Origin: Deltaproteobacteria bacterium
Lineage (GTDB): Bacteria; Desulfobacterota; Desulfuromonadia; Geobacterales; Pseudopelobacteraceae
Length of the DNA: 64,000 nt
Direction: 5' to 3'
NCBI GenBank assembly: GCA_021850095.1
Contig: JAJZRX010000009.1
Coordinates: forward strand, 26 to 64,025
Of the stretch, positions 1-64,000 are shown piece by piece. Position 1 is the stretch's first letter; every line of letters begins with the position of its first letter. The position numbers and the translations under genes were made by a program. Under the pieces are notes generated by a model. That model was given only the letters and a program-made list of their open reading frames with translations. It did no database searches and was not told the DNA's origin.

Positions 1-562
1 TGGATTCAGAACAGCAAAGAACTTTATTCTCAACCTGTATCACTGCATGGGCAATCTAGACATGCCAACTACTTTGCACAGATTTGTGTGAGGAACCAAA
101 AAGAGAAGGTTTGCCCCTCAATGGTCTCTTGTCACATACAGCCGGGAGGGCGTCATCGAGGATGTCCAGCGTTTCAGAGAATCACCTCAAGCCAAGGAGC
201 AGATCGAAATCCTAAAGCGGTTCCCTAAATCCTGCCAGTTCACTTCTTGGCCTGGACAGTTCGGAACTGTTGAACAACTCACCCAGAAAATACAAGAGAG
301 TATTAGGACCCTTGCGATCGTGGAGTCAAACGAGAACCAAGGCAAAAGGTGGATTCATGTGTAAGGTGCCCGGCCCTAGAGTCTTTTCCACGTCTGGAGG
401 TATAACCCTCCACGTCAATCTACATGGGACAATGGAATTGTTCTCTGGATGGCGCGCCGTCAGAGCTGGAAATATATTGGCCACCTACCTTATTTTCTTC
501 TCTCCTGAACAGATTGAGCAGGTGGAATCTGTTTTTTCGGAGTTTGGAGAGGGGAAAACAAA

Positions 563-586
563 GGGGTCAGCCTTTGACACGAGACA
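563..586. repeat. Left arm of the 24-bp inverted repeat
   Basis: GGGGTCAGCCTTTGACACGAGACA. The reverse complement of 1582-1605 is GGGGTCAGCCCTTGACACGAGACA (1 mismatch). Confidence 0.85.
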
Positions 587-632
587 AATTGGAAAGTATG
601 CTTCCCTCTGACGAACAAAGGAGGTAAGTGTT

Positions 633-1601
633 ACGGCCCGGCCGCTCCGCATCGAATATGAAGGCGCACTTTATCATGTAACCGCCCGCGGCAACGAGCG
701 GGGCAAAGTTTTTTTCAGCAAGGCCGACTACCGGAAATTCAAGGAATACCTTCGTGACGGGCAGACAAAATTCGGCTTTATCCTGCACTGCTATGTCCTC
801 ATGACCAACCACTATCATCTGCTGATCGAGACACCGGAAGGAAATCTCGGCAAGATAATGCACTATCTGAATAGCTCCTACACCACGTACATCAATATCA
901 AACGGAAACGGAGCGGCCATCTGTTCCAAGGAAGATACAAGGCCATCCTAGTCGATAAGGACAGCTACCTTCTCGAATTAAGCAGATACCTGCACCTGAA
1001 TCCGGTTAGGGCAAACATGGTCGAACGTCCGGAAGAATATCTTCACAGCAGTTATACGGCCTACATAGCTATCAATGACGGACTGGTCCGGACAACCGAT
1101 CTGCTCGCCATATTCTCCAAAGACACAGAAACGGCAAAAAAACACTACCGGGCATTTGTAGAAGGCGCCCTGGGAGAAAAACAGGAAAGCCCGCTGAAAA
1201 AAGTATATGGAGGCATGATTCTCGGGAGTGTGCAATTTATCAAGGCGTCACTGGACCGGCTAGGAGAAGAACTTGTTCAGCGCACGGAAACATCTCACAA
1301 AAAGGCGTTACAGTCACCTTGCGATGTTGAAGGGGTACTTACGGTAGCCTGTGCCCATTACGACGTAACGCCGGAGGTCGTATTAAGCGGGCAACGAAAC
1401 GATATCCGGAAGGCTGTTATCTATCTGATGAAAAAGCAGACCGCGGTATCCAATCGGGAGATTGGCGCAGCAGTTGGCGGGATGAGCGGATTTGCCGTTG
1501 CCAAGGCATACCAGAGGCTGACTGCGGACATGGCAAAGGATGCTGCTTTACGGAACGAAATGGCCGGGATGGATGGTGCTATGTCTCGTGTCAAGGGCTG
1601 A
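633..1601 (+). CDS. IS200-like Y1 (HUH) transposase / RAYT-like protein with a C-terminal DnaA-domain-IV-like HTH; canonical start codon missing (ACG at 633; first in-frame ATG is 801)
   Basis: HUH motif NHYHLLIE and Tyr region SRYLHLNPV. The conserved N-terminus ARPLRIEYEGALYHVTARGNE is encoded from 636, upstream of ATG 801. AAGGAGG at 618-624 lies 8 nt before ACG 633. The C-terminal segment (AVIYLMKKQTAVSNREIGAAVG) resembles DnaA_C. Confidence 0.7.
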   Translation, partial: TARPLRIEYEGALYHVTARGNERGKVFFSKADYRKFKEYLRDGQTKFGFILHCYVLMTNHYHLLIETPEGNLGKIMHYLNSSYTTYINIKRKRSGHLFQGRYKAILVDKDSYLLELSRYLHLNPVRANMVERPEEYLHSSYTAYIAINDGLVRTTDLLAIFSKDTETAKKHYRAFVEGALGEKQESPLKKVYGGMILGSVQFIKASLDRLGEELVQRTETSHKKALQSPCDVEGVLTVACAHYDVTPEVVLSGQRNDIRKAVIYLMKKQTAVSNREIGAAVGGMSGFAVAKAYQRLTADMAKDAALRNEMAGMDGAMSRVKG

Positions 1602-1605
1602 CCCC
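1582..1605. repeat. Right arm of the 24-bp inverted repeat (overlaps the transposase stop codon)
   Basis: TGTCTCGTGTCAAGGGCTGACCCC, the complement of 563-586 at 23/24 positions. Confidence 0.85.
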
Positions 1606-1712
1606 TATGGGGTTAACCCTATGGGTTCTGAGGGCTCGTGGGGGCGATCAAAATTGCAGCCCAAACAAAAAATCTGAGTACCTCGCAAGAAGTATTCAGA
1701 TTCAATGGTGAT

Positions 1713-1789
1713 TGGCGCGCCCGGACCGATTCGAACGGCCGACAACCTGGTTCGAAGCCAGGGACTCTATCCAGCTGAGCTACGGGCGC
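1713..1789 (-). tRNA. tRNA-Arg (anticodon TCG)
   Basis: The reverse complement GCGCCCGTAGCTCAGCTGGATAGAGTCCCTGGCTTCGAACCAGGTTGTCGGCCGTTCGAATCGGTCCGGGCGCGCCA folds as a cloverleaf: 7-bp acceptor, CCTGG/CCAGG anticodon stem, loop CTTCGAA, TTCGAAT T-loop, encoded CCA. Confidence 0.9.
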
Positions 1790-1867
1790 ATGTATTTTCG
1801 GGAAATCTACCACAGATGCGGCTTGCTATGAAAGACATTTAAAAAGAAATACTAGCGATCCGGTCCG

Positions 1868-2833
1868 TTACTGGTTGATCTGCTGCTGGTAGCGCTCGAC
1901 AAAACCTGCCACCGAGCGGGCCGTTTCGCTGCTGCTGTCCAACTCCAGGTAGCGGCGCCAGATTACCAGTGCCCGGGAGATGTCGTTCAGATCGAATGCA
2001 TGCACATAGGCGTTGTTGTAAAGGCTTTCCAGGTTCTTCGGATCGGCTTTGAAGGCTCTTTCAAAATTGGCCAGAGCTTTAGTAAAATCGCCGATCTGGC
2101 GATACATGGCGCCTTGGTCATTCAGTACGTCGGTGTCATCGGGCTGCAGCGCCAGAACGCGATCATAGGCTGCGATTGCCTGCTGCGGCAGATCGGCGTC
2201 GAAATAGGCGTTGCCCAGTGAGCGCAGGGTCTCAAGGTTGGCCGGCTCCGCAGCGGCCTTCTTTTCCAGTTCCTGTATCTTCAGCTGCAGTTCGCTGCTG
2301 GTCTGGTCACTCGGCAGGGTTGTTCTTGTGTTGTCCGATTCATGATCCGGTGCCTGGGGCTCTTCTTCCAGCTCCTCATCATCCAGTGCCGGGCAGACCA
2401 TCTCGGCGGTTTTTTCCAGTGTCGAACCGGCTATGATGGCATCCGGCCGCGAATTGCCTTTCAGGCGCTTCAGCCGTGCCCGGGAGGCGTCGAAAATATC
2501 GATCAGCATCAGCACCGCGCTTTTTTCGCTGCAGTCGATTTCATACAATTCCATGTGCGAGCGGTAGTTTTTATCGCCGTAATCAGCTGCCGCGGCTCTT
2601 TGCCCGCTTTCGGAGAAGGGGGTGAAACGGAGCCAGACCGCCAGCCGTCCCAGCGGGGTCAGGCGGATCGAGTCATTGTCGATGGCCACCTGATAGCGGG
2701 CCGTGCTGGTCAGCGGCAGCCATTGAACCGCAGCGGCGGGGTGGGGGAGTACGGCCGCAAGGAAGGTCAGCAGGAATAGGGAACGAATGAAAGTCGCCAT
2801 GGTTTTTTGGATAATCTCGTTTCTGTTCGGCAA
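1868..2833 (-). CDS. Secreted TPR-repeat protein
   Basis: Signal peptide MATFIRSLFLLTFLAAVLPHPAAA (alternative start at 2800), an acidic linker, and C-terminal TPR-like repeats (LGNAYFDADLPQQAIAAYDRVLALQPDD; GAMYRQIGDFTKALANFERAFKADPKN). Confidence 0.7.
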   Translation of the reverse strand: MPNRNEIIQKTMATFIRSLFLLTFLAAVLPHPAAAVQWLPLTSTARYQVAIDNDSIRLTPLGRLAVWLRFTPFSESGQRAAAADYGDKNYRSHMELYEIDCSEKSAVLMLIDIFDASRARLKRLKGNSRPDAIIAGSTLEKTAEMVCPALDDEELEEEPQAPDHESDNTRTTLPSDQTSSELQLKIQELEKKAAAEPANLETLRSLGNAYFDADLPQQAIAAYDRVLALQPDDTDVLNDQGAMYRQIGDFTKALANFERAFKADPKNLESLYNNAYVHAFDLNDISRALVIWRRYLELDSSSETARSVAGFVERYQQQINQ

Positions 2834-2856
2834 TTTAACCCATAAATGAGCGCTGA

Positions 2857-4950
<2,094 letters not shown>

Positions 4951-4951
4951 C

Positions 4952-6961
<2,010 letters not shown>

Positions 6962-7269
6962 GGTGAAGTGTGTGTATCATGGATAACGGTCGCGATGCAA
7001 ACCGGTCCTTCGCAGAGCCTGCACAAGATAGATTAGTTTACGTTAAATGACGTTTTTATCGGCTTGAAATGTTGTTCTATTTAACTTGTAGCTCCGGTGC
7101 AAATATGCTAATAAACCATGCATAAATATTTGTGATCAGAGGCAGATACGTTTATTGGGTTATGGATTTTTCACAATTAGTCGCGGGTTATCCTGGTTGC
7201 CGACTCCTCTCTTTTTCTCATTTTAACGGCGCCATTTCCTCTTAAATCTGGTTAGATTGAGGGCATAAA

Positions 7270-8580
7270 ATGGAAAAACTGTACATCATACCACCTCGCA
7301 CTTCTACTGAAGCCGTCGTTGCTGAAGCCAACCTTACCAAGCCGGAAACTACCAGGAGCATATCCAGGCGATTTTTGGTCAACAAACTTAATTTCCTCAA
7401 TTTTCAAGACCGAACCATTCTGGTTAATCTGATACACAAAAAATACGGCAGCAGCCTGTCCCTGTCTGCAATACCGCAGCCATGCGCTGGAGAACGACTG
7501 GATTGCCTCTGGAGCGAAATTACCGATCCATGGGTGATCAAGTCCCACACCTTTCAGAATCTGTTCATCACCGATGGTAAAAAATGCCTGATCGTTGACC
7601 CGGAACTTATCAGCATTGATGAGAAGGGCATCAGTCTGCTGCTGCCGGAAACCTGCAGCGAATCTGTTTCCCGAAAAACCAAACGTCAGTCAAGCGAAGG
7701 GGTTCAGGTTCAGTTTACGCAGAGCAGCGCCATCTTCAAAGGTACGCTGCTTGACTGCAGTCCGGTCTCGTTCCGTGTTCAGGTGTCATCTCCCAGCGCT
7801 CATGCCTTTCAGTGGATCAATTCCATAGCCCCGGTCAGTCTGCAGCTGCATGTCGGTAATGAATGTCTGTATTCCGGTGAATGCCGGATAATTCGGCAAA
7901 CCTTGAACCAATCCAGCGGGATCTTTGTGCTGGCTCCGATCAATGACCGGATCCAGCGCTACAAACCAAAAGAGTTCCGCAGTACGAGATACGTCCTGGT
8001 TCCTGCTCCCAATGCGGTTTTTACCCATCCTTTTACCGGCCGAACCTTCAATCTTAAAACGATTGATCTTTCCGGTTCCGGTTTTTCGGTGGAGGAGAGT
8101 GCTGCCAACTCGATGTTGTTTGCCGGAATGATACTGCCGGAACTGGAATTGAGTTTTGCGCAAAACTTCCGCATCAAATGCCGTGCTCAAGTCGTCTATC
8201 GCAACACGAATAGTGACGGTGAAAAAGATTGTATAGTGAAATGCGGTCTGGCGATTCTTGACATGACCATGGAAGATCACGTTCTGCTGCTGTCCCTGCT
8301 TCAACGGGCAGGCAATAAAAATTCACATGTTTGTACAAACGTCGACATGGATGCGCTCTGGAACTTCTTTTTTGAAACCGGGTTTATCTATCCTGAAAAA
8401 TATGTTTTTTTCCAGACTAACAAGACGGAGGTCAAGAGGGTTTATGAACTGCTCTACAACCATAATCCGTCAGTGGCGCGCCACTTCATTCATCTGGAAA
8501 AGGGCACTATTCTGGGACATATGTCTATGGTGCGCATGTATGAAAATTCGTGGCTGATTCATCACCATGCTGCCAGCTAA
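7270..8580 (+). CDS. PilZ-like domain protein (two PilZ-like modules plus an unknown C-terminal domain)
   Basis: RKTKR...DCSPVSF and RSTR...DLSGSGFSVEE resemble the PilZ RxxxR / DxSxxG motifs. It ends at a TAA that is in frame with the next ORF. Confidence 0.55.
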   Translation: MEKLYIIPPRTSTEAVVAEANLTKPETTRSISRRFLVNKLNFLNFQDRTILVNLIHKKYGSSLSLSAIPQPCAGERLDCLWSEITDPWVIKSHTFQNLFITDGKKCLIVDPELISIDEKGISLLLPETCSESVSRKTKRQSSEGVQVQFTQSSAIFKGTLLDCSPVSFRVQVSSPSAHAFQWINSIAPVSLQLHVGNECLYSGECRIIRQTLNQSSGIFVLAPINDRIQRYKPKEFRSTRYVLVPAPNAVFTHPFTGRTFNLKTIDLSGSGFSVEESAANSMLFAGMILPELELSFAQNFRIKCRAQVVYRNTNSDGEKDCIVKCGLAILDMTMEDHVLLLSLLQRAGNKNSHVCTNVDMDALWNFFFETGFIYPEKYVFFQTNKTEVKRVYELLYNHNPSVARHFIHLEKGTILGHMSMVRMYENSWLIHHHAAS

Positions 8581-8589
8581 ACCGAGTCC

Positions 8590-9351
8590 ATGAAAGCCGG
8601 CATCATGGTCCTGAAACAGATCAGCTATTACATAAACGATCTTCACCACCTGCACTCGGCCCACCTCAAGCATGTCTTCTGTTATTTCCGCCCGGACAAT
8701 AAATTTCCTAACCGTTTTTTCGGAGGGTTTGCCCGACAGCTTGACGACAAAGCGGGCTGCTCGCTTGACAATTTTGCCTATTACCACTATCGGCGCCTTG
8801 AGGGGGGCGAATCCCGGATGCAGGATTCGTGGGAACTGAAGAAAGTCCAGTCGGTAGATCTTTCCGAATTGAAGAGTTTTTATAATCATGCTTCAGGCGG
8901 TCTCTTGATTGAAGCATTTGATCTGCAGTCAGCGGGAGTGGCGTCAGACGGGTTGGCCGATGAATATCAGCGATTGGGGTTAAAAAAGGAAAAACACTTC
9001 TATTCGTTATACGAAGATGGTGAATTGAAAGCGGTCTTTATAGTCAATGTCACCGATATAGGATTCAATATGACCAACCTGACAAATTGCGCAACGGTGA
9101 TACTATTAGATGACGATACGCCTCCTACGGTCATTGAAACAGCATTGTCGCGTGTTGCCGAGGTTTATGAACACCATGAAATGCCGATTCTGATGTACCC
9201 GGTTTCATACGCTGAAACTCACTCCATCTCTTATGAAAAAATATACACTCTCTGGATTTTGAATCTGGAGTACCTGGACCAGTATTTGAAGTTCTGTTCG
9301 ACTATCTTTGGTGATAAGCACAAGAAACCGGTTACGGGATCAGCACATTAA
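8590..9351 (+). CDS. Hypothetical protein (possibly the C-terminal continuation of the preceding ORF)
   Basis: Same reading frame as 7270-8580, starts 9 nt after its TAA, and has no Shine-Dalgarno sequence. Its stop overlaps the next start (TAATG at 9349-9353). Confidence 0.4.
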   Translation: MKAGIMVLKQISYYINDLHHLHSAHLKHVFCYFRPDNKFPNRFFGGFARQLDDKAGCSLDNFAYYHYRRLEGGESRMQDSWELKKVQSVDLSELKSFYNHASGGLLIEAFDLQSAGVASDGLADEYQRLGLKKEKHFYSLYEDGELKAVFIVNVTDIGFNMTNLTNCATVILLDDDTPPTVIETALSRVAEVYEHHEMPILMYPVSYAETHSISYEKIYTLWILNLEYLDQYLKFCSTIFGDKHKKPVTGSAH

Positions 9352-11636
9352 TGGATACTCCGCTTTACAACAGCAGGATCATTGATGCGTACATCAGGCT
9401 TATAAAAAGCAAGTACACGCACGTGGATATCGCTGAACTGCTGAACTACTCCGATATGAAGGACTACCAGGTAGCCGATCAGGGACACTGGTTTACCCAG
9501 TCCCAAATCAATCTCTTTTATGAAAAACTCGTTCAGCTGACAGGTGAAGAACATATTGCCCGAGAAGCGGGGCGTTTTGCCGCTTCTCCAGAAGCATTGG
9601 GGGCGATGAGGCACTATGTCCTCGGATTGATCGGTCCGGCAAGTACTTTTGAATTAATAAACAAGCTCACAACGAACTTCACAAGGTCCTCCCGCTACGA
9701 ATCCAAAAAAATCTCCTCAAATAAAGTAGAAATAATTGTTACACCCCAGGAAGGAGTGGCTGAAGAAAAATTTCAGTGTGAGAACCGGACCGGTTTTTTT
9801 GAAGCCATTATCCTGATGTTCAACTTCAAAAAGCCTCACATCCATCATTCTGAATGCATCTTTACGGGGGGACAGGTCTGCCGTTATGTAATTACCTGGG
9901 AAAATGCCGTTTCAATGTACTTAAAGAGAATCGGATATTCTGTCACCCTGGTTTTTGTTCTGGCAACCCTTTATCTGCTGCTAACGAAGCATTTCATCCT
10001 GCTGGAAAAACTCATACACCTGTTTATTCCTTTGATTGCTGGTGTGGCACTGGCAGTTATCTGGAGCGAAAAAAAAGAGTTGAAAGCAAGTCTTGAAAAT
10101 ACAATGGCGTCAACGGACAGTTTGGTCGAACAGATTAACAGTAACTACAACAATGCGCAGATGACGAATGAGATTGGCCAGGTATTGGGTCGTTATACCA
10201 ATACTCAGGAAGTGCTTTCAAATGTAAGCCGGATCATGGAGAAAAGACTTAATTATGATCGGGGTCTGATTCTGATTGCCAATCCGGAAGGAACCAAGCT
10301 TGATCTAAAAAGCGGATACGGCTACTCAAACGAACATCTTGGTTTGCTGGATTCGGTTTCGTTCAATCTGGACAATCCTGAATCGAAGGGCATATTTACC
10401 GTTTCCTTTCGGGAACAACGACCTTTCCTGATCAATGATCTGAATGAGATCGAAGAGAATCTTTCTCCCAAAAGCCTCGAATTTGCAAAAAAAGTCGGCA
10501 CCCAGACTTTTATCTGTTGCCCGATTGTCTGTGAAGGGAAATCTGTCGGGCTGTTGGCGGTCGATAACGTCAATACCAAAAAACCGCTGGTTCAGAGTGA
10601 TATCAGTCTGCTGATGGGGATCGCTTCCGTTATAGGAATCAGTCTCAGGAATGCCGATCTTATCGAGTCCAAAGTACGCCAGTTCAACTCGGTTCTGCAG
10701 GTTCTGGCGGCCAGTATTGATGCCCGCGATTCCCTGACGGCCGGCCATTCGGAAATGGTCACCGAATATACGGTCGGTATCTGTAGGGAACTTAATCTTT
10801 CTCCCGATGAATGTGAAACCATCCGCGTGGCGGCCCTGCTTCACGATTACGGCAAAATCGGGGTGCCTGATGCGATTCTGAAAAAAGAGGGTCTGTTAAG
10901 TCCCGAAGAATACGCGATCGTCAAAACCCACGCTTCCAAAACCAGGGAAATCCTGTCCCAGATCAGTTTTGAAGGTATTTACTGCGGCATCCCGGAAATT
11001 GCCGGGGCACACCATGAAAAATTTGATGGAAGCGGCTACCCGGAAGGCCTGAAGGGGAAAGATATCCCCCTGGGGGCAAGAATCATAGCCGTGGCCGATT
11101 ATTTTGAGGCGATCACTGCCAAGCGGCACTACCGTGAACCGATGCGGCTGGAAGATGCATTTCAGGCCGTCTTTGATGAAGGCGGCAGAAGTTTTGACAA
11201 GCTGGTTGTGGATGCTTTCTTAAGTTACTACGCCAGAACCCGTCAATATGTCTCATCGAACGAGGCTGAATTGAGCCGTTTCAGTGATCGCCGCCGGCTC
11301 AGGGTTCCGGCTGCGGTACCGGTGTCCTTCTGGCTGAACGGTAAAATCTGTACTGCCAGCAGTGAAGATTTGAGTATGCGAGGGATCTTTGTCGCCAGTG
11401 AAGAAGCTGTCTCCGAGGGGTGTCCGGTTGATCTGGCTATTACCCTTCCGGATATCGAAACGGTCATAGAGGCCAAAGGGAGAGTCGCCTGGGTAAACTC
11501 GGGCCAGCTTAAAAAAGCAACCATGTCGAATGGATTCGGTGTCGAAATAGTGGAATTCAAGGAGATGGCGGAAAGGATTATGGAGGCTTTTGTGAGTCGC
11601 TGGGCGGAGTATGATTGCCTTCAGGAAAGTGGCTAG
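9351..11636 (+). CDS. Membrane-anchored GAF / HD-GYP c-di-GMP phosphodiesterase with a C-terminal PilZ domain
   Basis: HD-GYP motifs ALLHDYGKIG and HHEKFDGSGYPEGL. A GAF-like region (ICCPIVCEGKSVGLLAVDN), two TM segments, and a C-terminal RRRLR...DLSMRGIFV PilZ signature. Confidence 0.85.
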   Translation: MDTPLYNSRIIDAYIRLIKSKYTHVDIAELLNYSDMKDYQVADQGHWFTQSQINLFYEKLVQLTGEEHIAREAGRFAASPEALGAMRHYVLGLIGPASTFELINKLTTNFTRSSRYESKKISSNKVEIIVTPQEGVAEEKFQCENRTGFFEAIILMFNFKKPHIHHSECIFTGGQVCRYVITWENAVSMYLKRIGYSVTLVFVLATLYLLLTKHFILLEKLIHLFIPLIAGVALAVIWSEKKELKASLENTMASTDSLVEQINSNYNNAQMTNEIGQVLGRYTNTQEVLSNVSRIMEKRLNYDRGLILIANPEGTKLDLKSGYGYSNEHLGLLDSVSFNLDNPESKGIFTVSFREQRPFLINDLNEIEENLSPKSLEFAKKVGTQTFICCPIVCEGKSVGLLAVDNVNTKKPLVQSDISLLMGIASVIGISLRNADLIESKVRQFNSVLQVLAASIDARDSLTAGHSEMVTEYTVGICRELNLSPDECETIRVAALLHDYGKIGVPDAILKKEGLLSPEEYAIVKTHASKTREILSQISFEGIYCGIPEIAGAHHEKFDGSGYPEGLKGKDIPLGARIIAVADYFEAITAKRHYREPMRLEDAFQAVFDEGGRSFDKLVVDAFLSYYARTRQYVSSNEAELSRFSDRRRLRVPAAVPVSFWLNGKICTASSEDLSMRGIFVASEEAVSEGCPVDLAITLPDIETVIEAKGRVAWVNSGQLKKATMSNGFGVEIVEFKEMAERIMEAFVSRWAEYDCLQESG

Positions 11637-11700
11637 CCTTTTATTACCCCTGGTAAAAATCCACCGCCATCTCCCGCAGAAAATCGGTACAGTTTTCTTT

Positions 11701-12534
11701 TCAGGCCAGTGGCTTGCTTCCCCTGCAGCAGATCAGCGGCGTATAGGTGAATCGTCTCGGATCAGCAAAGAAGTTCATAAACTCCTCCCTGAATTCATCA
11801 TAGCCGCCCGGATAGTCATTGAAGCCATAGCCTGAATTGTGGGCCGCTATCTCCACTTTCTTGGTCCAGTTGTAGGCGTCCACCTCGCTCAATTGCCCGT
11901 AAATCAGATGATGCGTGCCGACCTCCACGGCAATGTCATGATAATCAAGGTCGTAGAGGAACGAGTACAGCTTTCTGCCGACATAAGGGTCGAAATCATG
12001 CTTTTGTTCCAGAATTTCCGTGATGCCGTTGATGGCCCGCTCAAGTCTGGCGCTGAGTCCGAAGTGATTCAGGCAGTTATGATCGAGGTCAATCAGACAG
12101 AGAATCCCGCCCGGTCGCAGAAGTTTGCTGATGTTTTTTACGATGTCGCTGCAGCCCGCACGATGGTACTCCAGAACGAAACGAACCCAGACAAAGTCAA
12201 ATTCCCCCGGGCCGACCAGAGGCTCATAAACGTTTCCGCAGACGAATTCAACACCGTTGGAACCGTAATGTTCTGTCGCATACGCAATGCGTTCCGCTGA
12301 TGCATCGAATCCAACCACACTGCCGTCCGGCTGAACCAGTCGCTGCAGATAAGCGGAGGTGATGCCCGATCCGCAGCCGATGTCGGCCACCCGCATGCCC
12401 GGCTTGATGCCTGCCCATTGCGCCTGCCGGGCCAGTCTGCCAAAATCAGTTTTCATATCCAGACGTATGGCTTCATTATCGTGTTCCATGATATAACTGT
12501 GTTGCGTCGGTTTCATGTCACCCTTTCCCGTCAC
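11701..12534 (-). CDS. Class I SAM-dependent methyltransferase
   Basis: Motif I VADIGCGSGITS followed by LRPGGILCLIDLD. Confidence 0.8.
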   Translation of the reverse strand: MTGKGDMKPTQHSYIMEHDNEAIRLDMKTDFGRLARQAQWAGIKPGMRVADIGCGSGITSAYLQRLVQPDGSVVGFDASAERIAYATEHYGSNGVEFVCGNVYEPLVGPGEFDFVWVRFVLEYHRAGCSDIVKNISKLLRPGGILCLIDLDHNCLNHFGLSARLERAINGITEILEQKHDFDPYVGRKLYSFLYDLDYHDIAVEVGTHHLIYGQLSEVDAYNWTKKVEIAAHNSGYGFNDYPGGYDEFREEFMNFFADPRRFTYTPLICCRGSKPLA

Positions 12535-12694
12535 GTAATTATCAGCAGCTGTATTGTACCGGCAGTTCCATCAGTAATTGTCATCTGTTTGACATATACG
12601 GCAAGACAGTGCCCATATCAACAAAGATTAATTGAATCGGACCGAAAATAATGTACTATTTGCCTTACCATAACCGCCTGAACTGGGAGACCAT

Positions 12695-14959
<2,265 letters not shown>

Positions 14960-15152
14960 TATTCAGTGTGGCAAGCTGTAAGCACCTTAAGAGCCGTGAG
15001 CCAGTGTTCCCGGTTTTTTTATTGTTCAGAGGTGATGTCATGAAAATTGTATTGTAATAAAACTACATTCTACTATAATAAACCCCGGTAATTTTTTAGC
15101 ATGATCTTCAGTGAAAACTACGCGGCATTAACTCCGGGACAAGGGGGTTACC

Positions 15153-16292
15153 ATGGGTAAAAGGTTGGAAGGAGATGGCCGGGGCGGTGTAGAACAGGAT
15201 TTGTTGAGGCATGATTGTTCGATCGGAGAAATACTGAAGCAGCGGGGGGTGTCGCGCCGCGACTTCCTCAGGTTCTGCTCTGCCATGACGGCTGCCATGG
15301 CGCTGCCGGCCTCCTTTGCGCCACGGGTGGCCCAGGCGCTGGATCAGGTCAAACGACCGACCCTGGTCTGGCTCGAGATGCAGAGCTGCACTGGCGACAC
15401 CGAGGCGCTGCTCCGTTCGGCCAACCCGACTGTGGCCGAAATCGTGCTGGAGATCCTCTCTGTCGATTACCACGAAACCATCATGGCGGCCGCCGGGCAT
15501 CAGGCCGAAGGTGCACTGGACAAGGCCATTGCCGATTTCAAGGGTAACTATATCTGTGTCATCGAAGGTTCGATCTCGACCAAAGATGGCGGCATATATG
15601 GCACAACCGGCGGCAAGACCCATCTGGAACGTGCCCGTCAGGTTTGCGGCGGAGCGCTGGCCACGATCGCGGTCGGCACCTGCGCAGCGTATGGCGGCAT
15701 TGCCGCTGCGTCACCCAACCCGACCGGTGCGGTCGGCGTCATGGAGGCCGTACCCGGCACTACGGTAATCAACCTGCCCGGCTGTCCGGTCAATGCCGAC
15801 AATCTGACCGCCACGATCGTACATTATCTGGTTTTCGGAAAAATTCCGGCCCTGGACAGTCATGGCCGCCCGCTGTTTGCCTATGGAAAGAGAATTCACG
15901 ACAACTGCGAGCGCCGCCCCCATTTCGACGCCGGGCAATATGTGGAACAGTGGGGCGACGATGGTCACCGCAAGGGATTCTGTCTTTACAAGATGGGTTG
16001 CAAGGGGCCGGCCACCTTTCATAACTGCCCCAGCCAGCGCTACAACGAAAAAACCAGCTGGCCGATCGCGGCCGGACATCCCTGCGCCGGCTGCTCCGAG
16101 CCTCATTTCTGGGACACCATGTCGCCGATGTACAAGCGTCTGCCCAACGTGCCCGGTTTCGGTATCGAGCAGACCGCCGACAAGATCGGGCTGGGTCTGG
16201 TTGTCGGCGCCGGCGCGGCTTTTGCGGTTCATGGCGCCCTGAATGCGCTGCGCCGTGACAAGGAACCGAATGAAGATACCAGGGAGGGGTGA
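15153..16292 (+). CDS. hyaA: [NiFe] hydrogenase small subunit (Tat-exported)
   Basis: Twin-arginine motif SRRDFLRFC, Fe-S Cys ligands (EMQSCTGD, PGCP, CxxxxxxC), and a C-terminal TM anchor. Confidence 0.9.
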   Translation: MGKRLEGDGRGGVEQDLLRHDCSIGEILKQRGVSRRDFLRFCSAMTAAMALPASFAPRVAQALDQVKRPTLVWLEMQSCTGDTEALLRSANPTVAEIVLEILSVDYHETIMAAAGHQAEGALDKAIADFKGNYICVIEGSISTKDGGIYGTTGGKTHLERARQVCGGALATIAVGTCAAYGGIAAASPNPTGAVGVMEAVPGTTVINLPGCPVNADNLTATIVHYLVFGKIPALDSHGRPLFAYGKRIHDNCERRPHFDAGQYVEQWGDDGHRKGFCLYKMGCKGPATFHNCPSQRYNEKTSWPIAAGHPCAGCSEPHFWDTMSPMYKRLPNVPGFGIEQTADKIGLGLVVGAGAAFAVHGALNALRRDKEPNEDTREG

Positions 16293-16295
16293 GAT

Positions 16296-17993
16296 ATGGC
16301 CAGGATAGTCGTCGACCCGATCACCAGAATTGAAGGACACCTTCGTATCGAGGCCGAAGTCAGCGGCGGCAGAATCATCGACGCCTGGAGTTCCGCCACC
16401 ATGTTCCGGGGGATCGAGAAGATCCTGAAGGGGCGCGATCCGCGTGACGCCTGGTTCTGGACCCAGCGTTTCTGCGGAGTCTGCACCACGGTCCATTCGA
16501 TCGCCTCCATCCGGGCGGTGGAGAACGCCTTCAGGATCAAAATCCCGCCCAATGCCGAACTGATCCGCAACATCATCATCGGCACCCAGAACGTGCAGGA
16601 TCATGTGATCCACTTTTATCACCTGCATGCGCTGGACTGGGTTGATATCACCTCCGGGCTCAAGGCCGATCCGGTCAGAACGGCGGCTCTGGCGTCTTCG
16701 ATTTCGGAATGGCCCAACAATTCGGCCACCTATTTCAAGGGGGTTCAGGACAAGCTCAAGGCCTTTGTCGACTCCGGCCGCCTGGGGCCGTTTGCCAATG
16801 CCTACTGGGGTCATCCGGCCTACCGGTTGCCGCCCGAAGCCAATCTGATGGCGACCGCCCATTACCTGGAAGCGCTGGAGTGGCAGAAGGACGTGATCAA
16901 GATCCACGCCATTCTGGGTAGTAAAAACCCCCATCCCCAGACCTTTCTGGTGGGCGGTATGTCGATCCCGATCGATCCCGATTCCCAGAATGCCCTCAAT
17001 GCCGATAAGCTGATCGAAATCAGGCGCCTGCTGAAAAAGGCCCAGGATTTTGTCGAGAAGGTCTATATTCCCGACCTGCTGGCGGTGGCATCTTTCTACA
17101 AGGATTGGGCCACCATCGGCGGCGGGGTCGGCAACTACATGTGCTACGGCGAGTTTCCGGATGCGGCCGGCACCATGTGGTTTCCCTCCGGAGCGATTAT
17201 GGAGAAGGATCTTGCCAGGGTTCTGGGCGTCGACCAGGGCAAGATCGCCGAATACGTCGATCACTCCTGGTTTGAAAATTCGGCCGGCCCCGGGAAGGGG
17301 CTGCACCCCTACAATGGCGAAACCGAGGTGCGCTACACCGGCCCCAAGCCCCCATACGAGTACCTTGACACCGATGCCCGATACTCGTTCGTCAAATCGC
17401 CCCGCTATGATGAAAAGCCGATGGAGGTGGGTCCGCTGGCCCGCGTGCTGGTGGCCTACGCTTCGGGACACAAGGAGACCAGGTCGGTGGTGGATCTGGT
17501 GCTGGGCAAGCTGGGAGTCGGTCCGGCGGCGCTCTTTTCAACCCTGGGGCGTACGGCCGCGCGCGGTATCGATTGCCTGCTGAACGCCCGTCAGACCCCC
17601 GTATTTCTGGATGAGCTGATCAATAACATTTCCAAGGGTGATTACCGTATCCACGCCAACGAAAAGTGGGATCCTTCCGAATGGCCCGCCGAGGCCAGCG
17701 GCTACGGCATGCACGAGGCTCCGCGGGGGGGGCTCGGGCACTGGATCAGGATCAGGGATCAGAAAATTTTGAATTATCAGGCGGTGGTGCCTTCCACCTG
17801 GAACGCTTCGCCCCGCGATGCCAAGGGTCAGCGCGGCCCCTATGAGGCGGCCCTGGTCGGCACTCCGCTGGCCGATCCCAACAAGCCGTTGGAGATTTTG
17901 CGCACGATCCACTCCTTCGACCCCTGTCTGGCCTGCGCCGTCCATGTCCTGGATGGCAATGGCAATGAACTGGTCAAGGTCAAGGTGACCTGA
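16296..17993 (+). CDS. hyaB: [NiFe] hydrogenase large subunit
   Basis: N-terminal PITRIEGHLRIE and RFCGVCT. C-terminal DPCLACAVH followed by a cleavable extension. Confidence 0.95.
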   Translation: MARIVVDPITRIEGHLRIEAEVSGGRIIDAWSSATMFRGIEKILKGRDPRDAWFWTQRFCGVCTTVHSIASIRAVENAFRIKIPPNAELIRNIIIGTQNVQDHVIHFYHLHALDWVDITSGLKADPVRTAALASSISEWPNNSATYFKGVQDKLKAFVDSGRLGPFANAYWGHPAYRLPPEANLMATAHYLEALEWQKDVIKIHAILGSKNPHPQTFLVGGMSIPIDPDSQNALNADKLIEIRRLLKKAQDFVEKVYIPDLLAVASFYKDWATIGGGVGNYMCYGEFPDAAGTMWFPSGAIMEKDLARVLGVDQGKIAEYVDHSWFENSAGPGKGLHPYNGETEVRYTGPKPPYEYLDTDARYSFVKSPRYDEKPMEVGPLARVLVAYASGHKETRSVVDLVLGKLGVGPAALFSTLGRTAARGIDCLLNARQTPVFLDELINNISKGDYRIHANEKWDPSEWPAEASGYGMHEAPRGGLGHWIRIRDQKILNYQAVVPSTWNASPRDAKGQRGPYEAALVGTPLADPNKPLEILRTIHSFDPCLACAVHVLDGNGNELVKVKVT

Positions 17994-18008
17994 GAAAGGG
18001 GGTTTCGT

Positions 18009-18674
18009 ATGTCGAATCAGCCCAAATTCAAGCGCTATATATGGGAGTTGCCGGTCAGGTGGTGCCATTGGGTCAACATGGCCTGTATCGTGATTCTGTC
18101 GGTCAGCGGTTTTTTTATTGGCAACCCGGTCTCTTTTGGCAGTTCGGCCTCGGATTTCACCATGGGATGGATTCGTTTCATCCATTTCACGGCGGCTTAC
18201 CTGTTTGCGGTCAGCGTCATGTCCCGGGTGATCTGGTCGTTCATCGGCAACAAATATTCAAGCTGGCGTGAGTTCTTTCCGCTGATGACCGATGCGGGCC
18301 GTAAAAAAACCGTCAGGATGTTGCGCTATTATCTGCTGATTGACAAGGAAGTGCCTGAAACAGTGGGCCACAATCCACTGGCAACGGCCGCCTATGTAGT
18401 CCTGTTCGGCATTTATTCGGTCATGATCCTGACCGGCTTTGCGCTTTATGCCCAGCATGCACCGCAGGGCAGCATGCACAAAGCGCTCGGTTTCATGTAT
18501 GTGCTGTTCAGTGATCAGGGCATGCGGCTTGCGCACCATATCAGCATGTGGTTTATTTTCGGATTTGTGATAAATCACATCTACAGCGCCTGGCTGATGG
18601 ACATAAAGGAGCATGGCGGTGAGATATCCAGCATGTTCAGTGGGTACAAGTTCACGGTGAAGAAAGAAGAGTAA
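18009..18674 (+). CDS. hyaC: Ni/Fe-hydrogenase b-type cytochrome subunit
   Basis: YIWELPVRWCHWVNM start, four TM helices with conserved His, in the position of HyaC. Confidence 0.85.
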   Translation: MSNQPKFKRYIWELPVRWCHWVNMACIVILSVSGFFIGNPVSFGSSASDFTMGWIRFIHFTAAYLFAVSVMSRVIWSFIGNKYSSWREFFPLMTDAGRKKTVRMLRYYLLIDKEVPETVGHNPLATAAYVVLFGIYSVMILTGFALYAQHAPQGSMHKALGFMYVLFSDQGMRLAHHISMWFIFGFVINHIYSAWLMDIKEHGGEISSMFSGYKFTVKKEE

Positions 18675-18702
18675 TGTTCAGGTCGTTATTCCGGCATATT
18701 GA

Positions 18703-18729
18703 GGCGCGCTGTCCGGCGCGCCTTTTTTT
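18703..18729 (+). terminator. Intrinsic-terminator-like hairpin between hyaC and hyaD
   Basis: 8-bp GC-rich stem AGGCGCGC / GCGCGCCT with a 6-nt loop, followed by a run of 7 T. Confidence 0.6.
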
Positions 18730-18756
18730 ATCTGCTGTTCCGGGAAGGAAAAAACA

Positions 18757-19284
18757 GTGATTTCATCCGACGTAGCTGATAAATCTGTGCTTGTGCTGGG
18801 TATCGGAAATCTGGTGATGAGCGATGATGGCGCCGGGGTTCGTGTTGTTCAGCAACTGCAGCGTTCATACACATTTCCGGAGAACGTGAGCGTTGTAGAT
18901 GGCGGAACGCTCGGACTTGATCTACTCCCGATGCTGGAGAATGTAACCCATCTGATACTGGTGGATGCGGTCGAGACCGGCGAGAAGCCGGGCACGTTGA
19001 TCCGCTTGACCGGAGAGCAGCTGCCAATCGCGCTTGAAACCAAACTGTCGCCACACCAAATGGGACTCAAGGATCTTTTGGCCGTTTCCGGATTGATGGG
19101 GCATGTGCCGCGCGAAATGGTTCTTGTCGGTGTTCAGCCGGGATCAATAGAGATGGGAGCTGAATTGACGGTTGAAGTTAATTCAAAGCTTGATGAAATT
19201 GTTGCCAATATACTGGCGGAACTTGAAAAAACAGGAATTACCGTTGTCGCCAGTCCGCATGAATCCTCTCGCAAAGCGGTCTGA
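18757..19284 (+). CDS. hyaD: Hydrogenase maturation endopeptidase (HyaD/HybD family)
   Basis: VLVLGIGNLVMSDDGAGVRVV and SPHQMGL motifs. GTG start. Confidence 0.85.
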   Translation: MISSDVADKSVLVLGIGNLVMSDDGAGVRVVQQLQRSYTFPENVSVVDGGTLGLDLLPMLENVTHLILVDAVETGEKPGTLIRLTGEQLPIALETKLSPHQMGLKDLLAVSGLMGHVPREMVLVGVQPGSIEMGAELTVEVNSKLDEIVANILAELEKTGITVVASPHESSRKAV

Positions 19285-19330
19285 ATTAAAGCGTTTACAA
19301 CAGCAGCCGCTTTACCTATGATATGCGCCC

Positions 19331-19792
19331 ATGAATTCATCGCAGACCCCCGGCATACGCCCCATGACCGCAGCCGATCTGGACGCGGTTCTGCTGATCG
19401 AGCAATCCTCGTTTCCGCTGCCCTGGAAGCGTGAACACTTTCTGCACGAGATCACTGCCCCGCACTCGTTCCCCTTTGTGGCTGAAATCGACGGAAAGGT
19501 CGCCGGTTATGTCTGTCTGATGTCGCTGTTTGAAGAAGCCCAGATCCTGGATATCGCCGTGGCCGCCGAGCAGCGGGGCAGGGGGGGCGGGCGCCTGCTG
19601 ATGGATAAGGCCCTGGCCGTGGCCCGTGAAAAAGGGGCCGAGGTCATGGCGCTGGAAGTGCGTGAATCCGGCGCGGCGGCTATCGGTCTGTATCGGGCGC
19701 TCGGCTTCAGGCAGACCGGAATCCGGGCCAACTATTATGAATCCAGAGAAAATGCCGTTTTGATGGAAAAAAATATCAAGGAGAAACCATAA
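19331..19792 (+). CDS. rimI: Ribosomal-protein-alanine N-acetyltransferase (GNAT)
   Basis: GNAT fold with QRGRGGGRLL acetyl-CoA loop and LEVRESGAAAIGLYRALGF. About 150 aa. Confidence 0.75.
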   Translation: MNSSQTPGIRPMTAADLDAVLLIEQSSFPLPWKREHFLHEITAPHSFPFVAEIDGKVAGYVCLMSLFEEAQILDIAVAAEQRGRGGGRLLMDKALAVAREKGAEVMALEVRESGAAAIGLYRALGFRQTGIRANYYESRENAVLMEKNIKEKP

Positions 19793-19793
19793 G

Positions 19794-20612
19794 ATGCAGT
19801 TTACCGCCATGATTCTTTCCAACGCGGAGGTCTCGCCCGGTTACTGGCGCATGCGCCTGACCGCCCCTCCCGAATTCGCTTCCGCTTCGCCCGGCCAGTT
19901 CGTGATGGTGCGGGTCAACAACGCCATCGATCCGCTGCTGCGCCGCCCGTTCGGCGTCTTTGACGTCGGCACCCATACTCCGGCCCACAGCGGCGCGGCC
20001 GCCCAGCCTTACTTCGAGATGCTCTACCGGGTGGTGGGCAAGGGCACCGCCATGCTCTCTACGCTGCATGAAACCGATCTGCTGGACATCCTCGGCCCGC
20101 TGGGCAGGGGCTTTGACCTGGGCGATTCCGACGAGGAGAAGCTGATCGTGGGGGGCGGAGTCGGATTGGCGCCGCTGTACCTGCTGGCCAGGGAGCTGGT
20201 AAAGAAATCGCCGGTGCGGCTGTTTGCCGGCGGCCGCACCCGGGACGACATCCTCTGCATCACCGAGTTCGAGCGCCTGGGGGTGGAGTGCTACACCGCC
20301 ACCGAGGATGGTTCGCTGGGCGAGTGCGGATTGGTGACCGAAGCGCTGCTGCGGCGTCTGGATGCGCTGCAGGGCAGGGCCAGCATCTATGCCTGCGGGC
20401 CGCACGGCATGCTGAACGCCGTGGCCAATATCGCCGCACAGCGGGGCATCCCCTGCCAGGTCTCGCTGGAAGGCTACATGGCCTGCGGCGTGGGGGCCTG
20501 CCTGGGGTGCGTTGCGCCGGGGAACCGTCATTCGGCCGAAACACCTGATTTCCGTTGTGTCTGTACCGAAGGGCCGGTCTTTGAATCGGGCGAATTGAAG
20601 TGGAGGGATTGA
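19794..20612 (+). CDS. pyrK: Dihydroorotate dehydrogenase electron-transfer subunit
   Basis: FAD/NAD-binding fold plus the C-terminal 2Fe-2S cluster [10 protein letters not shown]. Sits immediately upstream of pyrD. Confidence 0.85.
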
Positions 20613-20613
20613 G

Positions 20614-21528
20614 ATGAAACCTGATATGACCGTTAATCTGGCCGGGATGGCGCTGCGCAACCCGGTCATGACTGCCTCCGGCACCTTTGGCTATGGCGAG
20701 GAGTTTGCCGAATATGTCGATCTGGAAACCATCGGCGCCTTTGTCACCAAGGGGCTTTCCCTGAAACCACGGGCCGGCAATCCGACTCCGCGCATCGTCG
20801 AGACACCCGGCGGCATGCTGAACGCGATCGGCCTGCAGAATGTCGGGATCGACGCTTTTATCCAGAAGAAGGTGCCCTTCCTCCGTTCGGTCAACACGCC
20901 GGCCATCGCCAACTTCTTCGGCAACACCGTCGATGAATACGCCGAGCTGGCCGGCCGTCTGGATCAGATCCCGGAGGTGGCCGCCCTGGAGGTCAACATC
21001 TCCTGCCCCAACGTCAAACAGGGGGGCATCGTCTTCGGCACCGATCCGGATTGCGCGGCGGGTGTGGTCAGGGCCTGCCGGGCCGTCACAAAAAAAACGC
21101 TGATCGTCAAGCTTTCACCCAACGTGACCGACGTGGTCGCCATGGCCCGGGCCTGCGAGGATGCCGGGGCCGACTGCCTTTCGCTGATCAACACCCTGAC
21201 CGGCATGGCGATTGACTTGAACAAGCGCCGTCCGGTGCTGGCCAATATCACCGGAGGCTTTTCCGGGCCGGCCATCAAGCCGATCGCGCTGCGCATGGTC
21301 TGGCAGGTGGCCAAAGCGGTCAAGGTGCCGATCATCGGCATCGGCGGGATCATGAACGCCACCGACGCGCTGGAGTTCATGCTGGCCGGAGCCACGGCGG
21401 TCCAGGTCGGCACCGCCAGTTTCATCAACCCCGGCGCCGCCCAGCAGATCGCGGCCGATATGGAGAATTGGCTGACTGACAACGGTGTCGCCGATATCAA
21501 GAGTCTGATCGGCGCGCTGCAAGCCTGA
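20614..21528 (+). CDS. pyrD: Dihydroorotate dehydrogenase B, catalytic subunit
   Basis: [19 protein letters not shown] and GIGGI motifs. Confidence 0.9.
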
Positions 21529-21551
21529 AAGCGCGCCGGAAGGATCCATCC

Positions 21552-23084
21552 ATGAACGATATTGCCTCGATGATGGCGTCTGTGCCGATCGTGTCACTGA
21601 TCGATGTCAACTTCATCCTGATCAACCGCGTTTTCGTGCTGTTGCTGACGCTGCTGTTCTTTGGCTCGGTGCTGCTGCTCCGCCGCACCCGTGGCCAGGC
21701 GGTGCATGCCCGCGTCAAGGGTGCCATCAAGCTGGCCCTGTTCGGTTTTGTTCTGCTGGGCGCCGAACTGGCCCTGTCGGCGGTTCCCGGATACCAGTCC
21801 CTGCTGCAGGCTCTGCAGACGATCGTGGTTCTTTTGTGCGTGGCCCGTCTGATTACCTACCTCGTCATCGATATCTATCTGCGGGCCCGCACCCGGCACG
21901 AGGTTCCCTCCTTTATTCGTGACATAGTCGGGCTGGTGGTCTATCTGGTGGTTGGAATCATCTCGCTGCGCCTGGTTTTCAAGATCGACATCACGGCCAT
22001 CATCACCACCACCACCGTTATTACCGCCGCCATCGCCTTTGCCATGCAGAACACGCTGGCAAACGCGCTGTCCGGTTTCTCGATCCAGTCCGACAAACTG
22101 CTGACTCCCGGCAACTGGATCTCGATCAGGGAAAAGAACCTGTTCGGCGAAATCGTCAACATCGGATTCCGCTACACCACCCTGCGCAATGCGGAAAACT
22201 TCCTCTTCATGGTGCCCAACAGCCTCATCCTGCAGAACATCGTCACCTATCACGGCAGCCCCGAAACCGTTGAAAAACCCTCGACCCAGGTGGACGTCAT
22301 GCTGGGCTACGAAGTGCCCCCCGAGACCGCCAAAAACCTGCTGCTGCAGGTGCTGCGGGATGACGAGCAGGTGCTGGAGCAGCCCGAACCGGTTGTGCGC
22401 CTGACGGCGCTGAACGACAGCGGCATCACCTATCAGCTCAAATTCTGCATCAATGACCCCGCCCGGCGGATTCCGATCCAGGACGGCATCTACAGCCAGA
22501 TCTGGTATGCCGTGCATCGCGCCGGCTACAGTTTTCCCTTTCCGCATCGTCAGATCATCACTGCCGAAACAAAAACACCTTTCGAAATTTCCCGCCCGCA
22601 GCTCGCGTCGGCCTTGCGTCAGGTGGATGTTTTCTCCATGCTGGATAACGCCATTATCACCAATCTGGCCGAGTTCGCCGCAGTCCGGGTCTTTGGCGGC
22701 GGCGAGGCGGTAGTTCGTCAGGGCAGCAGCGGCAATTCGCTGTTTCTGGTACTGAAAGGCGAGCTGGAGGTGGAGGTGGATGATACGATCGTCGGAAAAA
22801 TCCCGAGCGATTCTGTTTTTGGTGAGATGTCGCTGCTGACCGGCGAGCCGCGCAGCGCGACGGTGCGGGCCGTAAACGAAGTCTGGCTGGCCGAGGTGAA
22901 CAAGGAATTGCTGGAGCCGATCCTGCGCGAGAATCCCTCCCTGCTGGATTCACTCAGCTCGATTCTGGAGGAGCGCGAAAGCAGGACAATGGCCAGCAAA
23001 TCGGCGCACAGCCAGGCTGCGGCCGGCACTGTTCCCAAGCGGGAAGAGTACCTGCAGCGGCTGAAGAACTTTTTTGGTTTATAG
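21552..23084 (+). CDS. MscS-family mechanosensitive channel with a C-terminal cyclic-nucleotide-binding domain
   Basis: TM region plus MscS beta-domain, then the cNMP signature FGEMSLLTGEPRSATVRA. Confidence 0.8.
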   Translation: MNDIASMMASVPIVSLIDVNFILINRVFVLLLTLLFFGSVLLLRRTRGQAVHARVKGAIKLALFGFVLLGAELALSAVPGYQSLLQALQTIVVLLCVARLITYLVIDIYLRARTRHEVPSFIRDIVGLVVYLVVGIISLRLVFKIDITAIITTTTVITAAIAFAMQNTLANALSGFSIQSDKLLTPGNWISIREKNLFGEIVNIGFRYTTLRNAENFLFMVPNSLILQNIVTYHGSPETVEKPSTQVDVMLGYEVPPETAKNLLLQVLRDDEQVLEQPEPVVRLTALNDSGITYQLKFCINDPARRIPIQDGIYSQIWYAVHRAGYSFPFPHRQIITAETKTPFEISRPQLASALRQVDVFSMLDNAIITNLAEFAAVRVFGGGEAVVRQGSSGNSLFLVLKGELEVEVDDTIVGKIPSDSVFGEMSLLTGEPRSATVRAVNEVWLAEVNKELLEPILRENPSLLDSLSSILEERESRTMASKSAHSQAAAGTVPKREEYLQRLKNFFGL

Positions 23085-23141
23085 CCCCCTGCGGGAAAGT
23101 GCTTGAGGAATTGGCTTACACATAGTACAAGATGATCAGCT

Positions 23142-23239
23142 GGAGGTACGTCGGTCGCTGGTGGGCCGCCCGGTCTTCAAAACCGGTGGGGGGGATGAGA
23201 AATCTCCCCGGTGGGTTCGATTCCCATGTGCCTCCGCCA
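23142..23239 (+). tRNA. selC: tRNA-Sec (anticodon TCA)
   Basis: 98 nt. 8-bp acceptor stem GGAGGTAC/GTGCCTCC, anticodon loop CTTCAAA, long variable arm GGGGGGATGAGAAATCTCCCC, T-arm GGGTTCGATTCCC, encoded CCA. Confidence 0.9.
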
Positions 23240-23421
23240 TTTTTTCCAAAATAGCTCTGGAAATATCCATCCAGAGTCCCCCCCAAATTTCTTTAGCGTC
23301 TCATGCAATCAAGCGCGTGCCGACAACTTAATTCCTGAAGGAATTGCCGCTACATGCATATCTCGTCTGCTCACCATGAACAGCAGGTTTTTTTGACTTC
23401 ACTGCTGCCAGGAGAAAAATA

Positions 23422-24831
23422 GTGAACATCGGTTATTCAATCAAGCGCTTGAACGATGTTGTCCGTGCGCTTTTGATGCAACGTAAACAGAACAGGCTTA
23501 TATCCGGCACACGACAGGATCTGCAGGATTATCAGCAGCAAAATCTTTCAGCGCTGGTTGCATATTCTGTTCGTAACTCTCCGTTTTATAGAGAGCTGTA
23601 TGGAAATATACAATCCGATAAATTTCTTCTTACCGACCTTCCGGTTACAAACAAATCAATGATGATGGATAATTTTGATCAGTTTGTAACGGATCCCCGG
23701 CTGAAACTGACAGAACTCCAGGAGCATATCCGGACGCTTACTACGGACGAATATTATTTGGGTGAATATCGCGTAACGGCAACAAGCGGCAGTTCCGGAC
23801 TCAAGGGAATTTTTGTTTCCAGCAGAAAGGAATGGAGCACTGCACTCACCGCCTACTTGAGGTGCGGCTCATACATGGGGCTGACTCCGCGTCTTCCCAA
23901 GCGCAGGAAAATTTCCACCATCGGGGCAGACAGTCCGATTCATGTCAGCTATCGCATGGCTATCAGCAGCGACATCGGTTTGATGAAGACGCAACGTCTG
24001 GATGCAACATTGGGTATCGAACAGCAGTGTGCCGCACTGAACTCGTTCCAGCCCGAATTCCTTTCGGCGTATCCGTCAATTGCATCTCTGCTTGCACGAG
24101 AACAGCTCGAGGGACGACTTTCCATCAATCCGCAGGTGATTTCAACGTTTGGTGAAGTGTGTACCGGAGAGATGAAGCGGAACATTCAGGAAGCCTGGGG
24201 AATTGAGCCGTTCAACAGTTACGGCATGACAGAGGCGGGGATAGTCCTGGGTTCTGATTGTTCCTGCCACCAGGGAATCCATGTCTTTGAAGATCTTTTT
24301 ATCCTGGAAGTTGTGGATCAGCAGAACCGTCCGGTTCCGGACGGGACGCCAGGTCACAAGCTCCTGATCACGAATCTTTTTAACGTTACCCAGCCGATTA
24401 TCAGATATGAAATATCCGACCTGATTACCCTGTCACCAGAACCATGTCCCTGCGGGCGGCCTTTCAGGCTCGTTTCAAGGATCGACGGGCGGAGTGATGA
24501 CATCATCTATCTGGATAATCAGCGGGGAGGCAAGCTGCCTGTTCATCCGGTACATTTTTATACCGCCATGGGCACCTTTCAGGAGATTAAGCTGTACCAG
24601 GTGATTCATGGTGATAACGGACTGCAGATCAGGATTGTCGTCCGGGAGAGTGCGTCCGGGCAAGAGGTGGCGGCAAGGCTCAAGCAGTGTCTGGAATCAA
24701 GTCTGAAAGCGCTTGGAGCGCAACCTCCGAAGATAGTAGTTGAAATCATCGACAGGTTTGATCGCGATCCCCGGCTGATGGGTAAGATGAAATTAGTCAC
24801 GTCATTGTGCGGTTCTTCTTCGCTGCGCTGA
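23422..24831 (+). CDS. Adenylate-forming enzyme, phenylacetate-CoA ligase / F390-synthetase-like
   Basis: TSGSSGLKGIF AMP-binding-type motif and overall PaaK-like layout. GTG start 6 nt after AGGAGA. Confidence 0.6.
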   Translation: MNIGYSIKRLNDVVRALLMQRKQNRLISGTRQDLQDYQQQNLSALVAYSVRNSPFYRELYGNIQSDKFLLTDLPVTNKSMMMDNFDQFVTDPRLKLTELQEHIRTLTTDEYYLGEYRVTATSGSSGLKGIFVSSRKEWSTALTAYLRCGSYMGLTPRLPKRRKISTIGADSPIHVSYRMAISSDIGLMKTQRLDATLGIEQQCAALNSFQPEFLSAYPSIASLLAREQLEGRLSINPQVISTFGEVCTGEMKRNIQEAWGIEPFNSYGMTEAGIVLGSDCSCHQGIHVFEDLFILEVVDQQNRPVPDGTPGHKLLITNLFNVTQPIIRYEISDLITLSPEPCPCGRPFRLVSRIDGRSDDIIYLDNQRGGKLPVHPVHFYTAMGTFQEIKLYQVIHGDNGLQIRIVVRESASGQEVAARLKQCLESSLKALGAQPPKIVVEIIDRFDRDPRLMGKMKLVTSLCGSSSLR

Positions 24832-24951
24832 TCAAGCAGGTCTGCAATTGCAACCACTCTCTCCCGTTTCAGTATTTCCAGCAATCATTGCCTGCGTGAA
24901 CATCACAACAAGGCTGAAGTGTTCTGCTGGTAACGAGACGCATGATAAACC

Positions 24952-25500
24952 CTAGAGCCAGTGTTTCGGATAAGAACGGTGATAGACCACGTTATTCGTG
25001 AAGATTGCCGTAACCAGGAGAATCAGGGCGCCTGCCAACACCGGCAGCAGAATGAACTCCGGGCCCACCGCACCTTGCACTCCGATCAGGGCGGTGGCGC
25101 CTCCCGGCGGATGGGTCGTGTGGGTCAGGTTCATCACAAATATCGCCAGTCCTACCCCGACAGCCATGCTTAAGGGCGTGGAGCCAAACAGGGCGACCAC
25201 AGCGACCGCCACCACGGCGGAGACAAAATGTCCCCCGACCAGATTGCGCGGCTGGGCCAGTGGTGAGTCCGTAGCACCGAAGAGGAGCACCGCCGAAGCG
25301 CCGAAAGAGCCGATCAATAAGGGGTGGCCAATCAGCGTGGTGATCTCGACGATGGCCAGGATGCCCAAAGTGGAGCTCAAGAAACTCCAGACGGCGTACC
25401 AGAGCGACATGGGGGGCTGTGGCCCCCGGAGCGGCACCTTGCAGTTCCGGGGTAGCCTGGCCAGCCTTTTCTTCAATGCAATCATTGACTTTATCTTCAA
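24952..25500 (-). CDS. HPP-family membrane protein
   Basis: THTTHPPGGATALI motif and four TM helices. Confidence 0.8.
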   Translation of the reverse strand: MKIKSMIALKKRLARLPRNCKVPLRGPQPPMSLWYAVWSFLSSTLGILAIVEITTLIGHPLLIGSFGASAVLLFGATDSPLAQPRNLVGGHFVSAVVAVAVVALFGSTPLSMAVGVGLAIFVMNLTHTTHPPGGATALIGVQGAVGPEFILLPVLAGALILLVTAIFTNNVVYHRSYPKHWL

Positions 25501-25538
25501 TGTTTCAAGTCTGGCGCACTTGGACGTCTGCTGAAAAA

Positions 25539-26192
25539 TCAGTGCCCGGAGTGGTTCGTCTGTTTATGATGTTTGGGCTGCTTTTTGCTCTCACCCTGCT
25601 CTGCATGTTCAGCATGCGCGCCTTTGCCGGCTGCCAGCTGATGAAGCCGCTCGACATAATGGGTGAATTCGACATAGGCCTCCACAAACTCCCGTCCCTG
25701 GGCGACACTTTCATCCTTGTGCGTGTAGGCTGCCGCCGCATGCTCGTAACGTTTTCTGATCCCGGCCGCAACGTCGTCGCTGATCAGTTTGACCAGGGCA
25801 TCGGCAGAGCCGCTCGCCAGGGCCTTGTCCGCTTCGGCCACGGCCGGTTCAACTGCCCCGGCCGGCTTGAGTCCGGTATAGGGTGCTCCTTCGCCGGCAC
25901 GGTGGATTTTGACCAGAGTCCCGAAGAATGCCGTTTCAGCCGCTTCGCGGTTCTTTGCGCCGCTGGCAAGCGCTTTCTGGAATGCGGCCCGAACGGCTTT
26001 TTCATCCTTCGCCTTCACCCATTTGAGAACCGGGGTGACCTCCCTGGCCTGGATGGCCTTTCTGGCGTCCTGAACCACCGGGCCGTCCAGGGTGTCGCAA
26101 TGCGCGGCAGCATCCTGATACGTGGCGAGCAGCAGCGCCGCACATGCCGATATTCCCAACAGGCTCGTTTTCAAAAGGTTCGCAGGTTTCAT
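25539..26192 (-). CDS. Secreted helical protein with a His-rich C-terminal tail (unknown function)
   Basis: Signal peptide MKPANLLKTSLLGISACAALLLA. Tail HAEHAEQGESKKQPKHHKQTNHSGH. AAGGAGA lies 7 nt upstream of the ATG. Confidence 0.55.
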   Translation of the reverse strand: MKPANLLKTSLLGISACAALLLATYQDAAAHCDTLDGPVVQDARKAIQAREVTPVLKWVKAKDEKAVRAAFQKALASGAKNREAAETAFFGTLVKIHRAGEGAPYTGLKPAGAVEPAVAEADKALASGSADALVKLISDDVAAGIRKRYEHAAAAYTHKDESVAQGREFVEAYVEFTHYVERLHQLAAGKGAHAEHAEQGESKKQPKHHKQTNHSGH

Positions 26193-26480
26193 GGTCAGGT
26201 CTCCTTTTCTGATTGATGAAATGTACGATTACTTAATTTTTATGAATAGTTGCATAAAATTATCATAGATAATTTGACTTATATCAAAATCAGGCAGTAT
26301 CTTTAAATGCACCGATCTAAAGGTCAATTGTCGGTTCATCGTCAGGATGATGCGTCCGCATCCGGTTCATTGACTGCCCCGAAACAGACAATGTTCTCAA
26401 TGAGTACCTGTCTCAAAGAATAGCTTGACCAAATGACGTGCTTGATAATACGATAATTTCATTTTTAACCAGGTACATTC

Positions 26481-26831
26481 ATGAACCTTTTTCGACCCGC
26501 ATCCAGATTTTCGGCTCTGTTGCTGCTCGTGTTGACCGTACACGTTGTTGCGTACAGCCTTCTTCTACCAAAACATGAACTGATCTCGCTCCAGAAACAG
26601 ACCGTCAGCACAGCTTCTCTCACCACCGATAACGAAAGCGATGGGGAAGCGCGCCTGGGCGATTTCAAGCCGCCCAAGCACTCGTTCATCGATTATTCGA
26701 CCTTTTTTGCTCCCAACAACTTTCCTCCCATCTACAACCCGGTTGTTTCCAGGTTGCTGCCCCACGAGCCATTCCGGGCTCTCCAGAAAGTTTATCTTGA
26801 AATATGTGTTCCTCCGGACAGCCTCGCCTGA
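26481..26831 (+). CDS. Hypothetical small protein with an N-terminal TM segment
   Basis: ORF only. No SD sequence and no recognisable family. Confidence 0.25.
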   Translation: MNLFRPASRFSALLLLVLTVHVVAYSLLLPKHELISLQKQTVSTASLTTDNESDGEARLGDFKPPKHSFIDYSTFFAPNNFPPIYNPVVSRLLPHEPFRALQKVYLEICVPPDSLA

Positions 26832-27082
26832 TTTCACCCCGGTCTGCCAATATAACTCGCTGATGCCCCATGAAGGTCTCTTCCGCTTCATGTTGCTGAC
26901 GCCGTCTTGATCCGGTTTAGATGGACGTGATTCCTGTCTGCCAAGCCGGCCGTAATCGGCCATGATCAGGCAACCCGGGCCAGGAACCGGCGGGTTGAGT
27001 TTGTAATCGTACAATAGAAAGACGGGGACGGGAGTTCCGAATCTCCCATCCCCATAAAAACGACAACAGAGGAGCCAGCATT

Positions 27083-27616
27083 ATGAAAAGTATTTCTGCA
27101 GATGTATCCGCCACTCCGGACAGAACCCTGGTCGGCATTCTGACCGCCAGCCCCAATGACCTGCCGACCGTGGTCAAGGTGCGCGACACCCTGACCGAAC
27201 TGGGTATCAAAAGTGAAATCGTGGTCGCTTCGGCCCATCGGACGCCTGACAAGGTTTTAGCATATCTGGATCGCGCCCACCGGGAAGGGGTGCAGGTATT
27301 GATCGGTTGCGCCGGGGGTGCCGCCCACCTGGCCGGCGTGGTTGCCGGGCATACCCGCCTGCCGGTGATCGGCCTGCCCCTGGGCAACGGCCCCTTGACC
27401 GGCCTTGACAGCCTGCTCTCCACCGTTCAAATGCCGCCGGGGGTTCCGGTGGCCACCGTGGCCATCGACGGCGCCCGCAATGCCGCCATGCTGGCCGCCC
27501 GCATCCTGGCTTTGAAATACCCGGAAATTGACCGGGCTCTGGAAGAGGCTGCCAGGCGCGAGCGGGAACGCTACGACCTGAGCGCTGATGAGGCGCTGGC
27601 AAAACTTACAGCCTGA
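27083..27616 (+). CDS. purE: N5-carboxyaminoimidazole ribonucleotide mutase
   Basis: [10 protein letters not shown] and [14 protein letters not shown] motifs. Confidence 0.9.
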
Positions 27617-27641
27617 TGTCAAAACAAGAGGAGTCTGCACA

Positions 27642-28274
27642 ATGAAAGACCTGGAACGTTTCATAACCGGTTTCCGCAGCTTTCAGAAAGATTATTTCGG
27701 CCCGGAGGGGGCGCAGTTTGAGCCGCTCAAGCAGGGGCAAAGCCCCAGGACCATGATCATCGGCTGTTCCGATTCGCGGGTTGATCCGGCCATTCTGACC
27801 AACTGTGCGCCGGGGGATATCTTTACCGTTCGCAACGTGGCCAATCTTGTTCCGCCTTACGAGGAAGACGGCGGCCGGCACGGCGTCAGCGCAGCGTTGG
27901 AATTTGCCGTCTGCCATCTGGGGGTGGAGCATATCATCGTGCTTGGCCATTCCCAGTGCGGCGGCATCAGAGCCCTGATGGCAGGCAGTTGCGGCTGCAA
28001 GGGTGATGGCTTCATCTCCAGCTGGATGTCTATCGCCGCGCCGGCCCGGCAGAAGGTGCTGGCGGAACTGCCGGACAAAGATGCCACGCTGCAGCAAAGG
28101 GCCGCCGAACAGGCGTCCATTCTGCTTTCCCTGGAGAACCTCCACTCCTTCCCTTGGATCGACCAGCGGGTAAAAGCCGGGAGTCTGTCGCTGCATGGCT
28201 GGTATTTTGACCTGCATGCCGGGGAACTGTCCGAATACCGGCAGGATTCCGGCCTGTTCCAGAAAGTAAACTGA
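27642..28274 (+). CDS. Beta-class carbonic anhydrase
   Basis: Zinc ligands CSDSR and GHSQCGG. AGAGGAG lies upstream of ATG 27642; the track start at 27588 overlaps purE. Confidence 0.85.
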   Translation: MKDLERFITGFRSFQKDYFGPEGAQFEPLKQGQSPRTMIIGCSDSRVDPAILTNCAPGDIFTVRNVANLVPPYEEDGGRHGVSAALEFAVCHLGVEHIIVLGHSQCGGIRALMAGSCGCKGDGFISSWMSIAAPARQKVLAELPDKDATLQQRAAEQASILLSLENLHSFPWIDQRVKAGSLSLHGWYFDLHAGELSEYRQDSGLFQKVN

Positions 28275-28332
28275 CCTGATTACAAATCTTCTGCACCAGT
28301 AACCAGCGATGTATTGAAGAGGAACCATAGAA

Positions 28333-29673
28333 ATGAATATTGAAAAGGGTATGGATAAAATTGTCAAAACCTTGAGGGTCATGATTACCGATCAGCCCGG
28401 CTACCTGGGGCGCCTGACTACTGCCATCGGCACTGAAGGAGGCAACATCGGTGATATTCGACTGATCAGTTCGGGACTGACCCATAATATCCGTGAGATA
28501 ACCGTTTACGTGGACAATGACAAGCATCTGGAGATGATCCTCAAAGCCGTTGCCACGGTGGAAGGGGTCATCATCGAAGAGGTGATCGACCGGGTGCAGA
28601 AAATACACGAGGGGGGCAAGATCGCCATGAAGAGCAGGGTGGAGATCAAGACCATTGGGGATGTGCGCAAGATCTACACCCCTGGCGTCGCCTCCATCTG
28701 CCGCCAGATCCAGCACAACCCCAGACTGGCTGATACCTATACCGCCATTGGCAACACGGTGGCGATTGTCACCAACGGCACTGCTATCCTTGGTCTGGGA
28801 GATATCGGCCCGGTGGCCGGCATGCCGGTCATGGAGGGTAAGGCGGTGCTGTTTGACCACCTGGTGGGAATCTCCGGGGTGCCGATTCTGCTGCGGAGCA
28901 AAAATATCGATCATATCGTCGACACGGTCTGGCATATGGCCCCCACCTTCGGGGCCATCAAGCTTGAGGATATCGCCGCCCCGGACTGTTTCGAGATTGA
29001 ACGGCGACTGGTGGATATGCTGGATATTCCGGTCATGCATGATGACCAGCACGGCACAGCAGTTGTGGTGCTGGCTTCACTTTTGAACGCCACCCGTTTC
29101 ACCGGTTCCAGAATACAAAACTCTGCCATCGGCATTATCGGTTTTGGCGCGGCCGGCACCGGAATTGCCAAGCTGCTGATGGCCTACGGCGTGAAAAAGA
29201 TCATTGGCACAGATCTGAATCAAGGTGCAAAGGAGATGTTGCAGGCTCTGGGGGGAGAAGCTACCGACCTGACAGGGGTTATGGAAAACTCTCAAATCGT
29301 CATCGCCACCACCGGCTGCCCGGGACTGATCAAATCCGAAATGGTAAAGGCCGGACAAGTTATTCTGGCGCTCTCCAATCCTGATGCTGAAATCAAACCA
29401 CAGGATGCAATGGCTGCCGGCGCTTCCTTTGCTGCCGACGGCAAGAGCATCAACAACGCCCTGGCCTTCCCCGGAATCTTCAGGGGCGCGCTGAATGCCG
29501 GGGCAAGGCAGATCAACAACCAGATGCTGATTGCCGCGGCCAGGGCTATTGCCAGCCATGCGGAAGAAGGAGAGCTGGTGCCGGGAATTCTCAATCCGAA
29601 GGTGCATCGTGCCGTGACCGATGCGGTGGAGCGGAGTGCGAGGGAGTCAGGGGTCAGCAAGCCGCAGGACTAG
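28333..29673 (+). CDS. NAD(P)-dependent malic enzyme with an N-terminal ACT domain
   Basis: ACT-like first ~80 aa, then [16 protein letters not shown] and [10 protein letters not shown] motifs. Confidence 0.85.
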
Positions 29674-29859
29674 AATCCGGCAGAGCCATTCGTTCAATAC
29701 AGCCATAAGCCTTGTTATTTCAGTCATCCTGCGTCATTTTTTGGCCATGATCACATTTTCGGGCTGGTGAAAATTCCTGATGAAACCAAATGGTGAACAG
29801 TTTATTATGGTCTGGTACAGTACCGTTCAGGCAGAATATTATCAACAGAAGGGTGGCGA

Positions 29860-30300
29860 ATGAACTATCAGATCGGTAAACCGGGCAGAATCGTGGTGGT
29901 GCGCTTCAGTGACGGGGAAGACGTGTTTGACGGATTGGCCCGGATATGTCGCACGGAAAACATCCGGGCGGCTTGTTTCAATATTGTGGGCGGCATGAAG
30001 GGGGGCCGCTTTGTGGTTGGTCCGCAGACCGAAGAGATGCCGCCGGTTCCGGTCTGGCGCGAACTACAGGAAAGCCACGAAGCGCTTGGCTTTGGCACCA
30101 TCTTCTGGGATCAGGATCAGCCGAAAGTCCATTTTCACGGGGCCTATGGCAAGGGAGATTCCGTAAAAGCGGGCTGCCTGCGTGAAAACAGCGAGGTTTT
30201 TCTGGTGCTTGAAGTGGTTATCACCGAAATCCTGGAGGTCGATATCATCCGCGAGCTTGACCCGGCCTCGGGTATGGTTCTGCTGAAAATGAACCGCTGA
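29860..30300 (+). CDS. PPC/DUF296-domain protein
   Basis: GRIVVVRFSDGEDV...HFHGAYG pattern typical of DUF296. Confidence 0.55.
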   Translation: MNYQIGKPGRIVVVRFSDGEDVFDGLARICRTENIRAACFNIVGGMKGGRFVVGPQTEEMPPVPVWRELQESHEALGFGTIFWDQDQPKVHFHGAYGKGDSVKAGCLRENSEVFLVLEVVITEILEVDIIRELDPASGMVLLKMNR

Positions 30301-30315
30301 GGATAAGGACACTGT

Positions 30316-30705
30316 ATGCTGACCTGCGAGCAATCACCTCCCGGCCAATTTCTACTGGCCATCCGCCAGTTCAATAACCGCCAATGGTTCGAGTGTCATG
30401 AAACCATCGAGGAACTGTGGATCGGGCAGGAGGGCGAGATGCGCGATTTTCTGCAGGGAACCCTGCAGATCGCGGTGGCCCTGCATCACTGGCGCAACGG
30501 CAACCATGGCGGTGCCGTCAGTCTGCTGGCTTCCGGGGTACGCTATCTGGAACGGGTAGCGGCGGTCTGTTTATGGGTGGATGTGGCGGCTCTGATTGCG
30601 GATGCGAACCGGATGCGCGCAGCTCTTGAGCTGCTTGACAAACAGAGTATGGCCGCCCTTGACCAGTCAAATATTCCGCTCATCAGGACGGTATCACACC
30701 CGTAA
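30316..30705 (+). CDS. DUF309-domain protein
   Basis: FNNRQWFECHETIEELW signature. Confidence 0.6.
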   Translation: MLTCEQSPPGQFLLAIRQFNNRQWFECHETIEELWIGQEGEMRDFLQGTLQIAVALHHWRNGNHGGAVSLLASGVRYLERVAAVCLWVDVAALIADANRMRAALELLDKQSMAALDQSNIPLIRTVSHP

Positions 30706-30729
30706 GACTCACGAGTGCAGAGGAGGTTT

Positions 30730-31287
30730 ATGATGATCACGCGAAGATTGTTGATGATTGGCGGCTTGTTCATCCTGCTGGTCGCCTGCAGCAGTCAGGG
30801 GACGACTCCGTCGGCAACCGCGACAGCCAGCGCGTCCAGGCAGGCTCCGGCAGGGCCGCTGAAGCTTTTTTCCGTACAAAAAGGGGGGTATTTCATGAGC
30901 GAAAAGGTCGTCAAAACTGAAGCCGAATGGCGCAGACAACTGACCCCGGAGCAGTATCACGTCACCCGCCAGAAAGGCACCGAAGCTCCTTTCAGCGGCG
31001 CAACCCATAACAATCACGAAAAAGGAACCTATCAGTGCGTCTGTTGCGGTAATGATCTGTTCAGTTCGGAACACAAGTTTGATTCCGGCACCGGCTGGCC
31101 AAGTTTCTGGCAGCCGATCGCCCCCGAAAACATCACCCTGCAGTCCGATAACAGCTTGTTCATGAAGCGGACCGAAGTGCTCTGCAGCCGCTGTGACGCC
31201 CATCTGGGGCATGTGTTTGATGACGGGCCCAAGCCGACCGGTTTGCGCTACTGCATGAATTCGGCCGCCATGAATTTTGTAAAATAA
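30730..31287 (+). CDS. msrB: Peptide-methionine (R)-S-oxide reductase, lipoprotein form
   Basis: Lipobox LLVAC, zinc CxxC pairs (CVCCG, CSRCD), and catalytic RYCMNS. GGAGG precedes the ATG-ATG at 30730/30733. Confidence 0.9.
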
Positions 31288-31320
31288 TCCCTTATTCTAT
31301 AGCGGGTGTGCCATTCTTCT

Positions 31321-31349
31321 TTGACAAGTGAAAAAAGACATCATATAGT
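31321..31349 (+). promoter_or_regulatory. Near-consensus sigma70-type promoter
   Basis: TTGACA (31321-31326), a 17-nt spacer, then TATAGT (31344-31349), about 50 nt upstream of ATG 31402. Confidence 0.5.
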
Positions 31350-31401
31350 GTGCCGTGTTTGAAGATTTATAACAATTTTTTATATTTTACGGGGGATCAG
31401 C

Positions 31402-31632
31402 ATGTCGATAGCGCAACAGTGCAAGTTTTACGGGCATTTCATAACCGTTGAAAAGGCGCTGGCAATCAGGGACGCCGCGTCGGCCAACGAGAGAAACTCG
31501 TTGAATTTTGAATGTATTACCTGTGGAAAACCGGTTCGGCCGCACCATGCCGGTGACCGCTGCGCAGCCCATTTCGTTCACCTGACCCGCAATCCTGAAT
31601 GCAAATATATTGATCCACCCAGTTTTCTTTAG
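31402..31632 (+). CDS. Small Cys/His-rich (zinc-ribbon-like) hypothetical protein
   Basis: CITCGKPV...HFVHLTRNPEC. Has its own promoter-like element and a GGGGGA SD. Confidence 0.45.
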   Translation: MSIAQQCKFYGHFITVEKALAIRDAASANERNSLNFECITCGKPVRPHHAGDRCAAHFVHLTRNPECKYIDPPSFL

Positions 31633-31666
31633 AGCGGATAAAGCTGCACATAGTTGTCAAAGCCTG

Positions 31667-31702
31667 CAAAGGGGCCGGATTGTTGTCGATCCGGCCCCTT
31701 TG
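31667..31702. terminator. 14-bp hairpin between convergent genes
   Basis: CAAAGGGGCCGGAT / ATCCGGCCCCTTTG with an 8-nt loop. The T-runs are weak. Confidence 0.5.
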
Positions 31703-31734
31703 CGTCTGTTTATGCTTGAAATGTGATGAGTGTT

Positions 31735-32454
31735 TCAGGAAGGGTTTTGGGAGACATAGGCCGTGCTGCGCTGCTCGGCAAAGGTCAGGTGTGCCATCAT
31801 GGAATTCCGGGCGGCCTCGGCATTCTTGTCGCGAATCGCCTCGAAGATGGTCAGATGATGCTGGTAGAGCAGGTGATGATCTTCACTGGTCAGATAGACC
31901 GCCCGCCAGACCCCCTGCTGGAATTCCTTCATTGCATCAAACAGGCTCTGCATCAGGTGCAGCCAGACGATATTATGGGTGGCGCGGGCGATCAGGATGT
32001 GAAGATTGGCGTCCAGGTCCTCGGAAGGCTGCAGCCCGTCCAGGTTGCGCTGCATGGCGAGCACGATCTCCTCCATGCGGCGGATATCTTCCGGCAGTGC
32101 ACGCTGGGCAGCATAGTAAGCGGTCCAGGACTCCATGCATTTACGCACCTCGATTACGTCCAGCGCCCGGTCCTGCTGGAGGCGAATCAACTCGCTGAGC
32201 GGGTTGGATGAGCTGCTTTCCACCAGCGACATGACCACCGTGCCGCCCCCCTGGTAGGACATCACCAAGCCTGATGATGACAACAGATTGAGCGCCTCTC
32301 GTACTGATGGGCGCGAAACACCGAACATTTCAGCCAGTTCGCGTTCCGGCGGCAGTTTGTCTCCGGGTGAGAATTCGCCGGCCAGGATCGAGGTCCGGAT
32401 CTGATCGGCGATCTGGCTGGAAACTTTTTTAGGTTTTATCGGCTGGAATTTCAT
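31735..32454 (-). CDS. GntR/FadR-family transcriptional regulator (LldR/PdhR-like)
   Basis: wHTH PGDKLPPERELAEMFGVSRPSVREAL plus an FCD-type C-terminal domain. Start at MKFQPIKPKK. Confidence 0.8.
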   Translation of the reverse strand: MKFQPIKPKKVSSQIADQIRTSILAGEFSPGDKLPPERELAEMFGVSRPSVREALNLLSSSGLVMSYQGGGTVVMSLVESSSSNPLSELIRLQQDRALDVIEVRKCMESWTAYYAAQRALPEDIRRMEEIVLAMQRNLDGLQPSEDLDANLHILIARATHNIVWLHLMQSLFDAMKEFQQGVWRAVYLTSEDHHLLYQHHLTIFEAIRDKNAEAARNSMMAHLTFAEQRSTAYVSQNPS

Positions 32455-32533
32455 AAGTATCCAATCAAAAAGGGGTGTCCCAATTGAGCACCCCTTGTAT
32501 CTACTATATCTGCCGGCAGTTTGCAACCAGCTG

Positions 32534-33784
32534 TCACGCGTCCATGCTCCTGGCCAGCACCTCGGTCAGGTGCATGATCCTGACCTGCGGCAGATGATCT
32601 CCCAAACCTTTTTTAAGCTGCAGCAGGCAGCCGGGGTTACCGGTTACCAGCAACTCCGCACCGCTGGCGCGGATCGTTTCCAGCTTGCGCTTCAGGATGC
32701 GGTCGGACATCTCCGGCCGTTCGATATTGTAGGTCCCGGCGCTACCGCAGCAGGCATCGGCCGCCTCCAGTTCGCGATAGTCGAGGCCGGGCACCAGTTT
32801 GAGCAGTTCGCGCGGTTCCCGACGGATTCCCTGGCAGTGGGCGATGTGGCAGGGATCGTGGTAGGTCGCTTTCAGGGGCAGCGGTCTCAGCTTGGCGCGC
32901 AATTCGTCGGCATGCAGCGCCAGAACCTGGGAAATGTCCCGGACCTTGGAGCTGAACAATTCAGCGGATTCGTTATCTTCCAGGTGATGGCCGTATTTCT
33001 TCAGCTCGGCCCCGCAGCCGCCGCAATCGGTGACAATGAAATCCACCTTGTAGCCGGCAAAAATATCGATGTTGGTCTGGGCAGCCTCTTTCAAGCCGGC
33101 CAGGTCGCCCCCCAGCATGTTGGGGGCCCCGCAGCAGACCTGGTTTTTGGGGGTGATGACCTTGTAGCCCAACGAAGAAAGCAGCTTGATCGTGGCGCGG
33201 CTGGCGTCGGAGAAAATCAGGCTCATCACGCAGCCCAGAAAAAAGCCGACCGTTCCGCGCTCCTGGCCCATCGCCGGTGTCACTTCCTGGATCTCCTGAC
33301 GCAGCGGACGGGCTGGCAGGTCCGGCAGAAGGCCCTCCATCCGCTCCAGCGGCTTCGGGAACATCTTCAGGATGCCCAGTCTTCTGACCAGCTTCTGCAG
33401 GCCGGTTCTCTGGTACATTCGCATCGGAACCATCGAAGTTTCCAAGCGGTCGGGATGCGGCACCAGTTTGTGCAGGATCAGATTCTCCAGATAGCCCAGG
33501 CCGCTTTCCGCTTTCCGCTCGCAGGTGAATTCGGCCACCAGTTCACCGGCATTGACCCCGCAGGGACAGGCCGAAGCACAGGCCTGGCAGTCCAGGCAGA
33601 GCGAAAGGTACTCCAGCAGCTGATCGGACTGATCCAGCTGGCCTTCCTGCAGCTTGCGCACCAGCGCAACCCGTCCGCGGGGCGATGCGGTTTCCAGGAA
33701 AGTCTCCTTGTAGGTCGGACAGGCCGGCAGGCACATCCCGCAGCGCATGCAATTTATCAGTTTGACGTAGTCCATGATTGTCAC
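32534..33784 (-). CDS. glcF: GlcF-like Fe-S subunit (two 4Fe-4S motifs plus two CCG domains)
   Basis: CMRCGMCLPACP, CLDCQACASACP, then CCGAP and CCGSAG. Confidence 0.8.
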   Translation of the reverse strand: MTIMDYVKLINCMRCGMCLPACPTYKETFLETASPRGRVALVRKLQEGQLDQSDQLLEYLSLCLDCQACASACPCGVNAGELVAEFTCERKAESGLGYLENLILHKLVPHPDRLETSMVPMRMYQRTGLQKLVRRLGILKMFPKPLERMEGLLPDLPARPLRQEIQEVTPAMGQERGTVGFFLGCVMSLIFSDASRATIKLLSSLGYKVITPKNQVCCGAPNMLGGDLAGLKEAAQTNIDIFAGYKVDFIVTDCGGCGAELKKYGHHLEDNESAELFSSKVRDISQVLALHADELRAKLRPLPLKATYHDPCHIAHCQGIRREPRELLKLVPGLDYRELEAADACCGSAGTYNIERPEMSDRILKRKLETIRASGAELLVTGNPGCLLQLKKGLGDHLPQVRIMHLTEVLARSMDA

Positions 33785-33795
33785 CGTAATTTTGA

Positions 33796-33906
33796 AACAC
33801 AGAGCAACAGAGCAACAGAGTGAAATCTATAAAATAGAAACGAGATATTATTCGAATCTTAAAAAATGTTTGTTTGATGTTTTCAGTTGCTCAGTTGCTC
33901 TGTGTT
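33796..33906. repeat. Long imperfect inverted repeat in the glcD-glcF spacer
   Basis: Arms 33796-33819 and 33883-33906 are complementary at 22/24 positions. Each arm carries tandem GAGCAAC units. The spacer is 63 nt and AT-rich. Confidence 0.8.
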
Positions 33907-33916
33907 ATTGAGAGGG

Positions 33917-35287
33917 TTAAAAGATCTTGCCCGGATTCAGGATGCCCTTCGGATCGAAGGCCTGCTTGATGCCGCGCATGATCCGGATTCCCGATTCACC
34001 GACCAGCTTGGGCAGGTACTTTTTCTTGGCCAGCCCGACACCATGCTCGCCGGTAATGGTTCCGCCCATGGCGATGGCGGCGTCGAAGATCTCGGCGAAG
34101 GCGGCGTGGGCCCGTTTGATTTCGTCCTGGTCGCGTTCGTCGGTCAGGCAGGTGGGATGCAGGTTGCCGTCGCCGGCATGACCGAAGGTGCCAATGGTGA
34201 CGTTGTACTTTTTGGCCGAATCCTGGATGACCTTCAGCATGGCGGCAATGCAGCTGCGCGGCACGGTGGCATCCTCCAGAATCGTGGTCGGTTTGAGTCG
34301 GGCCAGCGCCGAAAGGGCGGTGCGGCGGGCCGCCGCCAGCTTGAGGGCTTCGTCGGCATCCTTGGCGGTCTGGAAGAAGGAACAGCGGTGCTTCTTGCAG
34401 ATTTCGGCCACTGCGGCGGCCTCTTCGGCAATCACGACCGGATGGCCGTCGACCTCGATCAACAACACCGCGTCCACGTCCAGTGGCAAGCCGACATGGG
34501 CGTAATCCTCGACGCACTTTATCGTGACCTTGTCGAGAAACTCCAGCGTGGCCGGGATGACCTTGGCGGCGATGATGGCCGAAACCGCCAGGGCGGCGTC
34601 CTGCAGCGCCGGGAAGTGGGCCAGCATGGTGATCTTGCCCTGCGGCTTGGGAATCAGTTTGACGGTGATGCCGGTAAAAAATCCCAGAGTGCCTTCCGAT
34701 GAAACCAGCAGCGGGTTGAGGCTGTAGCCGGCCACATCCTTGACGACCTTGCCGCCGGTGCACAGCAGTTCACCGTCGGCCAGAACCGTTTCCAGGCCCA
34801 TGACGTAATCGGCGGTGACCCCGTACTTCAGGCCGCGCAGGCCGCCGGAATTCTCGGCCACATTGCCGCCCATGGTGGAGATGTTCATGCTGCCCGGATC
34901 GGGTGGATAGAACAGGCCGCGCGATTCAACCTCGCGGTGCAGCGCACTGGTGATCAGCCCCGGCTCCACCGTGGCGGTCAGGTTTTCTTCGTCGATTTCC
35001 AGCAGCCGGTTCAGACGGCTGGTCTGGACCACGACACCGCCGGCGGACAGTGAGCCGCCCGACAGGTTGGTGCCGGAACCGCGCGGCGTGACCGTTACGC
35101 CGGCCCCGTGGCAGAGGCGCATGATCTGCGCAACCTGATCGGACGTGCCGGGCAGCAGCACCGCACCGGGCAGACTCTCGATCTCCGGGGTCGAATCGTA
35201 GCCGTAGACCGCCAGCGATTCGCGATCGGTCAGGGTGTGTTGTACACCAACGATATTTTGCAGCTCTTTTATGAATGATGGTTCCAT
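33917..35287 (-). CDS. glcD: FAD-linked oxidase, GlcD / D-lactate dehydrogenase-like
   Basis: FAD_binding_4-type N-terminal domain (PRGSGTNLSGG) and C-terminal HGVG / DPKGILNPGK motifs. Confidence 0.85.
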   Translation of the reverse strand: MEPSFIKELQNIVGVQHTLTDRESLAVYGYDSTPEIESLPGAVLLPGTSDQVAQIMRLCHGAGVTVTPRGSGTNLSGGSLSAGGVVVQTSRLNRLLEIDEENLTATVEPGLITSALHREVESRGLFYPPDPGSMNISTMGGNVAENSGGLRGLKYGVTADYVMGLETVLADGELLCTGGKVVKDVAGYSLNPLLVSSEGTLGFFTGITVKLIPKPQGKITMLAHFPALQDAALAVSAIIAAKVIPATLEFLDKVTIKCVEDYAHVGLPLDVDAVLLIEVDGHPVVIAEEAAAVAEICKKHRCSFFQTAKDADEALKLAAARRTALSALARLKPTTILEDATVPRSCIAAMLKVIQDSAKKYNVTIGTFGHAGDGNLHPTCLTDERDQDEIKRAHAAFAEIFDAAIAMGGTITGEHGVGLAKKKYLPKLVGESGIRIMRGIKQAFDPKGILNPGKIF

Positions 35288-35318
35288 AGTGTAGCTCCGT
35301 TCAGGTTTGTGTGGCGTT

Positions 35319-35377
35319 GTAGGGGCAACCCCATGTGGTTGCCCTGAACATGGGCGGCCACATGGGGCCGCCCCTAC
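35319..35377. repeat. REP-like nested palindrome
   Basis: GTAGGGGCAACCCCATGTGGTTGCCC ... GGGCGGCCACATGGGGCCGCCCCTAC. The halves are mutually complementary (22/26), and each folds on its own with compensatory AA/TT versus GG/CC changes. Confidence 0.75.
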
Positions 35378-35393
35378 GCATGACTGTGTTCCA

Positions 35394-37346
35394 TTACGGT
35401 ATCATCCACTGCAGGTAGTAGGCCTGCACATACACAATAATACCAACAATCACCGTCAGGAAGATAGAGTGTTTCAGGGTGAAGCGGAACAGGGTGCCTT
35501 CCTCGCCGACCATGCCGCAGGCGGCGGTGGCAACGGCCAACGATTGGGGGGAGATCATCTTGCCCATCACGCCGCCGCTGGTGTTGGCTGCGCCGGTCAG
35601 GATCGGGTTGAGGCCAAGCTGCTCGGCGGTGGCCTTCTGCAGGCCGCCGAAAAGGACGTTGCTGGATGTGTCGGAACCGGTCAGGAAAACTCCCAGCCAA
35701 CCCAAAAACGGAGCGATGAACGGGAACCAGTGGCCGGTTTTGGTGAAGACCAGGCCGAGGCAGTTGGTCATGCCGGAGGCGTTCATGACATAAGCCAGAC
35801 CCAGGACAGAGGCAACGGTGACCGCCGGGAAACGCATGTCATAGAGGGTCTTGCCGGCAATTTTGAAAACATCCCCGAAACTGACGCCGCAGATCAGGGC
35901 AGACAGGAAGGCGGCGATCAGGATGGCGGTGCCGGCGGCGGACATGAAGTTAAAATTGTACTTGGCCGGCAGCTTGGCAGGTACCTGATCGGTTACGGCC
36001 TTGCCAAGCGCTTTGAACTGATCCTTGGCAACGACGTTATTCTTTTCCAGATCATCCTTGACCAGCTTCTGGATGTCGTCATTCTTTTTTGCGATGGCAT
36101 TGAAGGCGGCATAACGCTCATCAGTCAGGATGGCACCTTTGCCGGCCAGGCCCTGTTCGACCGGCATCAACTTATCTTCCAGACCTTTCAATTCGTTCAG
36201 CATCCTGATTGCGCCGACCAGTTTCGCTTCGCCTGCCGGCAGCGCTGCCAGCAGTTTGTCAGCTTCAGTCTGAACGGTTGAGATCTTTTTCAGGCCATCT
36301 TCCGGCCTGGAAACCTTCTTGACGATCATGTCGTTCAGGCCCTGCACGGTGATAACGACCTTGCTCTTGTCCAGCTCGCCTTTGATCGAGGGGATACCCC
36401 ACAAAAGGACCATTATAGTCAGGGCCAGGTAGGGTGCCCAGGCGCGGAACACTTCGGCAACGCTGTAGTGGTGCTGTTCCTTGGAACCGGTGTGGGTTTC
36501 ATGGTCGAAGACATAATTTTCCCTGGGCTTCCAGACCTGCAGCAGTGCCACCAGGGCGACCATCGAAGCCAGCGAGGCGGTGATATCCGGCAGGTAAGGC
36601 CCCAGATAGCTGGCAGTGGCCCACTGGGAAACGGCAAAGGTGACGCCGCAGACGACGATGGCCGGCAGCACTTCGATGGTTTTCTTCCAGCCGACCATGA
36701 TCATGATCACATAGAACGGAATCACGACCGAGATGAACGGCAACTGGCGGCCGACCATGGTGGACAGTTTCATCATGCCGTCGTCGCCGTAGCCCATCAC
36801 GCCGGCCAGCGCCACAACCGGAATACCGATGGCGCCGAAGGCGACCGGTGCGGTGTTGGCGATCAGGCAGACCCCGGCGGCATACAAGGGTCGGAAGCCC
36901 AGGCCGACCAGGGTTGCGCCGGCGATGGCGACTGGAGTGCCGAATCCGGCGGCGCCCTCGATGAATGCGCCGAAGCAGAAGGCGATCAGCAGCGCCTGGA
37001 TGCGGCGGTCACCGGTAACACCGGCCAGCGAAGCCCGGATGATTTCGAACTGTCCGCCCTTAACGGTGATGTTGTAAAGGAAGAGGGTGGTGATAACGAT
37101 GTAGAAGACCGGGAAGAGACCGAAAGCTGCGCCCTGTGCAAAAGCGAGACCGGCCAGTTTGGCCGGCATGCCCCAGACCGCGATCGCGATCGCCAGCGCC
37201 GAAGCGACCGCCAACGGTCCGGCTTTGTGGGCTTTCATCTTCAGGACTGCCAGGCAGACAAAAATGATCACCAGCGGGATTGCGGCGATCAGCGCCGACA
37301 ATCCGAGACTGCCTGCTGCGGGGGTGTAGGTTTGAATCCAGGGCAT
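35394..37346 (-). CDS. lldP: L-lactate permease (LctP family) with an extra hydrophilic insert
   Basis: Conserved LctP blocks (GFGTPVAI, LTGSDTSSNVLFG, GGVMGKMISPQS). 650 aa. Confidence 0.9.
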   Translation of the reverse strand: MPWIQTYTPAAGSLGLSALIAAIPLVIIFVCLAVLKMKAHKAGPLAVASALAIAIAVWGMPAKLAGLAFAQGAAFGLFPVFYIVITTLFLYNITVKGGQFEIIRASLAGVTGDRRIQALLIAFCFGAFIEGAAGFGTPVAIAGATLVGLGFRPLYAAGVCLIANTAPVAFGAIGIPVVALAGVMGYGDDGMMKLSTMVGRQLPFISVVIPFYVIMIMVGWKKTIEVLPAIVVCGVTFAVSQWATASYLGPYLPDITASLASMVALVALLQVWKPRENYVFDHETHTGSKEQHHYSVAEVFRAWAPYLALTIMVLLWGIPSIKGELDKSKVVITVQGLNDMIVKKVSRPEDGLKKISTVQTEADKLLAALPAGEAKLVGAIRMLNELKGLEDKLMPVEQGLAGKGAILTDERYAAFNAIAKKNDDIQKLVKDDLEKNNVVAKDQFKALGKAVTDQVPAKLPAKYNFNFMSAAGTAILIAAFLSALICGVSFGDVFKIAGKTLYDMRFPAVTVASVLGLAYVMNASGMTNCLGLVFTKTGHWFPFIAPFLGWLGVFLTGSDTSSNVLFGGLQKATAEQLGLNPILTGAANTSGGVMGKMISPQSLAVATAACGMVGEEGTLFRFTLKHSIFLTVIVGIIVYVQAYYLQWMIP

Positions 37347-37447
37347 AATTTTACTCCTTTCATATGAGGCGCATCAGTTACGGATCTTGTGAAGGGCGTC
37401 GGCTATCGATGAATGGCTGAATTGCGTTTAAAATATTAAAATAGAAT

Positions 37448-37464
37448 CAAGTTTTGTAAACTTG
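37448..37464. promoter_or_regulatory. Candidate operator palindrome in the lldP / lutC divergent region
   Basis: CAAGTTT-N3-AAACTTG, perfect 7-bp arms. Confidence 0.25.
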
Positions 37465-37765
37465 TAATACCAACTAACCTTTTTGTATAAAGTGTGTCAA
37501 GTGTTTTTTGCCGGACGGGTAATAACGCTGTTGACAAGCGTTTATAAGATGATTTACGGTGGCATGTAATGTGGTTATACAAATTGTTTTGATGGTTGTT
37601 TTTGTCGCGCTAAACGCATCGGGGCGATTTGGATTCAGGTTAAGATAAAACCTTTTTTCAGTACGACGAAACGCAATCAGGTTTACCGGCATCCTGATCG
37701 ACGACCAGTGTAGGGAAAGCTATTTGATCCACCAACGAATCACGGACAAGAAGGGAGCATTGCCC

Positions 37766-38314
37766 ATGTACGAACAGTTCAAAGTCAGGGCCGAGGGGGT
37801 CAGCGCAGATGTTCATCGTTTCGCAACCAAAGATGCCGCACTCAATTTCATAATCCAGTTCCTGAAAGACGAGGGGCTGGCCGAAGCTCCCCAAGCCCAT
37901 GCCCTCTGGGCGGATTGTCCCTTTCTGGACGGACTCGACCGGCGGGCGCTGGGGGAGATTGCCGGATTGAAGTTCACGGTCACGCAGGAGCTGGCGGCTA
38001 CCGCCAGGTTCGGCATCAGCCAGATGCAGTGGGCCCTCGCCGATACCGGCACGCTGGTGCAGGATTCCAGTGTGATACAGCAGCGCCTGGTGTCGTCACT
38101 CCCCACGATCCATCTGGCTCTGGTACCGACCGGCGGTATTCTGGCGGACATGCCGACCCTGCTGACCAGGCTTCACCCCAAAGACAGTGCCTATATCGCC
38201 ATGATAACCGGCCCCAGCCGCACGGCCGACATCGAACGGGTGCTGACGATCGGCGTGCATGGCCCGGAGCGACTGATCATCGTTTTCTGCGACGAGCTGG
38301 GAGGTACGAACTGA
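37766..38314 (+). CDS. lutC: LutC/YkgG-family lactate-utilisation protein (LUD domain)
   Basis: MYEQFKVRAEGV start after AAGGGAG. LUD-domain C-terminus (GPSRTADIE). The stop overlaps the next start (ATGA). Confidence 0.75.
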   Translation: MYEQFKVRAEGVSADVHRFATKDAALNFIIQFLKDEGLAEAPQAHALWADCPFLDGLDRRALGEIAGLKFTVTQELAATARFGISQMQWALADTGTLVQDSSVIQQRLVSSLPTIHLALVPTGGILADMPTLLTRLHPKDSAYIAMITGPSRTADIERVLTIGVHGPERLIIVFCDELGGTN

Positions 38315-40449
38315 TGTCAAACGAATTCAAGGCATCCATCCACAAGGCGGTTAACAACGCCAACCTGACCGGCGCACTCGGCACGTTCTCCGAGGCCTAC
38401 AAGGTCAACCGAGCCAAGGCGTATGAGGGGATCGACTTCGAGGAGCTGCGGGGCCGGATCGCCGAGCTGAAGTCCTACGCCGCTTCGCACCTGGATCGGC
38501 TCTCGGAACAGTTTGCCCGGAATGCGGAGGCACGGGGAGCCACGGTTTTCCGGACCAGCGACCCGGCCAAGGTTCGGGAATACATCCTCAAGGTGGCCCA
38601 GGAGAACGGCGTCAAAAGCATCGTCAAATCCAAGTCCATGGCCACCGAGGAGATTCATCTCAACCCCTACCTGGAAAAGGCCGGCATAGCGGTCAGCGAA
38701 ACCGATCTGGGAGAATGGATCATCCAGCTGGCCGGGCAGACCCCCTCGCACATGGTTCTGCCGGCCATCCACATGACCAGGGAGGAAGTTTCCGACCTGT
38801 TCAGCAAAGAGGTTGACGAACGCCTGACCTCGGATATACCCCGGCTGGTCAAGGTGGCCCGCGAGCGGTTACGGCCGAAGTTCCTGCAGGCCGAGATGGG
38901 GATTTCCGGCGGCAATATGGCCGTGGCCGAGACCGGCAGCATCGTGCTGATGACCAATGAGGGCAACGCCCGCCTGGTGACGTCGCTGCCCAAAATCCAT
39001 GTCGCGCTGGTCGGGATCGAAAAGCTGGTTGCCAACTACGCCGACGTCGCCACGATTCTGAAGGCGCTGCCCCGCAGTGCCACGGCCCAGCTGCTGACCA
39101 GCTACGTCTCGATTATCAGCGGACCGACCCCCAACCCGGACGGCTCGCTGAAGGATCTGCACATCATCCTGATGGACAACCGCCGCAGCGAGATGGCGGC
39201 CGATCCCAGGTTCAAGCAGGCACTGCAGTGCATCCGCTGCGCCTCCTGCCTGAATGTCTGCCCGATCTTCCGCCTGGTGGGCGGGCACGTCTTCGGTAAG
39301 GTCTATACCGGCGGGATCGGTACGATCCTGACCGCCTGGTTCGATGAACTGAAAAAAACCGAGGATATCCAGGGGCTCTGCATCCAATGTGGCAACTGCA
39401 AGGAGGTTTGTCCCGGCAAGATCGACATCCCGGAACTGATCATGGAAATCAGGCGGAGGCTGGTCAAGGATCAGGGACTGCCGCTGCTGCAGAAGGCGAT
39501 CTACAGCGTGGTCAACAACCGCCACCTTTTCCACGGCATGCTGCGGGCGGCTTCGCTGGCCGGCAAGCCCTTTACCTCCGGCACGTTCATCCGGCATCTG
39601 CCGATGTTTCTGGCGGACCTGACCGACGGACGCAGCCTGCCGGCCATCGCCAGCCAGCCCTTCCGCGACCGTTTCAAAAACATCAAACAGCCCAAGTTGA
39701 AGGAGAAGGCCGCTTTCTACGCCGGCTGCCTGATCGATTTTGCCTATCCCGAAATGGGGGAAGCGCTGGTCAAGATTCTCAACAAGGCCGGCATCGAGGT
39801 GATCTTCCCCCAGGACCAGACCTGCTGCGGCGCGCCAGCCCGCTACAGCGGCGCCTACGAGACCGCCGCCGGAAATGCGGTCGACAATGTCAAGGCTCTG
39901 CTGGACGAAGACGTGCAATATGTTGTTTCGGCCTGCCCGACCTGCACCGTGGCGCTGGATCATGAATTCATCAGCACCTTTGAAAGCCTGGGACAGACCG
40001 AGTGGATTCCGAAAGCGCGGGAGCTGGCTGCAAAAACGGTCGATTTCTCGACTCTGGTCAAGCAACTGGTCGATCAGGGGCGCCTGTCGCTGAAGGATGG
40101 CCGGAAGCTCGGCACTATCACCTATCATGATTCCTGTCACCTGAAGCGGACCCTGAAGGTGTCGCAGCAGCCGCGTGAATTGCTGGGCAAGGCGGGATAC
40201 GAAGTGACCGAGATGTTCGAGTGCGACACCTGCTGCGGCATGGGTGGCTCATACTCGATGAAACTCCCGGAAATATCCGGTCCGATCCTGAAGCGCAAGC
40301 TGCACAACATCACGGAGACCGGCGCTCCGATCGTGGCAATGGATTGCCCCGGCTGCGTGATGCAGATCAGGGGCGGCCTGGATCAGGACGGCTCGGCGAT
40401 CAAGGTGCGGCACACGGTGGAATTGCTGGCGGAACAGTTGGAGGATTAA
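38314..40449 (+). CDS. lutB: Fused LutB-LutA: LUD/DUF162 plus 2x[4Fe-4S] plus two CCG domains
   Basis: CIRCASCLNVCP and CIQCGNCKEVCP, followed by the CCG motifs TCCGAP and TCCGMGG. Start at MSNEFKAS. Confidence 0.8.
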   Translation: MSNEFKASIHKAVNNANLTGALGTFSEAYKVNRAKAYEGIDFEELRGRIAELKSYAASHLDRLSEQFARNAEARGATVFRTSDPAKVREYILKVAQENGVKSIVKSKSMATEEIHLNPYLEKAGIAVSETDLGEWIIQLAGQTPSHMVLPAIHMTREEVSDLFSKEVDERLTSDIPRLVKVARERLRPKFLQAEMGISGGNMAVAETGSIVLMTNEGNARLVTSLPKIHVALVGIEKLVANYADVATILKALPRSATAQLLTSYVSIISGPTPNPDGSLKDLHIILMDNRRSEMAADPRFKQALQCIRCASCLNVCPIFRLVGGHVFGKVYTGGIGTILTAWFDELKKTEDIQGLCIQCGNCKEVCPGKIDIPELIMEIRRRLVKDQGLPLLQKAIYSVVNNRHLFHGMLRAASLAGKPFTSGTFIRHLPMFLADLTDGRSLPAIASQPFRDRFKNIKQPKLKEKAAFYAGCLIDFAYPEMGEALVKILNKAGIEVIFPQDQTCCGAPARYSGAYETAAGNAVDNVKALLDEDVQYVVSACPTCTVALDHEFISTFESLGQTEWIPKARELAAKTVDFSTLVKQLVDQGRLSLKDGRKLGTITYHDSCHLKRTLKVSQQPRELLGKAGYEVTEMFECDTCCGMGGSYSMKLPEISGPILKRKLHNITETGAPIVAMDCPGCVMQIRGGLDQDGSAIKVRHTVELLAEQLED

Positions 40450-40533
40450 GCGGGCAGGGCAGGGGCAGTTGGCATGCAGCTCTGCACTGGGGATCTGGCA
40501 GTGGTAGCTGATTCGAATCCGGTCGCACAAAGT

Positions 40534-40572
40534 AAACGGGGGGGCAGCTTTAAAGGCTGCCCCCCCGTTTTT
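40534..40572. terminator. Bidirectional intrinsic terminator
   Basis: 15-bp stem AAACGGGGGGGCAGC / GCTGCCCCCCCGTTT flanked by A- and T-runs. Lies between lutBA (+) and a convergent small ORF (-). Confidence 0.85.
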
Positions 40573-40609
40573 GTCGTCAACGCAGAAATTTAAAAATACA
40601 ACCTGCTGG

Positions 40610-40816
40610 TCAGCCCCCCAGGTATCTGGTCAATTCCTCTGCAAGGGTTGTCGGATGCAGGAAACGGGCTGGAATCTTGTCGCTGCCCAGAAACTCCTTT
40701 GCCCATGGTTGGCGTTTTGTCCAGGCCATCAGCTGTTCCCAGCCGGCCCAGGTTGAGAAATCGACCCCTTGTATGCTGGTGATCTGCTCCAGGAATGTCT
40801 GCTCATATCCTGTCAT
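40610..40816 (-). CDS. Hypothetical 68-aa protein
   Basis: GAGGAG lies 5 nt upstream of the ATG and a terminator lies downstream. No recognisable family. Confidence 0.45.
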   Translation of the reverse strand: MTGYEQTFLEQITSIQGVDFSTWAGWEQLMAWTKRQPWAKEFLGSDKIPARFLHPTTLAEELTRYLGG

Positions 40817-41048
40817 GACATCTCCTCATAAATCAGGAACCGATAGGAGAAAAAATTTTACCATGCCCGGAATCTAACATCACGGCAGCATAATTCAAAA
40901 TGATTTTTCTTTTTTGCAGCAACCGATCCCATGTGTTTCCCTCTGACAGGGATAAATATTGTCCGCTTATGGCTCAGTCCATTGCAATTGATAGCAGGCT
41001 GTACTACGATTGGTCCGGAATTGAAAATTGCGGAGGGAGTACATAACC

Positions 41049-42368
41049 ATGTCGTCGCCCTGGCGATTTCATCTGACTTTGGTACAAAAAATGATTTTGA
41101 GCTTTGCCCTTTCAGGATTGTGCCTGATTGGCGGACTGCTGTATTCGATCAGCGGTCTGGGCGCCATGCATAAGATGGAGCAGGAAATTGCCAGAAAGGA
41201 TCTCAAGGCGGCCACGATAACGATCCGATTGCGTGAACTGATGATCGCACAGGAGCGTCTGTCCGGACGTTTCAACATACTGAAGCTGCCCGAATACCGC
41301 TCAATACACGATCAGAATGCTGAAGATTTTCGCGCAGGTCTTTCAGATCTGAAAAGTGTGCGCAATGACCCGCTTATCCCTGTCTTGCAGGCTGATTTCG
41401 ACCGTTATTCCCGTTTGGCGGGTTTACTGTTTGCCGGTGAGTTAGCCAATACGGCCGAGATGAAAAACAGGGTGGAAGCCGTGCTCAGGCACATCGATGC
41501 CATCAGCGAAAATCAGCGCCTGGATCTGTCCCGTAAGCTGGCTTTATCCGATATCAAGGAGGAGCATACGGTCTCCTGGTCGCTGGGACTGGCGTTTGCG
41601 GGTGTGCTTTTTTCCACTGTCATCGCCGGCTGGATGGTGTACTCATTTGCCCGTTCGATCGGCAAGCTGCAGTATGCCACTCACCGGATCGCTTCCGGTG
41701 ATTTTGATCATGATCCGCGCATCGATTCGGGCGACGAGATCGGATCCCTGTCCCAGGATTTCAGGCAGATGGCGGTCAGATTGAAGGAATTGGAGCAGAT
41801 CAGTCTGGATGCCAGCCCGTTGACCCGCTTGCCCGGCAATATCGCCATCGAACGCGATATCAACCGCCGTCTGCGCGACCGGGCCACCTTTGCGATGTGC
41901 TATATAGATCTGGACAATTTCAAGTCATACAACGATCACTACGGGTATATCAAAGCCAGTGAATTATTGAAGGAAGTCGGCAAGGTCATTTATGATCAGG
42001 TAAGGGCTCTGGGTAATCCGGACGCTTTTGTGGGGCACATCGGCGGGGATGACTTCGTCGTTATCATTTCTGCCGATCTGGCGGAAGCTGCCTGCAGAGC
42101 CATCATAAATAGCGTCGACGCACTGGTTCCGGGCTACTATTCCGAGCAGGACCGGCGTGCCGGGGCTATCGAGGGGGTGGATCGCTACGGTGTTCAGCGC
42201 TCATTCCCGTTGATTTCGGTTTCAATAGCTGCTCTGGTGTGTCGGCCGGGTGATTATGGACACGCTGCCGAAATTGCCACCGCCGCTGCGGCGGTCAAGG
42301 ATCAGGTCAAGGAATCGGCCGGAAGCAATTACGTGATTGTCAGGGAGGCGGTGTCCCGTGAAATATGA
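41049..42368 (+). CDS. Membrane HAMP / GGDEF-domain protein with a non-canonical GGDDF site
   Basis: Two TM segments, a HAMP domain (ASGDFDHD...IGSLSQDFRQMAVRL), and PLTRLPGN...DLDNFKSYND...GHIGGDDFVV. Confidence 0.8.
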   Translation: MSSPWRFHLTLVQKMILSFALSGLCLIGGLLYSISGLGAMHKMEQEIARKDLKAATITIRLRELMIAQERLSGRFNILKLPEYRSIHDQNAEDFRAGLSDLKSVRNDPLIPVLQADFDRYSRLAGLLFAGELANTAEMKNRVEAVLRHIDAISENQRLDLSRKLALSDIKEEHTVSWSLGLAFAGVLFSTVIAGWMVYSFARSIGKLQYATHRIASGDFDHDPRIDSGDEIGSLSQDFRQMAVRLKELEQISLDASPLTRLPGNIAIERDINRRLRDRATFAMCYIDLDNFKSYNDHYGYIKASELLKEVGKVIYDQVRALGNPDAFVGHIGGDDFVVIISADLAEAACRAIINSVDALVPGYYSEQDRRAGAIEGVDRYGVQRSFPLISVSIAALVCRPGDYGHAAEIATAAAAVKDQVKESAGSNYVIVREAVSREI

Positions 42369-42888
42369 GCAATTCGCCGTTGCACTGCTGCTGGCTGCCG
42401 CCTTTCTGACGGGCGGCTGCGCTGCCTTTGTCGCTAAAGATGTGCCGGCAGTGAAGACGAAGGACGTTCCGGGGGTGGAGCGCAGCTTTTCGGCCGCGCT
42501 GCAGTTTATGCGGACAGGTGACGAGTCGTCAGCCCGCGATCTGTTGGAGCGCATTGTTGATGAGCCGCCGCTGGTCGGCGTTACGGATGAGGCGCTGTTT
42601 CGTCTGGCGGTCTTTAATCTGGGGGATGAAAACGGCAAGGGGGAAACCCGCGCCAGGAAATTGCTGGAGCGGCTGACGGCCGAGTTTCCGGCCAGCAGCT
42701 GGTCTCGTCAGGCCGCCCCCCTGCTGGAGCATATTCGCGAAACTGTCACTTTGAGGTCCCGTATGCGTGAGCTGAAAAGCCTGCGCAGCCAGAACCTGTC
42801 GCTCAGCAGGGACAACAAGGATCTTCGCCAGAATCTTGAACATCTGAAAAATCTGGATCTGGAACTGGAGCAGAAGATCAGAAAGTGA
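42358..42888 (+). CDS. Lipoprotein with a C-terminal coiled coil
   Basis: Lipobox LTGGC. GTG 42358 lies 10 nt after AGGGAGG and overlaps the GGDEF gene's stop. Heptad-rich tail. Confidence 0.55.
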   Translation: MKYEQFAVALLLAAAFLTGGCAAFVAKDVPAVKTKDVPGVERSFSAALQFMRTGDESSARDLLERIVDEPPLVGVTDEALFRLAVFNLGDENGKGETRARKLLERLTAEFPASSWSRQAAPLLEHIRETVTLRSRMRELKSLRSQNLSLSRDNKDLRQNLEHLKNLDLELEQKIRK

Positions 42889-42910
42889 AACCGAACCCCC
42901 GGGGCTTTTA

Positions 42911-44026
42911 TTACTTGCGCTTGTCCCCCTGCTGGTATTGCGCCATGAACCTGATCTTGTAATCCATGAACCTTCCGTCGCCGATGGCCTGGCGAATCTC
43001 GCTCATCATTGTCAGATAAAAATGGACGTTGTGTATGGCTGACAGTACCGCCGAGAGCACCTCGTTTGATACAAACAGATGATGCAGGTAGGCCCGGCTG
43101 AAGTTCTGGCAGGTGTAGCAGTTGCAGCTGGGATCGATCGGGAAGAAATCACGCTTGTAGTTCTTGTTGGTCAGCCGGATGCGGCCGCGCCGGGTGAAAA
43201 GCGTGGCGCTGCGGGCGTAGCGGGTCGGTATGACGCAGTCGAACATGTCGATGCCGCGCTCGACACTTTCCAGGATGTCTTCCGGCAGTCCGACTCCCAT
43301 CAGGTAGCGGGGCTTGTGTTCCGGCAGATGCGGGGTGGTGAAGCCAACGATTTTTTTCAGCAGTTCCAGGCCTTCCCCGACACTGACCCCGCCGATGGCG
43401 TAGCCCGGCAGGTCCAGTTTGCACATCTCCTGTGCGCACATCGCCCGCAGGTCTTCATAAACACTCCCCTGAACGATCCCGAACAGCGCCTGGCCGTTGT
43501 CGGTCATGGCGTTTTGGCACTCCTTCAGCCAGCGGATGGTTTTTTGGGTCGATTGCTGCGCGTAAGCCTTATCGCAGGGGTAGGGGATGCACTCGTCGAA
43601 AGCCATGATGATGTCGGCTCCCAGATCCTGCTGAATGCGCGTTGCGCTGGCCGGATCAAGATAAATCTCCTCTCCGCTGATCTCATGTCTGAAAAAAACA
43701 CCCTCTTCGGTGATCCGTTTGTTGGGCAGTGAAAAAACCTGAAAACCGCCCGAATCGGTCAGGATCGGCCGATCCCAGGCCATGAACTTGTGCAGCCCGC
43801 CCGCTTTTTTTACCAGGCCTTCGCCTGGCTGCAGATGCAGATGATAGGTGTTGGAAAGAATGATCTGGGCTCCGGTTTCCTTGATCTGTACCGGTGTCAG
43901 CGGTTTCATGGCGCCGTGGGTGGCAACCGGCATGAAGATCGGGGTCTGGATGTCGCCCCTCGCCGTGCTGACTACCCCCAGGCGGGCGGCACTCCGTTGG
44001 TCTTTTTTAAGTAATCTGAATTCCAT
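42911..44026 (-). CDS. tgt: tRNA-guanine transglycosylase
   Basis: MEFRLLKKD...ARLG start, LTDSGGFQV, and zinc site CNCYTCQNFSRAYLHHL. The 74-aa upstream extension in the track is not homologous. Confidence 0.9.
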   Translation of the reverse strand: MEFRLLKKDQRSAARLGVVSTARGDIQTPIFMPVATHGAMKPLTPVQIKETGAQIILSNTYHLHLQPGEGLVKKAGGLHKFMAWDRPILTDSGGFQVFSLPNKRITEEGVFFRHEISGEEIYLDPASATRIQQDLGADIIMAFDECIPYPCDKAYAQQSTQKTIRWLKECQNAMTDNGQALFGIVQGSVYEDLRAMCAQEMCKLDLPGYAIGGVSVGEGLELLKKIVGFTTPHLPEHKPRYLMGVGLPEDILESVERGIDMFDCVIPTRYARSATLFTRRGRIRLTNKNYKRDFFPIDPSCNCYTCQNFSRAYLHHLFVSNEVLSAVLSAIHNVHFYLTMMSEIRQAIGDGRFMDYKIRFMAQYQQGDKRK

Positions 44027-44371
44027 GCTGGTGAATACTCCCGAGGCTGAATCTGTTTGTTGGTTAGTACCATGAACAGGAACGTAATTGCAATCACGCC
44101 GCAGGAGCGCATTAGAATCGGGTTGAAATTGTATCCTGTATACATAAAATGGTTGCAATTTTTTATAACGGTGTCTAGTATGCGCCTCATAAAATATCGG
44201 GAGTTTGATCAGAGCTAAAGTTTCGAAGGCCGCATCAAATACATTCAAAGGAGGTTAAAATGGTGGTTTTCACCACATTTCTCTGGCGTGGTCCTCCCCG
44301 GAATTATTAGTCTCCCCAAACTCAGATCTATTTAATCCTGCAGTATCAAATCTTTAAAAGGAAGGAATGCT

Positions 44372-45061
44372 ATGCAACTGCTTACGTCTTCAATCGGCAG
44401 AAAGATCGTGATGGCGATCACGGGACAGGCAATGGTTCTATTCGCCGTCATCCATCTGCTCGGCAACAGCTCCATCTTCGGATGGCTTAACGGCGGCATC
44501 AACGCCTATGCCGAACATCTCCACAGCTTGCCTTTGCCAATCATCATCGGTTTCCGCCTGGCACTGCTGGCCCTGGTCTGTATTCACATCTGGTTCGGCA
44601 TCCAGCTGACCATCGAGAATCGCGGCGGACGTCCCCGGCAGTATGCGGTCAAGTCTACCCAGAAGGCAACCTTTGCCAGCGAGAACATGATCTGGACCGG
44701 CAGCCTGCTGGGCCTGTTCCTGGTGTATCATTTGCTGCATTTCACCTTCCAGGTCACCAGCCCGGAAACTGCTGCTCTGAAGAATCTGGTTCCGCTGCAC
44801 GACCAGATGGTTCCCAACGTGCTCGGGATGGTGGTTGCCGGCTTTCAAAACTTCTTTATAGCGTTCATCTATGCCGGCGCCATGGTGGTTCTGTTCCTGC
44901 ACCTGTCTCATGGTATTCAGAGCTTCTTCCAGACAATGGGATGGAGTTGTGACAAGAGTCAGCCGATCATCGTCAAACTCGGCACCTTGGTTGCGCTCGT
45001 ACTGTTCCTGGGATATGTTACCATCCCGCTGACAATTTTTGCCGGCATTCTGAAAGGCTAA
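44372..45061 (+). CDS. sdhC: Succinate dehydrogenase / fumarate reductase cytochrome b subunit (single 5-TM type)
   Basis: 229 aa with multiple TM helices carrying conserved His. Sits directly upstream of the flavoprotein gene. Confidence 0.8.
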
Positions 45062-45071
45062 GGGGGTTATT

Positions 45072-46985
45072 GTGATACTTGACGGAAAATGTCCAACCGG
45101 ACCAATACAGCAAACCTGGGATAAGCACCGCTTCGATCTGAAGCTGGTCAATCCCGCCAACAAACGCAAATATAACATCATTGTGGTAGGTACCGGCCTG
45201 GCCGGCGGCGCCGCCGCCGCTTCACTGGGCGAGCTGGGCTACAACGTTCAGGCTTTCTGCTATCAGGATTCTCCGCGCCGCGCCCACTCCATCGCGGCCC
45301 AGGGCGGCATCAACGCTGCCAAGAACTACCCTAATGACGGTGACTCGATCTACCGTCTCTTCTACGACACGATCAAAGGGGGCGACTTCCGTGCCCGTGA
45401 GGCGGACGTCTGGCGTCTGGCCCAGGTTTCCAACAACATCATCGACCAGTGCGTGGCCCAGGGCGTTCCCTTTGCCCGCGACTACGCCGGCTACCTGGAT
45501 AACCGCTCCTTCGGCGGCGCCCAGGTTTCCCGTACCTTCTATGCTCGCGGCCAAACCGGTCAGCAGCTTCTGCTGGGCGCCTATTCGGCCCTTTCCCGCC
45601 AGATCAAGCTCGGCACGGTCAAGATGTTCAACCGGCGCGAGATGCTGGATCTGGTCGTGGTGGACGGCGTTGCCAAGGGCATCACCTGCCGCAACCTGAT
45701 CACCGGCGAGCTGGAAAGCTACGCCGCTGACGCGGTCTGCCTCTGTACTGGCGGTTACGTCAATGTCTTCTATCTTTCCACCAACGCCATGGGGTGCTCG
45801 GTTACCGCCAACTGGAAGGCTCACAAAAAGGGTGCCTTCTTCGCCAACCCCTGCTACACCCAGATCCACCCGACCTGCATCCCGCAGGCCGGTGACTACC
45901 AGTCCAAGCTGACCCTGATGTCCGAATCGCTCCGTAACGACGGACGCTGCTGGGTGCCGAAGCGCAAGGAAGATTGCGGCAAGCATCCCAATGAAGTGCC
46001 CGAAGAGGACCGCGATTACTATCTGGAGCGCAAGTACCCCTCCTTCGGCAACCTGGCCCCGCGTGACATCGCTTCCCGCGCCGCCAAGGAGCAGTGTGAC
46101 GATGGTCGTGGCGTCGGTCCCGGCGGCCGTGGTGTCTACCTGGACTTCTCCACTTCGATCAAGCGTGTCGGCGCCGATACGATCAAGGAGCGTTACGGCA
46201 ACCTGTTCGAAATGTACGAAAAAATCACCGACGAGGACGGCTACAAGCGTCCGATGCGCATGTATCCCGCTCCGCACTACTCCATGGGCGGCCTGTGGGT
46301 TGACTACAACCTGCAGAGCAATATCCCGGGTCTGTTCGTACTGGGCGAGGCCAACTTCTCGGTGCATGGCGCCAACCGTCTGGGCGCTTCAGCCCTGATG
46401 CAAGGTCTGGCCGACGGCTACTTTGTCATTCCCTACACCATTGGCGGTTACCTGGCCACTGTCAAGCCGAGCGGCACCAACACCGACCATGTTGAATTCA
46501 AGAAGTCGATCGAGGATGTCAACGCCTATACCAACAAACTGCTCAATGTTAACGGCAAGAAGACCGTTTCTGAGTTCATGCGCGAACTGGGCGGCTTGAT
46601 GTGGGAAAACTGCGGCATGGCCCGCACCAAGGAATCCCTGGAGACCAACCTCAAGAAGATTCCGGCCCTGCGCGAAGAATTCTGGAAGAACGTCAAGGTT
46701 ACCGGCAGCGGCAAGGAATTCAACCAGGATCTGGAGAATGCCGGCCGCACCGCCGACTTCCTCGAGTTTGCCGAACTTATGTGCCGCGACGCCCATCACC
46801 GCAACGAATCCTGCGGCGGTCACTTCCGGGTCGAGTACCAGGATCAGGGTGAGGCGCAGCGTGACGATGCCAACTACTGCTATGTTGGCGCATGGGAATA
46901 CAAGGGTGACAACAAGACCCCTGAGTTGCACAAGGAGCCGTTGAAGTTCGATAACGTACATCTCGCTGTAAGGAGCTACAAATAA
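45072..46985 (+). CDS. sdhA: Succinate dehydrogenase / fumarate reductase flavoprotein subunit
   Basis: [15 protein letters not shown] motif, [14 protein letters not shown] (covalent-FAD His region), and HYSMGG. Confidence 0.95.
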
Positions 46986-47746
46986 TGAGCGATCACCACA
47001 AGACCATGACACTGACACTGATCGTGTGGCGCCAGAAGGGGCCAAACGATCCCGGCAAATTCGAGACCTATACCGCCAAAGGCATCACCGAGCACCACTC
47101 GTTTCTGGAGATGCTGGATGTTGTCAATGAAGACCTGATCAAGTCCGGCAAGGAGCCGATCTGCTTCGACCACGACTGCCGCGAAGGGATCTGCGGCATG
47201 TGCTCGCAGGTCATCAACGGGGCGCCCCATGGTGGGCAGGATCGCACCACGGTCTGCCAGCTGCACATGCGCAAATTCAAAGATGGCGACACCATCTACA
47301 TCGAGCCCTGGAGAGCCCGCGCTTTCCCGATCATTAAAGACCTGGTGGTTGACCGCTCTGCGCTCGACACGATTGTTCAGGCCGGCGCCTATGTTTCCTG
47401 CCATACCGGCGGGGTTCCGGACGGCAATGCCATCCTGATTCCGAAACCGGCTGCCGACGAATCAATGGATGCTGCCGAGTGCGTCGGCTGTGGTGCCTGC
47501 GTGGCCGGCTGCCCCAACGGAGCCGCCATGCTCTTTACCGGAGCTAAAGTTTCACAATTTGCAGTTCTTCCTCAGGGTAAGCCGGAAGCGGCCGCCCGCG
47601 TCAAGAACCTGGTGGACGCCATGGCTTCCTGCGGATTCGGCAACTGCACCAACCACTATGAGTGCCAGGTGGCCTGCCCCAAAGGAATCAACGTCAAGTT
47701 CATCGCCCGCATGAACAGGGAATTCCTGAAGGCACAATTCGTCTGA
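46985..47746 (+). CDS. sdhB: Succinate dehydrogenase / fumarate reductase iron-sulfur subunit
   Basis: Cys clusters [21 protein letters not shown] and [12 protein letters not shown]. Confidence 0.9.
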
Positions 47747-47772
47747 TTCAAGTTTGATAAATTTGTGTTATA

Positions 47773-47800
47773 AGGGGCAGCCAATTGGTTGCCCCTTTTT
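47773..47800 (+). terminator. Intrinsic terminator after sdhB
   Basis: GGGGCAGCC / GGTTGCCCC stem with an AATT loop, followed by TTTTTT. Confidence 0.85.
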
Positions 47801-47815
47801 TGTCTGGAGTGAATT

Positions 47816-48715
47816 GTGGACTTAAATCTTGTACAGATTGTATACAACATTAGGTCAAATGTTCATCTGTCAATGCAGGCCATAATGCATAATGCAGTTC
47901 GAAACTTTGAAAAGTATTTCAAGGATGAGTGTTGTCTGCGCAGTGATGTTTCCTGTCAGGCCTGTAGCGATCAGGCTGAATGTCCGTATCGAATTGTTTT
48001 TGGACAGATATTGTCTACCGACCCGGAGGTTGTGCGGAAACATCAAAAACCTCCCTTGCCTTTTGTGTTTAAGATTAGTGTATCGAATGAAAATACTTCA
48101 GGTGTTGATGTAGGTATTGTGATTGTCGGAGATGTATTGTGCTATGTATCCACCTTCCACAATGCATTCATGCGACTTGTTACGTCTCTGAAAACTGAAC
48201 ATGTAAGCCTAGAAGTTGATGTGGCAGGAAAATGGTGCCTTGATTATCATGATTCACGTCACGAACTCGATACTGCATTACAGCCACTGATAATACTTTC
48301 CAGTCGTGAAATACTCCTTAACAGTCCTGTCAGTGATACGATCAGAATAATTTTTGAAACACCGGCCCGTCTTTTGAGCGGTGGTTCCGTCATGCATTCC
48401 ATGGATTTTGGTGTTTTTATTCGTGCCCAGATGCGTCGCTGTTCATCTTTGTTTGCATATTACGGCGGCGGAGAACTTGAAATGAACTATGGAGCTATGT
48501 CTGACTCAGCTGAAAGGGTTGTGCTCGTGGATGGAAATATCAGGTATTCAATGCCACAATGGTCAAAACGAACCAATCAGGCGGGTTTGTTGGGGGCAGC
48601 TGAATTCAGCGGTCTTACAGATGGTATGCTGCCGCTATTGTCATTGGGAAGTTATTTCAATGCTGGTAAAGGGGCTGTTTATGGATTGGGGATGCATCGC
48701 TTGGAATCAGTTTGA
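47816..48715 (+). CDS. Cas6-like RAMP protein (orphan), tentative
   Basis: C-terminal G-rich loop AGKGAVYGLGMHRL resembles the Cas6 signature. Cys cluster C-x7-C-x2-C-x5-CPYRIVFGQ near the N-terminus. About 300 aa and AT-rich. Confidence 0.4.
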   Translation: MDLNLVQIVYNIRSNVHLSMQAIMHNAVRNFEKYFKDECCLRSDVSCQACSDQAECPYRIVFGQILSTDPEVVRKHQKPPLPFVFKISVSNENTSGVDVGIVIVGDVLCYVSTFHNAFMRLVTSLKTEHVSLEVDVAGKWCLDYHDSRHELDTALQPLIILSSREILLNSPVSDTIRIIFETPARLLSGGSVMHSMDFGVFIRAQMRRCSSLFAYYGGGELEMNYGAMSDSAERVVLVDGNIRYSMPQWSKRTNQAGLLGAAEFSGLTDGMLPLLSLGSYFNAGKGAVYGLGMHRLESV

Positions 48716-48906
48716 CTCCTCCAGGATATGATTGTCAGCAAAAAACACCTGTTCAAGTAGGCGGCTATCGCGGCAGTAACATCTTACCTAGATTTTCGTT
48801 CTATATCCACTTCATCATTAATTTCCCCCGTACCAGTCGTTCGGAAAAACCTCCGTTTTCTAAATTGGAAATCAACAGTTTCTCGTCCGGAGTTTCCGAA
48901 CGAAAA

Positions 48907-49305
48907 CTATTTATATTCGGAAAATGCATTAGGTAATTCAGACTGGGGTAATATGTGGTATTGAGTGTGTGTATCCTTTAGTGTTCTTTCAATAATTTCA
49001 CCGTGTCTGTCAATAGTAAAATTGAACTCTTGATTTCGGTGGTTAAGGAGAAAAATATTAAATGAATTGTAATAATAAAAACATTTTATCGCACTATTCA
49101 ATTTGTTGCAGCTAATGCCATCTGCCAGATATTTCAATTCATCATAAGTTTGTACTTTTTGCATGTCCTTAATATCAATTAAACGATGTGCGCACCCGGA
49201 AGTAATCATTATTAAAATAAGAAATAAACTTGTATTGGCTATTGAAATTATATTGGTTGAATAGAAAAAAGGGCGGTTAGACCGCCCTCTCTGGATTGTA
49301 AACAT
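48907..49305 (-). CDS. Small putative lipoprotein
   Basis: Lipobox ITSGC after a hydrophobic stretch. Its start overlaps the upstream stop (TAATG). AT-rich. Confidence 0.45.
   Translation of the reverse strand: MFTIQRGRSNRPFFYSTNIISIANTSLFLILIMITSGCAHRLIDIKDMQKVQTYDELKYLADGISCNKLNSAIKCFYYYNSFNIFLLNHRNQEFNFTIDRHGEIIERTLKDTHTQYHILPQSELPNAFSEYK
49265..49287 (-). terminator. Intrinsic-terminator-like hairpin lying inside the 5' end of ORF 48907-49305
   Basis: On the minus strand: GGGCGGT-CTA-ACCGCCC followed by TTTTTT. Confidence 0.6.
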
Positions 49306-49508
49306 TACTTGTATTTTTCTAGAATTTGGTCAGTACTTGTTGTTTGCATGTGAGAAATGGTTTGTGAAAGCATCTTTGTGGTAGAGACGGTTTTATCTCC
49401 GTTTGGTGAAATAGTTTCCGTAGTGGATATGGTCGCAACGGTAGGTTGGCAACCTGCCGCCATCAGTAAACCACACGCAAGTGCAACAAACAAAATCATC
49501 TTTTTCAT
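49305..49508 (-). CDS. Small Thr/Ser-rich lipoprotein
   Basis: MKKMILFVALACGLLMAAGC lipobox. AAGGAGGG lies 6 nt upstream of the ATG. Confidence 0.6.
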   Translation of the reverse strand: MKKMILFVALACGLLMAAGCQPTVATISTTETISPNGDKTVSTTKMLSQTISHMQTTSTDQILEKYK

Positions 49509-49591
49509 TTCATTCCCTCCTTTGTTTGATATGGCACCTTTTCTGAAGGTGCTGATATATAACCAATAAGTTACAAAGTTGACACTTATGA

Positions 49592-50104
49592 TTAGTACAC
49601 AACATCTTCCAATATCCTGCTGTATGTGAGTTTAGCCCTTATTAATGAGAATGGCTTTATCTCGCCGTCTCTGCTTACCACAATTTCTACAGGTGAACCA
49701 ATATCCCCCTGGAGTGCATCGCAGTCACCTTTTTGCAATGCAGCTTTTCCATTTATGGAAATTATCTTGTCACCTCTAACAATACCTGCTTTTGCAGCGG
49801 GTGAATTGTCATATACTTGGCGCACCTTGAGTCCACTTGCGTCAGCAGAATAGAGTAATATTCCTATTGAGCCAATATTTTCTATTTCCTTATAACCATG
49901 GTTTTTTAAGTCATCAACACATCTGTTGAACCTGTTGTTAGCCAGAAGTACCCCGCCTAAACCCTGATCCTGACTAGTGCTTGCGCAGTTTTTAATTTCA
50001 CCGCCTGTACCTATAAACGTCTGTGAGTATGAAGCACAGCCAGATAAATAACACATTGCAATACAGGCAATAGGTAGTTGTGAATTTTTGAAAAATAAAT
50101 TCAT
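49592..50104 (-). CDS. PDZ-domain lipoprotein
   Basis: Lipobox YLSGC plus PDZ signature GLKVRQVYDNSPAAKAGIVRGDKIISING. The longer track ORF runs into the IS200 end. Confidence 0.65.
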   Translation of the reverse strand: MNLFFKNSQLPIACIAMCYLSGCASYSQTFIGTGGEIKNCASTSQDQGLGGVLLANNRFNRCVDDLKNHGYKEIENIGSIGILLYSADASGLKVRQVYDNSPAAKAGIVRGDKIISINGKAALQKGDCDALQGDIGSPVEIVVSRDGEIKPFSLIRAKLTYSRILEDVVY

Positions 50105-50159
50105 TCTTTTGCACCTGTCCTTTGTATGTTTCGCTACCGAATTACTGACATTTAAAGTA

Positions 50160-50790
50160 AGCATCCCCCACCAGAGGTGGGGGCTTTCAAAATCGTGAAC
50201 CGCTCGAAGCGGTTTTTTCAAAAGATTATCCGACCACCGGTGGTGGTCATGCTTCGGTTAATAGCGTCAATTGATCCAAGCGTTTGTCTTCGTCTTCCTG
50301 TCCTCTGATGTAGTTGGCAATCATTTCTTCATCTGCGCCAACTGTTGATACATAGTACCCTCGTGCCCAAAAGTGCATGCCGGAATAGTTCTTCTTCTGA
50401 CCAAGGTACATTCTGGCAATATAGATAGCACTTTTACCCTTGATGAAACCGATCACCTGTGCGACGGAGTATTTTGGTGGGATCGATATCAATATGTGAA
50501 TATGATCTGGTTGAAGATGACCTTCCAGTATCTTGCACTCTTTCTGCCTCGCAAGACTGTGTAAAAGGTCGCCAAGATCTTTCCGAATACGACCAAACAG
50601 AACCTTGCGCCGACATTTGGGGATCCATACAATATGATACTTGCAATCCCATTTCGTGTGACATAAACTTTGAGCGTCGTCCATTGAAGCCTCCATTTCG
50701 TGTACTTTGAGCGGTTCACGTTAGGGAGGCTTCTACATATTTCAGGAACTGTCAAACTATTGGGGTCCCCCACCAGAGGTGGGGGATTAC
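50160..50790 (-). mobile_element. IS200-type insertion sequence (IS200/IS605 family, tnpA only)
   Basis: A Y1 transposase gene flanked by identical 19-nt hairpins CCCCCACCAGAGGTGGGGG at 50165-50183 and 50767-50785. The outer boundaries are approximate. Confidence 0.7.
50247..50696 (-). CDS. tnpA: IS200/IS605-family transposase TnpA (Y1 HUH)
   Basis: KYHIVWIPKCRRKVL, HUH motif PDHIHILISIPP, and catalytic Tyr region RGYYVSTVG. Confidence 0.9.
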   Translation of the reverse strand: MEASMDDAQSLCHTKWDCKYHIVWIPKCRRKVLFGRIRKDLGDLLHSLARQKECKILEGHLQPDHIHILISIPPKYSVAQVIGFIKGKSAIYIARMYLGQKKNYSGMHFWARGYYVSTVGADEEMIANYIRGQEDEDKRLDQLTLLTEA

Positions 50791-50982
50791 CTAAAAGAAT
50801 TCAAGAGAATTTACATTCACGATAACGTTTTCTGAGACATTCTGAACTAGGAAGAATGTGTCTATGCTAGCAACCAATACATGTGTATGTATACAAAAAA
50901 ACTATAATAAAGTCCATAAAATTTCAGCATCTTCAGTTAGGTTTTTGCACGACGTTTTTGTGTTTCAACTGCCTGATTTTGT

Positions 50983-51243
50983 TTAACTTGCCTTGTTTTT
51001 GGTTTGCTGCTTCTGAACGGCTGCTGCTTCATTTGCAATCTGATTGCGTAATTCGCGTACCCTTGAGACCCTGACTGGTTCTTGGTGCTGCTCCCGGCAA
51101 TAGATGGCCAGTAGCAGATAGGTGATGAGACCACCAAGTATTTGAACCATGAGACCGTATTCGCTTCTGGCAATCAGGTGATACACCTTTAAGTGGCATT
51201 TCCACCAGCCAAAGAAGGGGGCACAATTCCAATTACTGATACA
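50983..51243 (-). pseudogene. C-terminal remnant of an IS4-family DDE transposase
   Basis: NWNCAPFFGWWKCHLKVYHLIARSEYGLMVQILGGLITYLLLAIY resembles the RWxIExFFKWxKxHL...Q tail of IS4-type transposases. The N-terminal ~80% is absent. Confidence 0.55.
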
Positions 51244-51270
51244 GTTTGTGGTGTGTAGTCGACATTATTC

Positions 51271-53178
51271 TCAGAAAAAGTAGTTCCACGATAGCAGCGA
51301 TTCCAATTTATCATGTTGAGATGTACTTGTATAACCGGTTTTAATTTTTAAGCTGTTGTTGCGGTTAAGTGAAATACTGACAGCTGATTCACCTTGAATG
51401 CTTGTTCGCTTCTCGCCCAAAGGAAACCAGAGGTATTTGCCGTTGACGCTGAACTGGACACGATTGCCGATATGTCTGTTTAAACCTAGAGATAAACCGG
51501 TACCGAGAGCATACCAGTCGTTTAGTCCCTGTCCTAGGTTGCCTTCGACTTCTGCCATTGCGTAAGTCAGTCCGAATAAGCTTGATTCATAAGTAATCCC
51601 TCCACCCGTATTAGCCTGAAATACAAGGACATCGTTACCGTTCTTTTTCTGAACTTGAGTCATTCCAGCTCTGATTTTCCAAGATGTGCGTTTGAATACC
51701 TGATCGTATGCTGACAGGGATACAATATCCAACAGATCGAGCCGTTCGAGTCGAACTAGCTCCTGATAGGGATAATAGCGAATAGCCATGTCCATAAATT
51801 GTATCTGGGCACCATCAAGGTAGCCTGCCCCGGGGTCGGTCATTCCGTGATATGCCGGACGCATGCCTAGTTCACTAAATAATTTGCCGCGGTCAAAGCC
51901 ACTTCCAAAACTTATGCGTACGGATGAATGACCCTGTTCTGGTCGCATTGGTTTTGGAATTTGGTAGGGATTGTTTATTCGGTTTGCCAATTGACTACGC
52001 TTTTTAAGCAGTTGCATGAATCTATTACGATACTCATCCTGGTTGATTTGCTGCTTATTGTATGAGTGCTGCAGCAGTTCAATGGCAAGGTCGAGCACCA
52101 ATGTTATGCGATCAGGGGGCAAACCTAAAGAAATATTGTCAGGTTTGTCTTTCCCGGATGCTAATCGTTGCCCAAGTGTTATTTCCTCTCTATTTATTAA
52201 CTGGGTAATAGCTTGAATCTTTTGTCTCTGGGATGGGCGGTAAGCAGTCGAGGAAATTAATCCTGATGAGCTAATAAGAAAAATGGTATCCAGGGGAACA
52301 ACCCAAGGCGCAGTCTTATCCGTTAAATGGACAGTTGGACGGGCGGCTTCAAGAAGGAATAGCAAGTTGTAAGAGCAATTTTCATCAAAGAAATAATAGT
52401 CCGAATATATATCCCGTAATTCCCAAATATGGAGTGCCATGCGCCGTACTTCATCTGTTGTCAGATTAAGTTTGTATTCCCATATGTCACGATGCTCCAG
52501 GTTACTGTATTCCCGGATTTTAGCGTACTGTGGCAAGATTGAAAAATAGCCTTTGTACAATCCGAAAACTCCTTTCCATGCATACACTATCCCGTTATTT
52601 TCATCGGTTTGGGCGGCATAATTGACCGCATAGCTCAATAGCTCACTCTCATATTCATTGCCTATTCGAATGAAGGTGTGACCAAACATGGAAGCAGGGC
52701 TGTTCATATATGCTGATGGGAACATAACGCTTGCTGATTTTGGGTTTACTTTGTTCAGGTAATTGAACTGTTCGGTGCATTCAGGGGTTGGCAGAAATTT
52801 TTTATCAATTCCAATACTATCTTTAAGCCACTCGTATCGAGCTGGGAATCGGCAGATGGGGTGCTTGTCTCCTAACTCGGCAGGTTTAAATAGTCCTTGA
52901 ATAGTTGCAAATAGCTCCGCTTCGGGATTACTCTCTCCGTTACTTGCCAGAAAAAAAGCAGGGTCGTCAATTTTACTATAACTACCAGTAATATCCGGGT
53001 AATGAAGGAGAACGCGCCATTCCCGTTTTCGGTCAAGCTGAAGGGCTCGAGCTGATTCAATCAACGCATCAGAATAACTGTTTTGCTGCTGACCCAGTGA
53101 TACAGAGGACAGTAGGAAAATAAAAAGGCATACCGGCAGGAACCGGTATGCCTTTGTTGCTCTTGGTAGTAATCCCAT
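51271..53178 (-). CDS. DUF4105 (Lnb-N-terminal-like) domain protein with a beta-barrel-like C-terminal half
   Basis: Signal peptide, DUF4105-type block (MFGHTFIRIG...YFFDENCSYNLL), and a C-terminus ending SWNYFF (OMP beta-signal-like). Confidence 0.7.
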   Translation of the reverse strand: MGLLPRATKAYRFLPVCLFIFLLSSVSLGQQQNSYSDALIESARALQLDRKREWRVLLHYPDITGSYSKIDDPAFFLASNGESNPEAELFATIQGLFKPAELGDKHPICRFPARYEWLKDSIGIDKKFLPTPECTEQFNYLNKVNPKSASVMFPSAYMNSPASMFGHTFIRIGNEYESELLSYAVNYAAQTDENNGIVYAWKGVFGLYKGYFSILPQYAKIREYSNLEHRDIWEYKLNLTTDEVRRMALHIWELRDIYSDYYFFDENCSYNLLFLLEAARPTVHLTDKTAPWVVPLDTIFLISSSGLISSTAYRPSQRQKIQAITQLINREEITLGQRLASGKDKPDNISLGLPPDRITLVLDLAIELLQHSYNKQQINQDEYRNRFMQLLKKRSQLANRINNPYQIPKPMRPEQGHSSVRISFGSGFDRGKLFSELGMRPAYHGMTDPGAGYLDGAQIQFMDMAIRYYPYQELVRLERLDLLDIVSLSAYDQVFKRTSWKIRAGMTQVQKKNGNDVLVFQANTGGGITYESSLFGLTYAMAEVEGNLGQGLNDWYALGTGLSLGLNRHIGNRVQFSVNGKYLWFPLGEKRTSIQGESAVSISLNRNNSLKIKTGYTSTSQHDKLESLLSWNYFF

Positions 53179-53645
53179 TATCTGATAGCAGTAACCGCAA
53201 CGACATTATTCATCATCTCGGCATAGGCGATTTTGTCATGGGTGAATATGTTGTCAAATGAATTGTGAAGTTTTAAAGCGAATTCACCGCGTTCGTTAGT
53301 TGGTATCTGCAATAGTTCATTGAAAGTATTCAAGGATTCACCATTTCCCACAGCAATATCCTTGGCCAGATTATCCATGTTGGCAACTACGAACTCTTTT
53401 AACCGTTCATTGTTTGCGAAATGAGCCGGTTCGCTGCAGTCCATCGTTCCTGAAGTAATTGCAAAAGTTTGCGAAGCCATGCCATTTGTTGTTGCTTGGA
53501 GAGCCTGTGAAAGGGAAGAACCATCAGCTTTGTTTTTCCAGAGTACCGTACCCAGACCGCACCCGGTATTCTGTCTGGCTGATGCGGCAAATGCTGTGCT
53601 GGCAAACATTAACAATGCTAGAGTAAAAACAGCTTGTTTTTTCAT
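53178..53645 (-). CDS. DUF3015-family secreted protein
   Basis: MKKQAVFTLALLMFASTAFA signal and a GCGLGT motif. GGAGG lies 5 nt upstream of ATG 53645. Its stop overlaps the DUF4105 start (TAATG). Confidence 0.7.
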   Translation of the reverse strand: MKKQAVFTLALLMFASTAFAASARQNTGCGLGTVLWKNKADGSSLSQALQATTNGMASQTFAITSGTMDCSEPAHFANNERLKEFVVANMDNLAKDIAVGNGESLNTFNELLQIPTNERGEFALKLHNSFDNIFTHDKIAYAEMMNNVVAVTAIR

Positions 53646-53699
53646 AAAAACCTCCATTTATTAAGTGATTTATTTTAAGGATGATAAAGGGATGGATAT

Positions 53700-54000
53700 T
53701 TAAAGTCAAGACAGATAGTTGTCTCCTTACGCAAACGGGAATTCTCAACTTCAAGCTCGGTAGCAGGACGCCTTGATCTACTGCCATTTTTGGATTCTTG
53801 ATGTAATATACCCAGTTTTTCAGCTTCATGGGCGGAACTGATAACCGATGGCCAGCCTCAACTATGCTCAAACCGGATTTTTTAACCAACGTTACTACTT
53901 CCTGCTTGAATTATTTCTGTATATTTCTGTGTAGTATGTGTCGCGGGATCTCCATGCGAACTCCTTCTGTGGAGTGTCAACTTACCACATTAGGTGTCCA
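53700..54000 (-). pseudogene. IS3-family left end with a frameshifted OrfA remnant
   Basis: Terminal TGGACACCTAATGTGG at 54000 (minus strand). Fragments FKQEVVTLVKKSGLSIVEAGHRLSVPPMKLKNWV and ELEVENSRLRKE lie in different frames. No OrfB. Confidence 0.65.
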
Positions 54001-54736
54001 CTTTTTTCAGCTTACGGCGGCCCCTGTCAGGGATGAACTGGCCGAACTGCGGAAATCCAACTCGTTCGCTTTTTTTGTTGATGATAATCTGGTGGCCGAC
54101 CGGAAATATGCCCTGGAGCTGTTTGCCGGCATGAAGGGAATGGATTTCAAGTGGCTCTCCCATTCGCCGATCGATTTTGCCGGTGACCGGGAGCTGATCA
54201 AGGCCGCCGGCCAGGCCGGTTGTGTCGGGATGTTCGTCGGCTTTGAATCACTCAATCAGGATTCGCTGGCCGCCATGGGCAAGGTTACCAACCGGGCCAC
54301 CTCCTATCTGGAGGATGCCCAGACCTTCCGCGACAACGGCATCGGTATTCTGGGCTCTTTTGTTCTGGGGTATGACGGCGACACGCCGGCCATCTTCGAA
54401 CAGCTGCTGCGCTTCTGCGAGCAGGCCCGTATCGAAGCCGCCATCTTTCCGCTCCTGACCCCCTATCCCGGAACGGCCGTCCGCCGCCGCCTGGAGGCCG
54501 AGGGGCGTATCATCTCCAACGACTGGCGCGACTATGATATGGAACATGTCAATTTCAAACCGGTCGGCATGAGTATCAACGAGCTGCAGCAGGGCTATGA
54601 CTGGCTCAACAACTCCTTTTACTCCTTTACCTCCATGTATCGCCGTCTCTTCAAGCTGCACCGCTCTGTGCAGGTCTTCGGGCCCATGAACCTTGGCTTC
54701 CGCGCCGCCTTGCGCCGCAAGAGCAACGCCGCATGA
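54001..54736 (+). pseudogene. 5'-truncated B12-binding radical-SAM gene (C-terminal ~240 codons only)
   Basis: Homology starts at APVRDELAELRKSNSFAFFVDDNLV, immediately after the IS3 end. The B12 domain and CxxxCxxC are missing. The upstream part of track ORF 53828-54736 is antisense to the IS remnant. Confidence 0.7.
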
Positions 54737-56055
54737 GCGTTTCTCCACGGCTGCTGTTGATCTACCCCGCCACCCACACGCTGGGGTGGGTCAAACGTTT
54801 CCAGCTCCCCTCCCTTGCGCTCAATCAGGTAGCAGCCGCCACTCCCCGGGAGTGGCAGGTGACGATTGTGGATGAAGTTCAGGAAAAGCTCTCTTTTGAC
54901 GGTCACTACGATCTGGTGGGCATCACGGCCATGACTCACCAGGCGCTGCGCGCTTATCAGATAGCGGATCGTTTTCGTGAAAGGGGCATACCGGTTGTGC
55001 TGGGGGGTATTCATCCCACGGTATTGCCGGACGAGGCGGCCGCCCATGCCGATGCGGTCGTGATTGGCGAAGCCGAGCCGGTCTGGGCCGGATTGTTGGG
55101 TGACCTGCGGAATGGGAAACTGGAGAAGTTTTACCGTTCCGTTCCAACCGGCGACAAGCTGGAGATTCCTTGGGCCCGCCGCGAACTGCTGGCGGGGCGT
55201 AAATATCTGACGACCCAGGCACTGCAGGCCAGTCGCGGCTGCCCCTACGACTGCCCGTTTTGCACCGTGACCCCGCACTTCGGACGCACCTTCCGCTACC
55301 GCGATCCGGAAGACATCCTGGCCGAACTGCGCAGCTATCAGGGCAAACTGACGGTCTTCCTGGACGATAACATTCTGGGAGACCCGCTCAAGGCCAGACC
55401 GATCCTGACCGGAATGGTTGGAATGGGGCTGCGCTGGGGTGGTCAGGCCAACCTGCGCTTTGCGGAGGATCCCGAAATGGTCAGGCTGCTGGCCGCTTCC
55501 GGCTGCATCGGCATCTTCGTCGGCCTGGAATCGGCCGACGGCCTGCACGCCAATCATCCCAAAACCTCCGGCAGTTCGGCCCAAGCTGATCTGATCAAGC
55601 GTATCCGCGATACCGGCGTGGTGGTGGAGGCTTCGGTCATCTTCGGTTTTGACGATCACGACCAGGGCATCTTCGAACGGACGGTCCGCTATCTCGAAAA
55701 GTGCGCACCCAGTCTGCCGACCTTTCATATTCTGACCCCCTATCCCGGAACAGCCCTGTTCGATCAGTTTCAGCGCGAGGGGCGTATGCTGCACACCGAT
55801 TGGAGCCGCTATGATCACGGCCAGGTCGTTTACCGGCCCCGTTTGATGTCACCGGAACAGCTTTACCGGGGCTGGGTGGATGCCCGTCGGGAAGCGTACA
55901 GCTGGTCGTCGATCGGATCGCGGATGATGCGGAGTCCCGGAAAAACGGTCAACCTGCTGTACAACATCCTGAGGCGCGGCGGCATCTATGGCCGTGAATA
56001 TGATCAGGCCGGATTTTATGATCCATCCGCACCATCTTCAGGAGTGTTGCAATGA
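54733..56055 (+). CDS. B12-binding-domain radical-SAM protein
   Basis: N-terminal B12-like domain (DLVGITAMT...VVLGGIHPT) and SRGCPYDCPFC (CX3CX2C). ATGA overlap with the upstream gene. Confidence 0.85.
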   Translation: MSVSPRLLLIYPATHTLGWVKRFQLPSLALNQVAAATPREWQVTIVDEVQEKLSFDGHYDLVGITAMTHQALRAYQIADRFRERGIPVVLGGIHPTVLPDEAAAHADAVVIGEAEPVWAGLLGDLRNGKLEKFYRSVPTGDKLEIPWARRELLAGRKYLTTQALQASRGCPYDCPFCTVTPHFGRTFRYRDPEDILAELRSYQGKLTVFLDDNILGDPLKARPILTGMVGMGLRWGGQANLRFAEDPEMVRLLAASGCIGIFVGLESADGLHANHPKTSGSSAQADLIKRIRDTGVVVEASVIFGFDDHDQGIFERTVRYLEKCAPSLPTFHILTPYPGTALFDQFQREGRMLHTDWSRYDHGQVVYRPRLMSPEQLYRGWVDARREAYSWSSIGSRMMRSPGKTVNLLYNILRRGGIYGREYDQAGFYDPSAPSSGVLQ

Positions 56056-56894
56056 TCTGCTGGATGTTTCCCGGCCAGCCGTTGCGTCATGACCAGCCCT
56101 TTCCCGCCAGTCAAGAGGGAGAAGAGCTTGTTGCGCTGTGCCGCACTGCGACCGGTTTTGACCCGTCCGCCTGGCAGGAAGCCGGCGCCGCGAACAGTGA
56201 GCATGTTCGTCTGCAGTTGTACGGCACGGCCTACAGTCTTTGCCGCGCACGCCAGTTGCGCCTGGACGGTCAAAAGCCGGAGATGATTCTTGAGCACAGC
56301 CTGGGTATCTATGCCGCCCTGGCGGCCTGCGGCAGTATTTCGGAACGGGATGCCCTGGAAATGACCGGACGGGTCGGCGCGACCCTGGCTCGTATGGCGC
56401 ACAGTAATCGCTATGCCTTGGGGTGCGTTATCGGGCTGGGCTCCGCTCCGGTCGAAGCCGCCGCCGCCAATCACCGCGTGCATGTGGCTAATTACAACAC
56501 GTCCCGTCATTTCCTGCTGGCCGGGAAACGTTCACGGATCATGGCCGCCATGGAGGAGTGCGCCGCTGCGGGGGCCTTCTCGCTGTCGGTCTTCGACTGT
56601 GACGCTCCCCTGCATACGCCGCTCCTGGCGGAAGTTTCGGGTGCTCTGGAAGAAGTTTTTGGCGACTATCGTTACGCCGAACCAGCCATTCCCCTGCTGA
56701 ATCACATTGACCAGCAGCCGCTGACCGCCGGGCGGATAGCGGCCTTCCTGCTGGAGGAACTGTTGAAGCCGGTCTGGTGGCAGCGCAGTTATGCCGCTGC
56801 CCGCGGGTGGGGCGCGGCGACGTTTCTGGAAGTGGGCGCCGGCGATGCGCTCAAAAAATTCAACCGCTGGATCGACAGCGAGAGCCGGACATGA
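56052..56894 (+). CDS. FabD-like acyltransferase (malonyl-CoA:ACP transacylase fold)
   Basis: WMFPGQ start motif and EHSLGIY nucleophile elbow. ATGA overlaps on both sides. Confidence 0.7.
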   Translation: MICWMFPGQPLRHDQPFPASQEGEELVALCRTATGFDPSAWQEAGAANSEHVRLQLYGTAYSLCRARQLRLDGQKPEMILEHSLGIYAALAACGSISERDALEMTGRVGATLARMAHSNRYALGCVIGLGSAPVEAAAANHRVHVANYNTSRHFLLAGKRSRIMAAMEECAAAGAFSLSVFDCDAPLHTPLLAEVSGALEEVFGDYRYAEPAIPLLNHIDQQPLTAGRIAAFLLEELLKPVWWQRSYAAARGWGAATFLEVGAGDALKKFNRWIDSESRT

Positions 56895-57313
56895 ACTATC
56901 ATGAAACCAGTATCAAGGTGCGCTTTAACGAAGTGGATGCCTACCGGGTGGCCTGGCACGGCCATTATGTGGCCTGGATGGAAATCGGCCGCAGCGGGCT
57001 GGCCGGCCGCTTCGGTCTGGACGCGTTTCAGCTGGCCGAACTGGGCTATCTGGGGCCGGTCATCAATCTGGAGATCAAATACCTGCGGCCGGCCCGCTTC
57101 AATGACGAGCTGACGGTCCGTACCCGCATAGTTCCAAGCGATACGGCCACGCTGCTGTTCGAGAGCGTTATCGTTGACAACAGCGGGGCAAAGCTGGCCG
57201 TCGGGCTGACGACCCACGCCCTGACCGATCTGGCCGGGGTGCTGCAGTTTCAACTTCCTCCGGCGGTGGCCGAACGACTGGCCGCCATGCGCGCCTGGCT
57301 GGAAGAAGCATGA
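56891..57313 (+). CDS. Hotdog-fold (4HBT/YbgC-like) thioesterase
   Basis: VRFNEVDAYRVAWHGHYVAWME catalytic Asp region. Start MNYHETS overlaps the upstream stop. Confidence 0.75.
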   Translation: MNYHETSIKVRFNEVDAYRVAWHGHYVAWMEIGRSGLAGRFGLDAFQLAELGYLGPVINLEIKYLRPARFNDELTVRTRIVPSDTATLLFESVIVDNSGAKLAVGLTTHALTDLAGVLQFQLPPAVAERLAAMRAWLEEA

Positions 57314-58689
57314 AAATCCTGCTGATATCCGCCAATCGTGAGCGCTCCCCTTATCCGGTTTTCCCGATCGGCCTGGCCTACCTGGCCGGCCCGCTGCAGG
57401 CCGCCGGACATGAGCTCGCGGTTCTGGATCTCTGTTTTGAGCAGCAGCCGGAAACCTCCCTGCGTGAAAAACTGCAATCGTTTCGGCCGGCTCTGGCAGT
57501 CATCTCTCTGCGTAATATCGACAACGTCACCTGGCCCAACAGCCGCTCTTACCTGGAAGGGGTCAGATCGATTGTCAGCAGTTGTCGCGGATTTGCTACG
57601 ACCGTTGTGGGGGGCTCCGGATTTTCGCTGATGCCCTTGGAGGTGTTGACGTTTCTGGAGGCCGATTACGGCGTGGTGGGGGAGGGGGAAGAGTTGCTGC
57701 CGAGATTGGCGCAGCTGATCGAACAGGGAGAGAATCCCGCCGGTCTGCCGGGACTGCTGTCGCGGGGCTGCGCCACATTTCTGCCCCCCGTGCCGGTGGA
57801 GCGGATCGGCACCCCTGAACGGTCCCTTTTTGAGGTGAGCCGCTATCAGCGTGAAGGGGGCATGGCCAATGTCCAGACCAAGCGCGGCTGCCCCTTTACC
57901 TGCGTGTACTGCACCTATCCGCTGCTGGAAGGGCGCCGGATGCGGCTGCGTCCGGTGCCGGAAATTATCGCCGAACTCCATGCGCTGGTTGATGAGTCTG
58001 CCGTCAGCTACATCTATTTTGTGGATGATATTTTCAATTACCCGCCCGAATTCGCCGAGACGCTCTGCCGGGCGATGATTGCCGATAAACTGGAGGTTAA
58101 CTGGTCGGCTTTTATCAACCCGGCTTTCATATCGCCGGGACTGCTGGATATCATGCTGGCGGCCGGCTGCGACGCGGTCGAATACGGCACCGAATCCGGT
58201 TCGCCGGCCATGCTGAAAAATCTGGGCAAGTCCTTCAGTGTTGAGGATGTCCGTTCGGCTTCACTGCTTTGCCGTCAGCGCCAGGTGGATTTCGCCCATT
58301 ACATTCTTTTCGGCGGCCCGGGCGAGACGCGCGAAACCGTGCTGGAGAGTTTTGAACTGATGGACGAGCTGCAGCCGACGGCGGTGATCGCCATGACCGG
58401 CATCCGCATCTTCCCCGGTACATCCCTGTACCGGACGGCGCTGGCGGAAGGGGTCGTCACTGCTGACAGCAACCTGTTGGAGCCGGTTTTTTATATCTCG
58501 GCCCCTGTCAGGGATGAACTGGCCGAACTGGTGACTTCGCAGGCGGTTTCCCGCACAAACTGGGTCGTGCCGGGTCTGGAGGTCAACATCAGCGATGCTA
58601 TGCTGGATGCGCTGCGCATGTTTCCGGTCAAGGGGCCGCTCTGGAAGCTGATCAAGCGGATGGGGCGCAGCCGGGTCAGGCCGATCTGA
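57310..58689 (+). CDS. B12-binding-domain radical-SAM protein
   Basis: MKILLISANRE...B12-like domain and KRGCPFTCVYC (CX3CX2C). Confidence 0.85.
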   Translation: MKILLISANRERSPYPVFPIGLAYLAGPLQAAGHELAVLDLCFEQQPETSLREKLQSFRPALAVISLRNIDNVTWPNSRSYLEGVRSIVSSCRGFATTVVGGSGFSLMPLEVLTFLEADYGVVGEGEELLPRLAQLIEQGENPAGLPGLLSRGCATFLPPVPVERIGTPERSLFEVSRYQREGGMANVQTKRGCPFTCVYCTYPLLEGRRMRLRPVPEIIAELHALVDESAVSYIYFVDDIFNYPPEFAETLCRAMIADKLEVNWSAFINPAFISPGLLDIMLAAGCDAVEYGTESGSPAMLKNLGKSFSVEDVRSASLLCRQRQVDFAHYILFGGPGETRETVLESFELMDELQPTAVIAMTGIRIFPGTSLYRTALAEGVVTADSNLLEPVFYISAPVRDELAELVTSQAVSRTNWVVPGLEVNISDAMLDALRMFPVKGPLWKLIKRMGRSRVRPI

Positions 58690-58769
58690 ATCCTGTTTCA
58701 TCCTTGTCTCTGGACATATCCTTCCTAAAACGCTAAAATCCCCCTCCAATTCTTTATTTCGGAGACACT

Positions 58770-59510
58770 GTGGAATTTAAGGATACTATCATCGTAGTTA
58801 CCGGCGGCACGCGCGGCATCGGGCGGGCCGTTTCGCTGGACTTCGCCGCCGCAGGGGGCAAGGTTTTTGCCGCCTACCGCTCCAATCAGGTTGCGGCCGA
58901 CGAAACCGTGGCCCTGGCCGCAGGACTGGCCGGCAGCATCACCGTTGTTCAGGCCGATGTCAGCAGTTCCGAAGGAGCCCAGCTGCTGATCAGCCGGGCT
59001 GCGGAAGCAACCGGCCAGATCGACGTGCTGGTGAACAACGCCGGCATCATCCGCGACGGCTGGCTGGCGATGATGGCTGATGACGACTGGGATGCCGTTA
59101 TCCGCACCAACCTGTATCCGCTTTTCCACTGCTGCAAGTGGGGGGTGCGCAAGATGATGGCCCAGCGCAGCGGCGCGATTGTCACCATCTCCTCCATTTC
59201 CGCCGTCAGCGGAACCGCCGGACAGTCCAATTACGCCGCCTCCAAGGGGGCGGCCATCAGCTTTACCAAATCGCTGGCCCGCGAGGTCGGTCCAATGGGC
59301 ATCCGGGTTAATGCCGTTGTGGCCGGACTGATCGACACCGACATGACCGCCGGGCTCAAACAGGAGATCGTGGCCGGGATTTTGAAGGGGGCCGCCCTGG
59401 GACGCATCGGCCGGCCGGATGAAGTGGCCGACGCGGTGCTGTTTCTGGCATCGCGGAACGCTTCCTATATTACCGGCCAGTCACTGGTTGTGGATGGCGG
59501 TATCCTATGA
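58770..59510 (+). CDS. fabG: 3-oxoacyl-ACP reductase (SDR)
   Basis: VTGGTRGIGRA, NNAGI and YAASKGA motifs. Confidence 0.9.
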   Translation: MEFKDTIIVVTGGTRGIGRAVSLDFAAAGGKVFAAYRSNQVAADETVALAAGLAGSITVVQADVSSSEGAQLLISRAAEATGQIDVLVNNAGIIRDGWLAMMADDDWDAVIRTNLYPLFHCCKWGVRKMMAQRSGAIVTISSISAVSGTAGQSNYAASKGAAISFTKSLAREVGPMGIRVNAVVAGLIDTDMTAGLKQEIVAGILKGAALGRIGRPDEVADAVLFLASRNASYITGQSLVVDGGIL

Positions 59511-60715
59511 CCAAAAAACAGAGGGTTGTCATAACCGGTTTAGGCGTTTTCTGCGGGGCCGGCAAAAATGCGGCCGAGTTCAGTCAGAACCTGACCGAAG
59601 GCAGAAGCGGCATTACCGAGCTGGATCTCTTCGATGTTTCCGCTTTTCCATCCCGTATCGGCTGTCAGATCAAGGGTTACGACCCGCTGGATTATTTCGA
59701 CCGCCGTTCGGCCCGCAAGCTTTCCCGGGCCGATCAGTTCGGCATCATCGCCGCCGGCGAGGCGCTGGAGAACAGCGCTATCAGCGGGCTATATTCCCCC
59801 TATGATATCGGCGTTTCCCTGGGGGGGGGCGCGGCCGGCATGTTCCAGTCCGAACAGTGGCTGAAAGCCTATCTGGCCGGCGAAGCCGCGTCGCCGCTAC
59901 TGCTGCGGGGGGTGCTGCCGGACAAGACCGCCACGGAAATCGCCCTGCGCTTCGGCCTGGCCGGCTATCAGGGAACGATCACGACGGCCTGCTCATCCTC
60001 GGCCAGCGCCATCGGCTGGGGAGCCGAGCTGGTGGCAACCGGGCAGCAGAAGGCCGTGGTTGCCGGCGGTTCCGATACGCTTTCGCTTTTGACCTTTGGC
60101 GGCTTCAATTCGCTGAAAGTGGTCGATCCGGAACCCTGTTCCCCCTTCAGCCTGGGGCGGCAGGGGATCTCGCTGGGCGAAGGGGCCGCCATTTTAGTGC
60201 TGGAAAACGAGCAGGATGCCCTGGCGCGGGGCGCACGGATTTACGGCGCCGTGCTCGGTTATGCCCTGGCCGGGGAAGCCTTCCACATGACCGCTCCCGA
60301 ACCAAGCGGCTCGACCGCAGCACGGGTTATGCGCGAGGCGATTGATCAAGCCGGAATCGCAGCCGAGCTGGTCGGCTGGGTCAATGCCCATGGCACCGGC
60401 ACGCCGCTCAACGATGTGGTCGAATCCAACGCCATGAAACTGGTGTTCGGCGAGCGTGTCGGCCAGGTGCCGCTGATCTCCACCAAAGCCATGACCGGCC
60501 ACTGCCTGGGAGCAGCCGGTTCCATTGAGGCTCTGGCCACAATTATCGCCCTCAATCGGCAGATCATCCCCCAGACCCTCAATTTCAGGGGGCATGATCC
60601 GGAATGTGATCTGGATTACTGTCACCTGGGCAGTCGCCCGAGTGAAGCCCGGGTGGCCATGTCCAATTCGTTTGCCTTTGGCGGAAACATAACTTCACTG
60701 GTGCTGGGACTATGA
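59507..60715 (+). CDS. fabF: Beta-ketoacyl-ACP synthase (FabF-type, complete Cys/His/His triad)
   Basis: TACSSSASAI, NAHGTGTPLND and TGHCLGAAG. Confidence 0.9.
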   Translation: MTKKQRVVITGLGVFCGAGKNAAEFSQNLTEGRSGITELDLFDVSAFPSRIGCQIKGYDPLDYFDRRSARKLSRADQFGIIAAGEALENSAISGLYSPYDIGVSLGGGAAGMFQSEQWLKAYLAGEAASPLLLRGVLPDKTATEIALRFGLAGYQGTITTACSSSASAIGWGAELVATGQQKAVVAGGSDTLSLLTFGGFNSLKVVDPEPCSPFSLGRQGISLGEGAAILVLENEQDALARGARIYGAVLGYALAGEAFHMTAPEPSGSTAARVMREAIDQAGIAAELVGWVNAHGTGTPLNDVVESNAMKLVFGERVGQVPLISTKAMTGHCLGAAGSIEALATIIALNRQIIPQTLNFRGHDPECDLDYCHLGSRPSEARVAMSNSFAFGGNITSLVLGL

Positions 60716-61761
60716 ATATTTCAACTAATGACATCGTCGTGACCGGCTTCTCGGCCATCAGCGCCGCCGGCAGCGGTGTGGCGGCGATCCGGGAGCTGCT
60801 GGATTCCGGTCACTCCGCCCTGACGGCGGTTCCTGAAGACGTTCCCGGCGGCAGTGGCCAGCTGTGGGGCAAGGCCCATTCTTTCAAGGCGACCGATTTC
60901 ATCGCTCCGCTGAAAGCACGCAAGATGGATCGCTGCAGCCAGTTTGCCGTGGCGGCCGCCGGCCTGGCCCTGAAGGATGCCGCCATTGACCTGAAAACGG
61001 TGGCGCCCGAACGGATCGGTATCGCCCTGGGGTGCGGCTTCGGCGGTGTCGCCAATTCGGCCGAATTTCTGGCCGGCTATTTCAGCGGCGGTGTCAACGG
61101 ACTGACCCCCATGCTCTTTCCCAATACGGTTTCCAATGCGCCGGCCAGCAACGCTTCAATCGAACATGGACTGAAAGGGCCCAACGTCACCCAGGTTCAG
61201 CGTTTCTGCTCGGCCGAATCGGCCTTCACCATGGCCTGCCGTTTTATCGCCGAAGGTCGGGCCGACATCATGTTGACCGGCGGAGCCGACGATCTGATGC
61301 CGCTTTTGCTGGCCGGCTTTGCTGCTACCGGACAGCTGCGGCGCTATGCCTCCAGTTTCGGTGAGGGGAGCGGAGTCCTGGTGCTGGAAAGCGGACGCCA
61401 CGCTTCAGCGCGCTCTGCGGCGATCAAGGGCACGGTTCAAGGCATCAGCACGGTCGGTCTGTTGCCGGCCGGGAGCGAACAGGAAGGACTCGACCGGCTT
61501 CTGTCCGCTTCAACGGCTGGCGAGCTGGTTTCAATCTCCGGCACCACGTCCGCTTTTCCCGCTCTGCTGCAGCGAACAGCGGCTGCCGAATCATTTGATC
61601 TCTCAACGGTAACCGGCCGTTCTCTGGCAATGGGCGGCGTCTCCATGGCGGTGCTACTGGCATCCCTGGGGGCCGGTCAGAGCGGTCTTCACCTGGCGTC
61701 ATCCCCGGAAGGGCCCTATTATGCAATCCGTTTCACCGGAGGCACTCCTGTTCAACCCTGA
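60712..61761 (+). CDS. KS-like partner subunit (chain-length-factor-like, lacks both catalytic His motifs)
   Basis: Thiolase-fold N-terminal half (RFCSAESAF). In the C-terminal half, SISGTTSAF and TGRSLAMGG replace HGTGT and GHxxGAAG. 349 aa. Confidence 0.7.
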   Translation: MNISTNDIVVTGFSAISAAGSGVAAIRELLDSGHSALTAVPEDVPGGSGQLWGKAHSFKATDFIAPLKARKMDRCSQFAVAAAGLALKDAAIDLKTVAPERIGIALGCGFGGVANSAEFLAGYFSGGVNGLTPMLFPNTVSNAPASNASIEHGLKGPNVTQVQRFCSAESAFTMACRFIAEGRADIMLTGGADDLMPLLLAGFAATGQLRRYASSFGEGSGVLVLESGRHASARSAAIKGTVQGISTVGLLPAGSEQEGLDRLLSASTAGELVSISGTTSAFPALLQRTAAAESFDLSTVTGRSLAMGGVSMAVLLASLGAGQSGLHLASSPEGPYYAIRFTGGTPVQP

Positions 61762-62131
61762 TCCAGCAGCATACCTGCCGCACCGCTACCCTTTTCTTCA
61801 ACTTGACCGGATCATTACCCTGGAACCGGGGGTGCGGGCTGTTGCCCTGAAGAACCTGCCTGCCGGTCGTGCTTTTCCGCAGATTCTCCTGCTTGAGTGC
61901 GTTGCCCAGTTGGCCGGAACCCTGACCATTTCCGAAGAGGGGCAGGGGGGCTTTCTGGCGGCCATTGATCGGGCCGAATTTTCCGAAGTCCCGCAACCAG
62001 GCGATGTACTGACGGTTTCCGCTGCTCTGGTCAAGTCGTTCGGGCGGCTGTTCATGGTGGAGGGAGAGGTGGCCTGTCAGGGGCGCAGACTGCTGACCGC
62101 GCAGCTTACCCTGGGGGTCGGCCAATTATGA
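61721..62131 (+). CDS. FabZ/FabA-like hotdog dehydratase
   Basis: LPHRYPFLQLDRI motif. 136 aa. Confidence 0.8.
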   Translation: MQSVSPEALLFNPDPAAYLPHRYPFLQLDRIITLEPGVRAVALKNLPAGRAFPQILLLECVAQLAGTLTISEEGQGGFLAAIDRAEFSEVPQPGDVLTVSAALVKSFGRLFMVEGEVACQGRRLLTAQLTLGVGQL

Positions 62132-62766
62132 AATCTGAAAAACTGTTCTTCTCCATGTCTCTCTGTCTCTGCGTTTCAATTGCCTTTGTGCTGGGAAGTC
62201 TATCTTCCGCCCAGGCCCGCCCGATTCCGCCCCTGGAGGGCCTGGAGGCGCTGCGCAAGGGCTTTGCGGGCATCTCGGATTTCAGCGCCGAGATCACCCA
62301 GGAAAAACGCCTTTCGCTGATGAAGCGCACTATGACCATGAAGGGTACGGTACGCTTCAGAAAACCGGACCAGTTTTTCCTGGCCATCAATCCCCCCTAC
62401 GCCAGCCGGATGGTGCTGAAGGATGCCACCATCGAGATGGCCGGCGGCCCGGAAGGCAAACGCAACCGGATGGTACTTCCTCCCGAACAGGGCCTGGGGC
62501 GCTGGTTTTCAAAGCTGGCGTCGCCGGTGACACAGCTTCCCGAGGGGGTTGCCATCCAGGCCGATCTGACCAATTCGCTCTATACGCTGACAATCACTCC
62601 TCAAGGACAGGGGCAGGTCAGGGAACTGGCCATAGCCTTTCTTGCCGACGGCACGATCCGGCGCCTGACGATTCTGGAACGAAACGGCGACAAGGCCAGC
62701 ATGATCTTTAAAAAACTGCGCCGCAATACCGGTCTGACCGATAGTGACTTCAGGCTGGAACCGTGA
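62128..62766 (+). CDS. LolA-like outer-membrane lipoprotein carrier protein
   Basis: Signal peptide plus F-x-Q...KGTVRFRKPDQF pattern typical of the LolA fold. Confidence 0.7.
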   Translation: MKSEKLFFSMSLCLCVSIAFVLGSLSSAQARPIPPLEGLEALRKGFAGISDFSAEITQEKRLSLMKRTMTMKGTVRFRKPDQFFLAINPPYASRMVLKDATIEMAGGPEGKRNRMVLPPEQGLGRWFSKLASPVTQLPEGVAIQADLTNSLYTLTITPQGQGQVRELAIAFLADGTIRRLTILERNGDKASMIFKKLRRNTGLTDSDFRLEP

Positions 62767-62810
62767 AACGTAACTGATCAGTACAACTAACCCTTACAGA
62801 CAGGATCGCT

Positions 62811-63515
62811 GTGTTCAAACAAATGCTGAAACACTTTTTAAAAATCATCGCTCCGCTGCTGCTCCTGACCGCCTGCAGTACCGCCCGCCCAATCCTGGAT
62901 TACAACCCGGAAGCCACCCTTGAGACCCTTTCGGCGGCCGTATCCATGTCGGTGGTCACGGCCGATAACGGCATGTCCGGCAGCGGTTTCATGGTCTACC
63001 GCCGTCCCGACCAGCTGCATCTGGTGCTGTTGTCCCCCTTCGGCACAACCCTGATTGAAATCTTCTCCCGGGGCGAGCAGGTCACGCTGCTGTATCCGGG
63101 CAATGCCACCGCTTATGTCGGCACAATTGCCGATCTGCCGGAAAAGGGGGGGCTGCAGGGCTGGCGGCTGATGCGTTGGGTCATGGATGCCGCTCCGGCA
63201 GCTTCCAGCGCAATGAACGGCACGCTTGAACGCCCCGGTGTGCAGGGGCTGCCTGAAAAGGTCACCTATGAAAACGGGCTGGTGGTTTCCAAAAGTACCG
63301 CTGACGGCCAACAGGTCTATTATTCGCGCTATTCCGTTGCCGGCGGGGTTCCCTTTGCGGCCGAGCTGGAGCTGCGCAACGCCCGGGAAGACCGCATCCG
63401 GATCGTTCTGGATGAACCGGAGATCAACTCTCCGCTGGAAGAAGCCGTCTTTCAACCGCGCCTGGAAGGGATCAGGATCCTGCCGCTGTCTCTTTTGCGG
63501 GGTATCACTCCCTGA
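62811..63515 (+). CDS. Lipoprotein (LolB-like / APE-cluster-type lipoprotein suspected)
   Basis: Lipobox LLLTAC. Positioned between the LolA-like and MMPL genes. Confidence 0.5.
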   Translation: MFKQMLKHFLKIIAPLLLLTACSTARPILDYNPEATLETLSAAVSMSVVTADNGMSGSGFMVYRRPDQLHLVLLSPFGTTLIEIFSRGEQVTLLYPGNATAYVGTIADLPEKGGLQGWRLMRWVMDAAPAASSAMNGTLERPGVQGLPEKVTYENGLVVSKSTADGQQVYYSRYSVAGGVPFAAELELRNAREDRIRIVLDEPEINSPLEEAVFQPRLEGIRILPLSLLRGITP

Positions 63516-64000
63516 TGCAGTTCCTTTTATTCAAGAAAATCACAAGCTTTGTAAATAGTCTCACCCACTCTCATCTGGAGTGGATCCATCGCCTGACGAC
63601 AACCCGGCCGCTGCTGGTGCTGATCGGTTTTGCTTTCGCGCTGCTGCTGTCGGTCGCTTCGATTTTATCAACCCGCTTTGAAAGTGACATCTTCCAGCTG
63701 TTTCCCAGCCGCCAACCGGCCTTGAAGCTGATGCTGGATTCCATGGAATGGACCGGCAGCGCCAAGGAAGCTTTCTTTCTGCTGGAAGGGGACAAAAAAC
63801 TGCTGCCCCAGGAAGCCGGTCGGCTGGCCGAACGTCTGAAACTGGCCCAGGTGGATGGTCAGCCGGCCTTTAAACGCATCACCTGGCAGGTGTACGATGA
63901 AAACCAGGCCGCTTCCTTTCGCGATTTTATCGCCTTTGCCGCGGCCCGTCCGCAGCTTTTTCTTTCCAGTTCCGACGTTCCCGCACTGGCCGACCGCTTT
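63515..64000 (+). CDS. MMPL/RND-type exporter, N-terminal part (runs off the window)
   Basis: Manual translation is open to the window end: MQFLLFKKITS...RPLLVLIGFAFALLLSVASILSTRFESDIFQLFP. The start overlaps the upstream stop (TGATG). Confidence 0.6.
   Translation, partial: MQFLLFKKITSFVNSLTHSHLEWIHRLTTTRPLLVLIGFAFALLLSVASILSTRFESDIFQLFPSRQPALKLMLDSMEWTGSAKEAFFLLEGDKKLLPQEAGRLAERLKLAQVDGQPAFKRITWQVYDENQAASFRDFIAFAAARPQLFLSSSDVPALADRF

Follow-up and report, generated by a model that had tools for sequence, protein, structure and literature searches.

A TIGR04072 radical-SAM gene cluster conserved across Geobacterales, with its 5′ third replaced by an IS200-bearing foreign segment

The gene roles of aryl-polyene (APE) clusters and the GalNAc-phosphate-glycerol anchor of their products have been described (PMC8253772; bioRxiv 10.1101/2020.12.19.423268), and in E. 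coli one of the two ACPs is dispensable for APE biosynthesis, with AcpP proposed as a possible carrier (PMC8253772). Clusters of another type were reported by Rattray et al. (2009) in Geobacter, Pelobacter and Desulfotalea (PMC2649909), and in Desulfobacterota they are routinely flagged as 'ladderane' BGCs of unknown function (PMC9902471). For anammox bacteria, a FabF2/FabFmut heterodimer that primes by decarboxylation has been described (bioRxiv 10.64898/2026.05.19.726425). One B12 radical-SAM family, TIGR04072, is curated in NCBIfam as the equivalog "lipid biosynthesis B12-binding/radical SAM protein" (short name rSAM_ladder_B12).

A 64-kb stretch of a Geobacterales contig (64,000 nt, hereafter the window) was analyzed; it contains a gene cluster that is conserved across Geobacterales, of which the 3′ two-thirds are present. 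The cluster kind is not new: it is widespread in Geobacter-like bacteria, TIGR04072 was already curated, and the cluster type was reported in 2009 (PMC2649909). As the original prediction stated, 12 genes lie in series on the + strand and are mostly coupled by start-stop overlaps, all eight of which (54733, 56052, 56891, 57310, 59507, 60712, 62128 and 63515) were seen in the ORF listing of the window. The domain calls were all confirmed by Pfam and NCBIfam, that of the MMPL exporter only after extension with an identical longer contig, L001.

The first gene is a remnant of a B12 radical-SAM gene, rSa (54036..54736), which by tblastn comprises only the C-terminal 233 codons and matches residues 175–428 of a 428-aa orthologue at 78%. 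The ORF as read covers 53828-54736, its open frame running 5′ into foreign DNA with an ATG at 53828 or 53954. The remnant is 95% identical in amino acids to the rSa of an intact relative, L008, with a dN/dS of 0.07; it has neither the B12-binding domain nor the native CxxxCxxC (CPFDCEFC at residue 168 of the L008 protein), and as a C-terminal remnant with DUF4070 it scores 25.6 against Pfam Radical_SAM, under the cutoff of 29.5. The gene is indeed decapitated, its first ~195 codons having been lost to foreign DNA.

The two other radical-SAM enzymes, both with Pfam B12-binding and Radical_SAM domains, were classified with HMMs, as had been suggested. rSd (57310..58689; 459 aa, KRGCPFTCVYC) is the signature enzyme of the cluster and a member of TIGR04072, which it matched over its full length with 401.5 bits (cutoff 360); it is 95–50% identical to proteins in Geobacterales, Syntrophales and Holophagales. 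rSb (54733..56055; 440 aa, SRGCPYDCPFC) stayed under every NCBIfam cutoff, with BchE, ApyD and PhpK as top matches, and orthologues were found in only 19 of 40 relatives; it is a predicted accessory tailoring enzyme.

The FAS-like genes comprise a FabD/MdcH-like malonyl-CoA:ACP transacylase (56052..56894; Pfam Acyl_transf_1, EHSLG Ser motif and conserved His; NCBIfam MdcH 138 bits and FabD 98 bits, neither reaching cutoff), an ApeK-like hotdog thioesterase of the YbgC/4HBT type (56891..57313; Pfam 4HBT_2/4HBT, its ATG backed by orthologues; 28% identity to E. coli ApeK, E = 3e-17), and an ApeQ-like, FabG-type 3-oxoacyl-ACP reductase or KR (58770..59510; Pfam adh_short_C2 211.9 bits, TIGR01830 262 bits under the cutoff of 298, 34% identity to ApeQ). 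The ketosynthase (KS; 59507..60715) has both Pfam KS domains and, in alignment, the full Cys/His/His triad that had been claimed for it; it scored 387 bits with the FabF model TIGR03150 (cutoff 494). Its chain-length-factor-like partner (60712..61761; 349 aa) has the N-terminal Pfam KS domain only, and the alignment bore out that both catalytic His are gone, the HGTGT and GH motifs being replaced.

The next gene (61721..62131) had been called a FabZ-like dehydratase. The FabA/FabZ-like hotdog family was confirmed with Pfam, and the protein retains LPHRYPFL and the Glu helix, but the dehydratase part of the claim is not supported: compared with solved FabZ structures, an 11–13-residue deletion removes the catalytic-His loop, 'PFFxGHFPGxP'. 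The deletion is kept in all 12 aligned Geobacterales orthologues. As no ApeI-like partner is encoded either, dehydration may need the housekeeping FabZ or may not occur.

The operon closes with export genes: a LolA-like periplasmic carrier with a signal peptide (62128..62766; Pfam LolA 50 bits, NCBIfam LolA2_flexi and LolA under cutoff), a LolB-like lipoprotein with the lipobox LTAC (62811..63515; Pfam LolB, PF03550, 42 bits), and the first 162 codons of an MMPL/RND (HpnN-like) exporter (63515..64000). By itself this 162-aa fragment had no Pfam match; the 841-aa protein read from L001, which ends just past the window, matched Pfam MMPL, and HpnN-like with 200 bits, under cutoff. Extending the contig had been proposed as a way to an ACP and tailoring genes, and L001 gave only the remainder of the MMPL gene followed by convergent purE, purD and purH. 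Therefore, neither an ACP nor aryl-priming enzymes are supplied from downstream.

The likeness to APE clusters raises the question of whether this is a genuine APE cluster (APE, flexirubin or xanthomonadin type) with its aryl-priming genes located elsewhere. A thioesterase, KR, KS with partner, hotdog protein (weakly similar to ApeP), LolA-like carrier, LolB-like lipoprotein and MMPL exporter are held in common, and the relatives add an ACP 45% identical to ApeE and a GT2 and an acyltransferase that match the two halves of ApeJ. The place of the lipoprotein in the gene order corresponds to that of the DUF3261 'LolB-like' ApeN in the APE cluster (PMC8253772). The likeness of the export proteins is at family level only, as BLAST matched neither the LolA-like protein with ApeL nor the LolB-like one with ApeN, and MMPL shares only 23% identity with ApeM. 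However, no ApeH-type ligase, ammonia-lyase, ApeI, ApeR-type second KS, ApeC, ApeG or ApeB was found at E ≤ 0.01 in the window, downstream or in the fetched loci, intact relatives included. The KS gave higher scores with FabF (256–294 bits; PDB 294) than with APE KSs (172–181 bits; PDB 6qsp 172), and Iga11 in the PDB gave 226 bits; its partner showed no similarity to ApeC, and the flexirubin NCBIfam models FlxB and LolA2 stayed far under their cutoffs. Further, the cluster has two to four B12 radical-SAM enzymes and a SPASM radical-SAM enzyme as conserved members, and we know of no APE cluster with either. These results make a genuine APE locus highly unlikely, in agreement with the prediction that this is not a textbook one, and, as predicted, the locus joins 'ladderane-type' B12 radical-SAM enzymes to a chassis and export set that resemble those of APE clusters.

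A ladderane (cyclobutane lipid) pathway as proposed for anammox bacteria could likewise be read from rSd lying above the 'rSAM_ladder_B12' cutoff and from a KS with a catalytically dead partner, as in anammox Cluster I. To our knowledge, however, ladderanes have been reported from anammox Planctomycetota only, and no experiment ties such genes to ladderanes, even in anammox bacteria. A phytoene-dehydrogenase-like gene was absent from the window and from the Pfam tables of the relatives, whose ACP is ApeE-like. The large Kuenenia cluster also has a polysaccharide-deacetylase-like gene, a glycosyltransferase and radical-SAM genes, yet Desulfotalea psychrophila has syntenic clusters and contained no ladderanes (PMC2649909), and the catalytic His missing from the hotdog protein is kept by amxFabZ (PMC10139942). 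Ladderane synthesis is thus extremely improbable here.

The cluster was then compared with its intact relatives, in a survey of 47 loci with counts on the 40 Geobacterales relatives that have enough upstream DNA. The intact order is (Cas6-like), polysaccharide deacetylase, GT2, SPASM radical-SAM, lipid-A-type acyltransferase and ACP; then one to three accessory B12 radical-SAMs, malonyl transacylase, thioesterase and the TIGR04072 radical-SAM; and finally KR, KS, KS-like partner, His-less hotdog, LolA-like carrier, LolB-like lipoprotein and MMPL. The SPASM radical-SAM, acyltransferase, ACP, transacylase and thioesterase genes occur in 40/40 relatives and the deacetylase and GT2 genes in 39/40, the SPASM enzyme being among the most conserved proteins (72–93% in nearly all Geobacterales loci). 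The Syntrophobacteraceae and Desulfobacteraceae loci L082, L083, L086 and L088 share the components in a different order, which argues for functional coupling. Relatives were found in at least 598 species genomes, and the cluster has looser forms in Syntrophales, Desulfobacterales, Acidobacteriota and others.

In the window, the native 5′ third is replaced by a low-GC foreign block (47840..54035), with a GC content of 0.30–0.47 vs. 0.56–0.64 on either flank. Nucleotide homology with L008 (88%) ends at 47818 and restarts at 54035 in the aligned junctions, and the genes neighboring the block are 83–95% identical to those of L008, while the xenologous Cas6-like gene (47816-48715, + strand) is only 46% identical to its L008 counterpart. 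By Pfam, the block encodes on the − strand a PDZ lipoprotein (49592-50221), an IS200 TnpA (50247-50696), an Lnb_N/DUF7840 protein (51271-53178) and a DUF3015 protein (53178-53657). No deacetylase, GT2, SPASM radical-SAM, acyltransferase or ACP gene was detected by tblastn in the whole 64 kb. A 6.2-kb IS200-bearing segment has therefore replaced these five genes and ~195 codons of rSa, which accounts for the decapitation as well as for the missing ACP; the absence of an ACP is a deletion here and not a trait of the pathway.

Since the data are metagenomic and GC shifts abruptly at both borders, an assembly chimera had to be considered. Against it, five contigs from several assemblies (e.g. ERZ27237442 and ERZ27237050) carry a junction-specific 260-aa protein together with the complete series frdAB / Cas6-like / IS200 / Lnb_N / DUF3015 / remnant, L001 and the window share 100% identity along 11.2 kb spanning the right junction, and the left junction sits in a terminator / RBS / start region conserved among the relatives. 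An artifact of this kind is scarcely credible, and the replacement is taken as biological.

We know of no product for any member of the cluster family, so every chemical step for the intact form is one that we infer. Most likely, the product is an acyl or polyene chain that is tailored by radical-SAM enzymes, joined to a glycolipid anchor and sent to the outer membrane. Malonate would be loaded by the transacylase onto the dedicated ApeE-like ACP, and the KS/KS-like heterodimer would prime by decarboxylation, by analogy with the anammox FabF2/FabFmut pair, and then elongate the chain. The β-carbon would be processed by the KR and hotdog protein; the cluster encodes no enoyl reductase, which makes an unsaturated or hydroxylated chain probable. 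Cobalamin radical-SAM enzymes may then alter unactivated chain carbons. C-methylation is the most likely change, because the closest characterized families of the cluster enzymes are methylases (HpnR, 232 bits, for rSc; PhpK, TsrM and BzaD for the others); B12 radical-SAM enzymes also catalyze non-methylation chemistry, and cyclization or rearrangement is possible. GT2 and the deacetylase would make an amino-sugar lipid anchor to which the acyltransferase attaches the chain, and MMPL, the LolA-like carrier and the LolB-like lipoprotein would move the product to the outer membrane.

The operon in the window had been predicted to make a radical-SAM-tailored acyl/polyene lipid for the outer membrane. 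With the ACP and the anchor-building genes replaced, this copy is most likely non-productive, and the account as a whole, a conserved lipid cluster crippled here by replacement of its 5′ third, is on balance probable. It is conceivable, though rather unlikely, that the remaining genes still work, the KS pair, KR, thioesterase and two B12 radical-SAM enzymes making a modified fatty acid via housekeeping AcpP and general acyltransferases for export by the LolA-like, LolB-like and MMPL proteins. The 11 genes other than the rSa remnant are all intact with low dN/dS, and the partial ACP dispensability and possible AcpP carrier role in E. coli APE biosynthesis (PMC8253772) point the same way. So does a Sigma-70-like match (58711..58739, + strand; TGGACA-17-TAAAAT, 10/12, a consensus match only) in the sole sizeable intergenic gap, 5′ of fabG, from which fabG through MMPL might be transcribed internally; unrelated genes part the two cluster halves at this point in L004 and L005, so the fabG-to-MMPL half is probably its own transcription unit. 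However, the relatives invariably retain the ACP, acyltransferase and SPASM enzyme, and no promoter-like site was found 5′ of the rSa remnant, where the adjacent foreign genes lie on the opposite strand. The lost genes may also have a second copy elsewhere in the genome, beyond the window. All remaining genes, the rSa remnant included, have dN/dS values of 0.05–0.20; at a dS of 0.26–0.56 these mostly reflect history before the event, and they suggest that the event is too recent for visible decay.

The same-strand gene series predicted at the right end of the window was recovered in the ORF list together with all eight of its start-stop overlaps, and Pfam and NCBIfam searches agreed with every domain assigned to it: a C-terminal radical-SAM remnant (54036–54736, +), two B12-binding radical-SAM proteins, a FabD/MdcH-type acyltransferase, a hotdog thioesterase (4HBT), a FabG-type reductase (KR; 58770–59510, +), a full-length ketosynthase (KS), a KS-like partner with the N-terminal domain only (60712–61761, +), a FabA/FabZ-like hotdog protein (61721–62131, +), a LolA-like protein and a LolB-like lipoprotein (PF03550). 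The full Cys/His/His triad was visible in the KS alignment, and the partner was indeed devoid of both His motifs, HGTGT being changed to STAGE and GH to GR. An ENA contig (L001) that is 100% identical to window positions 52811–64000 extended the final gene to an 841-aa MMPL/RND protein, 3′ of which purE, purD and purH lie in convergent orientation. Extending the contig, as the original prediction had proposed, revealed no ACP, ligase or ammonia-lyase downstream of the operon. The LolA, LolB and MMPL export set, the thioesterase and the KR were all present, as judged by Pfam and by comparison with aryl-polyene (APE) proteins.

The signature B12 radical-SAM enzyme of the series (rSd; 57310–58689, +) scored 401.5 bits against NCBIfam TIGR04072, above the equivalog cutoff of 360, with residues 2–447 of 459 aligned. 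This family is named 'lipid biosynthesis B12-binding/radical SAM protein' (short name rSAM_ladder_B12), and the runner-up NCBIfam matches of rSd were BzaD and TsrM. The nearest relatives belonged to Geobacteraceae, namely Oryzomonas sagensis (78%) and Geobacter sp. FeAm09 (76%), plus one metagenomic protein (95%). Scanning one genome per species yielded at least 598 genomes with a relative, and ten distant 50%-cluster representatives included Nitrospinota and Paenibacillus. Clusters of this type have been catalogued before and occur widely. No paper was retrieved when the literature was searched for 'TIGR04072'. The search for related loci used a 12-sequence rSd alignment, a 48-sequence alignment of distant relatives being too diverse. 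No anammox genome was among the best 80 loci from this search, and rSd is therefore assigned as an orthologue of the anammox enzyme by its NCBIfam equivalog score and not by direct comparison.

In the relatives, the 5′ part of the locus reads frdAB, a Cas6-like gene, polysaccharide deacetylase (DUF3473), GT2 glycosyltransferase, SPASM radical-SAM, a Lip_A_acyltrans acyltransferase and ACP; the middle part consists of accessory B12 radical-SAM a (rSa), optional b and c (rSb, rSc), transacylase, thioesterase and rSd; and the 3′ part of KR, KS, KS-like partner, hotdog, LolA, LolB-like and MMPL. Among the 47 Geobacterales-type loci surveyed, 40 had at least 6.5 kb of upstream DNA, and all 40 of these encoded the SPASM enzyme, acyltransferase, ACP, transacylase and thioesterase, while deacetylase and GT2 were found in 39 of the 40. 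The window's KS and degenerate KS, KR, hotdog, transacylase and thioesterase likewise adjoin the TIGR04072 enzyme, and this FAS-II-like set was kept together in 25–26 of the 30 relatives whose downstream DNA extended to 6 kb, inserted genes splitting the remainder. Loci of Syntrophobacteraceae and Desulfobacteraceae carried rSd, the KS pair, ACP, thioesterase, hotdog, GT2 and deacetylase in another order, and this rearrangement of the same components supports their functional coupling.

Compared with the intact clusters of O. sagensis (L004, VZRA01000003.1), Geobacter sp. FeAm09 (L005, CP042466.1) and the closest intact relative (L008, metagenomic), the remaining window genes matched in kind and order, with protein identities of 70–95% for most genes and 53–90% for FabD, LolA and the LolB-like protein; the left flank (frdAB, Cas6-like) and the start-stop coupling were also common to both. 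However, where the intact relatives have the deacetylase, GT2, SPASM radical-SAM, acyltransferase, ACP and the 5′ 195 codons of rSa, the window carries a foreign low-GC block. Homology to L008 (88% at the nucleotide level) ended at window position 47818 and restarted at 54035, and the intervening 6.2 kb had a GC content of 0.30–0.47 vs. 0.56–0.64 outside. A Cas6-like gene, a PDZ lipoprotein, an IS200 transposase, an Lnb_N/DUF7840 protein and a DUF3015 protein make up this block. The 'decapitated' gene matched residues 175–428 of rSa by tblastn, and the native CPFDCEFC cluster motif of rSa, which is encoded 5′ of the breakpoint, has been lost from the window. Tblastn with the Oryzomonas proteins gave no match to the deacetylase, GT2, SPASM enzyme, acyltransferase or ACP in the whole 64 kb, and a regex search likewise detected no ACP anywhere in the window. 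An assembly chimera was ruled out, since the entire arrangement, together with a junction-specific 260-aa protein, recurred on five contigs from several assemblies, which argues for a real allele.

Therefore, the absence of an ACP, taken earlier as one argument against a textbook APE locus, proved to be a deletion: the ACP is present in 40/40 relatives and was lost here by replacement of the upstream block, which makes the window copy an incomplete member of the TIGR04072-centred cluster family. The dN/dS values against L008 and L006 were 0.05–0.20 for each remaining gene (0.07 for the remnant) with no decay, indicating that the truncation is recent relative to the divergence from these two loci; such values date the event and cannot decide present function. 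In short, the window holds a recently truncated and probably defective copy of a type of cluster that is known but not characterised.

Of the two halves left in the window, the 5′ one has no promoter-like site on the plus strand upstream of the remnant, and the foreign genes next to the remnant point away from it. In the gap before fabG, a consensus match to a sigma-70-like site (10/12) was located at 58711–58739. Taken with the split of L004 and L005 at this same point, the match weakly suggests that the fabG-to-MMPL half may still be transcribed. Complementation from elsewhere in the genome, beyond the window, is possible.

Several variations were observed among the intact loci. In L004 (11398–15808) and L005 (11388–17251), 5–7 kb of unrelated genes, including an MFS transporter, an aldo-keto reductase and a PNPOx-like gene, separate rSd from fabG, suggesting that the two halves of the cluster are able to act as separate transcription units; both this MFS/AKR insertion and the rSc of these two loci are missing from the window. 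The number of accessory B12 radical-SAM paralogues differed between close species (L004–L088), with rSa in 37, rSb in 19 and rSc in 8 of the 40 loci, which suggests species-specific tailoring of a single scaffold. None of the accessory enzymes reached a named NCBIfam family, their best partial matches being methylases or BchE-like proteins: HpnR, HpnJ and PhpK for rSa, and BchE, ApyD and PhpK for rSb, while the best match of rSc was HpnR (232 bits). The HpnR-like rSc is sometimes placed before the deacetylase or after MMPL. L006, whose rSd is 84% identical, lacks rSb and carries, between its acyltransferase and ACP genes, two additional small ORFs (159 and 195 aa; 6123–7186) without a match in Pfam. 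The SPASM radical-SAM (L008 3548–4924 and orthologues) was among the most conserved cluster proteins, with 72–93% identity in nearly all Geobacterales loci and 58% in L019, and its best named matches were only NirJ/AhbD-type enzymes at about 78 bits.

The core enzymes were then compared with housekeeping fatty acid synthesis, and all FAS II equivalog cutoffs were missed (FabF 387 < 494, FabG 262 < 298, FabD 98 < 261 and FabZ 66.5 < 155). The KS is FabF-like but falls below the FabF equivalog cutoff, and against PDB entries it scored 294 bits with B. subtilis FabF, 226 with ishigamide Iga11 and 172 with the APE KS 6qsp. The two-chain KS entry 9s5h gave 267 bits against the KS and 72–85 bits against the partner; it may be the anammox heterodimer, and it was kept out of the evidence because the corresponding preprint gives no PDB codes. 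As for the predicted FabZ-like dehydratase, the Glu of the central helix was retained, but an 11–13-residue gap against solved FabZ structures removes the 'PFFxGHFPGxP' loop together with the catalytic His (for the FabZ mechanism and the catalytic His48 of amxFabZ, see PMC10139942). The deletion was found in 12/12 aligned Geobacterales orthologues, so it is a family trait and not decay. E. coli ApeP likewise lacks the His, whereas ApeI bears the GHF motif; an ApeI-like, His-bearing hotdog partner was not found in any locus. Neither the window nor the relatives' clusters encode an enoyl reductase. GT2 resembled PpgS and AglJ, two polyprenyl-phosphate sugar transferases, and had a weaker likeness to an ArnC-type transferase.

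The E. coli CFT073 apeA-R cluster (c1186–c1204; L089) was compared protein by protein. Both it and the present family have a type II FAS/PKS-like core with a dedicated ACP, KS and partner, KR, hotdog and thioesterase; a GT2 and a lysophospholipid/lipid-A-type acyltransferase for sugar-phosphate lipid attachment; and a LolA-like, LolB-like and MMPL export set, the likeness of the LolA- and LolB-like proteins being at family level only. The relatives' ACP was 45% identical to ApeE, GT2 matched the N-terminal half of ApeJ (30%) and the acyltransferase its C-terminal half (26%), and the thioesterase, KR and KS were 28%, 34% and 33% identical to ApeK, ApeQ and ApeO, respectively, with a weak match of the hotdog to ApeP. 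In APE lipids, an aryl polyene is joined by an ester bond to a GalNAc-phosphate-glycerolipid (bioRxiv 10.1101/2020.12.19.423268), and ApeM, ApeL and ApeN are thought to move APE lipids outward (PMC8253772). The likeness of the ACP, of GT2 and the acyltransferase, and of the export set therefore indicates an APE-like logic of carrier, anchor and export.

Beyond this logic the resemblance breaks down, in agreement with the view that this is not a textbook APE locus: the family departs from APE clusters at the defining points of aryl priming, of the KS set (ApeO/ApeC/ApeR) and of the dehydratase pair (ApeI/ApeP). ApeH, ApeI, ApeC, ApeG, ApeB and ApeA had no counterpart in this family, and no ApeH-type synthetase or ammonia-lyase was matched in the window, the downstream extension or 85 related loci. 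In pairwise scoring the KS matched FabF better than ApeO, the partner showed no similarity to ApeC, and a third KS (ApeR) was not detected. Whereas APE clusters use an ApeI/ApeP dehydratase pair, an ApeR, an ApeC-type CLF, an ApeG and the SAM methyltransferase ApeB, this family has the ApeP-like His-less hotdog only and no equivalents of the others; it has in addition a malonyl transacylase, a polysaccharide deacetylase, the SPASM radical-SAM and two to four B12 radical-SAMs. Literature searches combining Geobacter with aryl polyenes, or radical-SAM with CLF, LolA or MMPL, found nothing relevant. In the related highly reducing type II PKS of ishigamide, a KS/CLF heterodimer (Iga11/Iga12) works with KR and DH, without ER, and the acyl chain that it builds on a separate ACP is a polyene; its CLF differs from the partner (46 bits only). 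The Iga11/Iga12 system is not known to have radical-SAM, lipid-anchor or export genes.

The putative ladderane clusters of anammox bacteria, Kuenenia Cluster I (kustE3603–3608) and kuste3335–3352, share with this family the FAS-II-like genes, a cobalamin radical-SAM of the same NCBIfam equivalog, a KS with an inactive KS partner (KS/CLF in anammox) and a dedicated ACP; the larger Kuenenia cluster also has a deacetylase-like gene, a glycosyltransferase and further radical-SAMs. The anammox FabF2/FabFmut pair is a KS/CLF that decarboxylates malonyl-ACP (bioRxiv 10.64898/2026.05.19.726425). In contrast to the anammox clusters, this family has an ApeE-like ACP and the LolA/LolB-like/MMPL export set, and the phytoene-dehydrogenase-like desaturase gene (amine-oxidase/PDH domain), which adjoins the B12 radical-SAM gene in anammox Cluster I, was found neither in the window ORFs scanned nor in the relatives' Pfam tables. 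Further, amxFabZ keeps its catalytic His, while the hotdog here has lost the His loop and kept the Glu. The Geobacterales lineage is not known as a ladderane maker. Similar clusters of FAS-II and radical-SAM genes were noted in Desulfotalea psychrophila, Geobacter species and Pelobacter carbinolicus (Rattray et al., 2009; PMC2649909), no ladderanes were found in D. psychrophila (PMC2649909), and none have been reported outside anammox bacteria (PMC2649909, PMC9902471). The function of the antiSMASH 'ladderane' clusters of Desulfobacterota and other phyla is considered unknown (PMC9902471). How ladderanes themselves are made has yet to be solved, and ladderanes and jawsamycin are the sole acyl lipids proposed as radical-SAM-modified in a 2026 review (PMC13459092).

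The general reading of the original prediction, namely an envelope lipid, tailored by radical-SAM enzymes and so far uncharacterised, that fits neither the textbook APE nor the ladderane type, thus stood. Tentatively, and at somewhat less than even chance, the intact cluster makes an undescribed class of outer-membrane glycolipid, with a polyketide-like chain remodelled by cobalamin radical-SAMs including the TIGR04072 enzyme. In the most likely mechanism, malonyl would be loaded onto the ApeE-like ACP, the KS/KS-like pair would prime and elongate the chain, and ketoreduction, possibly with dehydration, would follow without enoyl reduction. The chain would then be modified by two to four cobalamin radical-SAMs and the SPASM radical-SAM, C-methylation being the default guess, moved onto an amino-sugar lipid built by GT2 and the deacetylase, and exported by MMPL, the LolA-like carrier and the LolB-like lipoprotein. 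In this genome, the genes of two of these steps, malonyl loading and transfer to the sugar lipid, are lost.

If the glycolipid reading is true, the function of the TIGR04072 enzyme would be open to experiment in Geobacterales that can be grown, such as Oryzomonas, Trichlorobacter thiogenes and Geobacter sp. FeAm09, and some of these may turn out genetically tractable; the truncated allele would be a natural loss-of-function variant of the pathway. The family matters as hundreds of anaerobe species carry the cluster with no known product and as its signature radical-SAM family is common to the unsolved ladderane pathway. The window locus itself is of moderate to low interest, lower than the family as a whole, and adds little on the product, being one more copy, and a broken one. 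It is useful in showing that the 'missing ACP' results from a deletion, not from the design of the pathway, and in pointing to the family's APE-like anchor and export logic and to a conserved His-less dehydratase-like protein.

Within and beside the foreign block, some minor features were observed. The Cas6-like gene (47816–48715, +; AF_1859_N and CRISPR_Cas6 domains, Cys-rich N-terminus) has counterparts directly 5′ of the cluster in L004, L005, L006, L008, L010, L011, L013, L014, L042, L045 and L048, and no CRISPR context was seen around it. It diverges much faster than its neighbours (27–58% vs. 70–95% identity); the window gene, only 46% identical to that of L008, is xenologous and low in GC, yet agrees with the native start over its first ~30 nt. 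The IS200-type TnpA gene (50247–50696, −) is flanked by near-identical palindromic hairpins, TCCCCCACCAGAGGTGGGGG, at 50163–50186 and 50766–50788, as expected for an IS200/IS605 element, while an IS3-like HTH remnant considered at 53524–53889 (−) was dropped because it had no Pfam support. The Lnb_N/DUF7843/DUF7840 protein (635 aa) and the DUF3015 protein (159 aa), encoded at 51271–53657 (−) with overlapping stop and start, are envelope-related and were both brought in with the block. Finally, the foreign N-terminus of the chimeric ORF encodes CIFLCSMC (53918–53941, +), a CxxxCxxC pattern that gives the remnant the superficial look of a radical-SAM with a cluster motif. Its distance to the conserved LRKSNSF block exceeds that of the native CPFDCEFC by 11 residues; the pattern lies within a TGT-rich low-GC stretch and is probably due to chance.
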